DNA from: Fimbriimonas sp.
GTDB lineage: Bacteria; Armatimonadota; Fimbriimonadia; Fimbriimonadales; Fimbriimonadaceae
Direction: 5' to 3'
Assembly: GCA_965249475.1 (NCBI GenBank)
Contig: CBDFMD010000003.1
Location: 1,868,561 to 1,932,560 of the forward strand
DNA: 64,000 bases
The translations under genes were made by a program, and so were the position numbers. The notes under the pieces were generated by a model. The model was not told the origin of the DNA, ran no database searches, and saw only the letters and a list, made by a program, of their open reading frames with translations. Shown one piece after another: positions 1 through 64,000 of the stretch. How positions within the stretch are numbered: position 1 is the first letter of the stretch; every line of letters begins with the position of its first letter.

Positions 1-1140
1 GTAGCCGAGGGCGTACTCGGCCTGGAGGATGGTGTGGATCTCGTGGGTGCCCTCGTAGATCATCGCGCCGCGCGAGTTGCGGAAGTGGCGCTCGACGGGG
101 AACTCGTCGGAGAAGCCGTAGGCGCCGTGGATCTCGACGGCCTTGTTCGCGGCGTCGAAGGCGGCTTCGCAGTTCGTCCATTTGGCCATCGAGACCTCGC
201 GGGTGTGGCGGAGGCCGACGTTCTTCATCCAGCCGACCTTCTCGTAGAGGAGGCGTCCGACGTCGCGACCGCGGACCATGCTCGCGATCATCGCCTGGAC
301 GAGCTGCTTCTTGCCGATGGGCTCGCCGCCGACCTTGCGGTCGTTCGCATAGGCGACGGACGCCTCGAGGCAGGCGGCGATGATGCCGACGGCGCCGGCG
401 GCGACGGTGTAGCGGCCGTGGTCGAGGGCGGACATGGCGACCTTAAAGCCGTCGCCTTCGTCGCCGAGGCGGTCGCTCGCCGGGACGCGGACGGCGTCGA
501 AGTGGATGGAGCCGGTGTTGCCGGCGCGGACGCCGAGCTTGCCCTTGATCGTCGTGGAGGAGAAGCCGGGGAGGGTCCGGTCCACGATGAGGGCGACGTA
601 GTCCTTGCCCTTGCCGGCGCCCTGGAGCTTGGCGATGACGAGGAAGCGGTGGGCGTAGTCGGCGAGGGAGATCCAGGTCTTCTCGCCGGTGAGGACGTAC
701 TCGTCGCCCTCTTTGACGGCGACGGTCCTCATGTTCGCGGCGTCGGAGCCGGCGTCGGGCTCGGTGAGGCCGAAGGCCCCGAACGCCTCGCCGGTGGCGA
801 GGGACGGAAGCCAGCGCCCTTTCTGCTCGTCGGTCCCCCATTGGAGGATCGTCATGGCGTGGAGGCCGTTGTGGACGGAGAGGACGACGCGGGCGGTGGA
901 GTCGGCGGCCTCGAGCTCCTCGCAGGCGATGCCGAGGGCGATGTAGTCGGTGTCGGAGCCGCCGTACTTCGCGGGGAGGCCGATGCCGAGGAGGCCGGCC
1001 TCGCCCATGGCGCGGAGGACCTCGGGATCGGAGGCGTGGGTCCGGTCGCGCTCGGCGAGGCCGGGGAGGATCCGCTCGCGGCCGAAGCGGCGGGCCATCT
1101 CGCGGATGAGGTCGTGCTCCTGCGTCGGGGCGAAGTCCAT
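1..1140 (-). CDS. Acyl-CoA dehydrogenase (C-terminus cut by left window edge)
   Basis: Reverse frame absent from the ORF track because it runs off the edge. ATG at 1140 gives MDFAPTQEHDLIREMARRFGRERI... and continues to ...FRNSRGAMIYEGTHEIHTILQAEYALGY at base 1. This is the typical ACAD N/middle/C-domain pattern. The listed + ORF 34..1152 is its antisense shadow. Confidence 0.85.
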   Translation of the reverse strand, partial: MDFAPTQEHDLIREMARRFGRERILPGLAERDRTHASDPEVLRAMGEAGLLGIGLPAKYGGSDTDYIALGIACEELEAADSTARVVLSVHNGLHAMTILQWGTDEQKGRWLPSLATGEAFGAFGLTEPDAGSDAANMRTVAVKEGDEYVLTGEKTWISLADYAHRFLVIAKLQGAGKGKDYVALIVDRTLPGFSSTTIKGKLGVRAGNTGSIHFDAVRVPASDRLGDEGDGFKVAMSALDHGRYTVAAGAVGIIAACLEASVAYANDRKVGGEPIGKKQLVQAMIASMVRGRDVGRLLYEKVGWMKNVGLRHTREVSMAKWTNCEAAFDAANKAVEIHGAYGFSDEFPVERHFRNSRGAMIYEGTHEIHTILQAEYALGY

Positions 1141-1143
1141 GCT

Positions 1144-2027
1144 CTATTGTAACGGAGGCGCGGGGGGTTTGGGCACCTTCGCGGGCTTGCGGGGCGGTTT
1201 CGGAGCGGGTTTTCCGACGAGGACGACGGCGAGCGGGCCGAACTGGCGCTGGGTGATCTCGTCGAGGACGGTGAAGGTGCGGCGTCCGGGGCCTTTCACG
1301 CGGGGCTTGTAGCTCCACCGGCCTTCGAGGTCCACCTCGGCTCGTCCGAGGAGGGTGGCGTCCACGTACACGCGGACGAAGTCGCCGGGGGGGGCGATGC
1401 CGCGGAGGGTGAAACGGCCGAGGGGGAGCCGGTCCTTCGGGGCGACGTTCGTGATGCGGATGTCCTCGACGGCGGCGGTGCGATCGGCGGGAGCGGGGCG
1501 GTCGCGCGGGTCGCGTTCGGAGGCGGGGGGCACCTGCGCGGTGCGAGGACCGGCGAGGAACGCGGCCTGAAGCTCGGCGGTGCCTCCGGCGGGGGCGTCG
1601 CCACGGCGGAAACGGACGCGGAAGGCGTGGGTGCCGGGGGTCCTCACGCTCGCGCTCGCGCGCCAGCGGCCGTCGCGCGGGACGACGAATCGGGCGGTCT
1701 CGTCGCGGCCGTCGAAGAGGATCCCGGTCGCCCCGGCGGGGCCGCGTCCGGCGAGTACGAAGGTTCCGACCTCGCGGAAGGCAGACCCTTTGCGATCCGC
1801 GGGGGCGAGGGGGAGTCGGGTCTGGAGGGCCTCGGCGGTCTCCGCCACGGAGTACGTGCGCAGGGGCCGGGAGCCGGGGTCGCGGGGGCGGGGGGAGGAG
1901 GCGAGCGACACGACGGCGCCGAAGCCCGCGACGGCGCCGACGCCGATCTTCAGGCGGCGGTAGAGGAGGACGCCCTCGGGAGTGCGGAGGGGGATCTTCC
2001 CGCTCACGCGCTTCGCTCGGCTCCGGC
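1144..2027 (-). CDS. Hypothetical membrane-anchored/secreted protein
   Basis: C-terminal part of ORF 1144..2673. Likely GTG start at 2027 (VSGKIPLRTPEGVLLYRRLKIGVGAVAGFGAVVSLASS = N-terminal anchor). Normal amino-acid composition from there on. Lies 3 nt upstream of the acd start. Start uncertain. Confidence 0.5.
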
Positions 2028-2639
2028 GACGACGGGGGGGGTGGCGAGGGGCGTGGCGACGGGGGAGATGCCGAGCCGGTAGGAGGCGAGCTCGCTCTCG
2101 ACGTCCATGAGGCGCGATTCGAGGAGACTCTGGCGGCGGGCGGCCTCGGCGTTCTCCTCGGTGAGCGCCTCGAGGTTCGCTTCGAGTTCGGTGATGCGGC
2201 CCCGGTGGAGGGCGATCTCGCCCTCGAAGGGGGTCGGGGAGGGCTCGCGGCCCGACGCGACGGGCGGCAGAGCGGAAGCGTCCGGCCCCTCGCCTCCGGG
2301 CTCGCCGACGAGCTCCGTGCCGTCCGCTCTCTCGCCCTTCGGCTCGTCGTCCCCCGAGGTCACGAGCCGCAAGGGGGGGGCGGGGGAGGGGGGGGCGGGG
2401 GAGGGGGGGGCGAGGAGGGGGTGGGCGAGGGAACCGGCGTCGGGGCGGAGATCGGGCTCGGGCGGGTCGGACGGGCGGCGCTTCGCCTCGGCGAGCTCGG
2501 CCTGGAGCGCGTCGATGCGGCCCTGGGCCTTCTCGAGGGCTTTGGCGTAGGTGGGGCTTCCCCGGTAGACGGCGACGTCGATGAGGGCTTGGACGCCCCA
2601 CCCGACCGCGAATCCGACGACGACGCTTCCTACATCCAT
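2004..2639 (-). CDS. Hypothetical membrane-anchored coiled-coil protein with Pro-rich linker
   Basis: ORF 2004..2639. Has an N-terminal hydrophobic helix (MDVGSVVVGFAVGWGVQALIDVAV), a PSPAPPSPAPP linker and coiled-coil-like segments (ELEANLEALTEENAEAARRQ). Confidence 0.55.
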   Translation of the reverse strand: MDVGSVVVGFAVGWGVQALIDVAVYRGSPTYAKALEKAQGRIDALQAELAEAKRRPSDPPEPDLRPDAGSLAHPLLAPPSPAPPSPAPPLRLVTSGDDEPKGERADGTELVGEPGGEGPDASALPPVASGREPSPTPFEGEIALHRGRITELEANLEALTEENAEAARRQSLLESRLMDVESELASYRLGISPVATPLATPPVVAGAERSA

Positions 2640-2713
2640 AGCTCGATCCCCCCTTCCGACGCGGCGCGGGCACGACGCGATCCCAAAGGGGTATATCCCG
2701 CTATTCCACAGAT

Positions 2714-5700
2714 ATGAGGCTCTTCTCCACGCTCGCTCCTCTCGCCGGGACTCTCGTCCTCTCCAGCCACGCCCCCGCCGGTCCTTCGGCCCATCCTGCG
2801 GCCGATCCTACGGCCCAGTTCACGGAAGGGGGCGCGCGCGCCTCGTCGGTGGCGCGGAAGGCGAGCGAGGGGCCGCTCGCGCCGCTTCTCGACTCGCTTC
2901 TCCTGCGCGAGCTCGGGCCGACGAACATGGGGGGTCGGATCATGGACTTCGCGGTGTACGAGCGCGATCCGCGGATCTTCTACGTGGCGACGGCCTCGGG
3001 GGGGCTCTACAAGACGACGAACGGGGGGACGAGCTTCACGCCGCTCTTCCAGCAGGAGGGCTCGATCTCGCTCGGGGCGGTGGCGATCGCGCCGTCGAAC
3101 CCGGACGTGGTGTACGTGGGGACGGGGGAGCAGTCGTCGCGGAACTCGGTCGCGTGGGGGGACGGGGTGTACCGCTCGACGGACGGGGGGAAGACGTTCG
3201 TCAAGCTCGGGCTCACCGAGACGCGGCACATCGGGCGGATCGTGGTGGACCCGCGGAACCCGGACGTGGCGTACGTGGCGGCGCTCGGGCGGCTTTGGGG
3301 GCGGAGCGAGGAGCGGGGCGTGTACAAGACGACCGACGGCGGGAAGACGTGGGCGCACGTCCTCGCGCTCGATGAGAAGTCGGGGGCGGTGGACCTCGAC
3401 ATGGATCCGAAGGATCCGAACGTGCTGTACGCCTCGATGTGGGACCGGCTGAGGAAGCCGTACGTGTTCGCGTCGGGGGGGCCGACGTCGGGGCTCTACA
3501 AGACGAGCGACGGGGGTCGGACGTGGAAGCGGCTCGGGAAGGGTCTCCCGGGCGGGGATCTCGGGCGGATCGGGGTGTCGATCTACCGGAAGGACCCGCG
3601 GGTGCTCGTGGCGACGGTGGAGTACGCGGTGCCGGGGGCGCCGAAGACGATCTCGAGCGACGACGACCTGGAGCGGTCGGAGCGGGAGCGCGACGCGGGA
3701 CGGGACAGCTCGGGACACGAGGGCGCGGGAGGCGAGACGGGGGGGCTCTCGGCGCTCCGGTTGCTGACCTCTCGGTTCCAGGGCACCTCGACGACGCCGC
3801 CGCAGACGGGAGGCCAGACGGGCGGGCAGAAGACGCTTCCGCCGCAGAACACGGGGAAGCCGAAGACCTCGGACGAGCCGAAGCGGGTGGACCCGGCGGC
3901 GACGACGGGGCAGAAGTCCTCGCCGGCGGCCCCCAAGGCGCCCGCGAAGCCGAAGGACCCGCGGATGGTGGTGCCCTCGGGAAGCCAGTTCAACGGGGGC
4001 GGGCTCTTCCTCTCGCGGGACGGGGGGGAGAGCTGGACGCTTCTGCGGCAGCTGGACCCGCGGCCGTTCTACTTCTCGACCCCGCTCATCGACCCGAACG
4101 ACGCGCGGCGGATCTACATGGGGGGGCTCAACATCCTCATGACGACGGACGGGGGGAAGACGTGGAAGACGGTGGGGGACGTGACGCACGCCGACCATCA
4201 CGCGATCTGGGTGGACCCGCGGGACTCGAACACGGTGATGACGGGTTGCGACGGCGGAGTGAACATCTCGCGGGACCGGGCGCTCACGTGGGACGTCATC
4301 CAGTCCATGCCGATCGGGCAGTTCTACTCGGTGGACTACGACACCCAGCGGCCGTACTGGGTGTACGGGGGGCTCCAGGACAACGGGACGTGGGGGATCC
4401 CCACGCAGTCGCCGAACGGGGGGGTGGGCTTTTGGGACGCGCAGAGCCTCTACGGCGGGGACGGGTTCTACACCCGGACGGACAAGGCGAACCCAGCGAT
4501 CGTGTACGCGGAGAGCCAGGGGGGGAACGTCGGGCGGATCAACCGGACGACGGGGGAGCGCAAGAGCCTCCGGCCCGCGATGAACAAGGCGGCGGGGCTC
4601 GCGAAGACCGCCAAGGGGAAGACCGAGGAGTTGCGGTGCAACTGGAACACGCCGATCGAGCTCGGGCGGCACGCGGAAGGGACCGTGTACGTCGGGGCGC
4701 ACCGGCTTCTTCGCTCGACGGACCGGGGGGAGACGTTCGCGGCGATCTCGCCGGATCTCACGGGGAACTCGCCTCGGAAGGAGGCGACGGAGCTTATCGC
4801 GGCGCGGATCTCGGTGAACGGGGAGGCGACGGGGGCGGAGAACCACTGCACGATCGTGACGATCGCGGAATCGCCGGTCACGAAGGGCGTGATCGCGACG
4901 GGAAGCGACGACGGGCGGGTGAACGTCACGAAGGACGACGGGAAGACGTGGACGGACGTGACCCGGAACCTGCCGGGGCTGCCGGACGGGATCTGGTGCA
5001 CGCGGGTGATCCTCTCGAAGTGGAAGTCCGGGCGGATGTACGCGACGTTCGACAACCACCGGTACGACGACTTCAAGCCGTACCTCTACCGGAGCGAGGA
5101 TCTGGGGGCGACGTGGACGAGGATGGACGGCGGCCTACCGGACTACGACTGCCTCTACGTCATCCGGGAGGACGAGCGGAATCCGCGGGCGCTGTATCTG
5201 GGCTCGGAGATGTCGCTCCGGGTCTCGAACGACGAGGGGGCGACGTGGACGCGGCTCCGGTCGGGGTTCCCGACGGTGGCGGTGCACGACCTGCAGGTGA
5301 ACGACCGGGACTCGGATCTTGTGATCGGGACGCACGGGCGGGCGATCTGGACGCTCGACATCGGGCCGATCTCGAACCTGTCGGCGGGGGACGACGGGAA
5401 GGCGGACGCGCTCTTTCCGCCGAAGGCCATCGTGCGGATGCCGTTCACGACGAGCGGGGGCTGGGAGGGGAACCGGTACTTCGTCGCGCGCAACACCCAG
5501 CCGGGGACGACGGTGTACTACCGGCTCGCGGCGGAGCCGAAGTCGGACGTCGTGGTCCGGCTTCTCGGGGCGGACGGGAAGAGCCTCACGTCGGTGGACG
5601 GAACGAAGAGGGTCGGGATGAACGCGGTGCGGATCGTGCCGCGGGCGAACGGCCAGGCGCTTCCGGCGGGGAAGTACACGGTGGAGCTCGGCTACGACGG

Positions 5701-5749
5701 GAAGAAGACGAGCCAGCCGGTGGAGATCTTCGACCCTAAAGGCTACTAA
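2714..5749 (+). CDS. Secreted BNR/Asp-box repeat protein (sortilin/VPS10-like glycosyl-hydrolase-like beta-propeller)
   Basis: 1011 aa with a signal-like N-terminus. Carries many S-x-D-x-G-x-T-W Asp-box motifs (STDGGKTF, TTDGGKTW, TSDGGRTW, SRDGGESW, TTDGGKTW, SRDRALTW, STDRGETF, TKDDGKTW, SEDLGATW, SNDEGATW). Confidence 0.85.
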   Translation: MRLFSTLAPLAGTLVLSSHAPAGPSAHPAADPTAQFTEGGARASSVARKASEGPLAPLLDSLLLRELGPTNMGGRIMDFAVYERDPRIFYVATASGGLYKTTNGGTSFTPLFQQEGSISLGAVAIAPSNPDVVYVGTGEQSSRNSVAWGDGVYRSTDGGKTFVKLGLTETRHIGRIVVDPRNPDVAYVAALGRLWGRSEERGVYKTTDGGKTWAHVLALDEKSGAVDLDMDPKDPNVLYASMWDRLRKPYVFASGGPTSGLYKTSDGGRTWKRLGKGLPGGDLGRIGVSIYRKDPRVLVATVEYAVPGAPKTISSDDDLERSERERDAGRDSSGHEGAGGETGGLSALRLLTSRFQGTSTTPPQTGGQTGGQKTLPPQNTGKPKTSDEPKRVDPAATTGQKSSPAAPKAPAKPKDPRMVVPSGSQFNGGGLFLSRDGGESWTLLRQLDPRPFYFSTPLIDPNDARRIYMGGLNILMTTDGGKTWKTVGDVTHADHHAIWVDPRDSNTVMTGCDGGVNISRDRALTWDVIQSMPIGQFYSVDYDTQRPYWVYGGLQDNGTWGIPTQSPNGGVGFWDAQSLYGGDGFYTRTDKANPAIVYAESQGGNVGRINRTTGERKSLRPAMNKAAGLAKTAKGKTEELRCNWNTPIELGRHAEGTVYVGAHRLLRSTDRGETFAAISPDLTGNSPRKEATELIAARISVNGEATGAENHCTIVTIAESPVTKGVIATGSDDGRVNVTKDDGKTWTDVTRNLPGLPDGIWCTRVILSKWKSGRMYATFDNHRYDDFKPYLYRSEDLGATWTRMDGGLPDYDCLYVIREDERNPRALYLGSEMSLRVSNDEGATWTRLRSGFPTVAVHDLQVNDRDSDLVIGTHGRAIWTLDIGPISNLSAGDDGKADALFPPKAIVRMPFTTSGGWEGNRYFVARNTQPGTTVYYRLAAEPKSDVVVRLLGADGKSLTSVDGTKRVGMNAVRIVPRANGQALPAGKYTVELGYDGKKTSQPVEIFDPKGY

Positions 5750-5802
5750 GAGGCTATTCAGCCGCCGATCCCCCACGGCGTCCCGTAGACCTACGGGACG
5801 CC

Positions 5803-6792
5803 ATGGCGATGCAGTACACCACCCTCGGACGATCGGGACTCAAGGTCTCACGGGTTTGCCTCGGCACGATGAACTTCGGGCCGCAGACGACGCAGGAGGA
5901 CTCGTTCGCGATCATGGACCGGGCGCTCGATCTCGGGATCAACTTTTTCGACACGGCGAACGGGTACGGGGGTCAGCCGGGGGAGGGGATCACGGAGCGG
6001 ATCATCGGGGACTGGTTCGCGCAAGGGGGCGAGCGTCGGGAGCGGACGGTGCTCGCGACGAAGTTCTACGGGGGGATGGGGAAGGGTCTCCAGAAGGACT
6101 GGCCGAACACGAACGGGGGGAGCGCGCTGAACATCCGGCGGGCGTGCGACGCCTCGCTCGGGCGGCTGAAGACGGACTACATCGACGTGTACCAGATGCA
6201 CCACATCGACCGGAGCGTGCCGTTCGACGAGGTGTGGGAGGCGTTCGACGTCCTGCGGACGCAGGGGAAGGTTCTCTACTTCGGTTCGTCGAACTACGCG
6301 GGGTGGCATATCGCACAGGCGAACGAGGAGGCGAAGCGGCGGGGCTCGCTCGGGCTCGTCTCGGAGCAGTCGAAGTACTCGCTTCTCCAGCGGGAGATCG
6401 AGATGGAGGTCGCGCCGGCGTGCGAGGCGTACGGGGTGGGGATCATCCCGTGGTCGCCGCTCGCGGGGGGGGCGCTCGCGGGGATCATGAAGGGCCAGGA
6501 GGGCGTGCGGCGCAAGGGGGACTGGACGGACAAGCTCCGGGCGGAGAAGGGGGAGATCCTCACGCGGTGGGAGGATCTGTGCGAGGGGCTCGGGGAGTCC
6601 CCGGCGGACGTGGCGATCGCGTGGACGCTCACGAAGCCGTTCGTGGCCTCGCCGATCCTCGGGCCTCGGACGGTGGAGCAGCTGGAGTCCTCGGCGCGGA
6701 CGCCGGAGATCGAGTTGAGTCCGGAGACGCTCGCGAAGATCGACGAGCTGTTCCCGCCGTTCAAGACGTCGCCCGAGCACTACGCCTGGTGA
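5803..6792 (+). CDS. Aldo/keto reductase
   Basis: MAMQYTTLGRSGLKVSRVCLGTMNFG...INFFDTANGYG... is a canonical AKR N-terminus, and the 329 aa length fits. The start could be the ATG at 5809. Confidence 0.9.
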   Translation: MAMQYTTLGRSGLKVSRVCLGTMNFGPQTTQEDSFAIMDRALDLGINFFDTANGYGGQPGEGITERIIGDWFAQGGERRERTVLATKFYGGMGKGLQKDWPNTNGGSALNIRRACDASLGRLKTDYIDVYQMHHIDRSVPFDEVWEAFDVLRTQGKVLYFGSSNYAGWHIAQANEEAKRRGSLGLVSEQSKYSLLQREIEMEVAPACEAYGVGIIPWSPLAGGALAGIMKGQEGVRRKGDWTDKLRAEKGEILTRWEDLCEGLGESPADVAIAWTLTKPFVASPILGPRTVEQLESSARTPEIELSPETLAKIDELFPPFKTSPEHYAW

Positions 6793-6831
6793 TCGGGGCG
6801 CGGGGCCGTCGGTCCCGCGCCCCGGGCGGGC

Positions 6832-7269
6832 CTAGCGGACGCGGACGAAGACGTTCGGTTTCCCGGCCTTGGGGGTGACGACGAAGCGATCGGGGCCGGA
6901 GAACCGGACCGTACCCGAGGGGGTGGGTGTGGCGAGCATGACGCGCTTGAAGCCCGCCTGGGCGGCGGGGGTGACCCTCGCGCGGTCGGAGGGGCTCAAG
7001 GCGGCGACGTCGAGCCGGGCGTCGGTCGCGCGCAGGACGAGGACGTTCCCCCGAAGAGCGTAGGTGCCGCTCAGGTCGAAGGCGAGGGGGTGTCCGGGGC
7101 GCTTCACGCCGCTCACGCGCTCGGTGAAGCGGCCTCCGGCGAAGGTGAAGACGCTCACGATGCGGTCGGAGACGCGGCCCTCGGTGCGCCACCGGCCTTC
7201 GATGGGGGGTCGGGCGGGCGCGAGGGCGGCGATGGCGAGGAGGGCGACGGCGGGGAGGGTTCGGCTCAT
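6832..7269 (-). CDS. Small secreted lipocalin-like protein (paralogue 1)
   Basis: 145 aa with a signal peptide, then the GRW motif (PPIEGRWRTEG) shared with the neighbouring paralogues. Similar length and beta-rich pattern. Confidence 0.65.
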   Translation of the reverse strand: MSRTLPAVALLAIAALAPARPPIEGRWRTEGRVSDRIVSVFTFAGGRFTERVSGVKRPGHPLAFDLSGTYALRGNVLVLRATDARLDVAALSPSDRARVTPAAQAGFKRVMLATPTPSGTVRFSGPDRFVVTPKAGKPNVFVRVR

Positions 7270-7297
7270 CCGGATCGAGTCTACAGGGGAGGGCGTC

Positions 7298-7780
7298 CTA
7301 GCGGCCGACGGCGCGGGTGAGGACGACCTTGCGGTCGGGGCGGGTGAGTTCGAGGCGGTCGGGACCCGCGTTTTTGAAGGCGTAGGCGACGGGCTGGCCG
7401 TCCTCGCCGCCGACGGAGCGGCGGAGAATGCCTTCGGCCTGGGCGCGGAGGGGGGGGTCGAGGCGGGAGACGTCGATCTCCGTCGCGCGGTTCGTGATGG
7501 TGAGGGTGTCGCCCTGGAGGGCGTACGCGCCCTCCTGGTGGACGGAGACGGTGCCGAGTCCCCGGACGAGGAGGCGGGTCTCGACGGTGCGGACGCCGTC
7601 CTTGAACTCGGCGTAGGCGACGCCGGCGCGGGCGGTGAGGGCGGGGTCGCTCACGTCCCAGCGTCCGGCGAGGGGGTCGGGGGGCTTGCCGCACGCGGCG
7701 ATCGCGAAGGGGGCGAGCGCACCGAGAAGCAGGGGGTGAAGAAGGGGGCGAGGAGGGGGGCGAAGACGGCGGCGGGTCAT
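7298..7780 (-). CDS. Small lipocalin-like lipoprotein (paralogue 2)
   Basis: Real start is the ATG at 7780 inside ORF 7298..8137. MTRRRLRPPPRPLLHPLLLGALAPFAIAACGK contains a lipobox, followed by AGRWDVSD. 160 aa. Confidence 0.7.
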   Translation of the reverse strand: MTRRRLRPPPRPLLHPLLLGALAPFAIAACGKPPDPLAGRWDVSDPALTARAGVAYAEFKDGVRTVETRLLVRGLGTVSVHQEGAYALQGDTLTITNRATEIDVSRLDPPLRAQAEGILRRSVGGEDGQPVAYAFKNAGPDRLELTRPDRKVVLTRAVGR

Positions 7781-8214
7781 GGGAGGCGTTCGAGGGTCAT
7801 GGTGGTGCCGTTGGGGTACTTCACGAAGGCGCGGCCGCCGGAGGAGAACTCCAGTTTGACGGTCTCGACGGACTCGAGGGTGGTGACGGTCTCGGTCTTC
7901 GTCGCGGTGTTCGCGACGGCCATCGCGCGGGCGGCGGGGGTCATGCCGGAGGTGTCGAAGCGGGCGGTGGCGGCGCTGAGGGTGAGGTCGGCGCCTTGGA
8001 GCTCGTAGCGGCCGGAGCGCTCGTAGACGAGGGTGCCCATCTCGCGGCTCTTGGTGACGACGCGGGAGGCGAAGCGTCCCGCGTCGAAGGTCATCGTCGT
8101 CTCGGCGCCGGTGACGCCGGCGGCCTTGGCGCGCCACCTCCCCTCCAGGGTCGGGCCCTTGCAGGAGGCGAGGGAGAGGGCGAGGAGCATCAGGGGGAGA
8201 ACGTCGCGTCGCAT
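7777..8214 (-). CDS. Small lipocalin-like lipoprotein (paralogue 3)
   Basis: Start ATG at 8214 (MRRDVLPLMLLALSLASCKG has a lipobox), then EGRWRAKA. The stop overlaps the next start in an ATGA at 7777-7780. Confidence 0.7.
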   Translation of the reverse strand: MRRDVLPLMLLALSLASCKGPTLEGRWRAKAAGVTGAETTMTFDAGRFASRVVTKSREMGTLVYERSGRYELQGADLTLSAATARFDTSGMTPAARAMAVANTATKTETVTTLESVETVKLEFSSGGRAFVKYPNGTTMTLERLP

Positions 8215-8285
8215 GGCCTTTCTATCCTCTGGGTTCCACATCGGATCTCAGGAGAGGGTCGAAAGGCCTTTTTAGAGGGCGGGGC

Positions 8286-8735
8286 CTACTTTGCGCGGGT
8301 GAGGGTGGCGGTGCCTTTGGGAGAGGTCATGAGGACCTGGTCGGACGAGTCGAACTTGATGGTGAACTGGTGGTCCTGCTTCGTCTGCTCGAGGATCTTG
8401 CCTTTGAGGTCCTGGCCGGTGAGGAAAGCCTTGGCCATGGGGGTGGCTTTGGAGTCGTCGATCTTCACGTCCTTGTAGTTCAGGTCGAGCTTGTCGCCGG
8501 AGAGGGTGTAGTCGCCGGAGACGACGAGGTTCAGCTCGCCGACGGCCTGTTGCTTCATCGCCATCGTCATGGTGGCCTTGCCGCCGGAGAAGTCGATCGT
8601 CGCGGCGGAGCCGGGGGCGGCGCCGGAGAGTCCCTGGACGTTCCACTTGCCGTCGAGGGAGTTGCCCTTGCAACCGGCGAGGGGGAGGGCGAGGAGCGAG
8701 AGGCCGAGAAGGAGGGCGGCCGGAGTCGAGCGCAT
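8286..8735 (-). CDS. Small lipocalin-like lipoprotein (paralogue 4)
   Basis: MRSTPAALLLGLSLLALPLAGCKG contains a lipobox, then DGKWNVQG. 149 aa. Confidence 0.75.
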   Translation of the reverse strand: MRSTPAALLLGLSLLALPLAGCKGNSLDGKWNVQGLSGAAPGSAATIDFSGGKATMTMAMKQQAVGELNLVVSGDYTLSGDKLDLNYKDVKIDDSKATPMAKAFLTGQDLKGKILEQTKQDHQFTIKFDSSDQVLMTSPKGTATLTRAK

Positions 8736-8753
8736 ACCCGAGTCTACCGACGC

Positions 8754-9755
8754 CTAGTCGGCGAACGTGGCGACGAAGCCGAGGCTCTTGCCGTTCTTCG
8801 CGCCCCAGCCGGTGAGGACGACGGTGCGGCCGGTGCGGCCGATGCCGACGACCTGCTCGAAGGTCCACCCCGCGACGTTCGCGCGGTGGGCGGCGAGAAA
8901 GGCGCCGAGTCCCTGGACGGCGGCGGCGGAGTTCCAGACGGCGGCCCTTTCGCCCGAGAAGCCAGCGACGTAGCGTCCGGCGGGGTCCACGGCCAGTGCG
9001 ACGGCGGTCGTCGCGCCGGGAAGGGGGGGAAGGACAGAGATGCCGCCGGTGCGGAGGTCCCAGCGGGCGGCGGCGGTTCGCGCGCGGGCGGAGAGGGAGC
9101 CGACGGCGAGGCGTCCGTCGGGGGTGATCGCCTCGGCGGAGGAGTCCGCGGCCCAGTGGGGGACGACGAGAAGACGGGAGCCGACGAGCTCGGTCCAGAG
9201 GAAGGCGCGGGTGGATTTGGCGGCGTCGTAGGCGACGCCGACGACGGGGGAGCCGCCCCGGGCGGCGGCGCGGGCGTGCATGTCGGGGTAGCCGCGCAGG
9301 GGTTGGAGGATGGTGGCGAGCCCGCGCCGCCAGCGGACGGCGCGGAAGCCGCCGCCCTCGCTCTGGCTGTAGCCGACCGCGGTGGCGCCGTCGGCGGAGA
9401 CGCCGGAGGCGACGGAGGCGGCGTCGGCGCGCAAGGGGGCGAGGGTGCGGAGCGTCCCGCCGGTCCAGGCGAAGGCGTTCTTCGCGACGCCGACGATCGC
9501 GCGGCCCCCGGCGGCGACGGCGTTGGGGTAGACCTCGGCGCCGCCGGGGGAGAAGTGGGCGAGGGAGCGGGGGGCGACGCGGTAGACGAAGCCGTTCGCG
9601 GGGGAGAAGCCTCCGACGACGACGGCGCCGTCGGGGCTTATCGCGTAGGGGTGGGGGGCGGGGAGGCCCCTCTCGGGAGGGATCGCGACGAGGGTCGCGC
9701 GGGAGGCGACCGGTCTCGCCGGGGGCAGGAGCGCCGCGACCGCGGGGGCGAGCAT
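8754..9755 (-). CDS. HAF-type extracellular repeat protein
   Basis: Start ATG at 9755 (MLAPAVAALLPPARP...). Repeated units match the HAF-repeat pattern: AISPDGAVVVGGF, GVSADGATAVGYS, AITPDGRLAVGS, AVDPAGRYVAGF. Confidence 0.6.
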   Translation of the reverse strand: MLAPAVAALLPPARPVASRATLVAIPPERGLPAPHPYAISPDGAVVVGGFSPANGFVYRVAPRSLAHFSPGGAEVYPNAVAAGGRAIVGVAKNAFAWTGGTLRTLAPLRADAASVASGVSADGATAVGYSQSEGGGFRAVRWRRGLATILQPLRGYPDMHARAAARGGSPVVGVAYDAAKSTRAFLWTELVGSRLLVVPHWAADSSAEAITPDGRLAVGSLSARARTAAARWDLRTGGISVLPPLPGATTAVALAVDPAGRYVAGFSGERAAVWNSAAAVQGLGAFLAAHRANVAGWTFEQVVGIGRTGRTVVLTGWGAKNGKSLGFVATFAD

Positions 9756-9844
9756 GGGATCTATTATGGGCGCTCGGACGACGATCCCCCAAGACCGCGA
9801 GCCGGCGACCGCGAGCCGGCGACCGCGAGCCGGCAAGCCGCGGG

Positions 9845-19223: not shown

Positions 19224-21887
19224 TTACTTGTCCGAGACGCCCTTGCCGAGCGCGGCCTGCGCGGCGGCGAGGCGGGCGATGGGGACGCGGAAGGGGGAGC
19301 ACGAGACGTAGTTCAGGCCGATCTCGTGGCAGAACTCGACCGAGCGGGGGTCGCCGCCGTGCTCGCCGCAGATGCCGAGCTTGATGTCGGGGCGCGACTT
19401 GCGCGCGTCCTCGATCGCGATCCTCATCAGGCGACCGACGCCGTTGCGGTCGATGCTCTCGAACGGGTCGCCGGGAAGGATCTTCCCCTCCACGTACGGC
19501 TTGAGGAAGCGGTCGGAGTCGTCGCGGGAGAAGCCGAACGTCATCTGGGTGAGGTCGTTCGTGCCGAAAGAGAAGAACTCGGCCTCCTTCGCGATCTCCT
19601 CGGCGGTGAGCGCGCCGCGGGGGACCTCGATCATCGTGCCGAAGGAGTAGGGGATGGAGACGCCCTGCTCCTCCTCGACGGCCTTTGCGGTGCGCTCGAG
19701 GCCCTCGCGGACGACCCGAAGCTCGTTCACGTGGCCGACGAGGGGGATCATGATCTCGGGGACGGCCTTGCCGCCGGCTTTGATGACGGCGGCGGCGCCT
19801 TCGAGGATCGCGCGGGTCTGCATCTCGACGATCTCGGGGTAGACGATCGAGAGGCGGACGCCGCGGAGGCCGAGCATCGGGTTGATCTCGTGGAGGTCGC
19901 GGGCCTTCTCGAGGACGACCTTTTGGGCGCTCACGTCGGTGCCCTTCGCCTCGCCGGTGGCGACCTCCTCGACGAGGGTCTCGAGGGAGGGGAGGAACTC
20001 GTGGAGGGGCGGGTCGATGAGGCGGATCGTGGCGGGCTTGCCCTCGAGGGCCTCGAAGATGCCGCGGAAGTCCTCGCGCTGGAACTCGAGGAGCTTGGCG
20101 AGGGCCGTTTTGCGGGCCTCGGCGTTCTCGATGTCGAGGATCATGTCCACGACGATGGGGCGGCGCTCCTCGTCGAAGAACATGTGCTCGGTGCGGGTGA
20201 GGCCGACGCCCTCGGCGCCGAGCTCGATCGCCTTGCGGACGTCCTCGGGGGAGTCGGCGTTCGCGCGGACGCCCATCGTGCGCATCTCGTCGGCCCAGCC
20301 CATGAAGGTGCCGAAGTCGCCGGTGAGCTTCGCGTCCTCGACGGGGACCTGGCCTTCGATGACCTCGCCGAGGCCGCCGTTGAGGGAGATGAAGTCGCCC
20401 TCCTTCACGGTGCGGTCGCCGATGGTGAACTGGCGCCTCTCGGCGTCCACGCGGATGGAGGAGCAGCCGGCGACGGTGGGGATGCCGAAGCCGCGGGCGA
20501 CGAGGGCGGCGTGGCTCGTCATGCCGCCCCGCTCGGTGAGGACGCCCTGGGCGGCGAGCATGCCGGCGAGGTCGTCGGGCGAGGTGTCGGCTCGCACGAG
20601 GACCACGCGCTGGCCGAGGCCGCCCTTGCCCATCTCAGCGGCGCGGGTCGCGTCGAAGACGGCGACGCCGGTGGCGGCGCCGGGGCCGGCGGGGAGGCCC
20701 TTGGCGATGACGTCGTACTTCGTGCCGGGGGCGATGACGGGGAGGAGGACCTGGTTCAAGAGGTCGGGGTTCACGCTCGCGACGGCTTCCTCCTTCGTGA
20801 TGAGCCCTTCATTCACGCGGTCCACAGCGATCTTCACGGCGGCGGTGCCGGTGCGCTTGCCGGAGCGGCACTGGAGGATGAAGAGCTTGTTCCGCTCGAT
20901 CGTGAACTCGATGTCCTGCATGTCCTTGTAGTGGCCTTCGAGGGTTTTGCAGACGCCGGTGAACTCGTCGTAGATGGCGGGGTTCTGCGCCTGGAGCTCC
21001 TCGAGGGGGAGGGGGGTGCGGACGCCCGCGACGACGTCCTCGCCCTGGGCGTTCATGAGGTACTCGCCGAAGACGTGGTTCTCGCCGGTGGAGGCGTTGC
21101 GGGTGAAGGCGACGCCGGTGCCGCAGTCGTCGCCCATGTTGCCGAAGACCATCGCCTGGACGTTCACGGCGGTGCCGATGGCGTCGTCGATCTTCTCGCG
21201 GCGGCGGTAGACGATCGCGCGGTCGTTGTTCCACGAGCGGAAGACGGCCTCGACGGCCTCCTTCAGCTGTTCGCGGACGTCCTGCGGGAAGGTCACGCCC
21301 TTCGTCTGGAGGTAGGTCTTGTAGCGCTCGCAGAGCTCCTGGAGCTTTTCGGCGGGGACCTCGAGGTCCTCCTTCACGCCGAGCTCGGCCTTGAGGTCGT
21401 AGAAGCCGTGCTCGAAGTCGTGCTTGGAGATGCCCTCGTAGCGGTCGCCGTAGGCGACGTCGCTCAGCATCATGATGAGGCGGCGGTACGAGTCGTAGAC
21501 GAAGCGCGGGTCGGCGCCGGCGGCGACGAGGGCCTTCGCGACCTCGTCGTTGAGCCCGAGGTTCAGGACGGTGTCCATCATGCCGGGCATGGAGAACTTC
21601 GCGCCGGAGCGGACGGAGAGGAGGAGGGGGTTCGCGGGGTCGCCGAGCCTTTTGCCCTGGGCGCTCTCGACGTCCTGGACGGCCCTCTCGATCTCGGGCA
21701 TGAGCCCTTCGGGGAGCTTGCGTCCGTTCGCGTAGTACTCGGTGCACACCTCGGTGGTGATGGTGAAGCCGGGGGGCACCGGCAGACCGATGTTCGTCAT
21801 CTCGGCGAGGTTGGCTCCCTTTCCGCCGAGGAGGTCTCGCTGGCTTTTGTCGCCTTCGCGGAAGAGGTAGACGCGCTTGGTGCTCAT
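19224..21887 (-). CDS. ppdK: Pyruvate, phosphate dikinase
   Basis: 887 aa. MSTKRVYLFREGDKSQRDLLGGKGANLAEMTNIGLPVPPGFTITTE..., catalytic region GGMTSHAALVARG, C-terminal PEP-utilising domain ...SCSPFRVPIARLAAAQA. Confidence 0.95.
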   Translation of the reverse strand: MSTKRVYLFREGDKSQRDLLGGKGANLAEMTNIGLPVPPGFTITTEVCTEYYANGRKLPEGLMPEIERAVQDVESAQGKRLGDPANPLLLSVRSGAKFSMPGMMDTVLNLGLNDEVAKALVAAGADPRFVYDSYRRLIMMLSDVAYGDRYEGISKHDFEHGFYDLKAELGVKEDLEVPAEKLQELCERYKTYLQTKGVTFPQDVREQLKEAVEAVFRSWNNDRAIVYRRREKIDDAIGTAVNVQAMVFGNMGDDCGTGVAFTRNASTGENHVFGEYLMNAQGEDVVAGVRTPLPLEELQAQNPAIYDEFTGVCKTLEGHYKDMQDIEFTIERNKLFILQCRSGKRTGTAAVKIAVDRVNEGLITKEEAVASVNPDLLNQVLLPVIAPGTKYDVIAKGLPAGPGAATGVAVFDATRAAEMGKGGLGQRVVLVRADTSPDDLAGMLAAQGVLTERGGMTSHAALVARGFGIPTVAGCSSIRVDAERRQFTIGDRTVKEGDFISLNGGLGEVIEGQVPVEDAKLTGDFGTFMGWADEMRTMGVRANADSPEDVRKAIELGAEGVGLTRTEHMFFDEERRPIVVDMILDIENAEARKTALAKLLEFQREDFRGIFEALEGKPATIRLIDPPLHEFLPSLETLVEEVATGEAKGTDVSAQKVVLEKARDLHEINPMLGLRGVRLSIVYPEIVEMQTRAILEGAAAVIKAGGKAVPEIMIPLVGHVNELRVVREGLERTAKAVEEEQGVSIPYSFGTMIEVPRGALTAEEIAKEAEFFSFGTNDLTQMTFGFSRDDSDRFLKPYVEGKILPGDPFESIDRNGVGRLMRIAIEDARKSRPDIKLGICGEHGGDPRSVEFCHEIGLNYVSCSPFRVPIARLAAAQAALGKGVSDK

Positions 21888-21996
21888 AACGGACGCCCCC
21901 CGGGCCGCATGGCGGGCGCGCGAGGGCGAACGCCGCCGCGTCGGTGCAGGAGAGCGGGGGGAGTTTACCCCCGCTCCTCCCGGCCTCCGCGCCCTT

Positions 21997-22947
21997 TCAC
22001 GCGGCGGACTTCATGCCGGGGAGAGCCTCTTGCAGGCGGGTGGCGATGCGCCGGGCGCGAAGGGCGAGGGCCTGGGTGAGGGCGAAGTCCTCGATCGAGT
22101 CGGAGGCGCCGACGTAGGGCCAGGGCTCGACGGAGACGGCGGCCTGGCGGGCGGCGACGGTCGCGAGATCGAGCGCGGCGACGAGGGCGCGCTCCTCGCC
22201 CGTGAGCGTCTCGCCCTCGGGGCCGCCGAGGGCGATCGAGAGCTCGCGGGGAAGGCCCCAGCCCTCGGCGAGGCGGTGGGCGGCGGCGTGGACGGTCTCC
22301 CCGGCGACCCGGAGGTACACGTCGCCGAGGGGCACCGAGCGGTACCGGGCGAGCTGAGCGACGCGCTCGAAGAGATCGGGTTCCTGGCGGGCCATGAGGG
22401 CGCAGGCGAGCGAGCCGAAGAGCGCGAACCCGGCGGCCGCGATCTGGCGGGGCGCGTCGCACTCGGAGAGGTCGTGGGTGAGGGCCAACGGCGCGAGGCA
22501 CCCGACGACGAGGGGGCCGAGGGCCATGTGGGTCTGGGAGATCGTCTCGGAGCGGACGGACGTCCCGGACGCCCAGATGTCCACGGCGATGCCGAGCTGG
22601 GCGACGGCCTTCGCCCCCGCCCTTTGCATGAGAAGCGCGAGGTTCTGTTCGTAGCCGAGCGTCGCGGCGAGCGTGAGCACGGTGCGGGAGACGACGACGT
22701 CGGAGGCGATGATCGTGAGGACGGCGCGGCCGTCGGAGCGCTCGCACCGGAGGAGGGTGGAGGCGGTCGGAGGGAGCGGGACGAGGGCGCGGGGGGGCGG
22801 GAGCTGCTCGGACGGCATCTGCTCGGACGGCGCCTGCTCGGACGACGGGGGAGTCTCCCGGCGGGGACGGCTCACCGGCCGGGCATCGGGTGGGGCGACG
22901 GGATCTCGAAGGGTCATCGGCGCGGTCTCCCCGCTCCTTTTCCACAA
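21997..22947 (-). CDS. Hypothetical regulatory protein, possibly HDOD-like
   Basis: 316 aa. LVPLPPTASTLL...IIASDVVVSRTVLTLAATLG...GWGLPRELSIAL loosely follows the HDOD domain pattern. The start may be the ATG at 22917. Confidence 0.35.
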   Translation of the reverse strand: MWKRSGETAPMTLRDPVAPPDARPVSRPRRETPPSSEQAPSEQMPSEQLPPPRALVPLPPTASTLLRCERSDGRAVLTIIASDVVVSRTVLTLAATLGYEQNLALLMQRAGAKAVAQLGIAVDIWASGTSVRSETISQTHMALGPLVVGCLAPLALTHDLSECDAPRQIAAAGFALFGSLACALMARQEPDLFERVAQLARYRSVPLGDVYLRVAGETVHAAAHRLAEGWGLPRELSIALGGPEGETLTGEERALVAALDLATVAARQAAVSVEPWPYVGASDSIEDFALTQALALRARRIATRLQEALPGMKSAA

Positions 22948-22996
22948 TCGCGGCCCGAGTCCCCGGCACGGATGCGGGGAGGACGGCGCGGCCCGG

Positions 22997-23026
22997 TTGA
23001 TCGGCGGCCCCCGGATGCGCCATAAT
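22997..23026 (+). promoter_or_regulatory. Putative sigma-70-type promoter of rpmE2 (near-leaderless)
   Basis: TTGATC (22997-23002), 18-nt spacer, CATAAT (23021-23026). The start codon at 23035 is only 8 nt downstream of the -10. Confidence 0.35.
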
Positions 23027-23034
23027 GGACGGCT

Positions 23035-23322
23035 ATGAAGTCAGGCATCCATCCCCAGGTCCATCCGGTGGTGTACGTGGACGGCGACCACGAGTGGACG
23101 GGTCTCTCGACCGCGAAGTCCGCGGCGAAGAAGACGATCGACGGCGTGGAGCACTACGTCATCCGCGTCGAGATCTCGGCGTTCTCGCACCCGTTCTACA
23201 CGGGCCAGAAGAAGCTCGTGGACACGGCGGGCCGCGTGGAGAAGTTCATGCGCCGGTACGGGGCCCAGGGCGGCAACAACGCGGGGAACGCGCCCGCCGC
23301 CACCCCGGCGCCCAAGAAGTAA
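23035..23322 (+). CDS. rpmE2: 50S ribosomal protein L31, type B
   Basis: [16 protein letters not shown]...[25 protein letters not shown]. No CxxC zinc motif, hence type B. Confidence 0.9.
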
Positions 23323-23355
23323 CGCGGACGGCGCGACGAACGGGGACGCAAGAGG

Positions 23356-24255
23356 GTGGAGAGCAACCGAGCGGGACGACGCGGGGGGGTACTCCTCGCG
23401 CTCGGGGCGGTGATGCTCACCGTGGCGGGGTTCGTCGCGGCGAATCGAGAGCCGCTCCCCCCGGTCCCCACGCCCGCCGACTACTCGGTGGACCACAAGG
23501 AGCCGAACGACCTCTTCGAGCCGGGGCGGCAGGTCTTCAAGCGGGGCGTCAAGGATCGGCCCGAGGTGTGCCTCACGTTCGACGACGGGCCTCACGGGGC
23601 GGCGACGGAGAGTCTGCTCGACACGCTGAGGAGCAAGGGGGCGCCGGCGGCGTTCTTCGTCGTCGGGGAGATGGTGGAGCGGCACCCGGCGCTCGTGCGT
23701 CGGATGCTCGCCGACGGTCACGAGGTCGGAAACCACACCTACGAGCATCTGCGGCTCGACAGCCTGCCCGAGGCGAGGATCGAGAAGGAGCTCGGCGCGT
23801 GCGAGTCGGCGGTCGAGCGCGCGACGGGGCGGCGGATGACGCTCATGCGCCCTCCCGGGATGCGCGTGTGCGACCCGCTCATCCGCGCGAACCGGACGTT
23901 CGGCTACGTGATGGTGGACTGGACGATCGGGGCGAAGGACTTCGTGGGCCATGTGCCCTCGCGATCGCTTCCCGCGAACCTCCGGGGGCTTCCGGCGACG
24001 ACGCCCGACATGGTCGTCGAGCGGGTCGAGAGGCAACTGAAGAACGGCGGGATCATCCTTCTGCACGACAACTCGGTCTCGGCGGCGGCGCTTCCGCGGC
24101 TCATCGACGCCATCCGGGCGCGCGGATTCGAGATCGTCTCGCCGAGCCGGATGATGGCGGAGCTTCCTCAGAACGTCCGCCTCGTGGCGAATCCGCCGGT
24201 GGCTCCCGCGACCGGTCCGGTCCTCGCCGCGACGCCCCGGCGATCCGGCCCCTGA
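23356..24255 (+). CDS. Polysaccharide deacetylase (NodB-homology) with N-terminal anchor
   Basis: GTG start and a TM helix ([18 protein letters not shown]). [23 protein letters not shown]. Confidence 0.85.
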
Positions 24256-24301
24256 CTCCGCCGCCGACTCGTCGCGGCGGCGCGGGGCGTACACTAGCGT
24301 C

Positions 24302-25675
24302 ATGAGCGCGACGCTCCCCCGCCCCGACGCCCACGTCCCGCCTCGGACCTTTCCCGGCGGGGAGCTCGACGACCGGCGTCTGCCGCTGGAGACGGTCGAT
24401 CCCGAGATCGCGCGTCTCATCGTCGCGGAGGAGGATCGTCAGAACCACAATCTCGAGCTTATCGCGAGCGAGAACATCGCGCCGCTCGCGGTGCGGCAGG
24501 CGACGATGAGCGTCCTGACGGACAAGTACGCGGAGGGGTATCCGGGGGCGCGGTACTACGGAGGGTGCGAGGTGGTGGACGAGATCGAGACGCTCGCCCG
24601 GGATCGCGCGAAGGCACTCTTCGGGGCCGAGTACGCGAACGTCCAGCCGCACTCGGGAAGCCAGGCGAACGCGGCGGTGTACTTCACGTTCCTGCAACCG
24701 GGGGACACGGTGATGGGGATGGACCTGAGCCACGGCGGGCACCTCACGCACGGATCGCCGGTGAACTTCTCGGGGCGGCTCTACAACTTCGTCGCGTACG
24801 GGATCGAGCGGGAGACGGAGCTTCTCGACTACGACCGGATCGAGGCGCAGGCGCGGGAGGTGCGGCCGAAGATGATCACGGTCGGGGCGAGCGCGTACTC
24901 GCGGGCGATCGACTACGCGAGGTTCCGGGCGATCGCGGACGCGGTCGGGGCATTCCTCTTCGCGGACATCGCGCACCCGGCGGGGCTTATCGCGGCGGGC
25001 GAGCTTCCGAGCCCGGTCCCGCACGCGCACGTCGTGACGACGACGACGCACAAGACGCTGAGAGGGCCGCGCGGGGGGCTCATCCTCATGGGGAGGGACT
25101 TCGACAACCCGTTCGGGATCGTCGCGCCGAAGAGCGGGCGGACGAAGCGGATGAGCGAGCTTCTCGACTCGATGGTGATCCCGGGAGTGCAGGGCGGGGC
25201 GCTCATGCACGTCGTCGCGGCGAAGGCGGTGGGGTTCCGCGAGAACCTGCGCCCGGAGTTCCGCGAGTACGCGCGGGCGGTGATCGGGAACGCGAGGGTC
25301 TTCGCGGAGGAGATGGTGGGGAAGGGCTACCACGTCGTCTCGGGAGGGACGGACAACCACCTGCTCCTGGTGGACCTTCGGGGAAAGGCGTTCCCGAGCG
25401 GGGACGTGACAGGGAAGGACGCGCAGCTTCTGCTGGACTCGGTGGGGATCACGTGCAACAAGAACGCGGTGCCGTTCGACGACCGGTCGCCGCTCGTCAC
25501 GAGCGGGATCCGTCTCGGGACGGCGGCGATCACGACGCGGGGGATGGGCGAGGCGGAGGTTCGCACGGTGGCGGACCTCATCGACCGGACTCTGGCGGCG
25601 CGCGGCGACGAGGCGGGGCTCGCGGCGGTGCGGAGCGACGTGCGCGCGCTCACCGACCGGTACCCGGTGCATTGA
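24302..25675 (+). CDS. glyA: Serine hydroxymethyltransferase
   Basis: [46 protein letters not shown]...[14 protein letters not shown]. About 25 aa N-terminal extension, so the start is uncertain. Confidence 0.93.
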
Positions 25676-26460
25676 CGCCCGGGGCCGCTTCCGCTCCGCG
25701 CTGGCCGGCGTTCTTCGACGCGCAGGCGGCGACGTACGAGGAGAACGGGTTCGCCGCGCACACGGTCGCGGAGGTGGATTTCCTTCTGAGGATCCTGCCG
25801 CTTGCCGCGGGGGCGACGATCCTCGACGTGGGGTGCGCGACGGGTCGGCACGCGCGGGAGTTCGCGCGGCGGGGGTACCGGCCCACGGGGCTCGACCGTT
25901 CCGAGCGGATGATCGAGGTCGCGCGGGAGAAGGGTCCGGGGATCGAGTTCGTGCGGGCGGACGCGCGGGGTTTCGACCTCGGCCGGACGTTCGACGCGGC
26001 GGTGTGCCTTTGCGAGGGGGGGCCGGGGCTTATCGAGGCGGGGGAGGATCCGGTCGCGCACGACGAGGCGATCTTCCGCTCGGTGGCGCGGCACCTGAGG
26101 CCGGGGGCGCCGTTCGTGGTCACGGCGCTCAACGGGTACGCGCCGATCCGGCGGATGACGATGCAGCACGTCTTCGACGGTCAGTTCGATCCGGCGACGA
26201 TGCGGAGCCGATATGAGGACGTGTGGGATCTGCCGACGGGCGAGGAGACGCTGAGGATCGAGGAGCGGCTGTTCATCGCGCCGGAGATGACGGGGATGCT
26301 CCGGCGCTCGGGGTTCGAGGTGGACCGGGTGCTCGGGGGGACGGCGGGGCACTGGGCGTTGCGCCCGCTCGATCTCGACGAGGTGGAGGCGATGTACGTC
26401 TGCCGCCGTGCGGCCGGGGCGGGGGGCTCTCGAACGGGCCGCGATCTCGCCGAAAGGTGA
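25672..26460 (+). CDS. Class I SAM-dependent methyltransferase
   Basis: C-terminal part of ORF 24565..26460. [36 protein letters not shown]...FDAAVCL. Proposed TTG start at 25672 overlaps the glyA stop. Confidence 0.7.
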
Positions 26461-26484
26461 CGTTTCGGCACGGATTGCGCTATC

Positions 26485-27690
26485 TTGAAGGGGCGAGCGC
26501 GACGAAGCGGCGGCACCCCGAGAGATCTCCCCATGGCCCAAACCGTCCCGGACCCACGAATCAGCGACCTTCCCGGTTCCGAGCGGATCGGAGGTCCGCG
26601 CGCCTTCGACGTCTCCGTCGTCGTCGGCACGATCAACGAGGCGAAGAACATCCCGACGCTCATCCGGCAGCTCGAAGAGGTGCTGGCGGGGATCAAGTGG
26701 GAGCTCGTCATCGTGGACGACGACTCGAAGGACGGGACGCCGGAGCTTCTCGTCGAGCTCGCGCGGACGCGGGACGATTTCCGGTTCGTCCGGCGCGTCG
26801 GGCGGATCGGGCTCTCGACGGCGGTGATCGAGGGGATGATGACGTGCGCCTCGCCCTTCATCGCGGTGATGGACGCGGACGGCCAGCACGACGAGCGGGT
26901 GTTACCGGCGATGATCGCGAAGCTCCGGGACGAGGGGTACGACGTGGCGGTGGGATCGCGGTACGTGCCGGGGGGCTCGGTGGGGGACTGGCCCGAGGAC
27001 CGGATCAAGATGAGCGTCACGGCGAACAAGATCGCGAAGACCTTCTACGGGGTGCCGCTGGAGGACTCGGGGGGCAACTTCTTCGCGCTCCGGCGCCCGG
27101 TGCTGGAGGGGGTCGTCCGGCGGCTCTCGGGACGCGGGTTCAAGCTTCTCTTCGACATCCTCCTTCTCGGCGGGCCGGAGCTGAAGGTTGTGGAGCTCCC
27201 GATCGAGTTCGGGACGCGGACGGAAGGGGAGAGCAAGCTCTCGAACTACGTGAAGGCGGAGTACGGGCTCCAGCTTTGGGACCACAAGTTCGGGCGGATC
27301 CTTCCGGCGCGGATCCTGCTCGACCTCGGGCTCGTGGCGGGGTTCTCGCTCGTCGCGGCGCTCGTCGCGAACCTTCTGTACCAGGGGCTCGGGGTGCATC
27401 CGGGTGTTTCGCTCGTCCTTGCCACGCTTCCCATCATCTTTTTCACGCACGCGACCGCGCTGAAGTTCATGCCGGGGCGCAAGCGTCCGAAGGGCGCGAA
27501 CCGGTGGCGGGACCTCGCGATCTTCTTCGCGGTGTGCCTGCCGTTCCTCGCGCTGGGATTCTGGCTTTCGACGAGCATCGTCCCGGCGAGCCGGATGTAC
27601 CTGCGGACGTTCTTCGCGTCCTCGTGCGCGGTGAGCACGGGGCTTCTTCTGGCGACCGGTTGGCGCAAGGAAGCGGCGGCGAAGCGGTGA
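26485..27690 (+). CDS. GT2 polyprenol-phosphate glycosyltransferase (Dpm1-like) with C-terminal multi-TM domain
   Basis: VSVVVGTINEAKNI...LVIVDDDSKDGT...VMDADGQHD...FKLLFDIL, followed by about four TM helices. The start may be the ATG at 26533. Confidence 0.8.
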   Translation: MKGRARRSGGTPRDLPMAQTVPDPRISDLPGSERIGGPRAFDVSVVVGTINEAKNIPTLIRQLEEVLAGIKWELVIVDDDSKDGTPELLVELARTRDDFRFVRRVGRIGLSTAVIEGMMTCASPFIAVMDADGQHDERVLPAMIAKLRDEGYDVAVGSRYVPGGSVGDWPEDRIKMSVTANKIAKTFYGVPLEDSGGNFFALRRPVLEGVVRRLSGRGFKLLFDILLLGGPELKVVELPIEFGTRTEGESKLSNYVKAEYGLQLWDHKFGRILPARILLDLGLVAGFSLVAALVANLLYQGLGVHPGVSLVLATLPIIFFTHATALKFMPGRKRPKGANRWRDLAIFFAVCLPFLALGFWLSTSIVPASRMYLRTFFASSCAVSTGLLLATGWRKEAAAKR

Positions 27691-27732
27691 CCCGCACGCC
27701 CCTTTCAGATCGGGTATAGTCCTCTTCGGAAC

Positions 27733-27818
27733 GCGCGGGTGGCGAAATTGGTAGACGCACTACCTTGAGGTGGTAGCGCCCACAAAGCGTGAAGGTTCGA
27801 GTCCTTTCCCGCGCACCA
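27733..27818 (+). tRNA. tRNA-Leu (anticodon GAG)
   Basis: Acceptor stem GCGCGGG/CCCGCGC. Anticodon arm CTACC-TTGAGGT-GGTAG. Long variable arm, T-loop GGTTCGAGTCC, encoded CCA. Confidence 0.9.
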
Positions 27819-27870
27819 CTTCGACCCCGGTCTGGCCTCTCGGTCAGCCGGGGTATGTTCTTCTCAGCCT

Positions 27871-30800
27871 ATGCTCCTCCGGCGGCTCTTTCGGCGCTCC
27901 TCCGACCTTCGCCCCACGAGAGTCCTCGTTTCGCGGGCGGTCTCGGGCGGTCTCGTGTCGCTTCTCCTCGCGTCGCTCATCCTCGCGAGCGGCGGAGCGG
28001 GCGGCTCGGGGGGTCGAGCGGCGCAGACGACGGGGGCGACCTCGGGGACGGGGCTCGGCACGTCCGGCTTGGGGACGTCCGGCTTGGGGACCTCGGGGCT
28101 GGGCACGTCGGGGGGCGCGACCACGGGCTTGGGCACCACCGGTCTGGGCACCACCGGTCTGGGGACGACGGGGCTCGGCTCGACCGGTTCCAGCGCGACG
28201 ACGGGAGCGGGCGATCCGTTCGGCTCGCCGACGGGAACGACGGGGCGGAGCTCGTCCGAGGACGATCCGCGCAACCGGCGGACGCCGCGGCCGGGGGACG
28301 CTCCGATGGACGAGGCGGGACGGCCGCGGCCCCGGATCGGGCTCAACGCGCCGTACCGCACGGGGAACGCCCCGGCGCGGACGTTCGATTCGGGGCCGTT
28401 CGAGGGGCTCGAATCGTTCGGGTACGAGTATTTCGCCTCGGCGCGCGACGCGGTCGAGGCGCGCCGGCTCGCGGCGGCGCCTCGGCGCTCAGATCGGGCG
28501 GGCAACGACCGGCGCGGGTCCGGGAGCGACGGGGGGGCGTTGGGCGAGGATCCGTCGGGCGGAGCGCTCGGGCGCTCGGGCTCAATGGGGGCAGGATCGA
28601 ACGACGACCAGGGCTCGCTCGACCCGACGACGAGCTTCGTCGGCCCCGAGGCGGCGGGGATCGCGAACGTCTCGACCCCCGCGCCCGAGCGGTACCAGCT
28701 CGCGCCGGGGGACCGGCTGACGGTCCGCTTCTCCTCGCCGACCTACGAGTCGCAGGAGCGGCGGCTGACGGTGGACTCCGCCGGGAGCGTGCAGGTGCCG
28801 TTCACCGGGCGGAGACTCACAGTACGGGGGCTCACGCTCGCGAGCGCGGAGACGGCGATCGCCCGCGAGCTTCGGCGCGGGCTCCGCAACGCGCAGGTGA
28901 CGGTGACGCTCTCCGAGCTCCGGAGCATCTCGGTGAGCATCGTCGGCGAGGTCACCGCGCCGGGGAACTACCAGATGCCCGCGACGGTGACGCTCTTCAA
29001 CGCGCTCTACGCGGCGGGGGGGCCGACGTTCGACGGCTCGTTCCGTCGGATCGGGCTTCGGCGCGCCGGGGGCGGGTCGCGGACGATCGATCTGTACCGG
29101 TTCCTGCTCCTCGGCGACCCGTCGCAGGACGTCGCGCTCCAGCCGGGGGACGTCATCCTCGTGCCGGTCGCCCAGGGGCGGATCGGGGTGCGGGGCGAGG
29201 TCGTGCGTCCGGCGGTGTACGAGCTGCTCCCCAGCGAGACGCTGAAGGACGCGGTGCGCTACGCCGGGGGAGCGCGCCCGACGGCGGTGCTCGGGCGGGT
29301 GCAGATCGCCTCGGTGCGGGCGGGCGAGCAACGCCAGCTCGTGAACGCGGACCTACGCTCGGGGGACCCGACGCAGAACCCGCGGCTTCAGGACGGGGAC
29401 GTGGTGGAGCTCTTCGCGGTGCGCGAGGAGCTCGCGAACGCGGTGACGGTGGAGGGGGCGGTGGACCAGCCGCGGAGCTACGCGCTCTCGCCGAGCATGA
29501 CGGTCGCCGATCTCGTGGAGGTCGCGCGGGGGCTTCGGCCCGAGGCGTTCGGAAGCCGGGCGGACCTCATCCGGGAAAATCCGGACCGGACCACGCGGCT
29601 CTTGCCGGTGGATCTGCAACGCGCGCTCGCGCGCGATCCGGCGGCGAACCTCGCGTTGCAGCCGAAGGACCGGCTCGTGATCTACCGCGCGGACGAGGTG
29701 CGCTTCCTCGAGGACCGCGAGGTGGAGATCCGGGGGGCGGTGCGGCGTCCGCAACGGTACGAGCGGCCGGAGGGGCTCCGGGTCATCGATCTTCTCCTCC
29801 AGAGCGGCGGACTCCTGCCGAACGCGTCGCCGATCGTCTTCGTCCAGAAGAAGAACCCGGACGGGACCGAAGGGCCGCTCGTGCGGGTGGACGTGCGCCA
29901 AGCGGCGATCGATGCGAATCAGAACCCGCTCCTCAGCGACCGGGACATCGTGACGGTCTTCCGCCTCGACGAGGCGCAGTACCTCCCCGAGCAGATCGTC
30001 GCGCTCTCGGGGGCGGTGCTCCGGCCCGGGGCGTACCCCCGGTCGGAGGGGCTGACGGTGCGCGGGCTTATCGAGCTTGCGGGGGGTCTGCTCCCGAACG
30101 CGGGGGGCGAGGTGCAGATCTCGAGGTCGCGCGTGGCGCGGGGGACGGAGCCGCGGACGCTCGACGTGCGCGGGGTGCTCGCGGGGACGGTCCCCGACGT
30201 GGCGCTCGCGGACGGGGACGTGGTGAGCGTCGTCGCGAACGGGGAGTTCCAGGAGAAGCCGGTGCTCGTCTCGATCCAGGGCCGCGTGCGGAAGCCGGGG
30301 ATCTACGCGATCACGGGGCACCGGGAGCGGCTGAGCGATCTCGTCGCGCTCGCGGGCGGTCTGCTGGAGGAGGGGTGGAGCGGCGGGGCGCAGTTCGCGC
30401 GCGATCCGGAGGGGCTCTCGACGGACGCGGAGCGGCGGCTCGCGCCGCGGACGCGGACGATCCTCGCGACGATCCAGCGGCAGGAGTATCTGCGCGCGCT
30501 CGCGAAATCGGACATCGACAAGCTCCGGGCGGTGCTCGCGGCGGGGCAAGGGGGCGGGATCGGGATCTCGGGAAACCAGGTCGTCCCCTCGGCGGGAAGC
30601 GGGCTTCCGGGCGGGCTCGGCACGGGGCTCTTCAACCGGGAGACGGTCACGCCCGCGCGCGAGCTCGACCGGGACGAGATCGAGGCGGGAGGGAACGTTC
30701 CCGTCGCGCTCACGGCGGCGCTCGCAAGGCCGAAGGGGTTCGAGGACGTCGAGCTCCGGGACGGGGACATCCTTACGATCCCCGAGCGGCCGACGACGGT

Positions 30801-31113
30801 CCAGGTGCGCGGCGCCGTCGCGGTGCCGTCGCCGATCGTCTTCAAGCCGGGGCAGACCTTGCGGTACTACCTCGACCAGTGCGGCGGGATCGCGCGGGAC
30901 GGGGACAACCGGGAGATCCTCGTCATCCGGGCGACGGGGACGATCACGCGGGCGAAGCCGGGGACGAAGATCAATCTTGGGGACACGATCTACGTGCCCA
31001 CGAAGGTCATCTCGGCGAGGCTCACGGACTCGCGCTCGGACTTCGAGTCGATCATCCGGACGATCACGAACGCGGGGCTCGTGCTCGCGATCATCCGATC
31101 GATCGGTCGGTGA
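27871..31113 (+). CDS. Giant polysaccharide export protein (Wza-like Poly_export plus multiple SLBB domains)
   Basis: 1080 aa with an N-terminal anchor and a Gly/Thr/Ser low-complexity spacer. YQLAPGDRLTVRF...VQVPFTGRRLTVRGLTLASAE is followed by repeated SLBB-like modules (LQPGDVILVP, LQDGDVVELF, LQPKDRLVIY, LSDRDIVTVF, LADGDVVSVV, LRDGDILTIP, NLGDTIYVP). Confidence 0.8.
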   Translation: MLLRRLFRRSSDLRPTRVLVSRAVSGGLVSLLLASLILASGGAGGSGGRAAQTTGATSGTGLGTSGLGTSGLGTSGLGTSGGATTGLGTTGLGTTGLGTTGLGSTGSSATTGAGDPFGSPTGTTGRSSSEDDPRNRRTPRPGDAPMDEAGRPRPRIGLNAPYRTGNAPARTFDSGPFEGLESFGYEYFASARDAVEARRLAAAPRRSDRAGNDRRGSGSDGGALGEDPSGGALGRSGSMGAGSNDDQGSLDPTTSFVGPEAAGIANVSTPAPERYQLAPGDRLTVRFSSPTYESQERRLTVDSAGSVQVPFTGRRLTVRGLTLASAETAIARELRRGLRNAQVTVTLSELRSISVSIVGEVTAPGNYQMPATVTLFNALYAAGGPTFDGSFRRIGLRRAGGGSRTIDLYRFLLLGDPSQDVALQPGDVILVPVAQGRIGVRGEVVRPAVYELLPSETLKDAVRYAGGARPTAVLGRVQIASVRAGEQRQLVNADLRSGDPTQNPRLQDGDVVELFAVREELANAVTVEGAVDQPRSYALSPSMTVADLVEVARGLRPEAFGSRADLIRENPDRTTRLLPVDLQRALARDPAANLALQPKDRLVIYRADEVRFLEDREVEIRGAVRRPQRYERPEGLRVIDLLLQSGGLLPNASPIVFVQKKNPDGTEGPLVRVDVRQAAIDANQNPLLSDRDIVTVFRLDEAQYLPEQIVALSGAVLRPGAYPRSEGLTVRGLIELAGGLLPNAGGEVQISRSRVARGTEPRTLDVRGVLAGTVPDVALADGDVVSVVANGEFQEKPVLVSIQGRVRKPGIYAITGHRERLSDLVALAGGLLEEGWSGGAQFARDPEGLSTDAERRLAPRTRTILATIQRQEYLRALAKSDIDKLRAVLAAGQGGGIGISGNQVVPSAGSGLPGGLGTGLFNRETVTPARELDRDEIEAGGNVPVALTAALARPKGFEDVELRDGDILTIPERPTTVQVRGAVAVPSPIVFKPGQTLRYYLDQCGGIARDGDNREILVIRATGTITRAKPGTKINLGDTIYVPTKVISARLTDSRSDFESIIRTITNAGLVLAIIRSIGR
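28051..28185 (+). repeat. Coding 15-bp tandem repeats (GLGTS/GLGTT x about 9)
   Basis: ggg ctc ggc acg tcc / ggc ttg ggg acg tcc ... ggt ctg ggc acc acc. Translates to GLGTSGLGTSGLGTSGLGTSGGATTGLGTTGLGTTGLGTTGLGSTG. Confidence 0.8.
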
Positions 31114-31140
31114 GGGCGTCGGCGACGTAGGAACGGGCGT

Positions 31141-31818
31141 ATGTGCGCCCGTTACTCGCTCGCGCTCAACGCGGGAGGTCTGCAACGCCTTTTGGATGCG
31201 GAGTGGCCGGGGGCGGTTCCTCCGCAAGACGACGTTCGGCCCACGAACGAGGTCCTGGCGGTGGGGTCGGACCATACGGGGCGGTTCTTCCGGTGGGGGC
31301 TCGTGCCGCGCTGGGCGAGGGATCCCGGGATCGGGCAGAAGCTCATCAACGCGCGGAGCGAGACCGCGCCCGAGAAGCCGAGCTTTCGCGACGCCTTTCG
31401 TAAGCGGCGGTGCGTCATTCCGGCGACGAGCTTCTACGAGTGGCGCGAGGAGCCCGCGAGCCACGTTCCGGGGCAACCGCTCCTCTTCGACGACGCGCCG
31501 AGGCCGACCCACGCGGCGCCGAAGCGCAAGCGCCGGTACCGGTTCTCCGCGACGGAGCCCGCGTTCCTCTTCGCGGGGCTTTGGGAGAGCTGGACGCCGC
31601 CGGGGGCGGGAGAGGACGCCCCGCCGCTCCTCACGTGCACGATCCTCACGACGGCGGCGAACGCGGCGGTGCTCCCGTACCACGACCGGATGCCGAGCAT
31701 CCTCCAGCCGGAGGACGTCGAGGCGTGGCTCGATCCGGGACTGACGAGCGAGGAGGCGCTGGGCTCGCTCTTGCGCGGGCTCCGGGCCGAGCAGACGGTC
31801 GTCGCGCCCGCCGACTAG
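31141..31818 (+). CDS. SOS-response-associated peptidase (SRAP/YedK family)
   Basis: MCARYSL (catalytic Cys2), RWGLVPRWA, INARSETAPEKPSFRDAF, RCVIPATSFYEWRE. Confidence 0.88.
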   Translation: MCARYSLALNAGGLQRLLDAEWPGAVPPQDDVRPTNEVLAVGSDHTGRFFRWGLVPRWARDPGIGQKLINARSETAPEKPSFRDAFRKRRCVIPATSFYEWREEPASHVPGQPLLFDDAPRPTHAAPKRKRRYRFSATEPAFLFAGLWESWTPPGAGEDAPPLLTCTILTTAANAAVLPYHDRMPSILQPEDVEAWLDPGLTSEEALGSLLRGLRAEQTVVAPAD

Positions 31819-31828
31819 ACCCCGGCCG

Positions 31829-33442
31829 TCATCCGGGGGGCGGGGCGATGTGGAGGGTGCGCTCGTGGTCGTAGGCGACGGTGCCGATCGGAGCCCCCTT
31901 CTGGCGGCGGACGTAGCGCTTCTGGGTCACGTCCACCGCGACCATCGAGGAGTGCTTCTGGCCCGAGTTGCGGGCGGCGATCCCGGCGGCGAACTCGAGG
32001 TCGGGGCGTTGGACGCGGTCGGGCTTCCCGCCGGTGCGGAGGATCACGTGGGCCGAGGTGATCCCGCGCGCGTGAAACCACAGGTCGCTCGGGCGGGCGA
32101 CGCGGAGGGTGAGGTAGTCGTTCGCGGTCGCGTTCTCCCCCCAGAGGACGGGGTACCCGGCGGGAGAGAGCGACTCGCGGATCTTGTGCCCCTCGAAGGG
32201 CTTCTCATCCTTGCCCGCCCTTGAAACCCCTGAGGCGGGGCGGACGGTCCATTTGCGCTTGCGGGCCTCGTCGGTGAGGTCATCGAGGGCTTTGGGGGAG
32301 TCGGCGGCCTCTAGGCGTTGCGCGAAGGATTCGAGGCGGGCGAGGTCCTCGCGAAACCGGGCGATCTGCTCGGCGAGTTCGCCGGCCCGTCCGCGGGCCC
32401 GCTTCGCGCGCTCGAAGAGGGCGTTCGCGTTCTCGGCGACGGAGAGATCCGGGTCGAGGGGGATCGACACGGGAGCGCCGTCGTAGTCGTAGGCCTGAAG
32501 CTCGCGGTCGCCCGGGGGCATCGCGTACCCGTAGGCGAGGATGAGTTCGGCGGTGCGTTGCCAGCGGTCGGCGCCGCGCCCGCTCGCCTGGACCTCGACG
32601 AGGCCGCGGAGGGTGCTCGCGCGGCTCGCGCGGAGGCGGGCGATCTGGGTCTCCAGCGCGCCTTTGGCGGCGAGGAAGCGGCCGCTCCGCTCGGCCTCGG
32701 CGAAGTGGGCGTCGAGGGCGACGGAGATTGAGGGGCGGGGGTAGCCCACGTAGCCGAGCTCCGCGAGGGGGACGGGGTAGGCGCCGTAGCCGGAGACGAG
32801 CTCGGGCTCCCAAACTTCGGGGAGGGCGGCGAGGGATTCGGCGAGGCGTCCGCCGACGCGGGCGCGGACCTCGCGGGGGGTCAGAGTCTCGGCGATGTCG
32901 TCGGCGTCGCGGAGGACGGGGGGGAGCTCGTAGGGGTGCCCGGAGAGGATCGGCCGGACGCTCCGGGTCGGGGGGATCCAGCGGAGAGCGGCGAGGGTGC
33001 GGCGGGCGCCGTCGATGAGGACGACGTTCGAGTGCTTGCCCATGATCTCGGCGATGAGGGAGAGGGGGCCGCGCTCGGTCTCGAAATCGAGGCGCAGGAC
33101 GCGGTCGGCGGCGACCTGGACCACGCGGGCGAGGCGGGCGCCCTCGAGGCGGGCGCGAAGGGTCGCGACGAAGGTCGGGGGCGGGGTGAGGGTCTCGGGG
33201 CGGCGGGCGGTGAAGTGGACGCGGGCGAAGAGAGCGTGGATCGAGAAGAGGAGCCAGCCCTTGCCCGCCTTGGAGTAGAGCTCCATCGCGAACGAGCCTT
33301 CGTTCGGCTGGCGGATCTCCTGGACCTTGCCGCCGATGTGGAGGCGGATCTCGTCGGCGACGGCGGCCATCGTGAGGGCGTCGTAGGGGATCGTTTTGAG
33401 GGGCCGCGTCAGCGGGGTGGGCTCCATCGGTTCTACACTCAT
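31829..33442 (-). CDS. rqcH: RqcH / NFACT-family ribosome quality-control protein (FbpA-like, DUF814)
   Basis: Start ATG at 33442 (or 33427) within ORF 31829..33949. NFACT-N (IRQPNEGSFAMELYSKAGKGWLLFSI...ARVHFT), a coiled-coil middle, and C-terminal DUF814 (WFHARGITSAHVILR...AAGIAARNS). Confidence 0.8.
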   Translation of the reverse strand: MSVEPMEPTPLTRPLKTIPYDALTMAAVADEIRLHIGGKVQEIRQPNEGSFAMELYSKAGKGWLLFSIHALFARVHFTARRPETLTPPPTFVATLRARLEGARLARVVQVAADRVLRLDFETERGPLSLIAEIMGKHSNVVLIDGARRTLAALRWIPPTRSVRPILSGHPYELPPVLRDADDIAETLTPREVRARVGGRLAESLAALPEVWEPELVSGYGAYPVPLAELGYVGYPRPSISVALDAHFAEAERSGRFLAAKGALETQIARLRASRASTLRGLVEVQASGRGADRWQRTAELILAYGYAMPPGDRELQAYDYDGAPVSIPLDPDLSVAENANALFERAKRARGRAGELAEQIARFREDLARLESFAQRLEAADSPKALDDLTDEARKRKWTVRPASGVSRAGKDEKPFEGHKIRESLSPAGYPVLWGENATANDYLTLRVARPSDLWFHARGITSAHVILRTGGKPDRVQRPDLEFAAGIAARNSGQKHSSMVAVDVTQKRYVRRQKGAPIGTVAYDHERTLHIAPPPG

Positions 33443-33460
33443 TATGAGGACCGACCCGGA

Positions 33461-33955
33461 ATGCCCACTCCGCCCGCGCGAACCCCCGCCGCCCGTGCCG
33501 GCATCGACGAGATCGACGTCCAGCTTCTGAGCCACCTTCAGGCCGACGGTCGGATCACGAACGCGGATCTCGCGAAGGCGGTGGGGCTCTCGGCGCCTTC
33601 GGTGCTCCAGCGGGTGCGGAACCTCGAGAAGTCGGGGATCATCAAGAGCTACACGGCGCTGCTCGACGCCGAGCGGCTGGGGTATCGGCTCACGGCGCTC
33701 ACGACGGTGTCGCTCGCGCTCCACGAGGCGCAGCCGGTCGAGCGATTCCGCAAGGCGGTGCAGGAGATCCCGGAGATCGTCGAGACGTACCACGTCACGG
33801 GGGAGTTCGACTTTCTTCTGAAGATCCTCGTGCGCGACATGCGGCACTACGAGGCGCTGCTCCGGGACAAGATCCTGAAGATCCGGGGGATCGCGCAGAT
33901 CAAGACGTCGTTCGTGCTCGGGACGACGAAGCACACGACGGAGGTCCATCTGTGA
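33461..33955 (+). CDS. Lrp/AsnC-family transcriptional regulator
   Basis: ATG at 33461. IDVQLLSHLQADGRITNADLAKAVGLSAPSVLQRVRNLEKSGIIKSYTALLD...HVTGEFDFLLKI. Confidence 0.88.
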   Translation: MPTPPARTPAARAGIDEIDVQLLSHLQADGRITNADLAKAVGLSAPSVLQRVRNLEKSGIIKSYTALLDAERLGYRLTALTTVSLALHEAQPVERFRKAVQEIPEIVETYHVTGEFDFLLKILVRDMRHYEALLRDKILKIRGIAQIKTSFVLGTTKHTTEVHL

Positions 33956-34995
33956 CCCCCGGCCCCGAGGGCGATCCGGGGATCCCGAACCCGCACGAGT
34001 CGGTGCTGCCCGACGTCCTGCACGCGGTCGGGTACACGCCGATGGTGCGGCTGAACCGGGTGGGGGCGGAGCATCCGGTGGAGATCCTCGCGAAGCTCGA
34101 GTACCTGAACCCGGGGGGGTCGGTGAAGGACCGGATCGCGTTCCGGATGCTCGAGGAGGCGGAGCGCGACGGGAAGATCGAGCCGGGGAACACGCTCATC
34201 GAGGCGACGAGCGGGAACACGGGGATCGGGCTTGCGCTCGCGTGCGCGGTGCGGGGGTACCCCCTCGTCATCGTGATGCCGCAGAAGATGAGCGCGGAGA
34301 AGCAGAGGACGATGGAGGCGCTGGGGGCCACCATCGTGCGGACGCGGACGGAGGCGGCGCACGACGATCCCGATTCGAACTTCTCGGTCGCGAGGAGGCT
34401 GCGGGAGGAGATCCCGAACTCGCGGATCCTCGACCAGTGGGCGAACGAGGCGAACCCGGACGCGCACGAGTTCGGGACGGGGGCGGAGATCCTCGCGCAG
34501 ACCGGAGCCCTCACGGGGGGGCGGGGGCTCACGCACTTCGTCGCCTCGGCGGGGACGGGGGGGACGATCACGGGGGTGGGTCGGGCGTTCCGGAGGGCGG
34601 GGGTCGCGGTCGAGATCGTCGGGGCGGACCCGGTGGGGTCGGTGCTCGGCGGGGGCGAGGCGGGGCCGACGTACCAGGTGGAGGGGATCGGCTACGACTT
34701 CATCCCGGACACGCTCGACCGGTCGTTCGTCTCGCGGTGGGTCAAGACGGACGACCGGACGGCGTTCACGCTCGCGCGGCGGCTCATCCGGGAGGAGGGG
34801 CTTCTCGTCGGGGGGTCGTGCGGGTCGGCGATGCAGGCGGCGCTGGAGGTCGCGCGGGACGCGGCCCCGGGGTCGCGGATCGTGGTGATCCTGCCGGACG
34901 GGATCCGCAACTACATGAGCAAGATGCTCGACGACGAGTGGCTTCGGGAGAAGGGGTTCGCCGACGCGATCCCGCCGAAGCGGACGCCTGGATAG
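33952..34995 (+). CDS. PLP-dependent cysteine synthase / cystathionine beta-synthase family enzyme (no CBS pair)
   Basis: GTG start in a GTGA overlap with the lrp stop. TPMVRLNR, LEYLNPGGSVKDR (PLP lysine), EATSGNTGIGLA, GTGGTITG. Confidence 0.85.
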   Translation: MTPGPEGDPGIPNPHESVLPDVLHAVGYTPMVRLNRVGAEHPVEILAKLEYLNPGGSVKDRIAFRMLEEAERDGKIEPGNTLIEATSGNTGIGLALACAVRGYPLVIVMPQKMSAEKQRTMEALGATIVRTRTEAAHDDPDSNFSVARRLREEIPNSRILDQWANEANPDAHEFGTGAEILAQTGALTGGRGLTHFVASAGTGGTITGVGRAFRRAGVAVEIVGADPVGSVLGGGEAGPTYQVEGIGYDFIPDTLDRSFVSRWVKTDDRTAFTLARRLIREEGLLVGGSCGSAMQAALEVARDAAPGSRIVVILPDGIRNYMSKMLDDEWLREKGFADAIPPKRTPG

Positions 34996-35215
34996 ACGCC
35001 TGGGTAGACGGGTTCAGCGGGCTTGCATCCCGCCTGCGCGCCACGTGCGTGTGAGATTTTTTGACGGAGGTCATGGATATCTCGGTCCTATGTCTGGTGA
35101 CGAGGGCCGCGGGCTCGCGGGCCCTCACCTCTTAAGGGCTCGGCGCGGCCCCTCGACAACCGCTTCGGGGAAAGTTTCGAGAGAACGTCCGCCGGCGGGC
35201 GGGTAGAACGGCGGG

Positions 35216-37642
35216 GTGGTCACGACGACGTTCGATCCCGCCGCTCTCCAGTCTCCGTCCGGGCCGTTTCCATCCGCAGGAGTCCTGTCGCGCTCGGCGA
35301 CGCTCCGGCGGGGGGTGTACCGGCGGACGAGCGTCGGGACGGACGCGGCGACGCTCGACGCGGGGGGCGCGGGGCTTACGATCCGGGGGGAGGGGATCAC
35401 GGTGGACTTCGGGGGGGCGACGCTCGAAGGCTCGGACCCCCGGACGGAGCCGGACGCGCGGGTCGGGACGGGCCTGCGGATCGAGGGGCGGAACGTGACG
35501 GTGCGGAATCTGAAGGTCCGGGGCTACAAGGTCGGGGTGTGGGCGAAAGGGGTGCCGGGGCTTCGTTTGGAGAACGTGGATGCGAGCGACAACTGGAGGC
35601 CGCGGCTGAAATCCACGCCGGAGAAGGAGGACGAGGAGGACTGGATGTCGTACCACCGCAACGAGGCGAACGAGTGGCTCCGGTACGGCGCGGGGGTGTA
35701 CCTGGAGGGGTGCGACGGGTTCGAGGTGAAGGGGCTAAAGGTCACCCGCGGGTGCAACGGGCTCATGATGACGCGGTGCGACGGGGGGCTCGTGTGGAAC
35801 TCGTCGCTGGCGTACCTCTCGGGGATCGGGCTGGGGATGTACCGGTCGTCGGGGAACCGGGCGATGCACAACCGGCTGGACTACTGCTTGCGGGGGTTCT
35901 CGTACGGGGTGTACAACCGGGGTCAGGACTCGGCGGCGATCCTCGTGTACGAGCAATCGAACCGGAACACGTTCGCGTACAACTCGGCGACGCACTCGGG
36001 GGACGGGTTCTTCCTGTGGGCGGGCCAGAGCACGATGGACACGGGAAAGGGGGGTTGCGACGACAACCTCGTCTACGGGAACGACTTCTCGCACGCGGCG
36101 ACGAACGGGATCGAGGCGACGTTCTCGCGCAACGCGTTCGCGGACAACCTCGCGATGGAGTGCCCGCACGGGGTGTGGGGCGGGTACTCGCACGACTCGA
36201 GGTGGATCGGGAACGTCTTCGCGTTCGATACGGAAGGGGTCGCGATCGAGCACGGGCGGGACATCCTTCTTCAGGACAACCTCTTCTGGCGGGGGCGGAC
36301 GGCGGTGCGGCTGTGGTCGAACCCCACGCAGGACCCGGCGTGGGGGTACCCGAAGGCGAGCGACACGCGGAGCCGGGACACGACGATCGTGGGGAACACG
36401 TTCTCGGGATTCACGGGGGGGCTCGTCATGACGTCGAGGACCGCCGGCCACGACGACGGGGTGGTCTTCGACTTCACGCGGACCTCCGGCGCGGTCGTGG
36501 GTCCGAACCGGTACGGGCCGAGCTTCGGCATCTGGCGCTTCGAGGGACCGATCGACGTGGCGACGGCGGAGGTCCTCATGCAAGGGGCCCCGTCGCGACG
36601 TGTCGAGTTCGACGCCGATGGGGGGCGGACGGTCACGGAAAGCACAGAGACCACGACCGTCGTGGCTCAGAGCTTCGTCGGGGAGAAGGGGGCTTACTCG
36701 CGCATCTGGGGAACTTCCAACGGGCTTCTCCCGCCCTCGTTTCCGGCGCTCGCGAAGCCAGAGGGCCCCTATGACGGCGACGAGTCGCGGTTCGAGACGC
36801 GGTGGAATCCGCTCCGGTCCCCGCGGGCAGGGCGGGAGGCGTTCGGGTGGCGGCCGTCGGCGCTCGCGACGTCGCTCGCGCCGGTGCCGCTCCCGGGAGG
36901 GATGGACCCGTTCCTGAAGCCGGGGACGACGCGGGGGTGGATGACGATGAGGGTGGACGAGTGGGGGCCGGAGGACGGGCGCGCGCCGAGGCTCGTGCCG
37001 CTCGGGCCCGTGCGCGACGACGGGACGCAGAGGTTCGCGGTGCTCGGACCGCGGGGGCGCTGGCGGCTCACGGGGGCGACGGGCGTGAGCGGCGCTCCGA
37101 AGGCGGGGGCGGTGCCGGGGGAGATCACGGTCGCCCGTTCGGGGACGCCGGGGGAGCGGCGGATCGAGCTCACGTATGTCGGCGGCGAGACGACGGACCA
37201 CCGGGGGATCGTGACCCCGGCGGGGCGGGCGGTGGCGTTCGGGTGGAGCGCCTTCGAGGTCCCGATCGCGTGGGACGTGAGCTTCACCCGCTGGGACGAG
37301 CGGCTCGACGCGAACGATCCGGGTCGGCATCCCCAGCGGGCGTTCGCGGGGGAGATCGTCCACCGGGAGCGGGTGGCGGCGCTCGACTACGCCGGGGCGA
37401 GCTTCTATCCTGGGGGGCCGAGCGAGCGGTTCGCGACGGTCGCAGAAGGGAGGGTGGAGATCACGGCGGACGACGGGGTGCGGGCGGTCGTGGACGGGAA
37501 GACCGTTCTGGACGAGTGGCACTACCAGGGGCCGACGACGTTCCGGGTGCCGCTGACGGCCGGAGTCCACGCCCTGCGCCTCGAGCACTTCCAGATCGAC
37601 GGGTACGCGGCGTTCAAGGCCCGGATCGTGCCCGCGCGGTGA
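35216..37642 (+). CDS. Right-handed parallel beta-helix repeat protein with C-terminal PA14-like domain
   Basis: 808 aa. Repeated short beta-helix turns (NVTVRNLKVRG, GFEVKGLKVTRG, NSSLAYLSG, NTFAYNSATHSGDG, NLVYGNDFSH, NAFADNLA, IGNVFA, LLQDNLF, IVGNTFSG). C-terminus: ...ITADDGVRAVVDGKTVLDEWHYQG...HFQIDGYAAFKARI. Start uncertain. Confidence 0.65.
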   Translation: MVTTTFDPAALQSPSGPFPSAGVLSRSATLRRGVYRRTSVGTDAATLDAGGAGLTIRGEGITVDFGGATLEGSDPRTEPDARVGTGLRIEGRNVTVRNLKVRGYKVGVWAKGVPGLRLENVDASDNWRPRLKSTPEKEDEEDWMSYHRNEANEWLRYGAGVYLEGCDGFEVKGLKVTRGCNGLMMTRCDGGLVWNSSLAYLSGIGLGMYRSSGNRAMHNRLDYCLRGFSYGVYNRGQDSAAILVYEQSNRNTFAYNSATHSGDGFFLWAGQSTMDTGKGGCDDNLVYGNDFSHAATNGIEATFSRNAFADNLAMECPHGVWGGYSHDSRWIGNVFAFDTEGVAIEHGRDILLQDNLFWRGRTAVRLWSNPTQDPAWGYPKASDTRSRDTTIVGNTFSGFTGGLVMTSRTAGHDDGVVFDFTRTSGAVVGPNRYGPSFGIWRFEGPIDVATAEVLMQGAPSRRVEFDADGGRTVTESTETTTVVAQSFVGEKGAYSRIWGTSNGLLPPSFPALAKPEGPYDGDESRFETRWNPLRSPRAGREAFGWRPSALATSLAPVPLPGGMDPFLKPGTTRGWMTMRVDEWGPEDGRAPRLVPLGPVRDDGTQRFAVLGPRGRWRLTGATGVSGAPKAGAVPGEITVARSGTPGERRIELTYVGGETTDHRGIVTPAGRAVAFGWSAFEVPIAWDVSFTRWDERLDANDPGRHPQRAFAGEIVHRERVAALDYAGASFYPGGPSERFATVAEGRVEITADDGVRAVVDGKTVLDEWHYQGPTTFRVPLTAGVHALRLEHFQIDGYAAFKARIVPAR

Positions 37643-37707
37643 AGCCCCGGTAAAACTCTCCCCAAACCCGGGGGCGAAGGCGGAAAAGAGGCGGTGGGTC
37701 CCCTCCG

Positions 37708-38475
37708 ATGCTCCGCAAATCCGCCTTCGCCCTTCTCCTCGCACCGGTCGCGCTCCTCGCCATGGGGGCCTCGTCGGGCCGCTACCGGGCGGGGATCCAC
37801 CCGACGGTGGAGGGGCAGATCGCCTACGGGTCGGAGGCGGCGAGGGCGGGGCGCGCCGAGGAGGCGCGGGGGTACGCGCAGGCGCTTCTCATCGGGGACG
37901 AGATCAAGGTGAAGGCGACCTTCGACGCGGCGAGCGAGCCGCACCGGGCCGAGGCGATGCGGGCGCTCGCGGCGGCGGGCGAGACGTGGCGCGAGGCGCT
38001 CGGGCGGACGGTGACGATCCGCGAGGCGCGGGAGGGGGAGACGCCGGACCTCACGGTGAACTTCCAGCCGGAGGTCGAGATGCAGGGGCGCGCGGTGAGC
38101 GGGTACATCCGGTGGAGGCGCGAGGTGCGGCGGGTCGGGGACGGGTGGCAGGGCCTTTTCGAGGGGTACGTGTACGCGCGGACGACGTACCGGGGGCGAC
38201 CGATGACGTTCGAGGCGATGCGGTGCTGCCTCGGGCACGAGATGGGGCACATGTTCGGCCTTCCGGACCACGACGCCTCCGATACGGGGGCGCGGGCGAT
38301 CATGGGGCCGTTGGACGTGCGGAACCCGGTGGCGCGGCCCGACGACGAGGAGATCGAGACGGTGCGGCACATCCGCGAGGACGCGGGGGCCTTCACGCGG
38401 ATCGCCTCCGGATCTTCGGCGGACGGGGCCGAGCACCAGCTCATCCTCGAGCTCGACGGGCGCGAGACGCGGTAG
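37708..38475 (+). CDS. Secreted zinc metalloprotease (matrixin/metzincin-like)
   Basis: Signal peptide MLRKSAFALLLAPVALLAMG. Extended zinc motif LGHEMGHMFGLPDH (HExxHxxGxxH). Confidence 0.75.
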   Translation: MLRKSAFALLLAPVALLAMGASSGRYRAGIHPTVEGQIAYGSEAARAGRAEEARGYAQALLIGDEIKVKATFDAASEPHRAEAMRALAAAGETWREALGRTVTIREAREGETPDLTVNFQPEVEMQGRAVSGYIRWRREVRRVGDGWQGLFEGYVYARTTYRGRPMTFEAMRCCLGHEMGHMFGLPDHDASDTGARAIMGPLDVRNPVARPDDEEIETVRHIREDAGAFTRIASGSSADGAEHQLILELDGRETR

Positions 38476-38504
38476 GCGCGAGGGGGCGGCGGTAGACTCG
38501 CCGG

Positions 38505-40334
38505 GTGAAGCTCGCGGACGCGCTCTCCCAGGCGCTCTCCCGAGGCGTCCTGCTCCTCGACGGGGCGAACGGCACCCATCTCGCCGAGCTCGGCTACACG
38601 CACCTGCCGTACGACCAGGCGTGCCTCGACGCGCCCGAGATCGTGGAGCGGGTGCACCGGGAGTACATCGCGGCGGGGTCCCACGCGGTGGAGACGAACA
38701 CGTTCTCGGCGAACCGGTTCCGCCTGGAGCATCCCGAGGACGCGCCGCGGATCGCGCGGGCGGGGGCGGAGATCGCGCGGCGGGCGTGCGCGGCGGCGGA
38801 GCGCGAGACGGGGGTCGGGGCGCTCGTCCTCGGGGCGATCGGGCCGTGCGGCAAGCCTCTGGAGCCGATCGGGACGATCACGGAGGCTCAGGCGCGCGAG
38901 GCGTTCGCGGAGATCGCGGCGGCGCTTCTGGAAGGCGGGGTGGACGGCTTTCTGCTCGAGACGTTCACGGACCTTTGTGAGATGGAGCTCGCGGTCGAGG
39001 CGGTGCGCGGGCTCAGCGATCTGCCGATCCTCGCGTCGAAGGCGTACATCGAGGACGGGGAGATGCTTGCCGAGGGGTTGCCGGCGCGGTGCACGGAGCG
39101 GATGGAGCTCTGGGGGGTGGCGGCGCTCGGGGCGAACTGCGTCGTGGGGCCGCAACGGATGCTGGACCTCGTGCGGGCGATGCGGGAGTCGTCGTCGCTC
39201 CCGATCCTCGCGATGCCGACGCCGGGGTTGCCTCAGCTCGTGAAAGGCCGGGTGGCGTACGACGCGACGCCGGAGTACTTCGCGAAGGCGTGCGCGCGGC
39301 TCGTGGAGGAGGGGGCGACGGTGGTGGGAGGGTGTTGCGGGACGACGCCGGCGCACATCGCGGCGCTCCGGGCGCTCCTCGACGCGGGGATCCGGCCGAA
39401 GGCGCGGACGTCGGCGGCGCGTCGGGGGACGGAGGCGAAGGAGCTCGCCGAGACGGAGCCGAGCGAGCTCGCGCAGAAGCTCGGGAGGAAGTTCGTCGTG
39501 GCGGTGGAGATGGACGTGCCGCGGGGGCTCAATCTGGAGAAGCTCCTGGCGGGGGCGCGTCGGCTGAAGATCGCGGGGGCGGATGTCATCAACATCTCGG
39601 ACGGGGCGCGGGCGCGGCTGAGGATGAATCCGGCGGCGGTGTGCGCGCTCGTGCAGGGGCGGGTGGGGATCGAGGTGACGATGCACTTCTCGTGCCGGGA
39701 CCGGAACCTGCTCGCGATCCAGAGCGACCTTCTCGGGTGCCACGCGACGGGGATCCGGAACATCCTTGCGGTGACGGGGGACCCGGCGAACATCGGGGAC
39801 TATCCGAGCGCGACCTCGGTGTTCGACATCGACGCGATCGGGCTGTGCCGGGTGCTCAAGCGGTTCAACGACGGGATCGACCTCGCGGGGTACGGGGTGG
39901 GGGTGCGGTGCGGGTTCACGATCGCGTGCGCGTACAACCCGAACGCGATCGACCAGGGGGAGGAGGACGACCGTCTCCGAAGGAAGGCGGACGCGGGGGC
40001 GCACGTCGTCTACACCCAGCCGGTGTTCGAGCGGGGGTCGCTGGCGAAGTGCCTGGAGATGGCGCGCGCGGTGGGACTGCCGGTGCTCGTGGGGCTCATG
40101 CCGCTGAAGAGCCTGCGGCACGCGGAGTTCATGCACAACGAGGTGCCGGGGGTGCGGGTACCGCAGGCCCTGCGGGACCGGCTGGCCCGGGCGGAGGACG
40201 ACGCGGCGGGTCTGGAGATCGGGATCGAGGAGGCGGCGGGGCTTAAGGCGGAGATCGCGGCGGGGGCGCAGGGGATCTACCTCATGCCGCCGTTCGGGTC
40301 GGCGGAGATCGCGGCGCGCGTGCTCGCGGCCTAG
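38505..40334 (+). CDS. Bifunctional homocysteine S-methyltransferase / 5,10-methylenetetrahydrofolate reductase (YitJ-type fusion)
   Basis: GTG start, 609 aa. N-terminal Hcy-binding domain (LLLDGANGTHL...GGCCGTTPAHI). C-terminal MTHFR domain (FVVAVEMDVPRG...INISDGARA...HFSCRDRN...NILAVTGDP...VYTQPVF). Confidence 0.85.
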   Translation: MKLADALSQALSRGVLLLDGANGTHLAELGYTHLPYDQACLDAPEIVERVHREYIAAGSHAVETNTFSANRFRLEHPEDAPRIARAGAEIARRACAAAERETGVGALVLGAIGPCGKPLEPIGTITEAQAREAFAEIAAALLEGGVDGFLLETFTDLCEMELAVEAVRGLSDLPILASKAYIEDGEMLAEGLPARCTERMELWGVAALGANCVVGPQRMLDLVRAMRESSSLPILAMPTPGLPQLVKGRVAYDATPEYFAKACARLVEEGATVVGGCCGTTPAHIAALRALLDAGIRPKARTSAARRGTEAKELAETEPSELAQKLGRKFVVAVEMDVPRGLNLEKLLAGARRLKIAGADVINISDGARARLRMNPAAVCALVQGRVGIEVTMHFSCRDRNLLAIQSDLLGCHATGIRNILAVTGDPANIGDYPSATSVFDIDAIGLCRVLKRFNDGIDLAGYGVGVRCGFTIACAYNPNAIDQGEEDDRLRRKADAGAHVVYTQPVFERGSLAKCLEMARAVGLPVLVGLMPLKSLRHAEFMHNEVPGVRVPQALRDRLARAEDDAAGLEIGIEEAAGLKAEIAAGAQGIYLMPPFGSAEIAARVLAA

Positions 40335-40363
40335 GGGGTCGCGGCGCTCGGTAGACTCGCGCG

Positions 40364-41244
40364 GTGAAACTGCGGCATCTCGCGACGACGGCGGCTTGGG
40401 GCGTGGGGGCGATCGGGGGGGCGATGCTCGTGTACGGGGCGCTCGTGGAGTCGAAGCGGCTGGTGAAGGAGGAGTTCACGTTGCCGCTCGCCGGGTGGCC
40501 GGAGGGGCTCCGGGGGTACCGGATCGCGGTGCTGGGGGATTTCCACCTGCGGGACGAGCCCTCGATCGAGCTCGCCCAGCGGGCGGTGGCGATGGCGCTC
40601 GACGCGGACCCCGATATCGTGGTGCTTCCGGGGGATCTCATCGCGCGGTGGAAGACGCTCACGCCGTGGATGCTGGGCGCGGTGCTGGAGCCTCTCCTCA
40701 CGATGGACGGCTCGTGCGTGGCGGTGCCGGGGAACCACGAGTACCACGGGGGGACGGCGGACCTGTTGGCGGACGTGCTGGAGGAGTTCGACATCCGGCT
40801 TCTTCGGAACGAGACGTGGCGCCACGACGGGATCCTATGGACGGGCGTGGACTCATTCAACGCGCGGGAGTCGGACGTGGCGCGGGCGTTCTCGGAAGGC
40901 GACGGAGGGAAGGACGAGCCGCGGATCGTCGTCTGGCACGAGCCGGACACGGTGGATCTGTTGCCCTCGGGGGCGGCGCTCCAGATCTCGGGTCACTCGC
41001 ACGGGGGGCAGTTCCGGTTTCCGGGCGGCTTCGTGCCGATGAAGAGCCAGAACGGGACGCGTTATCTCGACGGGTTCTACCCCGAGGCGGCGACGCCGCT
41101 CTTCGTGACGCGGGGGGTCGGGACGACAGGGCCGCCGAGCCGGTTCCTGTGCCCGCCGCAGGTCGCGGTGCTGGAGATCGTGCCGGCGGCGGGGCCGGTG
41201 CCCTTCGATGAGGCGACGCCGGCGGCGGTACTCTCGACGCGCGC

Positions 41245-41254
<10 letters not shown>
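40364..41254 (+). CDS. Membrane-anchored metallophosphoesterase (YkuE/YaeI-like)
   Basis: GTG start. IAVLGDFHL, VLPGDLI, VPGNHEY, SGHSHGGQ. The last 10 nt overlap tRNA-Arg. Confidence 0.8.
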
Positions 41255-41317
<63 letters not shown>

Positions 41318-41355
41318 CCCTCTTCATCACCCCCCTTCTAGGTTCCTTCGGGGCT

Positions 41356-42516
41356 TTAGGAAGGGGTTCCCGTCCCCGTGGACGCGGCGGCGCCGAGGGG
41401 GTCCGCATACTCGGACGTCATACCGGCGCTCCGGAGCGCCGAGATCTGGCGCCCCTCGCTCACCCCGATGTACACCTGCTTCGTGAGCTCGATGTTCGCG
41501 TGCCCCGCCCAGAGCTTGAGCACCGTGTCGGGGATCCCCCGGTCGGCCCAGCGGGTGAGGGCGAACTTCCGGAGCCCGTGCATGCTCATCCCGCGCGGGC
41601 GCACGCCCCTCCACAGGCGCTTCCACTCGCGCTCGAGCGCGTCGTAGGTCGGGGGCGGGTCGGCCTCCGCCCGGTCCCACTCCCACAGGAGCGCGAGGGG
41701 GAGGGGGACGTCGCGGGGGGCGGCCTCGGTCTTCGTCCCGCGCACGGCGAGCCAGGCGACCCCGCGCGAGGTGCGGACGTCGGCGCGGCGGGCGGCGGCC
41801 GCCTCGCTCGGGCGCAGGCCGCACTCGCCCATGAGCCGGAGCGCGACGGCGAGCCCTAAAATCGGCGATTTGTCGTTTGGTCGCTCCGAGCGGTGCCGGA
41901 AGCCCTCGGCGCGCGCCTTCATGATCATCCACCGGTACGCCCCCGGCGTGATCCGCGGGCGGCGCCGGGGCTTGGCGCTCACCGGGAGCGGGACCTCGCG
42001 GGCGGGGTTCGCCGTCAGGAGGCCCTTGCGGACGGCGAAGGAGAGGAGGGCGGAGAGGTTCGTGCGGTGGAGCTGCACCGTGCGCCCCGAGACGACGCCG
42101 CCGGCTCCCCCCGCGCCCTTCGCCTCTCCCTTCGGGAGGACGCCCGACCGCTTCCTCGGCATGAGGGAGATGCGATGGAGGAAGGCGTCGATCGCGGGGG
42201 CGTCGAGGCGGTCCACGGGGCGGGTCCCGAACTCGCGCCCGATCTCCTTCCAGGTCCAGCGGTGGTTGTCGCGGGTGCTCTCCGACTTGCGGGCGAGGTG
42301 CTCGAGCTCGAAGCGGGCGAAGACGTCGGCGAGGGTCGTCTTCTGCCGGCCGCGGCGCCCGTGCCTCGCGAGGTAGGCGCGGCGGGCCTCGATCATCTCG
42401 CCCTGGGTCGCGCGCACGATCCACTCGCGGCGCTTCGTGCCGTCGGGGAGCGTGACGGTGACGCAGGTCTGCCACTGGCCGTCCGCGCGCTTCGTCCCGG
42501 ATCCGGCGGACCTCAT
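41356..42516 (-). CDS. int: Tyrosine-type site-specific integrase
   Basis: 386 aa. LGLAVALRLMGECGLRPSEAAAARRADV (Arg box), MHGLRKFALTRWADRGIP...WAGHANIELTKQVYIGV (H-x-x-R ... H ... Y catalytic signature). Confidence 0.92.
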   Translation of the reverse strand: MRSAGSGTKRADGQWQTCVTVTLPDGTKRREWIVRATQGEMIEARRAYLARHGRRGRQKTTLADVFARFELEHLARKSESTRDNHRWTWKEIGREFGTRPVDRLDAPAIDAFLHRISLMPRKRSGVLPKGEAKGAGGAGGVVSGRTVQLHRTNLSALLSFAVRKGLLTANPAREVPLPVSAKPRRRPRITPGAYRWMIMKARAEGFRHRSERPNDKSPILGLAVALRLMGECGLRPSEAAAARRADVRTSRGVAWLAVRGTKTEAAPRDVPLPLALLWEWDRAEADPPPTYDALEREWKRLWRGVRPRGMSMHGLRKFALTRWADRGIPDTVLKLWAGHANIELTKQVYIGVSEGRQISALRSAGMTSEYADPLGAAASTGTGTPS

Positions 42517-42571
42517 AGGAGAATGGGTTTACCCCCGATCCGGCAGGACCGGGGGACGGGCGTCTACCTAG

Positions 42572-43123
42572 TCAGGGCGCGACTTCGCTCTTCGGATCGT
42601 TGAAGACGACGCCCTTGATCGCCCACATCGCGGCCTGCTCGAGGTTCGTGATCGCGAGCGACCGCTCGCGGTTGTGGTCGGCGTGGGTCTCGACGGCGGC
42701 CTTGCAAAGCGAGAACGCCTCGCGGAGCGCGGTGATCCTCGCGAGCCCGTCCTCGCTCGGCTTGTGGTACGCGAACGGCTTGTCGATGTGCCCGGTCGCC
42801 GCGGGGCGGGACGTGGAACCGGCGTCCGGATCGGTCGCCGCGTCCGGTGTGGGGACGGCGTCGTAGGTCGCCTCGAAGACGTCCGGCTTGCACGGGTAGA
42901 ACTCGCCCTTGATCCCCTTGATGATGTAGTCGCCCACGCTCGCGGTCATGGTGCCTTCGAGGGTCGTGACGAGGAGCTCGACCGGGCCGCCGTCTTTTTG
43001 GCCGTAAAGGCACTCGCCGCCGTTGTCGCGGATCCATTCCGCGATCTCGGGGGCGACGAGGTATTGGACGAAGTGCATCGCCTCGACGACGATCGGTTTC
43101 TTTCGATAGGGCTGGGGGCTCAC
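42572..43123 (-). CDS. Two-domain phage protein: N-terminal small beta-domain (GDYIIKG motif) plus C-terminal helical hairpin (NLEQAAMWA motif)
   Basis: GTG at 43123 in a GTGA overlap with the upstream gene. VSPQPYRKKPIVVEAMHFVQY...VGDYIIKGIKGEFYPCKPDVFEATYD... then ...KPFAYHKPSEDGLARITALREAFSLCKAAVETHADHNRERSLAITNLEQAAMWAIKGVVF. Confidence 0.65.
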   Translation of the reverse strand: MSPQPYRKKPIVVEAMHFVQYLVAPEIAEWIRDNGGECLYGQKDGGPVELLVTTLEGTMTASVGDYIIKGIKGEFYPCKPDVFEATYDAVPTPDAATDPDAGSTSRPAATGHIDKPFAYHKPSEDGLARITALREAFSLCKAAVETHADHNRERSLAITNLEQAAMWAIKGVVFNDPKSEVAP

Positions 43124-43338
43124 TTGCGGGGGAGGGGAGCCTGGCCCTGGGTCGGATGGGTGATCGCCTTGTTCGCCCACATCGCCGCCTGTTCGAGGTT
43201 CGTGACGGCGAGAGCGCGCTCGCGCCCGTTGTCGATGGTGAGGATCGCGTCGGCGAGGGTCTTCGCCGCCTCCCGAATCTCGGCCATCTTCTCGATCATC
43301 TCGGGGGTAGGCGCGTTGTTGTAGTCGAAGGGGTTCAT
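43120..43338 (-). CDS. Small phage protein consisting only of the NLEQAAMWA helical-hairpin domain
   Basis: 72 aa: MNPFDYNNAPTPEMIEKMAEIREAAKTLADAILTIDNGRERALAVTNLEQAAMWANKAITHP... Paralogous to the C-terminal domain of the downstream gene. Confidence 0.7.
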   Translation of the reverse strand: MNPFDYNNAPTPEMIEKMAEIREAAKTLADAILTIDNGRERALAVTNLEQAAMWANKAITHPTQGQAPLPRK

Positions 43339-43389
43339 GTGGTTCGGGGGTCGGGTCCCTTTCGGGATCGGGGGCGAGGGGAGGGAAGG

Positions 43390-43608
43390 CTAGGCGGCGT
43401 CGCGGGCGGGGAGGACGGCGTCGCGGCGGCGGGATTCGAGGTGGGCGTCGAGGTCCTCGCGCATCCAGTAGCGCTCGCCGCGGGGGACGTGCTGGATGCA
43501 GGGGAGGTTCAGGCGGCGGAAGTAGTCCTCGGAGACGTCGAGGTAGGCCGCGGCGGTGGCCGCGCGCATGGACGCGGGCCAACGCTCGGCGGAAGCGGCG
43601 CGGACCAT
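43390..43608 (-). CDS. xis: Excisionase-type helix-turn-helix DNA-binding protein
   Basis: MRAATAAAYLDVSEDYFRRLNLPCIQHVPRGERYWMREDLDAHLE fits the excisionase/MerR-like HTH_17 pattern. Start is at 43608 or 43569. Confidence 0.7.
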   Translation of the reverse strand: MVRAASAERWPASMRAATAAAYLDVSEDYFRRLNLPCIQHVPRGERYWMREDLDAHLESRRRDAVLPARDAA

Positions 43609-43610
43609 CC

Positions 43611-43835
43611 TTAGCCTTCCTCCTCGCCGCACTCCTCGTACACGGCGAGGCGGAAGAGGCCGAGGCCCCGGACCCAGGCCGATCCCGCGTCGGGCGCGCC
43701 GCCGGCTGGGACGAGCTTCGGGGCGTCGCCGTCCATGAAGAACGTCCCGTCCGGGAGGCGGGCGTAGTAGCTGACGAAGCGGGCGCGGACCTCTTCGCCC
43801 GACTCGTCCGTGAGGAGGACCGCCTCGGCGCTCAC
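43611..43835 (-). CDS. Hypothetical phage early protein (74 aa, acidic C-terminus)
   Basis: GTG at 43835 in a GTGA overlap. VSAEAVLLTDESGEEVRARFVSYYARLPDGTFFMDGDAPKLVPAG...AVYEECGEEEG. Confidence 0.5.
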   Translation of the reverse strand: MSAEAVLLTDESGEEVRARFVSYYARLPDGTFFMDGDAPKLVPAGGAPDAGSAWVRGLGLFRLAVYEECGEEEG

Positions 43836-44476
43836 GCGAGCTCCCTCCGGGCCTCTTCGATCGCGAGGTTGAGCTCGACCATCGCCGCGTGCGACCCGGG
43901 GCCGTCGCTCGCGTCCGGGTGGAGGATCTTCGCGAGCTCGCGGTAGCGCCGCTCGGCGTCCTCGAGCGTCTTCGGGTCGGCGAGGACGTCGCGCCACGTG
44001 CGCGCGTAGAGGCCGGCCTGGCCCGGAGAGGACGGGGGCGGGAGCTCGGCGTGGCGCATGAGGTCCTCGAGGGTCGCGACGCCGTGGCGCACCGTCGCGC
44101 GCTGGCTCCACAGGTGGGCGGCGAGGGCGGCGACGTTCTGGGCGAGCTCGGTGTACGCGTCCGCCGGCAGGACGTAGGGGCGCCCGCGGTGCGCGAAGGC
44201 GAGGACGGCGCCGGGATCGCCGCCGAGGGGGACGTCGGCGCGCGAGACGTTGCCCGCGCGGGTCGCGGCGAAGTCGGCGCGGAGCTGCGCCTCCTGTCGG
44301 GTCGGCGTGGACCACATCTCGAGCTCGGCCTCGAGACGACCGAGCGCCTCGTCGAGCGAGATCCGGCGCGAGGGCTGGCGGCGCCTCGCCTCCACCGAGA
44401 AGGGGCCGGGTTTGCGTGCGTGGAAGGCGCGGCGGGGGACGCCCGCGGGCCACAGGAGGGGGCGGAGGAGGATCAT
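43832..44476 (-). CDS. Phage J-domain (DnaJ-like) protein
   Basis: ATG at 44476 in an ATGA overlap. The C-terminus TLEDAERRYRELAKILHPDASDGPGSHAAMVELNLAIEEARREL contains the HPD tripeptide of J domains. Confidence 0.7.
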   Translation of the reverse strand: MILLRPLLWPAGVPRRAFHARKPGPFSVEARRRQPSRRISLDEALGRLEAELEMWSTPTRQEAQLRADFAATRAGNVSRADVPLGGDPGAVLAFAHRGRPYVLPADAYTELAQNVAALAAHLWSQRATVRHGVATLEDLMRHAELPPPSSPGQAGLYARTWRDVLADPKTLEDAERRYRELAKILHPDASDGPGSHAAMVELNLAIEEARRELA

Positions 44477-44766
44477 GCGAAGAGCCCTCCGAGCCGCTCG
44501 TCGCGCGCGCGCTCCGGATCGCGCTCGCGGTAGATCGCGATCGCCTGGCCGTCCGCCTTGTCCACGACGACGGCGGTCCGGCCCTCGGTCGAAGGGCCGA
44601 AGGGATCGCCGACGTAGATCTCGACGAACGCGTCCACGGCGTCCACCCGGGCGCTCCCTTCGGGCACCCGCGAGAGCGCGTCGAGCGCGACGTGCCGCCA
44701 GTCGATCCCCGCGCCGGGAACGTCCTCGGCGACGGCGGTCACGGCCCATCTCGCGGCGCCTGGCAT
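44473..44766 (-). CDS. Hypothetical phage early protein (97 aa)
   Basis: ATG at 44766. Coding-like composition. Chained to its neighbours by overlapping stop and start codons. Confidence 0.5.
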   Translation of the reverse strand: MPGAARWAVTAVAEDVPGAGIDWRHVALDALSRVPEGSARVDAVDAFVEIYVGDPFGPSTEGRTAVVVDKADGQAIAIYRERDPERARDERLGGLFA

Positions 44767-45233
44767 CACCGCTCCTCCCGCGCCGAGACGATCGCCCGCG
44801 CCGGGCTCGCGGTCCAGTCCTTCATCCTCGCGGCGCCGTACACCGAGAGCGCGAGGAGAAGGGTCGCGAGCATGACGACGAGGGCCGAGGCGAGGGGGCC
44901 GGGGCCCTCGCCCTCTTCGTCGATCGGGGCGCGGGAGGCGAGGAGGACCATGCCGGCGGCGTCGTTGCAGGCGACCACGGCGTAGACCCCCTCCTGGCCG
45001 AGGGCGGCCAGGGCCTCGGCGATCGCGCGCTCGGGGAGGGCGTGGCGGCAACGGACGCGCAGGACGCCCGCGCCGCCTTCTTCGCGCTCGCCCGCCCACA
45101 TCCCGATCGAGGAGCGCTCGGCGCCGGCGAGGAGGGCGCGGGCGACGCGGACCGCCGGGTGGGGGACGGCGGCGTAGCGGGCGCCGTCGATCGCGGCGAC
45201 GAGGGAGGGGGCCGGAGCGGGGGAGGGGGTCAC
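44766..45233 (-). CDS. Hypothetical phage early protein with C-terminal TM helix (155 aa)
   Basis: GTG at 45233 in a GTGA overlap. ...GPLASALVVMLATLLLALSVYGAARM is a TM segment. Confidence 0.5.
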   Translation of the reverse strand: MTPSPAPAPSLVAAIDGARYAAVPHPAVRVARALLAGAERSSIGMWAGEREEGGAGVLRVRCRHALPERAIAEALAALGQEGVYAVVACNDAAGMVLLASRAPIDEEGEGPGPLASALVVMLATLLLALSVYGAARMKDWTASPARAIVSAREER

Positions 45234-45577
45234 GCCGCGCCTCTCTTCGGGCGGCCGCGGCGGGTGTCGTTCGCGGCCATCGTCGCGGCGCACTTGGCCC
45301 GGCGCTCCTCGGCCCTGCGCCCGAGATCGGCGAGGCGGAGGAGCTCGGCGTGCTCGGGGACGGAGAGGCGCACGAAGGTCGCGGCGCGGATCTCCTCGAT
45401 CCGGCGCCGGGCCGCGCGCTCGATCTTCGCGATCTCGCGCTCGGAGGCGTCCTGGTCGTACTCGGAGGGCTTCGCGGCGTCCTTCTCGGCCTTCATCTTC
45501 GCGAGCTCCTCGTCCTGCTCCCGGCGCAGGACGTCGGCGGAGGGGATCCGGTCGAGCATGTCGTGGACGTCGCTCAT
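45230..45577 (-). CDS. Hypothetical phage early protein, charged coiled-coil (115 aa)
   Basis: ATG at 45577. MSDVHDMLDRIPSADVLRREQDEELAKMKAEKDAAKPSEYDQDASEREIAKIERAARRRIEEIR... Confidence 0.5.
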   Translation of the reverse strand: MSDVHDMLDRIPSADVLRREQDEELAKMKAEKDAAKPSEYDQDASEREIAKIERAARRRIEEIRAATFVRLSVPEHAELLRLADLGRRAEERRAKCAATMAANDTRRGRPKRGAA

Positions 45578-45588
45578 GCGGGGGACGC

Positions 45589-46200
45589 TCACGAGGCCCC
45601 TCCCGCGAGAAGGCGCTCGGCGGTCGCCTTGAGGGTGCGGGCGAGGACGGCGGCGAGGTCGCGCTCGATCTCCAGGAGACGCATCCATTCGGCGTCCTCG
45701 AAGCACAGCGCCGACCCGTCGCGCCCGAGCGCCTCGGCGCGGCGGCGGAGATCGGCCTCGGCCTCCCCGGCGGCGCGGCGGGCGAGGGCGAGGTCCGGAT
45801 CCGAGTCGCCCGCGGCGAGGGCGAGGACGCTCCCGCCCTCGCCCTCGCCGGCGAGGGTCCAGCCGCCCCCGCTCGCGGCGGACTCCCAGACGGCGGTCTT
45901 CGCGGCGGTCGCGACGTTCGTCCTCCACGCCTCGGCGCGCAGGGAGCGGGGCGAGATCCGCACGGCGACGGGCTCGCCGTCCCGGAACGCCCATGCGGAC
46001 GCGAGGTCCACGGTGGGAGCGAGGAGGATCCCGTTCGGGGCGTCGAGGTCGAGGGCGACCGCGCCACCGGAGCGCAGGAGGGTCGCGGCCTGCTCCTTCG
46101 CGGCGGCGAAGACCTCGGCGAGGCGGTCGGCCTTCGGGGCCTCGCGGGGGGCGGGGGCGTCCACCGAGAGGGTGATCCGGCGCTCGGCGCGGTCGCTCAC
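45589..46200 (-). CDS. Hypothetical phage early protein (203 aa)
   Basis: GTG at 46200 in a GTGA overlap. No recognisable motif. Confidence 0.5.
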   Translation of the reverse strand: MSDRAERRITLSVDAPAPREAPKADRLAEVFAAAKEQAATLLRSGGAVALDLDAPNGILLAPTVDLASAWAFRDGEPVAVRISPRSLRAEAWRTNVATAAKTAVWESAASGGGWTLAGEGEGGSVLALAAGDSDPDLALARRAAGEAEADLRRRAEALGRDGSALCFEDAEWMRLLEIERDLAAVLARTLKATAERLLAGGAS

Positions 46201-46376
46201 AGCGTCCTCCCGTGGCGGGGTTCGGCCATGATGCGGGCGAGGGCGACGGCGAGCGAGAGGCAGAACGTCTCGCCGCGGGCGGCCTGCGGGGTGTCGAGCG
46301 GGCGGGCGCGGCCCGCGAGCTTCGGAAGGGGAGGGCGGCGCGTCTCGACGGCGGCCGGGAGGGGGGTGGTCTGCAT
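46197..46376 (-). CDS. Hypothetical first gene of the early-left operon (59 aa)
   Basis: The ATG at 46376 (MQTTPLPAAVETRRPPLP...) is preferred. The ATG at 46415 lies inside the predicted -10. Confidence 0.4.
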   Translation of the reverse strand: MQTTPLPAAVETRRPPLPKLAGRARPLDTPQAARGETFCLSLAVALARIMAEPRHGRTL

Positions 46377-46386
46377 GGATGTGCCT

Positions 46387-46404
46387 GGCGCGTTACAGCG
46401 CGCC
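46387..46404. promoter_or_regulatory. Palindromic operator candidate at the early-left transcription start
   Basis: GGCGCG-TTACAG-CGCGCC is a perfect 6-bp inverted repeat immediately downstream of the predicted -10. The GGCGCGTT half recurs at 47738-47745. Confidence 0.4.
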
Positions 46405-46410
46405 GTTGTC

Positions 46411-46440
46411 ACCATACCCGCACGTTGGCATCATGTCAAC
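46411..46440 (-). promoter_or_regulatory. Putative early-left promoter
   Basis: Minus strand: TTGACA (46440-46435), 18-nt spacer, TATGGT (46416-46411). Confidence 0.45.
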
Positions 46441-46496
46441 AAAGCGCCAAGAATGTTTAGCACCGTCCGGATCGGGACGCTCCGTAGACTCGGGCG

Positions 46497-47036
46497 GTGA
46501 AGCCGGCTCTCCTCGTCGCCGCCGCGATCGCGGCGCTCGCCCCCTGCCTCCTCCCCGCCCAAAGGTCCGGGAGGGTGCGCGGCTACGTGCGGCGGGACGG
46601 CAGCTACGTCGCGCCCTATCGCCGGACGATGCCGAACGCGACGCGTGTGGACAACTGGAGCTCGCGCGGGAACGTCAACCCTTACACCGGGGCGGTCGGC
46701 ACGAAGGACCCCTACGCGCCGACCTACCGCCCCTCGGCCTACCGGTCGCTCTACGGATCCGCGGCGCCCCCTCGCCGGACCGTCCCTCTGCTCGGGAAGC
46801 TCGGGCGGACGACGCGCCCGGCGACCATCTTCTCGCGCGCGGACGTCGGCGCGCCGGTCTACTACCAGGCGGGCGCCTCCGCCTACGTCATCGTCCCGGG
46901 CCGGATCGCGCCGCGCGGATGGTCGCGGGTGCTCATGTCGAACGGGATCGACGGCTTCGTCCAAACGGACGCGATCGTGGTGCTCCCCTACGACGTCGAG
47001 GCGCGGGGCGTCCCGACCGCCGTCGCCGCAAGGTAG
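46497..47036 (+). CDS. Prophage-encoded secreted protein (moron candidate)
   Basis: GTG start. Signal peptide MKPALLVAAAIAALAPCLLPAQ. The C-terminal part (ATIFSRADVGAPVYYQAGASAYVIVPGRIAPRGWSRVLMSNGIDGFVQTDAIVVL) looks SH3b-like. Confidence 0.55.
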   Translation: MKPALLVAAAIAALAPCLLPAQRSGRVRGYVRRDGSYVAPYRRTMPNATRVDNWSSRGNVNPYTGAVGTKDPYAPTYRPSAYRSLYGSAAPPRRTVPLLGKLGRTTRPATIFSRADVGAPVYYQAGASAYVIVPGRIAPRGWSRVLMSNGIDGFVQTDAIVVLPYDVEARGVPTAVAAR

Positions 47037-47756
47037 CTAGTCCTCGAGATCGTCGGGGGTGATGCCCTTGGCGACGTACCAGTGCCGCGGCCCGAGGCGG
47101 TAGTGGCGGGTGACGCCGACGAGCCGGGCGACCACGCCCCAGCCCTCCCCGTCCTCCGGCCCGGCGCTCTCGGGGTTCACGGGCGCGAGGCGCGGCTGGC
47201 CGGTGTCGTCGAAGACGAGCTGCTTCACCGTGCAGCCGTGGTCGCCCTTGCGCTGGGCGAGGACGATGACGCCGGGGCGCGGGGCGTGGTCGTGCTCCCA
47301 GACCGTCTCGTCCCCCTGCCGGAGCGCCGGGTAGCAGCTCGATCCGACGACGCGCCCGACGTAGCGCCGGGGGCCGACGAACTCGGGCTCGACCTCGATG
47401 GGCTCCTCTCCGTCGAGGGGCTCGCCCCAGGTCTCGGACGTCGGGACGTTGCCCGCGAAGGGAAGGGTGGGGCGCACGCGGGCGACGACCGGGCGGAGGT
47501 TCTCGGCGCCGGGCTGGAGGTCGCTCGGGAACAGCTCGCGGAGCCGGGCGGCGATCTCTTCGGGGATGGCGCCGCCCCCCTCGTAGTGGGTGACGCTCTG
47601 GCGCGAGACGAGGATCCTCTCGGCGAGATCTTCCTGCGAAAGCCCGTGCCTCGCGCGAAGGGCCCGGAGCCGACGTCCCTGCTCTCCTCCCCGATCCTGC
47701 GGCCCCGGCACGGGAAAAGGATGCGCCCTCGTACATTGGCGCGTTGACAACACCAT
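47037..47756 (-). CDS. CI/LexA-like phage repressor (XRE HTH plus S24 peptidase domain)
   Basis: GRRLRALRARHGLSQEDLAERILVSRQSVTHYEGG (HTH). VVGSSCYPALRQGDETV (Ser of the GDSM-like motif). CTVKQL (Lys). The ATG at 47756 is preferred over the track's TTG at 47792, which coincides with a -35 box. Confidence 0.8.
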   Translation of the reverse strand: MVLSTRQCTRAHPFPVPGPQDRGGEQGRRLRALRARHGLSQEDLAERILVSRQSVTHYEGGGAIPEEIAARLRELFPSDLQPGAENLRPVVARVRPTLPFAGNVPTSETWGEPLDGEEPIEVEPEFVGPRRYVGRVVGSSCYPALRQGDETVWEHDHAPRPGVIVLAQRKGDHGCTVKQLVFDDTGQPRLAPVNPESAGPEDGEGWGVVARLVGVTRHYRLGPRHWYVAKGITPDDLED

Positions 47757-47773
47757 GCAGGGGAGTGTATTGT
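47744..47773 (+). promoter_or_regulatory. Putative rightward early promoter (PR-like)
   Basis: TTGACA (47744-47749), 18-nt spacer, TATTGT (47768-47773). The Cro-like ATG is at 47786. Confidence 0.45.
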
Positions 47774-47792
47774 GTCTCTGGCACCATGCCAA
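47764..47792 (-). promoter_or_regulatory. Putative repressor-maintenance promoter (PRM-like) giving a leaderless repressor mRNA
   Basis: Minus strand: TTGGCA (47792-47787), 17-nt spacer, TACACT (47769-47764), then 7 nt to the ATG at 47756. Its -10 overlaps the PR-like -10. Confidence 0.4.
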
Positions 47793-48130
47793 CTGTGCTA
47801 ACTACCAGCCTTATGGAGAGTCCCGAGGATCTCCGCCGGCGCCGCGACGCGGCGATGGCGAAGATGCTCGCGGACACGGAGGGGCCGCGCAAGGACGCGG
47901 CCGAGACCGTCGCGCGCGCCTTCGGGGTGCATTGGCGCACGGTCTTCCGCGCCGCCCGGCGCGTCTCGGGCCCTCCCTCGGGCGAAGAAAAAACCCTCCC
48001 CGCTGTAACGGAAGAGGGTTTCTCGCCGCCTCCCGAAGGGGCGCCGGATGCCGTCGGGGCCTCCGGATCTTACCCCTTCCCCGACCCGCTCCCCCAGGAG
48101 AAGACCTCCCGGGGGGAGAGATCCGTATGA
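47786..48130 (+). CDS. Cro-like / early HTH regulator
   Basis: ATG at 47786 in ORF 47744..48130. ...DAAETVARAFGVHWRTVFRAARRV is a helix-turn-helix. Divergent from the repressor. Confidence 0.55.
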   Translation: MPTVLTTSLMESPEDLRRRRDAAMAKMLADTEGPRKDAAETVARAFGVHWRTVFRAARRVSGPPSGEEKTLPAVTEEGFSPPPEGAPDAVGASGSYPFPDPLPQEKTSRGERSV

Positions 48131-48561
48131 AGCGAAAGCCCACCGAACCCCTCGCCCCCGAGCCGCCGGCTCCCGATCCGAAGGCGATCCTCGCCGCCGC
48201 GCTGAAGGCGGCCGCCGACGCCGAGCGGTGCGCGGTCTTCGCGACGCTCGTGCGCCCCGACGGCCGCCGCTTCCAGATCGCCGTCCCCGAACCGAACGTC
48301 GCGATCTCGCTCGAGGACGTCGCCGTCGCGATGGGGGAGACCCTCGCCAAGGCCGCACGGCTCGCCGGGCTGGACCCGGCGTCGCCGAAGATCGGGCCCT
48401 CCCTCATCGAGGCGTTCTCGGCGGGGCTCGGGATCCGGACGCTCGCGGCGACGCGGGAGCAGATCCCCGCGATCGCGGCGGCGCTGGAGGGCGCGGACGC
48501 CGGAGAGTCGGGCGTCGAGATCGGGGCCGGCGTCCCCATGCCGAAGGTGGCGCGTGGCTGA
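48127..48561 (+). CDS. Hypothetical phage protein upstream of RecT (144 aa)
   Basis: ATG at 48127 in an ATGA overlap. No recognisable motif. Confidence 0.5.
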   Translation: MKRKPTEPLAPEPPAPDPKAILAAALKAAADAERCAVFATLVRPDGRRFQIAVPEPNVAISLEDVAVAMGETLAKAARLAGLDPASPKIGPSLIEAFSAGLGIRTLAATREQIPAIAAALEGADAGESGVEIGAGVPMPKVARG

Positions 48562-49801
48562 GGCTCCGCTCGGGCTCGGTTCGGGGGGCGAAGGCGCGGA
48601 CGGGATCGACGCGCGCTGGGAGGCGAACCTCGACCTCATCCGCCGGACGGTGGCGCAAGGGGCGAGCCCCGACGAGCTCCGCCTCTTCCTCTACACCGCC
48701 AAGCGCGCCGGGCTCGACCCGCTCGCCAAGCAGATCTACTACGTGCGCCGGCAGGGGAAGGGGACGGTGCAGGTCGGGATCGACGGGCTCCGCCTCATCG
48801 CCGACCGCACGGGCCGGTACGCGGGAGGGGACGCCGCCGAGTTCCTCGGGGAGACGGACGCCGGGATGCCCGCGATCGCCCGCGTCACCGTCTACAAGAT
48901 GGTCGGCGGGGTGCGGTGCCCGTTCTCGGCGACGGCGCGCTGGGAGGAGTACTACCCCGGCGAGGCGCAGGGCTTCCAGTGGCGCAAGATGCCGCACGTG
49001 ATGCTCGCGAAGGTGGCCGAGGCGCTCGCCCTGCGCCGCGCCTTCCCCGCGGACCTCTCCGGGCTCTACGTCACCGAGGAGATGGCCCAGGCCGGAGATC
49101 CGGAGCGCGAGGCGACGTCCGGGACGGCCCCGCCCGCCCCCGATCCCTCTCCGGATCCCTCTCCCGATCCCTCTCCGGGGCCGTCCCCGGCGGGGAGGGC
49201 GAAGGGGGGTCCCGGGCTCCCGCCCGCGCCCGAAGGTGTCTCGGCGTTCGGGTACCGTCCGCCGAAGTGGCCGAGCGCGAAGATGCTCGGGGAGCCGGCG
49301 ACGGAGGACCAGTTCCGCATGCTCCGGGTGAAGGCGGGCGAGCGGCACCTCGCCGAGCAGGAGGCGTCGTCCGTGCGCGAGGCGGTCCTCGCGGCCTACG
49401 CCCTGGACGAGGACGCGAGCAAGGGGGCGATCTCGCTCGTCATCGACTTCCTCCAGGCGGCGAGCCCGGCGCAGCTCGACGCGGCGCGGGGGGTGAGGAA
49501 GCCCGCCGGCGCGGCGACTCCCGCGCCGGACGAGGAGGGCGGGCGCGAGCTGCGGCCGCTCCCCGGCATGTCGGCGGACGTCGCGTGGTTCGCGGCGCTT
49601 CCCGGCTCGACCGAGGGGCAGATGGGGCGGACGAGGGCGGCGGGGAAGGTCCTCGGCCTCACGGCGCAGTTCCTCCTCGGGCGCGAGCGGCGGGAGGGCG
49701 GGCGCGAGCCGGAGGCGATCGTCCGGGCGATCGAGGCGCGCGCGGCGGCGAAGGCGGGCGCCTCTCCCGGCCCCGCCGCGGAAGGGGAGGCGGGGCGGTG
49801 A
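48554..49801 (+). CDS. recT: RecT/Bet-family single-strand annealing recombinase with long C-terminal extension
   Basis: LFLYTAKRAGLDPLAKQIYYVRRQGKGTVQVGIDGLRLIADRTGRYAG...WRKMPHVMLAKVAEALALRRAFPADLSGLYVTEEM. This is followed by a PDPSPDPSPDPSPGPSP linker and about 220 further residues. Confidence 0.8.
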   Translation: MAEAPLGLGSGGEGADGIDARWEANLDLIRRTVAQGASPDELRLFLYTAKRAGLDPLAKQIYYVRRQGKGTVQVGIDGLRLIADRTGRYAGGDAAEFLGETDAGMPAIARVTVYKMVGGVRCPFSATARWEEYYPGEAQGFQWRKMPHVMLAKVAEALALRRAFPADLSGLYVTEEMAQAGDPEREATSGTAPPAPDPSPDPSPDPSPGPSPAGRAKGGPGLPPAPEGVSAFGYRPPKWPSAKMLGEPATEDQFRMLRVKAGERHLAEQEASSVREAVLAAYALDEDASKGAISLVIDFLQAASPAQLDAARGVRKPAGAATPAPDEEGGRELRPLPGMSADVAWFAALPGSTEGQMGRTRAAGKVLGLTAQFLLGRERREGGREPEAIVRAIEARAAAKAGASPGPAAEGEAGR

Positions 49802-50103
49802 CGCGCCTTGCGCGGATCCTCGACCGCTACGATCGGAAGGAGGCCCCCCGTTCGGGGGACTTCCCGTTCCTCGTCCGGATCGCGCGGGCCTCGGTGCGGG
49901 CGCGGCACGCGGCGGGGCGGTACTACCGCTCGCCGAAGAGCGCGGCGGAGAAGCGGGAGCTGCTCGACGCGGCGAAGGCGGCGGAGTGCGCGCTCGACGC
50001 GCTCCTGAACGAGGAGGAGAACCCGCCTCCGGCGGACCTCTTCGCCCTCGCGGACGCGGAGGGCGGGATCGATCGCGCCTCGCCCGCGGGAGGCCTCTCC
50101 TAG
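49798..50103 (+). CDS. Hypothetical phage protein (101 aa)
   Basis: GTG at 49798 in a GTGA overlap. VTRLARILDRYDRKEAPRSGDFPFLVRIARASVRARHAAGRYYRSPKSAAEKRELLDAAKAAECALDALL... Confidence 0.45.
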   Translation: MTRLARILDRYDRKEAPRSGDFPFLVRIARASVRARHAAGRYYRSPKSAAEKRELLDAAKAAECALDALLNEEENPPPADLFALADAEGGIDRASPAGGLS

Positions 50104-50104
50104 G

Positions 50105-50386
50105 ATGGCGCGGGGGCTCACGGACCTTCAGCGGCGGGTCCTCCTCTTCGTGATGGCGAGCACGATCGAGGAGGGGGCGTCGCCGACCCTGCGGGACATC
50201 GGGTCGCACCTCGGGATCCGGTCCGTGCGCGGGCCGGAGGAGCACGTGAAGGCGCTCGTGCGCAAGGGGTTCCTCGCCCGGCGCGACTCGGGGGCGCGGG
50301 CGATCGTCGTGCTCCGGGACGCGGACGGGGCGCGGGTGCGGCTGGCGTTCGTGCCGGTCGAGGGCGAAGAGGAGAGGCGAGGGTAG
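50105..50386 (+). CDS. LexA N-terminal DNA-binding domain protein (no peptidase domain)
   Basis: 93 aa. MARGLTDLQRRVLLFVMASTIEEGASPTLRDIGSHLGIRSVRGPEEHVKALVRKGFLARRDSGARAIVVL aligns by eye with E. coli LexA residues 1-70 (LTARQQEVFDLI...G.[28 protein letters not shown]). Confidence 0.75.
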   Translation: MARGLTDLQRRVLLFVMASTIEEGASPTLRDIGSHLGIRSVRGPEEHVKALVRKGFLARRDSGARAIVVLRDADGARVRLAFVPVEGEEERRG

Positions 50387-50405
50387 CGATGGCCGGGGGG
50401 GAGGC

Positions 50406-51551
50406 TTGAGCTACCGGATCATCCACGCGGTGGGGCGCTCGACGCTCACGGCGACCGAGGGGTTCGTCCTCATCATGCTCGCGAACTGCGCGGCGAAGGA
50501 GGGGGACGCGGTGCGCGTGAAGAACGACCGGCTCATGCAGCTGTGCAACCTCTCGGACAAGGGGGTGAGGAACGCGATCGCGGCGCTGAAGGCGCGGGGC
50601 GTCGTCGTGGAGGTGGCGCGGCACGCGAACAACGTGGCCGAGTACCGGATCGACGTCGAGGCGATCGCGCCCCCGCCTTCCGCCGACGCTCCGGCACGTG
50701 GTGCCGAAGAGGGCACTCCGGCACCACGTGCCGAACCACTCCGGCACGACGTACCGGGCACTCCGGCACCACGTGCCGAACCACTCCGGCACGACGTACC
50801 GGGCACTCCGGCACCACGTGCCGAACCACTCCGGCACGACGTACCGGGCACTCCGGCACCACGTGCCGAACCCTATAGAGAGGACTCTCCAGACCTTTAT
50901 CCAGACCTCTCTTCCAGACCCTTATCCAGAGAGAGAGGGGAGGAGGCGCGCGCGGGCGCCCCGCCGGGGGAAGGGGAAGCCGATCCCCACCCCGCTCCGG
51001 GGGACGACCCCGCGACGGCCCGGCTCCTCGCCGCCGTCCTCGCCGCCGTCCGGGAGGTGCCCGCCTGGCGCTCCCTCGGCGAGGCGGACCTGCCCGATCT
51101 CCCGTTCGTGCGCCGGCAGATCGGCCTGGCCACCGAGGCCGGCGCCGACGAGGCGCGGCTCCTCGACGCGATCGCCGGGTTCGGGGCGCACTACCGGCGG
51201 TGCGGCGGGCGCGGCTCCCCGATCGCCGACCTCGCGAGCTGGCTCACGAAGCGCCGCGCCGAGTGGGCGAGGGAGCGCGAGGCGATCGACCGGCGGGCGA
51301 GCAACGCCCGCCGCGACGAGATCTTCGAGGGCGCGGCCAGGCGCCGGAACGCGCCGGACCCGCCGGCGGGAGCCGAACGCCCCGACCGGCCCGAGCGCCC
51401 CGCGAGGCTCCTCCCCCGGCGCCAGGGGTTCGTCCTCGCCGGCGGGGAGATCCGCGAGAAGTTCGAGGGGGACGACCTTCCGGGCCGGGTGCACGGGACG
51501 ATGGAGGGGGCGCGGGAGGCGCTGAAGGCGCTCAAGGGCCTCGCCGCCTGA
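50406..51551 (+). CDS. Phage replication initiator-like protein (N-terminal winged-helix) containing an internal iteron array
   Basis: LTATEGFVLIMLANCAAKEGDAVRVKNDRLMQLCNLSDKGVRNAIAALKARGVVVEV is a wHTH. It is followed by GTPAPRAEPLRHDVP repeated 3.6 times. Position is between the recombination and late modules. Confidence 0.55.
   Translation: MSYRIIHAVGRSTLTATEGFVLIMLANCAAKEGDAVRVKNDRLMQLCNLSDKGVRNAIAALKARGVVVEVARHANNVAEYRIDVEAIAPPPSADAPARGAEEGTPAPRAEPLRHDVPGTPAPRAEPLRHDVPGTPAPRAEPLRHDVPGTPAPRAEPYREDSPDLYPDLSSRPLSRERGEEARAGAPPGEGEADPHPAPGDDPATARLLAAVLAAVREVPAWRSLGEADLPDLPFVRRQIGLATEAGADEARLLDAIAGFGAHYRRCGGRGSPIADLASWLTKRRAEWAREREAIDRRASNARRDEIFEGAARRRNAPDPPAGAERPDRPERPARLLPRRQGFVLAGGEIREKFEGDDLPGRVHGTMEGAREALKALKGLAA
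50688..50872. repeat. Iteron array: 3 identical 45-bp units plus a partial 4th and a degenerate leader copy
   Basis: Unit ggcactccggcaccacgtgccgaaccactccggcacgacgtaccg at 50712, 50757 and 50802, with a partial copy at 50847-50872. CTCCGGCAC occurs 8 times at 22/23-bp spacing. Each copy sits in a short inverted repeat (CGGCAC-CAC-GTGCCG). Confidence 0.9.
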
Positions 51552-51609
51552 ACGCGTCCGGCGTCTGCATCTTGCTCGCGTCCTTGGAGGACGTTCAGAA
51601 TAAGTCCAC

Positions 51610-52227
51610 GTGCCTACCGCGCCTCCGTCCACCGATCTCCCGCACCCCCTCTGGCTCGACATCGACCGCCAGCTCTGGGGGATCGCGCGGCGGTACCAGG
51701 GCGGCCGCGCCGAAGCCTACGCCGAGGATCTCCACGGCGAGCTCGTCCTCCACGCGCTCCTCACGATCCGGGAGCGCGGGCCGGACGTGCCGGCGAGCTG
51801 GATCGTGAGGCCGGCGCAGAACCGCCTCGTCTCGTGGCTCCGCAAGCAGGGGGTGCGGAACCTCGACCTCCCGCAGATCGCCGACCCGCGCCGCCGCTCG
51901 GCCCCGCCCCTCACCCGGCTCGACGCCTTCGACCTGGAGGCCGACTGGTACGAGGCGATGTCCTCGGACGTGACTTCCGAGGACGCCCGCCGCGGCGCCG
52001 AAGCGGCGGCGGTGCCGAGCCACGAGGAGCGCATCCTGGACCATCTCGCGGGAACGGCGGACGCGCGGCGCGCGGCGGCGGCGCTCGCAGGATCGCTCTC
52101 CGGGGCACTCCTGGAGGGCGGGGGCGTTCCCCTTCGCCGCGCGTCCCTCGGACGGTGGCGGCGCACGCTCGCGCGCACGGGTCCTCCGCGCGCGCCGCGC
52201 GAACGTCTAAATGTAGGGAGCGGATAG
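51610..52227 (+). CDS. Sigma-70 region-2-like protein (candidate phage late-gene sigma/regulator)
   Basis: GTG start. LWGIARRYQGGRAEAYAEDLHGELVLHALLTIRERGPDVPASWIVRPAQNRLVSWLRKQ follows the sigma70_r2 pattern (AEDL..E...... W......N....WLRK). The C-terminal part is only weakly r4-like. Confidence 0.4.
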   Translation: MPTAPPSTDLPHPLWLDIDRQLWGIARRYQGGRAEAYAEDLHGELVLHALLTIRERGPDVPASWIVRPAQNRLVSWLRKQGVRNLDLPQIADPRRRSAPPLTRLDAFDLEADWYEAMSSDVTSEDARRGAEAAAVPSHEERILDHLAGTADARRAAAALAGSLSGALLEGGGVPLRRASLGRWRRTLARTGPPRAPRERLNVGSG

Positions 52228-52530
52228 ATGGCGGCGGCGAGGGCGAAGACGGGCACGGGGACGAAGACCGGGGGGCGCGCGAAGGGCACCCCGAACAAGA
52301 GCACCGTGGCGAAGAGGGAGGGGATCGAGAGGCTCCTCGACTCGGGTTGCGACCCGTACCGGGCGATGTACGAGCTCGCCCAGCATCCCGACACGCCCCT
52401 CGACGACCGGATGTCGCTCCTCCGGACGCTCATGAAGTACTCGTACCGCGAGCTCCTCGCCGAGTCGGACCCCAACGCGGCAGGGGGCGGGTCGGAGACG
52501 AGCATCATCGCGATCGCGCTGAACAAGTAG
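52228..52530 (+). CDS. Small basic phage protein (possible DNA-binding / small-terminase-like)
   Basis: 100 aa. N-terminal GGRAKGTPNKST basic motif. Lies upstream of the packaging genes. Confidence 0.4.
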   Translation: MAAARAKTGTGTKTGGRAKGTPNKSTVAKREGIERLLDSGCDPYRAMYELAQHPDTPLDDRMSLLRTLMKYSYRELLAESDPNAAGGGSETSIIAIALNK

Positions 52531-52532
52531 GG

Positions 52533-52552
52533 GCGCGTCGTTTCCGGCGATG
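52533..52552 (+). promoter_or_regulatory. Conserved 20-nt late-region element, copy 1 (GCGCGTCGTTTCCGGCGATG)
   Basis: Exact 20-mer. Its terminal ATG is the start codon of ORF 52550..53083. Confidence 0.8.
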
Positions 52553-53083
52553 GCCGCGAGCGCCCCCACCCCCGAAGACACCGCCGACCTGAAGAAGCAG
52601 ATCGCCGACCTGAAGAGCGAGGTCGCCGCCAGTGGCAAGGATCTCGCCGCGGCGCGCGCCAAGATCCGCGACCTGGAGGGCGCGGCGATCGAGAACGGAC
52701 GCCTCGTCGGCGAGCAGGAGGCGCAGAACCGGGACCTCGCCGAGAAGGTGAAGTCCCTTGAGGGGAAGGCGGAGGAGGAGGGAGAGGCCCCGTTCCCCCT
52801 CGATCTCGTCCCCCAGGAGCCGGACAACCCGCTGAACCTCGTCCACGCGAGCGAGTCCGTCCCGATGGAGCACGGCGACTTCGGCTACCACCGCGCCGTC
52901 AGTTGCGCCCAGGACGCGGGCTACCAGATCGACGCGCTCCGGACCCGCGCCCTCGGCGCCGTGAACGCGGCGTTCGCGCTCGAGCGGCTCGGCCAGGTCC
53001 GCCAGACCGGAGAGCCCGAGTGGCGGGGCTTCCCGCCGTTCGACCCTTCGAGGTCGCTCCACGTCGCGGTGTGGATGGAGTAG
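52550..53083 (+). CDS. Hypothetical phage coiled-coil protein (177 aa)
   Basis: DLKKQIADLKSEVAASGKDLAAARAKIRDLEGAAIENGRLVGEQEAQNRDLAEKVKSLEGKAEEE. The start codon is embedded in the conserved element. Confidence 0.55.
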   Translation: MAASAPTPEDTADLKKQIADLKSEVAASGKDLAAARAKIRDLEGAAIENGRLVGEQEAQNRDLAEKVKSLEGKAEEEGEAPFPLDLVPQEPDNPLNLVHASESVPMEHGDFGYHRAVSCAQDAGYQIDALRTRALGAVNAAFALERLGQVRQTGEPEWRGFPPFDPSRSLHVAVWME

Positions 53084-54981
53084 TGCCCGACCGCCTCAAC
53101 ACCCTCCAGACCGGCCATCTCAGCGCGGCCTCGCCCTACGACGCCCAGCTCTCGGCGCTCGGGGACGGCTCCCACGAGCTCGCCGGGCTCCAGCTCCTCG
53201 GCGATCTTCCGGGGCACCTCGACCGCGTGAGCTGGCCCGACGTCCTCGCCGCGGGCGAGGCGCTCTTCGTCGCCTCGCGCGACGGAGTGGCGGGCACGTC
53301 GCAGTGGACCCCGTGGAGCTCCGCCTCGACGCCCGCGCAGACCGGCGCGGGAACGGCGTTCGCGATCGGGCCGCCCGATACGGCCTCGCTGACGGCGGGG
53401 CAGAGCACGAAGGCGCTGGCCCGCGCGGGCTACCTGCGGGGGCTGGTGCCGGCGGGGGCCGCGGTGTACGAGGTGCAGGCGCGCCTCGCCGAGGCGAACG
53501 CCCCGGGGCTCTCGCGCTCGGCCTCGGTCTCGACCCCCCTCGGCACCGGGCCGTCGCAGACGGGGACGCCGGGCGGGGCGACGACCCTCCCCTTCGCCTC
53601 GGGGCCGATGACCGACCGCGCGGGGATCGAGGCGGGCGGGCTCGCGGCGGCGCTGAACGTCTCCTACCCCGCGGGCGGGGCGCAACAGACGGCGCCGACG
53701 ATCGCGGACGGCGGGCCGGCCCTCCCCCAGGGGGCGACGGTCTCGACGGACTGGAGCCTCGCCATCGCCGACGACCTCCGCGGCTACCGCTCCGGCACCG
53801 ATCTCGCCGAGGTCGATGCGACGTCCTCCGTGCCGGTCGGCGACGGGACCGGCACGACCACGAACTTCCACGGCGGGGTGACCGGACAGACGGCCTGGGT
53901 TCAGGAGCGGACGTTCCGGATCGCCTCGAGCCGAGGGGCGACGCAAGGCGGGGTCCCGTTCTACGTCCAGGCGCGGCTCGCGGGCAAGTTCACGGTCGTG
54001 GTCACGTGGGTCGGGTCGGGGCCGCCCCCGGCGACGGTGACGCTCGCGATCCAGTCGCGCGCGGCCTCCTACTACGAGGATCCGGCGACGACCACGCGGG
54101 CCGGCGACAACGGCTACGGCGATCCGGACGGGGTGCTCTCCTCGCCGGACGGGCTCGTGCAGATGCCGACGTCGTTCGCCGGCCGCACCGGCGGGCGCAC
54201 CGTGGTCGTCCCCGTCGTCGGCGGCGTCGCGACGCTCGACGTGCCGGTGTCCTCGACGGGGCGCAAGACCCTCGCCTCGCCCGCGCAGGGCCAGATCTTC
54301 TCGACGTGGGCCGAGGTCGTCCTCGGCGCCTCGCCCATCCAGACCCAGGCGCCGCTCGCCTATTCGGGGACGGTGGAGATGCGGGCGCGGTACGGGACGG
54401 GCGGCACCGGCGCCGGGTCGGCCACCGTGCGGCGCACCGTCCTCCGGCGCCGGGCGGCGGTGAGGATCGACGTCCCCGCGGGCGAGCTCCTCAACCTCGC
54501 GCAGGGGTACGACGGCGCGCCGTGCCTCCGTTTCCTCGTCCCCGACGACGACCGGACGCTCGCCCTCTCGGCGAAGATCGAGGTCCCGCCGGGGGCCGAG
54601 CCCGCGCTCTGGTTCGTCGGGCTCGCCTCGGGGGCGCCGCTGACGAGGACTGGCCTCGCCGCCGTGGACGCGATCGGCTTCCTCGGCGGGGCGCTCGTCG
54701 GCGGGATCAAGGCCGTCGTGTCTCGGGGGGGTGCCGCGATCCTCGCCGACCTCGGGCCGACGCCCGCCGGGCCGGTCGCCCTCGGCCTTCGCGCGGTGAA
54801 GGGGCCGTCCCGGATCGAGTTCCTCTTCGGCGAGGCGCGGCTCCTCCACCCCACCCTCCTCGTGCCGACCCTCCCGCTCGCCCTCGCCCTCGGCGCCGTC
54901 GCCCCCGCGGCCTCCCCCGCGCGGCTCGATCTGCTCCGCCTCTTCGCGGGCCAGAACGCCGAAGCGCCGAACGTGCGCTGA
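53083..54981 (+). CDS. Large Gly/Ala/Thr-rich phage protein of unknown function (632 aa) immediately upstream of TerL
   Basis: In-frame GTG at 53083, overlapping the previous TAG by 1 nt. High GC3 coding signal. Hydrophobic C-terminal segments (LLVPTLPLALALGAVAPAA). Confidence 0.55.
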   Translation: MPDRLNTLQTGHLSAASPYDAQLSALGDGSHELAGLQLLGDLPGHLDRVSWPDVLAAGEALFVASRDGVAGTSQWTPWSSASTPAQTGAGTAFAIGPPDTASLTAGQSTKALARAGYLRGLVPAGAAVYEVQARLAEANAPGLSRSASVSTPLGTGPSQTGTPGGATTLPFASGPMTDRAGIEAGGLAAALNVSYPAGGAQQTAPTIADGGPALPQGATVSTDWSLAIADDLRGYRSGTDLAEVDATSSVPVGDGTGTTTNFHGGVTGQTAWVQERTFRIASSRGATQGGVPFYVQARLAGKFTVVVTWVGSGPPPATVTLAIQSRAASYYEDPATTTRAGDNGYGDPDGVLSSPDGLVQMPTSFAGRTGGRTVVVPVVGGVATLDVPVSSTGRKTLASPAQGQIFSTWAEVVLGASPIQTQAPLAYSGTVEMRARYGTGGTGAGSATVRRTVLRRRAAVRIDVPAGELLNLAQGYDGAPCLRFLVPDDDRTLALSAKIEVPPGAEPALWFVGLASGAPLTRTGLAAVDAIGFLGGALVGGIKAVVSRGGAAILADLGPTPAGPVALGLRAVKGPSRIEFLFGEARLLHPTLLVPTLPLALALGAVAPAASPARLDLLRLFAGQNAEAPNVR

Positions 54982-54991
54982 CGAGGCGTCC

Positions 54992-56497
54992 GTGCGGATC
55001 GTCGAGCGAGCCTTCTCCGAACACTGCGGCTTCCACCCGAAGCAGACGGCGGCGTACCTCGCGATGTACGAGCGCCCGAACGCCCGCGTCCTCGCCGGCG
55101 GCTCCGGCTTCGGGGGGAAGAGCCACCTGCTCCGGGGCGCGGCCGTCGGTCACTCGATGTGGCTCGCGCGGGAGGGGTTCTACCTTCCGAGCTACTTCTG
55201 CACGTCCACCTACGGCGTCCTGAAGGATCGGCACTACGGCAAGTTCATGCTGGAGTGGGGCGAGTGGGGGCAGATCCGCGAGAACGACAAGGAGTTCGGC
55301 GCGTGCTTCCGGTTCGACCACCCGAAGCTCCCCCCGATCCTCTTCCGCAACCTCGACGACCCGAACAAGCGGCGCGGCGCCGAAGGGGCGGCCGCGTTCG
55401 TGGACGAGATCACCGAGATGGTCCTCGCCGCGTGGGGCGGGATCGCGTACATGGTGCGCGCCCCCGGGCCTTCGCACCGCCCCATCCTCGCCGCGACGAA
55501 CCCGGACGGGATCGGCCACGCCTGGGTCAAGGCGCTGTGGCGCCCGCACCTGCCGCTCCGCTCGGAGACGGGCGAGTCGCGCCTCTCGCCCCACCCGAAC
55601 CCCCTCGTCCGCCCCGAGGACTACATCTACGTCCCCTTCCTCCCCAAGGACAACCCGCTCTACGACGAGGAGACGTTCCGGGGGCTCATCGCGCACCTGC
55701 CGCCCCACGTCCAGCGGGCGCGCCGGGACGGGAGCTGGAACGCGCCGGAAGGGGCGCGCTTCGAGAACCTCGCCGAGGAGACGCACGCGTTCTCCCTCGC
55801 CGAGCGGTTCCCGGCGGGGGTGCCGAGCGGGCTCCCGATCTACATGGGGATCGACTACGGCCTCCGCGCCCCCTACGCGGGGCTGTGGGCGTTCGTGGAC
55901 GGCGACGGCGACGTCTTCGTCTACCGCGAGGACTACCGCCCGGGGCTCACCGCCAAGCGCCAGGCCGAGCGCATCGCCGAGCTCACGAGCCCCACCGAGC
56001 GCGTCCGGGGGTGCTTCCTCGACCCGGCGATGTGGCAGACCTTCCCCGGCCACGAGGGGCCGACCGACAAGAGCGCGCACGCGCTCTACGAGGAGGTCCT
56101 CTGCGACCTCCCGAACTTCCCGCGCTCTCTCACGAAGGGCTACAACACGAGCCGCGCCCAGAACCTCATGACGCTCGACCGCTTCCTCCAACGCGACAAC
56201 GGAGAGCCGGACGTGTGGATCGAGGCGGGGTGCCAGAACCTCTGGCGCGAGCTCACGGGGGCGGTCTACCCGAAGGGGACGGTCGCCAAGGACGCGAGCG
56301 AGGACATCGACCCGTCGTGCCCGGACCACGCGATCACGGCGCTCTACTACTTCCTCGCCTCGCGCCACCGGGCGCCGCGCGTCGTTTCCGGCGATGCCCT
56401 CCCGACCCCGGAGGCGATGGCCGCGGCGCTCGCCAAGGAGCGCGAGAAGGCCTCGGCCCGCAACTGGAAGCGGCATCTGAAGAGCGAGAAGAGATGA
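54992..56497 (+). CDS. terL: Terminase large subunit
   Basis: GTG start, 501 aa. Walker A VLAGGSGFGGKS. Walker B/coupling AAAFVDEITE. C-terminal nuclease-like region (GIDYGLRAPYAGLW...DHAITALYYF). Confidence 0.85.
   Translation: MRIVERAFSEHCGFHPKQTAAYLAMYERPNARVLAGGSGFGGKSHLLRGAAVGHSMWLAREGFYLPSYFCTSTYGVLKDRHYGKFMLEWGEWGQIRENDKEFGACFRFDHPKLPPILFRNLDDPNKRRGAEGAAAFVDEITEMVLAAWGGIAYMVRAPGPSHRPILAATNPDGIGHAWVKALWRPHLPLRSETGESRLSPHPNPLVRPEDYIYVPFLPKDNPLYDEETFRGLIAHLPPHVQRARRDGSWNAPEGARFENLAEETHAFSLAERFPAGVPSGLPIYMGIDYGLRAPYAGLWAFVDGDGDVFVYREDYRPGLTAKRQAERIAELTSPTERVRGCFLDPAMWQTFPGHEGPTDKSAHALYEEVLCDLPNFPRSLTKGYNTSRAQNLMTLDRFLQRDNGEPDVWIEAGCQNLWRELTGAVYPKGTVAKDASEDIDPSCPDHAITALYYFLASRHRAPRVVSGDALPTPEAMAAALAKEREKASARNWKRHLKSEKR
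56377..56396 (+). promoter_or_regulatory. Conserved 20-nt late-region element, copy 2 (inside the terL 3' end)
   Basis: Exact 20-mer. Its ATG (56394) opens only a 28-codon out-of-frame ORF ending at 56480, 14 nt before the next gene. Confidence 0.8.
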
Positions 56498-56862
56498 GCC
56501 TGCGAAACGCCCGCGCCGAGAAGCGCCCCTTGTCGCTCCCGATCCTCGTCCTGGGGCTCGCGGCGACGGTGTACTCCCACTCCTACTCGAAGGCCCCCAT
56601 CCGGGGCTTCGGGAACCGGTCGCTCGTGGGATACGGGGTGACGCCGGGGGAGGACCGGTACACGATGGCGGCCGAGACGTTCGAGGTCGATGGGGAGATC
56701 GTCGAGGCGCTCCGGATCTCCATCGAGACGGGGGTCCACCGGCCCGAGACGGCGGGGTACGAGGAGATCGTCGTCCCCTTCGCGGCGCTCGAGACGTTCG
56801 GGGGGGGCGAGACCGAGGTCCTCGTGCCGCTCGCGCCCCTCTCCGCGGGCGAGGGCGGCTAG
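56494..56862 (+). CDS. Hypothetical phage protein with N-terminal TM helix (122 aa)
   Basis: ATG at 56494 in an ATGA overlap with the terL stop. PLSLPILVLGLAATVY is a TM helix. Confidence 0.5.
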   Translation: MSLRNARAEKRPLSLPILVLGLAATVYSHSYSKAPIRGFGNRSLVGYGVTPGEDRYTMAAETFEVDGEIVEALRISIETGVHRPETAGYEEIVVPFAALETFGGGETEVLVPLAPLSAGEGG

Positions 56863-56863
56863 G

Positions 56864-57124
56864 GTGCCAATCTACCCCTACTCGTGCCCGGGTTGCGGCG
56901 CGGCGCGGGAGATCCTCGTGCGCTCGCGCGAGGAGGCCGTCCCGTGCGCGTGCGGGGCACGGATGGCGCGGGGGTTCGGGGCGGCGGTCGGGCGCGTGGC
57001 CCCCTGGCTCCGCGACGAGAACTACGAGGGCAACGAGCGCCAGCGGGCGCATCTGCGGAGGCCGGACGTGCGGAAGGCGATCCGGGACGGGCGTCTCGCG
57101 CCGGCGGGGCGGGGAGAGGACTAG
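56864..57124 (+). CDS. Zinc-ribbon protein (FmdB-like CxxC...CxC)
   Basis: GTG at 56864. VPIYPYSCPGCGAAREILVRSREEAVPCACGARM... Confidence 0.55.
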   Translation: MPIYPYSCPGCGAAREILVRSREEAVPCACGARMARGFGAAVGRVAPWLRDENYEGNERQRAHLRRPDVRKAIRDGRLAPAGRGED

Positions 57125-58993
57125 GTGGCCCTCGCCGAGCGGGAGAGGCCGAGCGCCGGGATGACGGACGTCGAAGAGGCGGCCGAGGGCGGGGCGCCGG
57201 ACCGGGAGACGGGGCCGGGCGAGGGCGGGGCGCGATCGACGGAGCATCTGACGAGCGCGGCGCGCATCCGGGCGCGGGTCTCGACGGGGGCGGCGATCGA
57301 GCCGTGGCGCCGGAAAGTGAAGACGATGCGCGCGCTCGTGGCGGGCGACTGGTCGGCGATCGACGGCGGGGGAGCGGCGAAGGCCCCTCTCGCCGAGCGC
57401 GAGCGGAGCGTGGACAAGCGCGGCGCCGCCCACCTCGCGAAGCTCATGGTGAGCGACTTCGAGGAGGGGGCGAGCAACCCGCTCCTGGAGACGCTGAAGA
57501 CGCTCGTGATGCAGGTGAGCTACCGCTCGCCGGAGATCGAGTTCGAGGACGCGACCCCGATGGAGGCGGACATGAACGCGCTCTACCTCAAGCGCCGGTT
57601 CGGGCCGCGCCCGGGCGGATGCGACGCGCCCCACCACATGAAGCTCGCCCTCATCGATTACCTCGTCGCGGCGATGGGCTGGGTGTGGGCGGGCTCGGAC
57701 GGGGGGCGCCCCGACGTCCGGTACGTGGACGCGCTCGACGTGAGCTGGGACCTCGACGCGGCGCTCGTCACGGACATCCGCTGGGTCGCCGTCCACGTCG
57801 TCGGCACCGCCGGCGATTGGGCCGACCTCTTCGGCGAGGAGGCGTTCGCCGCCGAGATCGAGGACGCGCGGGACGAGAAGGATCCGGGGATCTGGCGCGA
57901 GACGCTCGTGCAGCTCGTCTGGTACTGGGACACGGACGGGGAGCTCGGGACGCACGCGGTCTTCCGGGCGGGCTCGGGGAACGGGGGCTACGAGCTCGCG
58001 GGAGAGCCGCTCGAGTGGACGGAGAACCCGCACTACCTGCGGACCGACGACGTCGAGCAACCGTTCCTGCCGCTCCTGCCGATCTACTTCCTCCAGCTTC
58101 CGGGGGTGCGCTTCCCGGTTTCGCCGGTGGAGATGATGATCGCGGCGCAGCTCGGGCTCCGGGAGGTCGAGGGGACGATCCGCTCGATCTCGAAGATCGC
58201 GCCGTGGATCGACGTCGAGGAGGGGGCGTACGAGGAGGACCAGCTCACGGAGCTCGAGGACGGGGAGCCGGGGGCGATCATCGAGCGGACGAAAGGGATG
58301 CCGCCGGCCCAGCACCTCATGGGGCCGGACATCCCGGCGAACCTCCTCCAGTGGCGCGACATCCTCAAGCAGGGGCTCACCGCGATGGGCGGGAGCAACC
58401 CCTACGCGAGCGGGAACAAGATCGACGGGATCGCGTTCGCCTCCGAGGTCTCGGCGATCGAGGGGGCGGCGGGGCTCACGGCGGCGACGGTGGCGAGCGA
58501 CCACGCCGGGCACTACCAGCGCGCGGCGCGGGCGACGCTCGCGAACGGGGCGAACTACGACGGCCTGCCTCTGGTGCTCGTGCTCGACGACACGCCGATG
58601 ACGTTCGGGACGGAGGACCCGATCGGGCCGTACCTGCGCCCCGACGCGCACGCGCAGGTGAGCGAGGACGCGCTCGTGTACGCGAGCAAGGACCAGCGCA
58701 TCGGGCGCGCGGCGGCGCTCTACGACCAGGCGCTCAAAGGCGCGCCGTTCCTCGGCCCCGTGCCGGTCCAGAAGGCGTTCAAGGGCGTCCTCGAGGCGAG
58801 CGGCGAGCGGGACGTGGCCTCGTGGTTCGCCTCGCCCGCCGCTCCTGACGGCGGCGCCGCGGGCGAGGCGGATCCGGTCCTCGGAACTTCGGCCCCCGGT
58901 GCTCCGGGCGGGGGCGCGGCTCCGGCGGGAGAGGGGGGTTCGCCCCTCTCGACGTCGGCGCAGATCCGGACGGAGCAGGAATCCAACGCATGA
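57125..58993 (+). CDS. Probable portal protein
   Basis: 622 aa. First large ORF after terL and before the scaffold/capsid genes. Assignment rests on synteny and size only. Confidence 0.55.
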   Translation: MALAERERPSAGMTDVEEAAEGGAPDRETGPGEGGARSTEHLTSAARIRARVSTGAAIEPWRRKVKTMRALVAGDWSAIDGGGAAKAPLAERERSVDKRGAAHLAKLMVSDFEEGASNPLLETLKTLVMQVSYRSPEIEFEDATPMEADMNALYLKRRFGPRPGGCDAPHHMKLALIDYLVAAMGWVWAGSDGGRPDVRYVDALDVSWDLDAALVTDIRWVAVHVVGTAGDWADLFGEEAFAAEIEDARDEKDPGIWRETLVQLVWYWDTDGELGTHAVFRAGSGNGGYELAGEPLEWTENPHYLRTDDVEQPFLPLLPIYFLQLPGVRFPVSPVEMMIAAQLGLREVEGTIRSISKIAPWIDVEEGAYEEDQLTELEDGEPGAIIERTKGMPPAQHLMGPDIPANLLQWRDILKQGLTAMGGSNPYASGNKIDGIAFASEVSAIEGAAGLTAATVASDHAGHYQRAARATLANGANYDGLPLVLVLDDTPMTFGTEDPIGPYLRPDAHAQVSEDALVYASKDQRIGRAAALYDQALKGAPFLGPVPVQKAFKGVLEASGERDVASWFASPAAPDGGAAGEADPVLGTSAPGAPGGGAAPAGEGGSPLSTSAQIRTEQESNA

Positions 58994-59538
58994 AGATCAT
59001 CGAACTCACCAGGCCCTTCGCCTCGCATCCCCGCGACGCGCCCCCCTCCCTCATCGTGATGCACGCGACCGCCGGGGCGAACGCCTCGGGCGCGATCGAG
59101 ACGCTCCGGGAGAAGGGGTACGGCTACCACTACATCGTGAAGGACGAGGACGAGGGGGACGGCACCGTGCTCAAGTGCGTGGCCACCGACCGGGTGTGCT
59201 ACCACGCGGGGAACTCCTACGGCCCCCGGGAGGAGGCGCGCGGCGTCTCGCGCGTCCAGGGGGAGGGCGCGCGGTTCGTCGCCGGATGCTCGGTGAACGG
59301 GTACTCGATCGGGATCTCGTTCGTGAACATGGACGACGGGCGGGACCCGTTCTCGCCGGCGCAGACGCAGGCGGCGCGCGCGCTCGTGGCGGCGCTCCGG
59401 GCGGCGATCCCGACGATCTCGGCGATCACGACCCACGCGATCGTGAGCCCGCGGCGCAAGGTGGACCCGCTGGGGTTCGACATCGACGCGCTGGGGAAGG
59501 CGACGCGCCTCCCCGTCTGGAGGCCGAGAGGTGGCTGA
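58990..59538 (+). CDS. N-acetylmuramoyl-L-alanine amidase (Amidase_2/PGRP, T7-lysozyme-like) endolysin
   Basis: LIVMHATAG...GYGYHYIV...CYHAGNS...NGYSIGISFVN...FSPAQTQAARALVAAL...ITTHAIVSPRRKVDP. Confidence 0.8.
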   Translation: MKIIELTRPFASHPRDAPPSLIVMHATAGANASGAIETLREKGYGYHYIVKDEDEGDGTVLKCVATDRVCYHAGNSYGPREEARGVSRVQGEGARFVAGCSVNGYSIGISFVNMDDGRDPFSPAQTQAARALVAALRAAIPTISAITTHAIVSPRRKVDPLGFDIDALGKATRLPVWRPRGG

Positions 59539-60022
59539 GGGGTTCGGCGGGATGGCGGGCGAGCGGTGGGGGAACGGCGGGCCGGTGAGGCCGGAGACCG
59601 CCCCCGTCGCCGCCGGCGCGCGGGTGGAGAACACGATCGTGAACGCCTGCCACTGCGAGGAGCGGGTGGCGGCGATCGAGCGGAGGCTGGGGGAGGAGGC
59701 GGCCGTGCGCGACGCGGACGAGAAGCGCGGGGCGAGGCTCGACACCTGGGCGCGCGTGATCGTGCCGCTCGCGCTCTCGCTCGCGATCGCGGCGACGGGG
59801 GCGGCGCTCGGCGCGGTGAACAAGAAGGTGGACGACGCCGCCGAGGCGGTCCGGACGATCAACCTCGGCGGGACCGACCGCGGCAAGGAGTGGGTCACCG
59901 ACTTCAAGGAGAAGGACGCCAAGCACGACCAGGCGATCGGGGCGCTCACGGGCGACGTCTCCGAGATCAAGAGCGACGTGAAGGTCATCCGCACCCTTCT
60001 CCAGGGGCAGGCCCCGCGATGA
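59531..60022 (+). CDS. Single-TM phage membrane protein (holin/antiholin or spanin candidate)
   Basis: TM helix WARVIVPLALSLAIAATGAALGAV with coiled-coil flanks. Directly downstream of the amidase. Start is at 59531 or 59552. Confidence 0.45.
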   Translation: MAEGFGGMAGERWGNGGPVRPETAPVAAGARVENTIVNACHCEERVAAIERRLGEEAAVRDADEKRGARLDTWARVIVPLALSLAIAATGAALGAVNKKVDDAAEAVRTINLGGTDRGKEWVTDFKEKDAKHDQAIGALTGDVSEIKSDVKVIRTLLQGQAPR

Positions 60023-60291
60023 TCACGACGTCCGCGAAGCTCGTGATCTGGTTCGTCTTCGGCCTCGGCGCGGCCTGCCTCTCGGTCGGCGCCTACCTCG
60101 CGATCGTCGGCAACGCGGCGTACAAGGATTTCCTCGCGATCGGCGTCCCGCCGGTCCTCACCGGCCTCTTCGGCGTCCTCGCCCGCACGCGGCCCGACCC
60201 GACGCTCACCGCCTCGACGACCGACTCCGCCGCGAAGGTGGACCCCGACCCGTCCCCCGGTCTCTCCGGGGGCGAAAAGCAAGACCCATGA
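60019..60291 (+). CDS. Two-TM small membrane protein (holin candidate)
   Basis: ATG at 60019 in an ATGA overlap. LVIWFVFGLGAACLSVGAYLAIVG and FLAIGVPPVLTGLFGVLA are the two TM helices. 90 aa. Confidence 0.5.
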   Translation: MITTSAKLVIWFVFGLGAACLSVGAYLAIVGNAAYKDFLAIGVPPVLTGLFGVLARTRPDPTLTASTTDSAAKVDPDPSPGLSGGEKQDP

Positions 60292-60674
60292 AAACCTCTC
60301 TCCTCGCCCTCGCCCTCGCCGCCGTCCAGGCCCCCGACGCGGGCGCCGCCGGCGGCGCCCCGCCCAAGCCCCGCGCCGAGGTCCCGCCCGGCCTCCGCAT
60401 CCAGATCGGGTACGAGCACTTCAAGGACGGGCGGCGCGACCTGCGGCTCACGCCGATCGACGAGGCGATCCCCGGGATCCCGCCCGCGGCGATGGATCTG
60501 CTCGAGGTCCTCATCGGGATGCTCGACCTCTCGGACGTCCAGCCGGGCGACGGGGAGTTCGACTTCGCGATCCAAGGGAAGATGGGCGATCTCGTCCGCT
60601 CGCGGATCCCGGCGATCGGGCGCTTCCTCCCCACGGACGGGGCGAACGGGTTCTTCCGGATCCGGCGCGCCTGA
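60288..60674 (+). CDS. Signal-peptide protein ending the lysis cassette (spanin-like candidate)
   Basis: ATGA overlap. MKTSLLALALAAVQAPDAGA is a signal peptide. 128 aa. Confidence 0.45.
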   Translation: MKTSLLALALAAVQAPDAGAAGGAPPKPRAEVPPGLRIQIGYEHFKDGRRDLRLTPIDEAIPGIPPAAMDLLEVLIGMLDLSDVQPGDGEFDFAIQGKMGDLVRSRIPAIGRFLPTDGANGFFRIRRA

Positions 60675-60709
60675 TCCCCTTTCGCCCCGAGTCCCTTCTC
60701 GCGGGGGCC

Positions 60710-60729
60710 GCGCGTCGTTTCCGGCGATG
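60710..60729 (+). promoter_or_regulatory. Conserved 20-nt late-region element, copy 3
   Basis: Exact 20-mer. Its ATG is the start of the scaffold-like gene (60727). Preceded by a C-run / pyrimidine loop / G-run hairpin (60684-60709). Confidence 0.8.
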
Positions 60730-61719
60730 GCCCCCGCGGATCAAGGCGAGAACGAGGCGACGATCGACCCGGCGAGCCCCGCCCCCGGCGAGGGCGGCGG
60801 AAGCGACCCCTATTCGCTCGGGCCGGACGGCGGATCGCTCGAGACGCCGCACGCGCGCCCCGGGCTCGCGCCGGCGACCGAAGAGGACGAAGACGACGAA
60901 GGGACCGAAGCCGGCGAGAGGGGCGCGGACGATCCCGAGGGCGCCGAGGACGATGCCGAGAAGGACGCCGAGAAGGAGACCGAGGAGGAAGACGAGGCCG
61001 AAGTCGTCTCGGACGATACCGAGGTGGATCTCGGGGGCGGCGAGAAGGCGACGATCGCCGAGCTGAAGGAGGCGCTCGCGGACCTGAAGGAGGCCGAGCC
61101 CTACGTGAGGCTCGGCGACGACTACCACGCGATCCTCACGACGTTCCGTTCGGGCGAGGCGGGGGCGCGCGAGATCCTCGAGACGTTCCTCCAGCAGGCC
61201 GAGGCGCAGTTCGGGCTCGGCCCGGAGGACTTCCTGCCGGAGGGGTTCGAGCAACGGGCGGACGACGGCGGGTACAAGGCCAAGTTCCAGGAGAGCCAGC
61301 GGCGCGCGACGGCGCTCGAGCGCGAGCTCGCCAAGCGGACGGCCGATTACGATTCGGCGCTGAAGGAGCTGGAGCCCCAGATCCTGAAGGCGCGGCGGGG
61401 CGAGGCGGCGGAGGCCGCTCGCCTGGAGATCCGGCGGACGCTGGGTCGCGAAGTGACGACGAAGGAGCTCCAACGGATGATGGAGGAGACGGGGTTGGAC
61501 GATCCGGTCAAAGCCTACAAGCTCGCTTCTTTCGACAAGGCGGCCGTGCCGCCCAAGACCAAGGCGCCGGCGATGCCCAAGGGCGCGCCGACCGGCAAGG
61601 TCTTCGACCCGAAAGACCCGAGCCTCACGGCCGACCGGATGGTCGAGCTCATGGAGCAGGGGTACGTGCCGAAGGGAGGGTTCGGCAAGGCGAGGGGCGC
61701 GGCCGCGAACGGCGCCTAG
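60727..61719 (+). CDS. Probable scaffolding protein
   Basis: 330 aa, very acidic N-terminus (EEDEDDEGTE...EKETEEEDEAE), helical/coiled-coil. Lies immediately upstream of the capsid gene. Confidence 0.55.
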   Translation: MAPADQGENEATIDPASPAPGEGGGSDPYSLGPDGGSLETPHARPGLAPATEEDEDDEGTEAGERGADDPEGAEDDAEKDAEKETEEEDEAEVVSDDTEVDLGGGEKATIAELKEALADLKEAEPYVRLGDDYHAILTTFRSGEAGAREILETFLQQAEAQFGLGPEDFLPEGFEQRADDGGYKAKFQESQRRATALERELAKRTADYDSALKELEPQILKARRGEAAEAARLEIRRTLGREVTTKELQRMMEETGLDDPVKAYKLASFDKAAVPPKTKAPAMPKGAPTGKVFDPKDPSLTADRMVELMEQGYVPKGGFGKARGAAANGA

Positions 61720-61728
61720 AGACGAGAG

Positions 61729-62742
61729 ATGTCCAACCCCAATTTCCAAGTATCCGACTACACCGCCTTCGCGATCGAGCAGCGGCTCCAGCGCGACTGG
61801 GAGATCCAGTACTGCAAGTCGAACCCGCTCCTCGCCTGCATCCGCGACGGCGACCTGAACTTCCGCAAGGGGTACACGGTCTCCGGCACGAAGGCGATCG
61901 TCCCCGTGATCTTCTCGGGCTCCGGGCTCGACGAGAACAACATCGGCATCGCGGACGGCAACCAGATCCCGGGCGCCTGGCCGACGTTCCCCGGCACGCA
62001 AGGGTTCTCGCAGTTCGAGTTCGCCTACGGGCACTTCGAGCGATCCATGACGATCCTCTCCACCGACCGCAAGCTCGGCGGCGGGACGTCCGGCGCGCGC
62101 GGCAACCTCATCGACGGCAAGACGACGCAGCTCATGGCGGACTGGAAGATCGCGTACGCGCAGATGATCTCCGGCGGCGCGGCCGACTCGCGCACCCGCC
62201 TCGTGGGGGTGGACTACGCGATCGCGACGGCGAACACCTACGGCGGCGTGGACCGGACGGCGGCGGGAGCGGCGTGGGCGCGCGGGAACGTCGCGGCGGC
62301 CCCCTCGCCGATCCTCGGTTTCCCGGCGATCAACGACCTCTTCGACACGCTGAGCTCGGAGACGGGCGAGGACGGGGCCGAGGACGCGCCCGACCTCCTC
62401 ATGCTCACCTACCCGGCGGGCGGCGTGAACCTCTACTCGAAGCTCCGCGAGCTCATCGCCCCGAACGAGCGGTTCATGCACGAGGACTTCCAGGCCAAGT
62501 ACGGGATCTCGCACTTCGACTACATGGGGATGAAGTGCGTGAAGGAGACGCGCGGCGCGGGCGGCCAGGTGAAGATGCTCAACACGAAGACGTGGGTCTG
62601 GGGCGGCCAGGAGATCCCCGAGCAGCTGGAGGAGATCCGGATCCCCGGATCCTCGGCGAAGGAGCGGCGCTTCGAGGCGTACAACTTCCTCGGTTGCAAG
62701 GCGCCCCGGAAGAACGGGCGCCGGACCGGCTTCACCGGCTAG
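61729..62742 (+). CDS. Probable major capsid protein
   Basis: 337 aa. Position after the scaffold. High expression-type codon bias. No motif-level proof. Confidence 0.55.
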   Translation: MSNPNFQVSDYTAFAIEQRLQRDWEIQYCKSNPLLACIRDGDLNFRKGYTVSGTKAIVPVIFSGSGLDENNIGIADGNQIPGAWPTFPGTQGFSQFEFAYGHFERSMTILSTDRKLGGGTSGARGNLIDGKTTQLMADWKIAYAQMISGGAADSRTRLVGVDYAIATANTYGGVDRTAAGAAWARGNVAAAPSPILGFPAINDLFDTLSSETGEDGAEDAPDLLMLTYPAGGVNLYSKLRELIAPNERFMHEDFQAKYGISHFDYMGMKCVKETRGAGGQVKMLNTKTWVWGGQEIPEQLEEIRIPGSSAKERRFEAYNFLGCKAPRKNGRRTGFTG

Positions 62743-62807
62743 AGCACCGGCCAGGTCTCCGCGCCCCCTGCGCGCGCCCCCGCTCTCCCTCTTCCGGGGG
62801 GACGGGG

Positions 62808-62827
62808 GCGCGTCGTTTCCGGCGATG
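62808..62827 (+). promoter_or_regulatory. Conserved 20-nt late-region element, copy 4
   Basis: Exact 20-mer. Its ATG is the start of ORF 62825..63496. Preceded by GCGCCCCC...GGGGGCGC and CCCCCG...CGGGGG alternative hairpins (62774-62811). Confidence 0.8.
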
Positions 62828-63496
62828 CTCGCGGCCCAGTTCCTCCAGATGGTGAAGAACCGTCTCGACTACGACGCGAGGACGCCTTACGGGAGCGACG
62901 AGGCGCTCCTCGGGCCGATCTCCCGCGCGCTCGCGGCGTTCTCGCGGGCGGGGCTCACGAGCTCGGGGCGGCGGACGGCGGCGGTGGTCGGGGGCGACGT
63001 GGACCTTCTGGCGGCGCGGGTGGCCTTGCCGCTGACCGTCTTCGCGGGAGGCGCGGCGCTGAGGGACCCGACCGGGCGGACCCGCCCGATCTCCCCGGTG
63101 GAGATCTCGCGCCTCGCCCCGGACGCCTCCTCGCCCCCGAAGTGGTGGGGGATGGTGGGGCCGCTGAGGCTGAAGGTGTGGCCCTCGGGCGCGCAGACGG
63201 TGGAGATCGAGGGGTTCGTGCTCCACCCGGCGCTGGGGGCGGCGGACCTCGCCGATCCCGCCTCGGACTCGGTGAGGCTGCCGGACGGCGACGCGCAGGA
63301 GGCGGCGGCGGACCTCGCGGCGGCGTACGCGATGCGCCCGCGCGCCTCGGGGGACCAACTGAGGAAGAGCCTCGATATGGAGACGGCCGCGCTGAGGACG
63401 GCGGCGGCTTACCGGGCGGCCGTGCTCGCGGGGAACCCCGCGGCGGCGGCGGTCGCGGCCGCGATGGCGCCCGACATGGGCGGGGGCTCGCGATGA
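62825..63496 (+). CDS. Hypothetical head-completion/adaptor-position protein (223 aa)
   Basis: First ORF after the capsid gene. No motif. Confidence 0.45.
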   Translation: MLAAQFLQMVKNRLDYDARTPYGSDEALLGPISRALAAFSRAGLTSSGRRTAAVVGGDVDLLAARVALPLTVFAGGAALRDPTGRTRPISPVEISRLAPDASSPPKWWGMVGPLRLKVWPSGAQTVEIEGFVLHPALGAADLADPASDSVRLPDGDAQEAAADLAAAYAMRPRASGDQLRKSLDMETAALRTAAAYRAAVLAGNPAAAAVAAAMAPDMGGGSR

Positions 63497-64000
63497 CGCT
63501 CGGCGCGTTCGTGGACCGGGCGCTCCGGATCAAGGGGAACCGGCTCGCGATCATCGAGGACACCGATCGTCCGGCGCTCCTTAAAGAGGGTTCGGCGGCG
63601 CTCCGCGAGTACTCGGGGATGCTCCGGTCCCTGTGGACGCCGGGGACGGACTTCTCGTATCCCGCCGGCGCGGGCGGGCTCGCGCTCCCCGATCTGGAGC
63701 CGCGCGACGTGTTCCTCCTCGAATCGGGGAACGTGCGCGCGATCGCCGACCTCGACGGTCGCCGGGGGGCGACGAGCGAGTACGCGCTCTCGGAGCGGGC
63801 GTCCGAGCTCCTGAACGGCTCCGGATCGCCGCGGGTGTGGACGGTGGTGCCGCCGGAGTCCATCCGGCTCTACCCCGCCCCGTCCGCGCCGGTCCGGCTC
63901 CGGATCTCGGGATGGCGCCGGCACGCGCCGGTGGCGCTCGAGGGGGACGCGCTGGAGCTCGCCGAGGGGGATGTGGAGGCGGCGGCGCGCTGGATGGCGG
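63493..64000 (+). CDS. Hypothetical phage structural-region protein (3' end beyond the window)
   Basis: ATG at 63493 in an ATGA overlap. MTLGAFVDRALRIKGNRLAIIEDTDRPALLKEG... remains open to the window edge, so it is not in the ORF track. Confidence 0.45.
   Translation, partial: MTLGAFVDRALRIKGNRLAIIEDTDRPALLKEGSAALREYSGMLRSLWTPGTDFSYPAGAGGLALPDLEPRDVFLLESGNVRAIADLDGRRGATSEYALSERASELLNGSGSPRVWTVVPPESIRLYPAPSAPVRLRISGWRRHAPVALEGDALELAEGDVEAAARWMA

What the first reader, a model, noticed from the sequence alone, without database searches (positions are those of the whole stretch)
50688..50935. Candidate phage origin of replication: iteron array embedded inside the replication-initiator-like gene
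**Observation.**
- Three perfectly identical 45-bp direct repeats lie inside ORF 50406..51551, together with a partial fourth and a degenerate leading copy.
- In the protein they encode GTPAPRAEPLRHDVP repeated.
- At DNA level the array contains eight copies of CTCCGGCAC spaced 22/23 bp apart, which is about two helical turns.
- Each copy sits within a short inverted repeat (CGGCAC-CAC-GTGCCG or CCGGCAC-GACG-TACCGG).
- The array is followed by a locally AT-richer stretch with three CCAGACC repeats (50873-50935).

**Interpretation.** This is the lambda O / ori-lambda layout: iterons with dyad symmetry inside the initiator gene, next to an easily melted region. Perfect identity of the units argues for selection or concerted evolution at the DNA level rather than the protein level.
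Basis: partly seen in the sequence, partly recalled or inferred. Interest (0 to 1): 0.62.

Follow-up and report, generated by a model that had tools for sequence, protein, structure and literature searches.

The report
Phage replication origin inside initiator gene
A prophage in an uncultured Armatimonadota bacterium very probably carries its replication origin inside its own lambda-O-like initiator gene: eight binding-site repeats plus an easily melted tract, a known layout, where relatives in several phyla show that the DNA sites and not the encoded peptide are conserved.

Summary
The 45-bp unit occurs 3.6 times at 100% identity. There are eight dyad-symmetric sites (CGGCAC-N3-GTGCCG / CCGGCAC-N3-GTACCGG), 22-23 bp apart. 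A 45-57% GC tract with a 12-bp repeat follows, in a 72% GC genome. All of it lies in the linker of a 381-aa protein whose N-terminus is an HTH_36 winged helix, the lambda O type.

The origin interpretation is strongly supported by comparison, though not by experiment.
- GC3 falls from 0.97 upstream and 0.95 downstream to 0.49 across the array.
- Distant homologues (25-45% identity) from viral contigs, metagenomes, cultured phages and genomes of Actinomycetota and Alpha-, Beta- and Gammaproteobacteria carry the same kind of array at the same position.
- In the GGCAC class there are 68 sites inside 19 genes against 1 in 185 kb of flanks.
- The same DNA word is read in all three frames (GTTCR / RHHVP / PAPRA).
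- A low-GC tract follows the array in 24 of 24 loci.
- In one locus the reading frame is broken but the array is kept.

The element is a new member of a known kind (the lambda O / ori-lambda layout). The C-terminal domain is an orphan, and no helicase or loader gene was found among the ORFs tested. Binding and origin firing remain untested.

The parts
50406..51551 (+). Initiator gene (381 aa, TTG start preceded by GGGGGGAGG). Architecture: N-terminal winged helix, unstructured linker, helical C-terminal domain.
   Evidence: ORF. PHROG 270/391 'replication initiation (O-like)', E 1.8e-8 and 5.4e-8. Weak Pfam HTH_36. GC3 is 0.99 and 0.96 in the two domains, in this frame. The AF2 secondary-structure layout shows 84-201 unstructured, at low confidence.
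50406..50687 (+). Coding region of the winged-helix DNA-binding domain (residues 1-94). The putative recognition helix is LSDKGVRNAIAALKARG.
   Evidence: AF2 model built with a 35-sequence alignment has pLDDT 88.9 and an H-H-E-E-H-H-E-E winged-helix topology. Foldseek best hits are the plasmid initiator RepA N-domains 4pql/4pt7/5kbj and MarR-like wHTH proteins, all weak. All 35 aligned homologue N-termini hit PF13730.
50692..50706 (.). Iteron 1 (leading, degenerate copy): CGGCACGTGGTGCCG.
50711..50872 (.). Array of a 45-bp unit x3.6 at 100% identity. It holds iterons 2-8: type A, CGGCACCACGTGCCG, at 50719-50733, 50764-50778, 50809-50823 and 50854-50868; type B, CCGGCACGACGTACCGG, at 50741-50757, 50786-50802 and 50831-50847. 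Centre-to-centre spacing is 22-23 bp.
   Evidence: GC3 is 0.52, and 7 of the 15 codons are ones used at under 7% among synonymous codons in the window's genes. Depth is about 3.1 times that of the neighbours in an independent assembly.
50873..50935 (.). Low-GC tract directly after the last iteron, proposed as the DNA-unwinding element. It contains the 12-bp-period repeat TCCAGACCTTTA x3.5 (50888-50930), CCAGACC x3 and TTATCCAGA x2.
   Evidence: GC is 0.53-0.57. Minimum GC over 40 bp is 0.45, against 0.72 for the window. TRF result. TTATCCAGA: 2 observed vs 0.03 expected. GC3 is 0.43. An equivalent tract is present in 24 of 24 related loci.
50937..51551 (+). Coding region of the C-terminal helical domain. 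It is an orphan, inferred to recruit the host replication machinery.
   Evidence: No Pfam, PHROG or PDB match. No homologue stretch aligned to it in the search of 1.8 billion representatives. GC3 of 0.96 shows it is coding in this frame.
47744..47773 (+). Promoter-like site (TTGACA-18-TATTGT) facing rightward, opposite the cI-like repressor gene. It is the inferred early promoter whose transcript crosses the origin.
   Evidence: 2 sites found vs 0.0 expected. This is a consensus match only, so its function is inferred.

Best explanation
Positions 50689-50935 are the vegetative replication origin of a tRNA-Arg-integrated prophage. The origin is embedded in the linker-coding part of the phage's own lambda-O-like initiator gene.

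Proposed mechanism:
1. After induction, the early rightward transcript produces the 381-aa initiator.
2. Dimers of its N-terminal winged-helix domain bind the eight dyad-symmetric iterons. The iterons are spaced about 22.5 bp apart, roughly two helical turns, so the dimers sit on nearly the same face of the DNA. This builds an 'O-some'-like nucleoprotein complex.
3. The resulting strain opens the adjacent 45-57% GC tract with its 12-bp repeats.
4. The orphan C-terminal domain recruits a replicative helicase. This is presumably the host's, because no phage helicase or loader gene was found among the ORFs tested.

The three identical 45-bp units are a recent tandem expansion. A unit of 22+23 = 45 bp (15 codons) is the smallest duplication that keeps both the site phasing and the reading frame.

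Shown here: the anatomy, DNA-level constraint, family-wide conservation of the sites, their spacing and the low-GC tract, and the link to initiator genes. Inferred: binding, unwinding, helicase recruitment and actual origin firing.
For: 1. Identity of the gene. The N-terminus matches PHROGs 'replication initiation / O-like' at E 1.8e-8 and 5.4e-8. All 35 aligned homologue N-termini are Pfam HTH_36, which is lambda O's N-terminal domain; ori-lambda lies inside O (PMC5509034; PMC7466680).

2. DNA-level constraint. GC3 is 0.99 in the N-terminal domain, 0.52 in the array, 0.43 in the low-GC tract and 0.96 in the C-terminal domain. The CAI-like index is 0.10-0.18 against 0.7-0.99. The same GC3 dip occurs in 22 of 23 related loci (0.50 vs 0.74 and 0.75; Wilcoxon p = 5e-7 and 1e-6).

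3. Three-frame reading. In relatives the same word, GGCACNNNGTGCC, is translated as GTTCR, RHHVP or PAPRA, sometimes within a single gene. Pooled frame usage is 14/16/38.

4. Specific location. There are 68 sites inside 19 initiator genes against 1 in 185 kb of flanks, always just after the wHTH domain.

5. Protein-blind test. A scan for two copies of the 15-mer found 14 loci. In 13 of them the spanning ORF matches the family N-terminal HMM (E 3e-26 to 3.5e-6), and none of the 10 other-frame ORFs does. In the 14th locus (L017) the wHTH ORF ends at a stop codon just before an intact array and AT tract.

6. Spacing. 33 of 49 neighbour spacings are 20-24 bp; others are near 32-34, 45 and 65 bp.

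7. Low-GC tract. It starts within a few bases of the last iteron in 24 of 24 loci (mean minimum GC40 0.40 vs locus mean 0.64; 6% of random stretches are as low). It usually contains 2-4 short direct repeats.

8. Context in relatives. Neighbouring genes include DnaB helicase, RusA, and the order cI-cro-cII-O-like-DnaB in Pseudomonas phage PP9W2. Five cultured phages annotated 'replication protein O' or 'O-like' have lineage-specific arrays at the same place.

9. Precedent for expansion. Stx phages gained two iterons, which add 13 residues to O (PMC7466680).
Against: - There is no experimental evidence for this family: no binding, replication or marker-frequency data. The public runs are held only as contigs, so no coverage test was possible.
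- The window's own HTH_36 score (21.7 bits) is below Pfam's cutoff of 25.
- The C-terminal domain has no similarity to lambda O's C-terminal domain or to anything else.
- No P-like loader or DnaB gene was found among the prophage ORFs tested, so the helicase-recruitment step is pure inference.
- Covariation between the recognition helix and iteron class is inconclusive.
- The homologue sample is biased towards proteins that share the linker peptides.
- The prophage could be defective.
Confidence: 0.78

Rival explanations
1. The sites are real initiator-binding sites, but their main role is regulatory: autorepression or roadblock of the gene, initiator titration, or handcuffing-type copy control. 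Replication would start elsewhere, or in a different way such as recombination-dependent replication through the neighbouring RecT.
For: Iterons in plasmids serve both initiation and control. In Stx phages only four of six iterons are bound strongly (PMC7466680). A RecT gene lies 600 bp upstream. No helicase or loader gene was found.
Against: A low-GC tract with short repeats abuts the array in 24 of 24 loci. An origin-unwinding element explains this; a pure operator does not. No other comparable repeat array exists in the 64-kb window.
Confidence: 0.1
2. The repeat is an incidental, slippage-prone, proline-rich low-complexity linker. The DNA repeats have no function of their own.
For: The region is predicted unstructured. 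It encodes a Pro/Ala/Arg-rich peptide. Tandem repeats expand by slippage, and perfect identity shows only recent duplication.
Against: - The same DNA word is read in three frames in relatives.
- GC3 collapses to about 0.5 in a genome with GC3 near 0.95, and in 22 of 23 loci.
- The 22-23-bp spacing is conserved and is not a multiple of 3.
- There are 68 sites in genes against 1 outside.
- The array is retained in L017 where the frame is broken.
- 18 of 44 homologues show the peptide signature, against 2.2% of composition-preserving shuffles.
Confidence: 0.04
3. The array is bound by a different protein or serves another DNA transaction. Candidates are a partition centromere, a packaging (pac) site, or an operator for the small LexA-like protein encoded just upstream (50105-50386).
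For: The Foldseek list includes TubR centromere-binding wHTH proteins. A LexA_DNA_bind-domain protein is encoded immediately upstream. The terminase gene lies about 4 kb downstream.
Against: Across loci the array always accompanies the HTH_36 domain, whatever the neighbours are. The small upstream genes and the terminase are not consistently adjacent. Integrated prophages do not need partition. The neighbouring genes in relatives are replication genes (DnaB).
Confidence: 0.05
4. The element acts as RNA: a series of GC-rich hairpins in the mRNA that modulates translation or stability.
For: The single strand folds far better than shuffles (z = -8.9). Each dyad would form a 6-bp hairpin.
Against: The fold propensity follows directly from the dyads. 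No Rfam family reaches even a third of its gathering score. An RNA role does not explain the helical-turn spacing or the AT tract. In L017 the array lies beyond the stop codon.
Confidence: 0.02

Closest known systems
Bacteriophage lambda O protein / ori-lambda, and lambdoid and Stx phages (P27, 933W)
   Same: - The origin lies in the middle of the initiator gene.
- Each iteron is an imperfect inverted repeat bound by initiator dimers, and an AT-rich tract follows immediately (PMC7466680).
- The N-terminal domain is HTH_36 (PMC5509034).
- The gene sits in an early rightward operon opposite a cI-type S24 repressor.
- Iteron number varies by duplication, which lengthens the protein.
   Different: - Eight 15-17-bp GC-rich sites (CGGCAC-N3-GTGCCG) instead of four 19-bp sites of unrelated sequence.
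- The C-terminal domain is unrelated to O's, and no P-like loader gene is adjacent.
- The 'AT-rich' tract is only 45-57% GC.
- The host is Armatimonadota.
- Sequence similarity to the O family is detectable only at profile level.
O-like initiators of cultured phages: Pseudomonas PP9W2, Burkholderia phiE125 gp60 / phi1026b, Bordetella PHB09 'replication protein O', Arthrobacter KellEzio gp40, Aeromonas 56 gp24
   Same: They share the HTH_36 N-terminal domain family and a repeat array plus low-GC tract at codons about 90-160. PP9W2 uses the same GGCAC-N3-GTGCC word.
   Different: N-terminal domains are 25-45% identical among members of the wider family. Other lineages use other words: AAAGGGTGCA, CCCCGTCA, CCCCGCAGA. 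Many relatives have GAACCATCA repeats in the low-GC tract, where the window has TCCAGACC. Some encode a DnaB next to the gene. I found no experimental origin mapping for any of them.
RepA_N-type plasmid initiators of Gram-positive bacteria (PDB 4pql, 4pt7, 5kbj)
   Same: These are the best structural matches to the N-terminal model, with a dimeric wHTH that binds iterons. From my own knowledge, not tested here, RepA_N replicons also carry their origin iterons inside the rep coding sequence.
   Different: The similarity is only at fold level (E 2.7e-3, TM 0.64, 16% identity). There is no RepA_N Pfam hit. These are plasmid replicons, not phage ones.

Membership tests
lambda O / ori-lambda-type replicon (initiator gene containing its own origin) | N-terminal HTH_36 (PF13730) winged-helix DNA-binding domain | tested here: met
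   PHROG 391 'replication initiation O-like' at E 5.4e-8 and PHROG 270 at E 1.8e-8. The window's HTH_36 hit has E 1.8e-4 and 21.7 bits, just under the 25-bit cutoff, while 35 of 35 aligned homologues hit it (best 5e-16). The AF2 model is a wHTH with pLDDT 88.9.
lambda O / ori-lambda-type replicon (initiator gene containing its own origin) | Four or more iterons with dyad symmetry inside the initiator ORF, between the N- and C-terminal domains | tested here: met
   Eight dyads lie at 50692-50868, which is codons 96-155 of 381.
lambda O / ori-lambda-type replicon (initiator gene containing its own origin) | AT-rich (easily melted) tract immediately flanking the iterons | tested here: met
   Minimum GC over 40 bp is 0.45, starting 6 bp after the last iteron, against 0.72 for the window. 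The tract is conserved in 24 of 24 related loci.
lambda O / ori-lambda-type replicon (initiator gene containing its own origin) | C-terminal domain homologous to lambda O's, which interacts with P | tested here: not met
   Residues 185-381 have no Pfam, PHROG or PDB hit. No homologue stretch aligns there.
lambda O / ori-lambda-type replicon (initiator gene containing its own origin) | Adjacent gene for a P-like helicase loader or a replicative helicase | tested here: not met
   The downstream gene is a sigma-70 region-2-like protein. None of the ORFs tested between 41.3 and 59 kb matches DnaB, DnaC or P. Some relatives do have DnaB next to the gene.
lambda O / ori-lambda-type replicon (initiator gene containing its own origin) | Initiator dimers bind the iterons and replication initiates there | not testable with these tools
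   This needs EMSA or footprinting, plasmid replication assays or marker-frequency sequencing. The public runs are available only as contigs.
RepA_N plasmid replicons | RepA_N domain detectable by sequence | tested here: not met
   No RepA_N Pfam hit. There is only weak fold similarity to 4pql/5kbj.
Iteron plasmids with Rep_3 / RepE / pi-type initiators | Rep_3-family initiator with tandem winged-helix domains, and iterons outside the rep gene | tested here: not met
   No Rep_3 hit. There is a single wHTH domain. The iterons lie inside the gene.

The most novel reading that the evidence does not exclude
The window's element belongs to an undescribed clade of HTH_36 phage initiators that spans several phyla (Armatimonadota, Actinomycetota, and Alpha-, Beta- and Gammaproteobacteria). 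Although their DNA-binding domains are only 25-45% identical, the members share one conserved iteron word (GGCAC-N3-GTGCC at about 22.5-bp phasing). Most also share a short repeat in the unwinding tract (GAACCATCA). Both words are overprinted on the linker in any of the three reading frames. This would make the recurring peptides GTTCR / PAPRA / RHHVP a by-product of a DNA code. It would also be an unusual case of an origin specificity conserved across phyla, whereas iterons are normally specific to each replicon.
Probability: 0.5. Interest if true: 0.6.

Novelty: new member of a known kind. Interest (0 to 1): 0.5.

Why it matters
- **A concrete origin candidate in a poorly known phylum.** This gives a testable origin and initiator for a prophage of Armatimonadota, a phylum with almost no characterised phages or genetic tools. 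A gene-plus-origin cassette of about 1.2 kb is the natural starting point for a replicon in such hosts.
- **A simple annotation rule.** In HTH_36 'O-like' genes, one can look just after the winged helix for dyad repeats phased at about two helical turns, followed by a low-GC tract.
- **An explanation for recurrent linker peptides.** GTTCR, PAPRA, RHHVP, EPS and NHQ are the three-frame read-out of DNA sites. This is a clear example of a cis-acting DNA code overriding codon usage inside a gene.
- **A question about specificity.** Conservation of one iteron word across very divergent initiators and hosts raises questions about origin specificity and cross-incompatibility among unrelated temperate phages.

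Tried and rejected
- **Word-indexed protein searches.** The full protein and the N-terminal domain returned only the protein itself or nothing. Protein-seeded locus scans of genome and viral contigs found nothing, as did tblastn against the phage collection. Only the exhaustive HMMER search found relatives.
- **Other look-ups.** The exact-sequence contig look-up for the window's protein found no record. A single 20-mer iteron scan of genome contigs gave 0 hits.
- **The search for related loci with the N-terminal alignment** failed because the alignment is too diverse. An unbiased protein-first DNA sample therefore rests on the 5 cultured phages and 7 metagenomic loci.
- **Marker-frequency or excision evidence** was not obtainable. 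The runs are held only as contigs, and the listed 'joints' have sides of only 20-23 nt and look spurious.
- **Known RNA family** rejected: the best Rfam hit is 42.7 bits against a gathering score of 168.
- **DnaA boxes in the low-GC tract.** TTATCCAGA x2 is one mismatch from TTATCCACA, and the pair is unexpected by chance. However, relatives carry unrelated words there and the host's DnaA-box consensus is unknown, so this stays a speculation.
- **Covariation between recognition helix and iteron class.** The Arg in S-E-R-x-V-R is replaced by Gln in the three non-GCAC classes, but also in one GGCAC lineage, so the result is inconclusive.
- **Structure.** The full-length single-sequence AF2 model was too poor for fold search (pLDDT 51.7). 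The PDB sequence profile search gave only generic wHTH regulators.
Full report
**1. Observation**

The region was read directly. Tandem Repeats Finder reports a 45-bp unit, 3.6 copies, 100% matches, at 50711-50872. Its score of 324 is the highest of 135 arrays in the window. The repeat finder shows three identical copies (50711, 50756, 50801) and a fourth that diverges after 27 bp.

CTCCGGCAC occurs eight times between 50689 and 50859, with spacings of 27, 23, 22, 23, 22, 23 and 22 bp. Only two other copies occur in 64 kb. The expectation is 1.3 per window, and none of 100 shuffles reaches 10.

Each copy lies in a dyad:
- Type A, CGGCAC-CAC-GTGCCG, occurs four times.
- Type B, CCGGCAC-GAC-GTACCGG, occurs three times.
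- The leading copy is CGGCAC-GTG-GTGCCG.

GC drops to 0.53-0.57 at 50850-50939, against 0.72-0.8 nearby. That tract holds a 12-bp-period repeat, TCCAGACCTTTA x3.5. It includes TTATCCAGA twice, against 0.03 expected. An independent public assembly collapses the repeat into a 72-nt contig at about 3.1 times the neighbouring depth, so the array is not an assembly artefact. The only corrections are that the first spacing is 27 bp and that 'AT-rich' is relative to the genome.

**2. The gene and its setting**

ORF 50406-51551 (381 aa) has a TTG start behind a GGGGGGAGG Shine-Dalgarno-like run. Its N-terminal ~160 residues match PHROGs annotated 'replication initiation protein' and 'replication initiation O-like', at E 1.8e-8 and 5.4e-8. 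Pfam gives a sub-threshold HTH_36 hit.

| Coordinates | Strand | Feature |
|---|---|---|
| 41244-41320 | + | tRNA-Arg |
| 41356-42528 | - | tyrosine integrase |
| 47037-47792 | - | cI/LexA-type HTH + S24 repressor |
| 47744-47792 | both | divergent promoter-like pair |
| 48554-49801 | + | RecT |
| 50105-50386 | + | small LexA-DNA-binding-domain protein |
| 50406-51551 | + | initiator |
| 51610-52227 | + | sigma-70 region-2-like protein |
| 54992-56497 | + | large terminase |

This is a temperate-phage early region with lambda-like logic. The host flank encodes a Pup ligase whose best relatives (up to 75% identity) are Fimbriimonadales / Armatimonadota MAGs.

**3. Evidence that the DNA, not the peptide, is under constraint**

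In the ORF's frame, GC3 behaves as follows:

| Segment | GC3 |
|---|---|
| N-terminal domain | 0.99 |
| Array | 0.52 |
| Low-GC tract | 0.43 |
| C-terminal domain | 0.96 |

Seven of the unit's 15 codons (ACT, GCA, CCA x2, CGT, GAA, GTA) are used at 1-6% among synonymous codons in the window's genes. A CAI-like index falls from 0.7-0.99 to 0.10-0.18.

**4. Relatives**

Word-indexed searches found only the protein itself. An exhaustive HMMER scan of 1.84 billion representatives found about 50 distant relatives (E 1e-7 to 1e-3), aligned over residues 1 to about 150 only. Their linkers carry recurring peptides: GTPAPRA, RHHVP/RHDVP, GTTCR and APDAG.

DNA for seven of them shows why. Directly after the winged helix, each gene holds 4-6 dyads: GGCAC-N3-GTGCC in four loci, TGCAC…GTGCA in two and GGAAC…GTTCC in one. 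These sites are read in frame 0 (GTTCR), frame 1 (RHHVP) or frame 2 (PAPRA), sometimes within a single gene. No sites occur elsewhere in those loci, apart from one loose-pattern match in L004. Contexts are phage-like: DnaB adjacent in L001 and L002, RusA in L003, a terminase in L006 and an integrase in L001.

*Protein-blind test.* A scan for two copies of CGGCACCACGTGCCG within 35 bp found 8 viral contigs and 6 genome contigs. The genome contigs come from Frigoribacterium, Dactylosporangium, a Caulobacterales MAG, Camelimonas, Kaistia and an uncultured MAG. In 13 of these 14 loci, an ORF spanning the sites matches an HMM of the family's N-terminal domain (E 3e-26 to 3.5e-6). The domain always ends just upstream of the sites, and none of the 10 ORFs in other frames matches. 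In the 14th locus (L017) the winged-helix ORF ends at a stop codon immediately before an intact array of four sites and its AT tract. The DNA element therefore persists without coding continuity.

*Pooled statistics.* Over 19 GGCAC-class genes there are 68 sites in the genes against 1 in 185 kb of flanks. Frame usage is 14/16/38. Of 49 neighbour spacings, 33 are 20-24 bp, and others fall near 32-34, 45 and 65 bp. A low-GC tract begins within a few bases of the last site in 24 of 24 loci: mean minimum GC40 is 0.40 against a locus mean of 0.64, and 6% of random same-locus stretches are as low. The tract usually holds 2-4 short direct repeats, such as GAACCATCA, GAAGAAGAACCC or GAACAAGCTT. The GC3 dip occurs in 22 of 23 loci (0.50 vs 0.74 upstream and 0.75 downstream; Wilcoxon p = 5e-7 and 1e-6). 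Among all 44 true homologues, 18 show two or more signature peptides, against 2.2% of composition-preserving shuffles, and 11 use two or more frames.

*Cultured phages.* Five cultured phages whose genes are annotated 'replication protein O' or 'O-like' carry an array and a low-GC tract at the same position. The iteron word is lineage-specific:

| Phage | Iteron word |
|---|---|
| Pseudomonas PP9W2 | GGCAC…GTGCC |
| Burkholderia phiE125 | AAAGGGTGCA |
| Bordetella PHB09 | AAAGGGTGCA |
| Arthrobacter KellEzio | CCCCGTCA |
| Aeromonas 56 | CCCCGCAGA |

**5. Structure**

A single-sequence AF2 model of the whole protein is poor (pLDDT 51.7). Its secondary-structure layout is a winged helix (1-83), nothing at 84-201, and helices from 202. 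With the 35-sequence alignment, the N-terminal domain models confidently (pLDDT 88.9) as a winged helix. Foldseek's best PDB match is the N-domain of a plasmid RepA initiator (4pql; also 4pt7 and 5kbj, a Rep-DNA complex), among MarR-like regulators. All hits are weak (E >= 2.7e-3, TM about 0.6), so they support the fold only. Sequence searches of the PDB give only generic wHTH regulators.

**6. Mechanism proposed**

*Shown:* anatomy, DNA-level constraint, conservation, and linkage to the initiator domain.

*Inferred by analogy with lambda:* oriλ lies in the middle of O and consists of 19-bp imperfect inverted-repeat iterons, bound by O dimers into an O-some, plus an AT-rich tract that unwinds (PMC7466680; PMC5509034). 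By analogy:
- Dimers of the winged-helix domain bind the eight dyads, which are phased at about two helical turns.
- The complex destabilises the adjacent low-GC, 12-bp-repeat tract.
- The C-terminal domain recruits a helicase.
- Transcription from the early promoter-like site at 47744 would cross the origin, as in lambda.

The three identical units are a recent expansion. A two-site unit of 22+23 = 45 bp is the smallest duplication that preserves both the reading frame and the site phasing. Stx phages offer a precedent: two extra iterons add 13 residues to O.

**7. Differences from lambda, and open points**

- The C-terminal domain has no detectable relative.
- No P-like loader or DnaB gene was found among the ORFs tested.
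- The iteron word is unrelated to lambda's.
- Covariation between the recognition helix and iteron class is inconclusive.
- The DnaA-box-like TTATCCAGA pair is speculative.
- The exact iteron word does not appear in the held literature. HTH_36 papers mention replication roles but not this array.

**8. Rivals**

- A regulatory-only role for the sites remains possible (0.10).
- An incidental low-complexity linker is essentially excluded by the frame, codon, spacing and L017 evidence (0.04).
- Binding by another protein, or a centromere or pac role, is unlikely given the constant association with the HTH_36 domain (0.05).
- An RNA role is unsupported (0.02). The strong single-strand fold (z = -8.9) follows directly from the dyads, and Rfam finds nothing.

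**9. Verdict**

Its interpretation is supported by strong comparative evidence but no experiment. The window's element is a new member of a known kind, the lambda O / ori-lambda layout. The family-level pattern appears not to have been described: one iteron word conserved across phyla and overprinted in three frames. That pattern is the most interesting by-product of this analysis.

Noticed in passing
window 41244-42528: tRNA-Arg (TCT) at 41244-41320 is followed at once by a reverse-strand tyrosine integrase (41356-42528; PHROG 1, E 2e-38). This is probably the left end (attL) of the prophage. Independent assemblies break contigs at 41280-41320, and one shows an alternative tRNA 3' end as loose read ends at 41293. 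The right end lies beyond the window or was not located.
   Followed up: partly
window 47744-47792: A divergent pair of sigma-70-like promoter matches (2 found vs 0.0 expected) sits between the cI/LexA-type S24 repressor gene (47037-47792, reverse strand) and the rightward early operon. This resembles the lambda PRM/PR switch region.
   Followed up: partly
window 50105-50386: A 93-aa protein with a LexA DNA-binding domain (Pfam E 3.8e-14; PHROG 3502 / 362 'transcriptional repressor') is encoded immediately upstream of the initiator. Several relatives also have 70-90-aa ORFs just upstream; phiE125 gp59 is annotated 'replication initiation protein'. Whether these are homologous or act at the origin was not tested.
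   Followed up: no
window 51610-52227: A 205-aa protein with a sigma-70 region-2 match (E 2e-5) lies directly downstream of the initiator. It may be a phage-encoded sigma factor for middle or late genes, placed where lambda has P.
   Followed up: no
L002, L003, L006, L007, L010, L013, L019, L022, L023, L024 (tract after the last iteron): A second conserved DNA word, GAACCATCA (or GAACCGTCA / GAACCACCA), is repeated 2-4 times at a period of about 9-12 bp in the low-GC tract of many relatives. It too is read in different frames (EPS, NHQ, TIK). The window has TCCAGACC at a 12-bp period instead. The word could be a single-strand binding motif of the unwinding element or a host-factor site.
   Followed up: partly
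L017 2330-2520 (Caulobacterales MAG JAFLCU010000006.1): The winged-helix ORF ends at a stop codon just before four well-phased GGCACGTGGTGCC sites and an AT-rich tract, and stop codons interrupt the frames across the array. This is either a split or decayed initiator gene with a retained origin, or a natural variant in which the origin is intergenic.
   Followed up: partly
window 50897-50930: TTATCCAGA occurs twice, 25 bp apart (0.03 expected). It is one mismatch from the canonical DnaA box TTATCCACA. Host DnaA may take part at this origin, but relatives lack the word and the host's DnaA-box consensus is unknown.
   Followed up: partly
window 2372-2432: A very G-rich tract (unit AGGGGGGGGCGGGGG x4, about 60 nt, nearly all G on the + strand) lies in the host part of the window. 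It is a strong G-quadruplex candidate near the start of a 1035-aa BNR/sortilin-repeat protein gene (2642-5749).
   Followed up: no
window 28051-28172: A 15/45-bp periodic repeat (GGGCTGGGCACCACC-like, 2.7-4.3 copies, 70-84% matches) lies inside the long ORF 27793-31113, just downstream of tRNA-Leu (27733-27818). It was not examined.
   Followed up: no
window 49142-49178: A 12-bp repeat (GATCCCTCTCCG x3.1) lies in the C-terminal extension of the RecT-like gene and encodes PDPSPDPSPDPSP. It is probably a low-complexity linker, which makes it a useful contrast to the iteron array.
   Followed up: no
window 48880-50740 vs 50843-60999 (run X1): Contig word-depths in run X1 are somewhat higher over the early and replication region (76-86) than over the late region (59) or the chromosomal flank (64). 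Run X2 shows no such trend. These are assembler depths, too noisy to read as a marker-frequency gradient.
   Followed up: partly

What the first reader, a model, noticed from the sequence alone, without database searches (positions are those of the whole stretch)
52533..62827. Exact 20-nt element GCGCGTCGTTTCCGGCGATG repeated four times, ending in gene start codons, across the prophage late region
**Observation.**
- The identical 20-mer occurs at 52533-52552, 56377-56396, 60710-60729 and 62808-62827, always on the + strand.
- I found it nowhere else in the 64 kb.
- In three copies the terminal ATG is the start codon of a long ORF: the 177-aa coiled-coil protein, the scaffold-like protein, and the first post-capsid gene.
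- The fourth copy lies inside the terL 3' end and opens a 28-codon out-of-frame ORF.
- Copies 3 and 4 also share an upstream C-run / pyrimidine-rich loop / G-run hairpin.
- The element has no purine-rich Shine-Dalgarno sequence.

**Interpretations.**
- Phage-specific late promoters producing leaderless mRNAs. TCGTTT sits 7-12 nt upstream of the A of the ATG, and a sigma-like gene lies 300 nt before copy 1.
- An RNA operator for a translational regulator, or an RNA-processing site.
- Module-junction sequences used for recombination.

I do not recognise this element as a described phage regulatory motif.
Basis: seen in the sequence. Interest (0 to 1): 0.72.

Follow-up and report, generated by a model that had tools for sequence, protein, structure and literature searches.

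The report
Prophage late promoters ending in start codons
A 20-base sequence repeated exactly four times in a prophage's structural-gene region is most likely a phage-specific promoter that starts transcription right at the gene's ATG, a mode of gene start the host genome also uses widely; this is a plausible variant of a known strategy, not yet proven.

Summary
GCGCGTCGTTTCCGGCGATG occurs exactly four times, all on the + strand. No other copy exists with up to 3 mismatches, and neither half has degenerate copies. About 0.02 matches are expected by chance.

- **Position.** Three copies end in true start codons. They fill the only three intergenic gaps longer than 10 nt in the tightly packed late operon. 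The fourth copy sits in a variable linker of the terminase large-subunit gene (terL), 100 nt upstream of the next gene.
- **New context.** The surrounding genome commonly uses leaderless gene starts: a TAnnnT -10 hexamer, 6 nt, then the start codon. The 20-mer has the same geometry (GCGCG-TCGTTT-CCGGCG-ATG) but a non-host hexamer.
- **Late region.** It has no host-type promoter.
- **Candidate factor.** An orphan protein with only a sigma region 2 match is encoded 306 nt upstream of copy 1.

Best reading (about 0.55): single-element late promoters, read by host RNA polymerase redirected by a phage factor, giving leaderless mRNAs. The closest known cases are the phiEco32 gp36 promoters and the leaderless late promoters of Thermus phages.

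Rival readings are an RNA hairpin-AUG operator or processing site, a DNA operator, and a recombination junction.

No relative carries the motif, so covariation could not be tested. I rate it a new variant of a known kind, of moderate interest.

The parts
52533..52552 (+). Copy 1 of the 20-mer. Bases 1-17 fill all but the first 2 nt of the 19-nt gap after the stop of the 100-aa gene (52228-52530). Its ATG (52550) starts the 177-aa gene g4.
   Evidence: the g4 C-terminal domain is homologous to the gene upstream of terL in L021
56377..56396 (+). Copy 2, inside the terL coding sequence, where it encodes RVVSGDA in a variable linker. It lies 100 nt upstream of the g7 start (56494).
   Evidence: alignment A2: a gap and variable columns at this point, with a conserved tail after it
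60710..60729 (+). Copy 3. Its ATG (60727) starts the scaffold-like gene. It is flanked by a perfect 10-bp inverted repeat, CGCGGGGGCC / GGCCCCCGCG.
62808..62827 (+). Copy 4. Its ATG (62825) starts the first gene after the capsid gene, which is adaptor-like.
   Evidence: M1 aligns to M1 of the L020 homologue
51610..52227 (+). Orphan sigma-like ORF of 205 aa. Only sigma-70 region 2 is detectable. It is the candidate specificity factor.
   Evidence: PF04542, E = 2e-5, 24.7 bits against a cut-off of 24; TIGR02937, E = 2.6e-4, below cut-off; no region 4; no homologue in 5.8 billion or 1.84 billion proteins; poor model
56394..56480 (+). 28-codon out-of-frame ORF opened by the ATG of copy 2. Its stop lies 14 nt before the g7 ATG, so it could deliver ribosomes to g7 on a transcript that starts at copy 2 (inferred).
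   Evidence: read from the sequence
62769..62812 (+). Strong GC-rich hairpin after the major capsid gene, terminator-like. Its 3' arm overlaps GCGCG of copy 4.
   Evidence: -48.5 kcal/mol, z = -2.4; relatives also carry a hairpin after the capsid gene
60684..60708 (+). Weak C-run/G-run hairpin upstream of copy 3.
   Evidence: no better than shuffles
52550..63496 (+). Late operon, tightly packed. Gene order: g4, g5, terL, g7, Zn-ribbon, portal-position gene, amidase, three small genes, scaffold, major capsid, adaptor-like gene. Every junction overlaps or has a gap of 10 nt or less, except the gaps of 52 and 82 nt that carry copies 3 and 4.

Best explanation
The 20-mer is a phage-specific, single-element late promoter that produces leaderless mRNAs.

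**Proposed anatomy**, counting the A of ATG as +1:
- GCGCG, -17 to -13: an extended -10 region.
- TCGTTT, -12 to -7: a -10-like hexamer. It keeps the two T's of TAnnnT but lacks the A at -11 that the primary sigma needs.
- CCGGCG, -6 to -1: a discriminator.
- ATG, +1 to +3: both the transcript start and the start codon.

**Proposed mechanism**
- Host core RNA polymerase is redirected by a phage factor. The best candidate is the orphan sigma-region-2 protein encoded at 51610-52227, at the end of the early operon.
- It initiates at four points along the late region: before g4/g5/terL, before g7-to-portal and the lysis genes, before scaffold and capsid, and before the adaptor and tail genes.
- Ribosomes load on the 5'-terminal AUG, so no Shine-Dalgarno sequence is needed.
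- At copy 2 the 5' AUG opens a 28-codon ORF that ends 14 nt before g7. That ORF, or g7's own purine-rich stretch (gagaagag) just upstream of its ATG, gives g7 translation.

**Shown:** the copies, their positions, the matching geometry, the host's leaderless habit, and the lack of host-type promoters in the late region.
**Inferred:** the start site, the identity of the factor, and the timing.
For: 1. Four exact, co-oriented copies with sharp edges and no degenerate relatives.
2. Three copies end in verified start codons with no Shine-Dalgarno sequence.
3. Of 15 consecutive gene junctions from 52227 to 63496, only three gaps exceed 10 nt (19, 52 and 82 nt). Each holds a copy.
4. The same genome uses leaderless architecture.
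   - TAnnnT occurs only 79 times on both strands of the 64 kb.
   - Twelve of these lie 5-8 nt upstream of a candidate start.
   - The peak is at a 6-nt spacing: 6 cases against about 0.6 expected.
   - Examples: ggTAGACTcgccggGTG (38505), ggTAGACTcgcgcgGTG (40364), cgTAGACTcgggcgGTG (46497), and the prophage repressor gene at 47756.
   - The 20-mer, cgTCGTTTccggcgATG, has exactly this spacing and a GC-only discriminator.
5. There is no sigma-70-type or TAnnnT-plus-start promoter in 52-64 kb. Host-type promoters occur only at the immunity switch, 46.4 and 47.7 kb.
6. A protein with a sigma-70 region 2 match and no detectable region 4 is encoded 306 nt upstream of copy 1. No -35 element is conserved among the copies.
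7. Copy 2 is kept exact inside a protein-coding gene, at a variable linker. This points to selection on the nucleotide sequence upstream of the next gene.
8. A strong hairpin follows the capsid gene and directly precedes copy 4, the usual terminator-then-promoter layout.
9. Precedents:
   - phiEco32 gp36 reads six single-element promoters (tAATGTAtA), with the start 6-8 bp downstream. It has no -35 element because it lacks region 4 (PMC8948821).
   - Thermus phage Lalka27a has 16 dense late promoters with a special -10 hexamer, the start 6 bp downstream, and mostly leaderless transcripts (bioRxiv 10.64898/2026.04.20.719267).
Against: - There are no transcript data, so the start site is inferred from geometry alone.
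- The sigma assignment is marginal: 24.7 bits against a cut-off of 24. The protein has no homologue anywhere and no usable structural model.
- Exact identity over all 20 positions in four copies is more than sigma-dependent promoters usually show. Host discriminators vary, so the invariance of CCGGCG and GCGCG is not explained by this model alone.
- The 20-mer can form a small RNA hairpin (CGUCG-UUUC-CGGCG, -5.5 kcal/mol) abutting the AUG. A leaderless transcript would not contain it.
- No related phage has the motif, so conservation or co-variation with the factor cannot be shown.
- The rest of the prophage, beyond 64 kb, was not available.
Confidence: 0.55

Rival explanations
1. RNA-level start-associated element. 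The 20-mer is transcribed as part of long late transcripts. Its hairpin (CGUCG-UUUC-CGGCG), directly abutting AUG, would then be one of two things:
- an operator for a phage or host RNA-binding protein that switches translation of Shine-Dalgarno-less internal cistrons on or off;
- the recognition site of an endoribonuclease that cuts just 5' of AUG, converting a polycistronic RNA into leaderless mRNAs.
For: - The conserved block includes the start codon and abuts it with no spacer.
- There is no Shine-Dalgarno sequence.
- Exact 20-nt identity suits sequence-specific recognition by a protein or an RNA.
- A 5-bp stem with one G-U pair forms in RNA but would be mismatched in DNA.
- In a host that translates 5'-terminal AUGs, processing to leaderless ends would be productive.
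- Cluster K mycobacteriophage start-associated sequences (SAS) set a precedent for start-linked repeats of unknown function (PMC3203893; still untested in 2025, PMC12699233).
Against: - The hairpin is weak (-5.5 kcal/mol, z = -0.65) and appears in only some minimum-energy folds of the four contexts. There is no common larger structure.
- G1-G3 lie outside the stem yet are invariant.
- No trans-complementary RNA site exists in the window beyond chance.
- Rfam matched nothing here.
- No RNA-binding protein or nuclease candidate was identified among the prophage genes.
- Copy 2 would create an unproductive start inside terL.
Confidence: 0.2
2. DNA operator for a phage DNA-binding protein. The site would be asymmetric and orientation-dependent, either blocking read-through transcription into late genes during lysogeny (stoperator-like) or recruiting an activator. 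The binder could be the small LexA-DNA-binding-domain protein at 50105-50386.
For: - The copies are asymmetric, co-oriented with transcription and sit in short intergenic spaces, as with Cluster A stoperators (PMC9283540).
- The prophage encodes a CI-like repressor (47037-47756) and a LexA-DBD-only protein.
- The imperfect dyad CGTCG-N4-CGGCG could seat a protein.
Against: - Stoperators share their sequence with the repressor's operators at the early promoters. Here the switch regions carry a different palindrome (TGGCA-N3-TGCCA / TTGGCA..TGTCAA).
- No copy of the 20-mer or its halves occurs in the switch regions.
- There are only four sites, all in the late region.
- An operator alone does not explain the fixed junction with ATG, the missing Shine-Dalgarno sequence, or the lack of any other promoter for the late genes.
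Confidence: 0.12
3. Recombination or module-junction sequence, or a recently spread 20-nt cassette, with no regulatory role of its own.
For: - The copies lie at gene boundaries.
- The prophage encodes a RecT-family recombinase, a family generally held to act on short homologies; that property is from general knowledge and was not tested here.
Against: - No other phage or genome carries the sequence at gene junctions. The 18, 20 and 1 exact hits in the three collections are single and unrelated, and those in the genome and metagenome collections are mostly coding.
- The relatives L020, L021 and L024 lack it.
- Direct repeats would delete essential genes.
- This reading does not explain the exact abutment to ATG or the missing Shine-Dalgarno sequence.
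Confidence: 0.05

Closest known systems
phiEco32 gp36-dependent middle/late promoters (phiEco32-like podophages; PMC8948821)
   Same: - A phage-encoded sigma-like factor with no detectable region 4.
- A handful of single-element promoters without a -35 element, spread upstream of late genes.
- A start site 6-8 bp downstream of the element, which here would fall on the A of ATG.
- Relatives of this prophage's capsid gene sit next to SU10-type portal and adaptor genes, i.e. the same broad phage group.
   Different: - The element is unrelated in sequence (tAATGTAtA against GCGCGTCGTTT...).
- It is invariant over 20 nt, not 9.
- It is fused to the start codon.
- The factor here is an orphan with no detectable homology to gp36.
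- This phage is temperate: it has an integrase and a CI-like repressor.
Leaderless late promoters of Thermus phages (Lalka27a in bioRxiv 10.64898/2026.04.20.719267, which also reports this for YS40; P23-45 from my own knowledge)
   Same: - Dense late promoters defined by a special -10 hexamer.
- The start site lies 6 bp downstream and coincides with the A or G of the start codon.
- A phage factor is proposed to alter polymerase specificity.
- The host also uses leaderless mRNAs.
   Different: - Those hexamers keep TAnnnT (TAGGGT); here the hexamer is TCGTTT, without the A at -11.
- Those promoters are degenerate outside the hexamer; here all 20 positions are fixed.
Start-associated sequences (SAS/ESAS) of Cluster K mycobacteriophages (PMC3203893)
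   Same: - A short asymmetric repeat in one orientation, tied to start codons with an ATG bias.
- Absent from the host genome.
- Function never shown.
   Different: - SAS is a 13-mer containing the Shine-Dalgarno core AGGAG, placed 3-7 bp upstream of the start.
- It has 11-19 degenerate copies, located in the non-structural arm.
- The element here has no Shine-Dalgarno sequence, includes the ATG, has four exact copies, and lies in the structural arm.
Stoperators of Cluster A mycobacteriophages (PMC9283540)
   Same: Asymmetric sites in short intergenic spaces, oriented with transcription.
   Different: - Stoperators are 13-mers with more than 20 sites, identical to the repressor's operators at early promoters.
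- Here the switch-region operators are a different palindrome, and there are only four sites.
T7-type single-subunit RNA polymerase promoters (from my own knowledge)
   Same: About 20 bp, near-identical copies, reaching into the first transcribed bases and spread along the late genes.
   Different: No single-subunit or other RNA polymerase gene was found in the visible 23 kb of the prophage.

Membership tests
Single-element promoters of a phage-encoded sigma (phiEco32 gp36 type) | The phage encodes a sigma-family protein | tested here: inconclusive
   PF04542 region 2 at E = 2e-5, 24.7 bits against a cut-off of 24. TIGR02937 falls below its cut-off. No homologues. The model has pLDDT 45.
Single-element promoters of a phage-encoded sigma (phiEco32 gp36 type) | One conserved element, with no conserved -35, upstream of middle or late genes | tested here: met
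   The alignment of the four contexts shows nothing conserved upstream of -17. No region 4 is detectable in the factor.
Single-element promoters of a phage-encoded sigma (phiEco32 gp36 type) | Transcription starts 6-8 bp downstream of the element and depends on the phage sigma | not testable with these tools
   Needs 5'-end mapping and in vitro transcription.
Leaderless promoter architecture (-10 hexamer, about 6 nt, start codon) | The start codon lies 6-7 nt after a -10 hexamer, with no Shine-Dalgarno sequence | tested here: met
   TCGTTT at -12 to -7, a 6-nt GC spacer, then ATG. The spacing is the same as the host peak at 6 nt. No Shine-Dalgarno sequence.
Leaderless promoter architecture (-10 hexamer, about 6 nt, start codon) | The hexamer matches TAnnnT (primary sigma) | tested here: not met
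   TCGTTT has C in place of the A at -11. This is why a different specificity factor is inferred.
Leaderless promoter architecture (-10 hexamer, about 6 nt, start codon) | The mRNA 5' end is the A of AUG | not testable with these tools
   No transcript data.
Start-associated sequences (Cluster K SAS) | A 13-mer, GGGATAGGAGCCC, with a Shine-Dalgarno core, 3-7 bp upstream of the start | tested here: not met
   Different sequence, no AGGAG, and the element includes the ATG.
Stoperators (Cluster A) | Same sequence as the repressor operators at the early promoters | tested here: not met
   The switch regions at 46.4 and 47.7 kb carry TGGCA-N3-TGCCA-type palindromes and no 20-mer-like site.
Stoperators (Cluster A) | Asymmetric, co-oriented with transcription, in short intergenic spaces | tested here: met
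   All four are on the + strand; three of the four are intergenic.
T7-type single-subunit RNA polymerase promoters | The phage encodes its own RNA polymerase | tested here: not met
   No polymerase match among the ORFs of 41-64 kb. The 632-aa g5 has no Pfam, PHROG or PDB match and no polymerase-like features in its sequence. Genes beyond 64 kb were not seen.
Intrinsic terminators | A GC-rich hairpin directly followed by a U-tract at every copy | tested here: not met
   Only copy 4 has a strong hairpin abutting TCGTTTCC. Copies 1-3 do not.
Structured RNA family (Rfam) | A match to a curated covariance model | tested here: not met
   Only two tRNAs reach gathering score in the window.

The most novel reading that the evidence does not exclude
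The 20-mer acts in RNA. A sequence-specific factor recognises the hairpin-AUG module inside long late transcripts. It then either cleaves exactly 5' of AUG, manufacturing leaderless mRNAs from a polycistronic precursor, or licenses Shine-Dalgarno-independent internal initiation. That would be a programmed 'leaderless by processing' system in a phage. The evidence does not exclude it, because no 5'-end chemistry is known and the full 20-nt invariance exceeds what a sigma-type promoter needs.
Probability: 0.13. Interest if true: 0.8.

Novelty: new variant of a known kind. Interest (0 to 1): 0.45.

Why it matters
If confirmed, this would be a compact promoter and specificity-factor pair from a high-GC, leaderless-prone bacterium.
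- It would comprise a 17-nt DNA element plus a start codon, read by an orphan sigma-region-2 protein with no relative among 1.8 billion protein clusters.
- It would extend the known range of -10 recognition to a hexamer lacking the A at -11.
- It would show how a temperate phage builds late transcription units that need neither a -35 element nor a ribosome-binding site.
- It could serve as an orthogonal expression module for high-GC hosts.
- The element offers a clean test of whether start-codon-linked phage repeats, such as the still unexplained SAS of mycobacteriophages, act in transcription or in translation.

Tried and rejected
**Comparative genomics**
- The capsid protein has only six relatives, at 42-62% identity, and none in IMG/VR or among cultured phages.
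- The loci L020, L021 and L024 (52-60% GC) have no equivalent repeat and no motif before the orthologous genes.
- No alignment of variant copies could therefore be built, and covariation could not be tested.

**Exact 20-mer scans**
- There were 18 hits in GTDB genomes, 20 in JGI metagenomes and 1 in IMG/VR.
- All are single copies in unrelated contexts, and those in the genome and metagenome collections are mostly coding. The + strand reads (R)VVSGDA in the frame used in terL.
- I treat them as chance.
- A relaxed 19-mer scan of IMG/VR gave 26 loci of the same kind.

**L001, the one locus with a local cluster**
- Its relatives (L071-L088) carry degenerate GGCGAT-containing units around the promoter of a Dam methylase gene.
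- They share no protein with this prophage.
- I therefore did not use L001 as evidence.

**The sigma-like protein**
- No homologue was found by the word-index search or by full HMMER.
- There was no PDB sequence match.
- The single-sequence AlphaFold model was too poor for a fold search.

**Other mechanisms considered**
- Antisense or trans-pairing RNA: no site beyond chance.
- Phage RNA polymerase: none found; g5 has no Pfam, PHROG or PDB match and nothing polymerase-like in its sequence.
- Terminator reading of 'hairpin + TCGTTT': fits only copy 4.
- ECF-type bipartite promoter (GGAAC-N16/17-CGTT): there is no conserved -35, and the one GAAC (copy 1) is at the wrong spacing.

**Host identity**
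- It could not be determined.

Full report
**1. The observation**

GCGCGTCGTTTCCGGCGATG occurs exactly at 52533, 56377, 60710 and 62808, always on the + strand.
- No further match exists on either strand with up to 3 mismatches.
- Dinucleotide-preserving shuffles give 0.02 matches on average, and none of 100 reached four.
- The aligned contexts share nothing outside the 20 nt. Position -18 reads G/C/C/G and the base after ATG reads G/C/G/C.
- Neither half of the element has degenerate copies above chance.

This is an all-or-none, sharply bounded element in a 72% GC window.

**2. Setting**

tRNA-Arg(TCT) at 41244-41320 is followed by an integrase gene on the - strand. Next come:
- a block of - strand early genes;
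- a CI-like HTH/S24 repressor (47037-47756, - strand);
- a rightward operon with RecT, a LexA-DNA-binding-domain protein, and an O-like replication initiator that carries 45-bp iterons inside its gene;
- the sigma-like ORF.

So this is a temperate prophage.

I set the late-gene coordinates from a GC3 frame plot and by reading the junctions.

| Gene | Coordinates |
|---|---|
| g3 | 52228-52530 |
| g4 | 52550-53083 |
| g5 | 53083-54981 |
| terL | 54992-56497 |
| g7 | 56494-56862 |
| Zn-ribbon | 56864-57124 |
| portal-position gene | 57125-58993 |
| amidase | 58990-59538 |
| small gene | 59531-60022 |
| small gene | 60019-60291 |
| small gene | 60288-60674 |
| scaffold | 60727-61719 |
| major capsid | 61729-62742 |
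| adaptor-like gene | 62825-63496 |
| next gene | 63493 onwards |

- terL is 28-33% identical to actinophage terminases.
- The amidase matches PF01510.
- The capsid assignment rests on phrog_9953.
- Every junction overlaps or has a gap of 10 nt or less, with three exceptions of 19, 52 and 82 nt. Each exception holds a copy of the 20-mer that ends in the downstream start codon.

**3. The start codons and copy 2**

- M1 of the 62825 gene aligns with M1 of its homologue in L020.
- The scaffold N-terminus lies within six residues of its L020 homologue.
- g4 is supported by the frame plot and by a C-terminal domain shared with the gene upstream of terL in L021.
- Copy 2 lies inside terL, where it encodes RVVSGDA. 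This is a variable, gapped linker between the conserved nuclease core and a conserved C-terminal tail (alignment A2).
- Keeping 20 exact bases there points to selection on the nucleotide sequence, 100 nt upstream of g7.
- The ATG of copy 2 is in the non-coding frame and opens a 28-codon ORF that stops 14 nt before the g7 ATG. By itself that is not statistically remarkable in GC-rich DNA.

**4. New context: a leaderless-prone genome**

TAnnnT is rare here, with 79 sites on both strands.
- Twelve of them lie 5-8 nt upstream of a candidate start of a GC3-supported ORF.
- The distribution peaks sharply at a 6-nt spacing: 6 cases against about 0.6 expected per offset, with 0-3 at other offsets.
- TAGACT-N6-GTG recurs at 38505, 40364 and 46497.
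- The prophage repressor gene starts 7 nt after TACACT, which has a TTGGCA -35 element 17 nt upstream. This resembles lambda cI transcribed from P_RM, a comparison from my own knowledge.

Set beside these, the 20-mer has the same layout:

| Site | Sequence |
|---|---|
| host 38505 | ggTAGACT-cgccgg-GTG |
| host 40364 | ggTAGACT-cgcgcg-GTG |
| 20-mer | cgTCGTTT-ccggcg-ATG |

- The hexamer keeps T at -12 and T at -7 but has C where the primary sigma needs the A at -11.
- In 52-64 kb no sigma-70-type promoter is found.
- None of the three TAnnnT sites in that stretch is placed before a gene start.
- The late genes therefore have no recognisable host promoter, but they do have four copies of an element with promoter-plus-leaderless-start geometry.

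**5. The candidate factor**

The 205-aa ORF at 51610-52227 ends 306 nt before copy 1.
- It matches Pfam Sigma70_r2 just above the gathering score (E = 2e-5, 24.7 bits against 24).
- It matches the ECF superfamily model below its cut-off.
- Its sequence carries the region 2 pattern...AEDLHGELVLHALL...W-x7-NRLVSWLRKQG.
- No region 4 is detectable, even at E = 10.
- It has no homologue among 5.8 billion word-indexed proteins or 1.84 billion cluster representatives.
- There is no PDB sequence match, and the single-sequence model is unusable.

A factor with region 2 only fits a promoter that has no conserved -35 element. That is the argument made for phiEco32 gp36 (PMC8948821). The link between this protein and the 20-mer is nonetheless inferred only.

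**6. RNA-level features**

- The 20-mer alone can form CGUCG-UUUC-CGGCG (-5.5 kcal/mol, z = -0.65).
- In context, the four copies fold differently and only copy 3 departs from shuffles.
- Copy 3 is bracketed by a perfect 10-bp inverted repeat that would bury the AUG in read-through RNA. A transcript starting at the A would lack the upstream arm.
- Copy 4 is preceded by a strong hairpin after the capsid gene (-48.5 kcal/mol, z = -2.4). Its 3' arm includes GCGCG of the motif.
- Relatives also have a hairpin after the capsid gene, so this is probably the usual terminator.
- The hairpin upstream of copy 3 is not significant.
- No trans-complementary site stands out, and Rfam finds nothing here.

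**7. Relatives and other occurrences**

- The capsid protein has six relatives, at 42-62% identity.
- Their contigs (L020, L021, L024) show the same gene order, with SU10-type portal and adaptor Pfam hits. They have no sigma-like gene and no comparable repeat.
- Exact matches elsewhere number 18 in genomes, 20 in metagenomes and 1 in viral contigs. All are single, and those in genomes and metagenomes are unrelated and mostly coding.
- The one exception is L001, where the 20-mer sits in a tandem cluster upstream of a Dam methylase gene. Its relatives have degenerate GGCGAT-containing units around a leaderless-type Dam promoter. They share no protein with this prophage.
- I treat L001 as an unexplained coincidence and not as evidence.

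It is also private to this prophage as far as the data go.

**8. Weighing the explanations**

*Promoter with leaderless start.* This model explains the orientation, the placement in the only intergenic gaps, the fixed fusion to ATG, the missing Shine-Dalgarno sequence, the intragenic copy upstream of g7, the absence of other late promoters, the absence of a -35 element, and the neighbouring sigma-like gene. It does not by itself explain why all 20 positions are invariant.

*RNA-operator or processing model.* This explains the invariance and the abutting AUG. It lacks a consistent structure and a candidate factor.

*Stoperator-like operator.* This fails its defining test, because the repressor's switch-region operators are a different palindrome.

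*Recombination junction.* This finds no support in any related or unrelated phage.

I put the promoter model at about 0.55, the RNA model at 0.2, a DNA operator at 0.12, and a junction or cassette at 0.05.

**9. Comparison and verdict**

- The element works most like the phiEco32 gp36 single-element promoters and like the dense, leaderless late promoters of Thermus phages.
- It is not a member of the SAS, stoperator or T7-promoter classes, since at least one defining feature of each was tested and not met.
- It is best called a new variant of a known kind.
- It is of moderate interest and directly testable by 5'-end mapping after induction.

Noticed in passing
window 1-47800 (e.g. 1140, 8735, 12694, 15315, 24302, 38505, 40364, 46497, 47756): The genome makes wide use of leaderless-type gene starts: TAnnnT (often TAGACT), 5-7 nt, then ATG or GTG. 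Six cases fall at exactly 6 nt against about 0.6 expected. The prophage CI-like repressor gene is one of them. The -35 element is often absent.
   Followed up: yes
window 50666-50935: About 4.6 tandem copies of a 45-bp repeat (three exact) lie in frame inside the O-like replication-initiator gene (50406-51551). They are followed by a lower-GC stretch with repeated TCCAGACC-like words. This is probably the phage replication origin placed inside the initiator gene, as in lambda.
   Followed up: partly
L001 3590-3660 (= L071 9879-9952); L077 9855-9995: An unrelated 45-kb viral contig carries the exact 20-mer plus two degenerate tandem copies (spacing 26 and 28 nt) upstream of a Dam methylase gene, with the ATG in frame with that gene. 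Relatives have similar GGCGAT(A/T/G)..GGATCC units around a TTGACA-N17-GATAGT-N6-ATG promoter. No protein is shared with the window.
   Followed up: partly
window 41244-42516: tRNA-Arg(TCT) is directly followed by a tyrosine-integrase gene on the - strand. This is the likely left attachment site of the prophage. The right end lies beyond the window.
   Followed up: partly
window 46400-46440 and 47735-47795: The two divergent switch regions carry sigma-70-type promoters (TTGACA-N17/18) and operator-like palindromes (TGGCACCATGCCA; TTGGCATCATGTCAA) that are unrelated to the 20-mer.
   Followed up: partly
window 50105-50386: A 93-aa protein consists only of a LexA-type winged-helix DNA-binding domain (PF01726, E = 4e-14). 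It is encoded just upstream of the replication initiator and may be a regulator. Its target is unknown.
   Followed up: no
window 56864-57124; L024 6246-6656; L021 6154-6444: A small Zn-ribbon (PF09723-like, MPxY/FxYxC) gene is conserved between terL and the portal gene across this phage group. Its function is unknown.
   Followed up: no
L024 3756-3777 and 14016-14037: A related metagenomic phage contig has an exact 22-nt direct repeat (CCCGGCCCAGACGGACACGGCA). Both copies lie inside coding regions, 10 kb apart.
   Followed up: no
window 11175-12671: A host gene matches the Pup-ligase PafA and depupylase Dop models (E about 1e-82) but scores well below both equivalog cut-offs. It is a divergent member in a host of undetermined phylum.
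   Followed up: no
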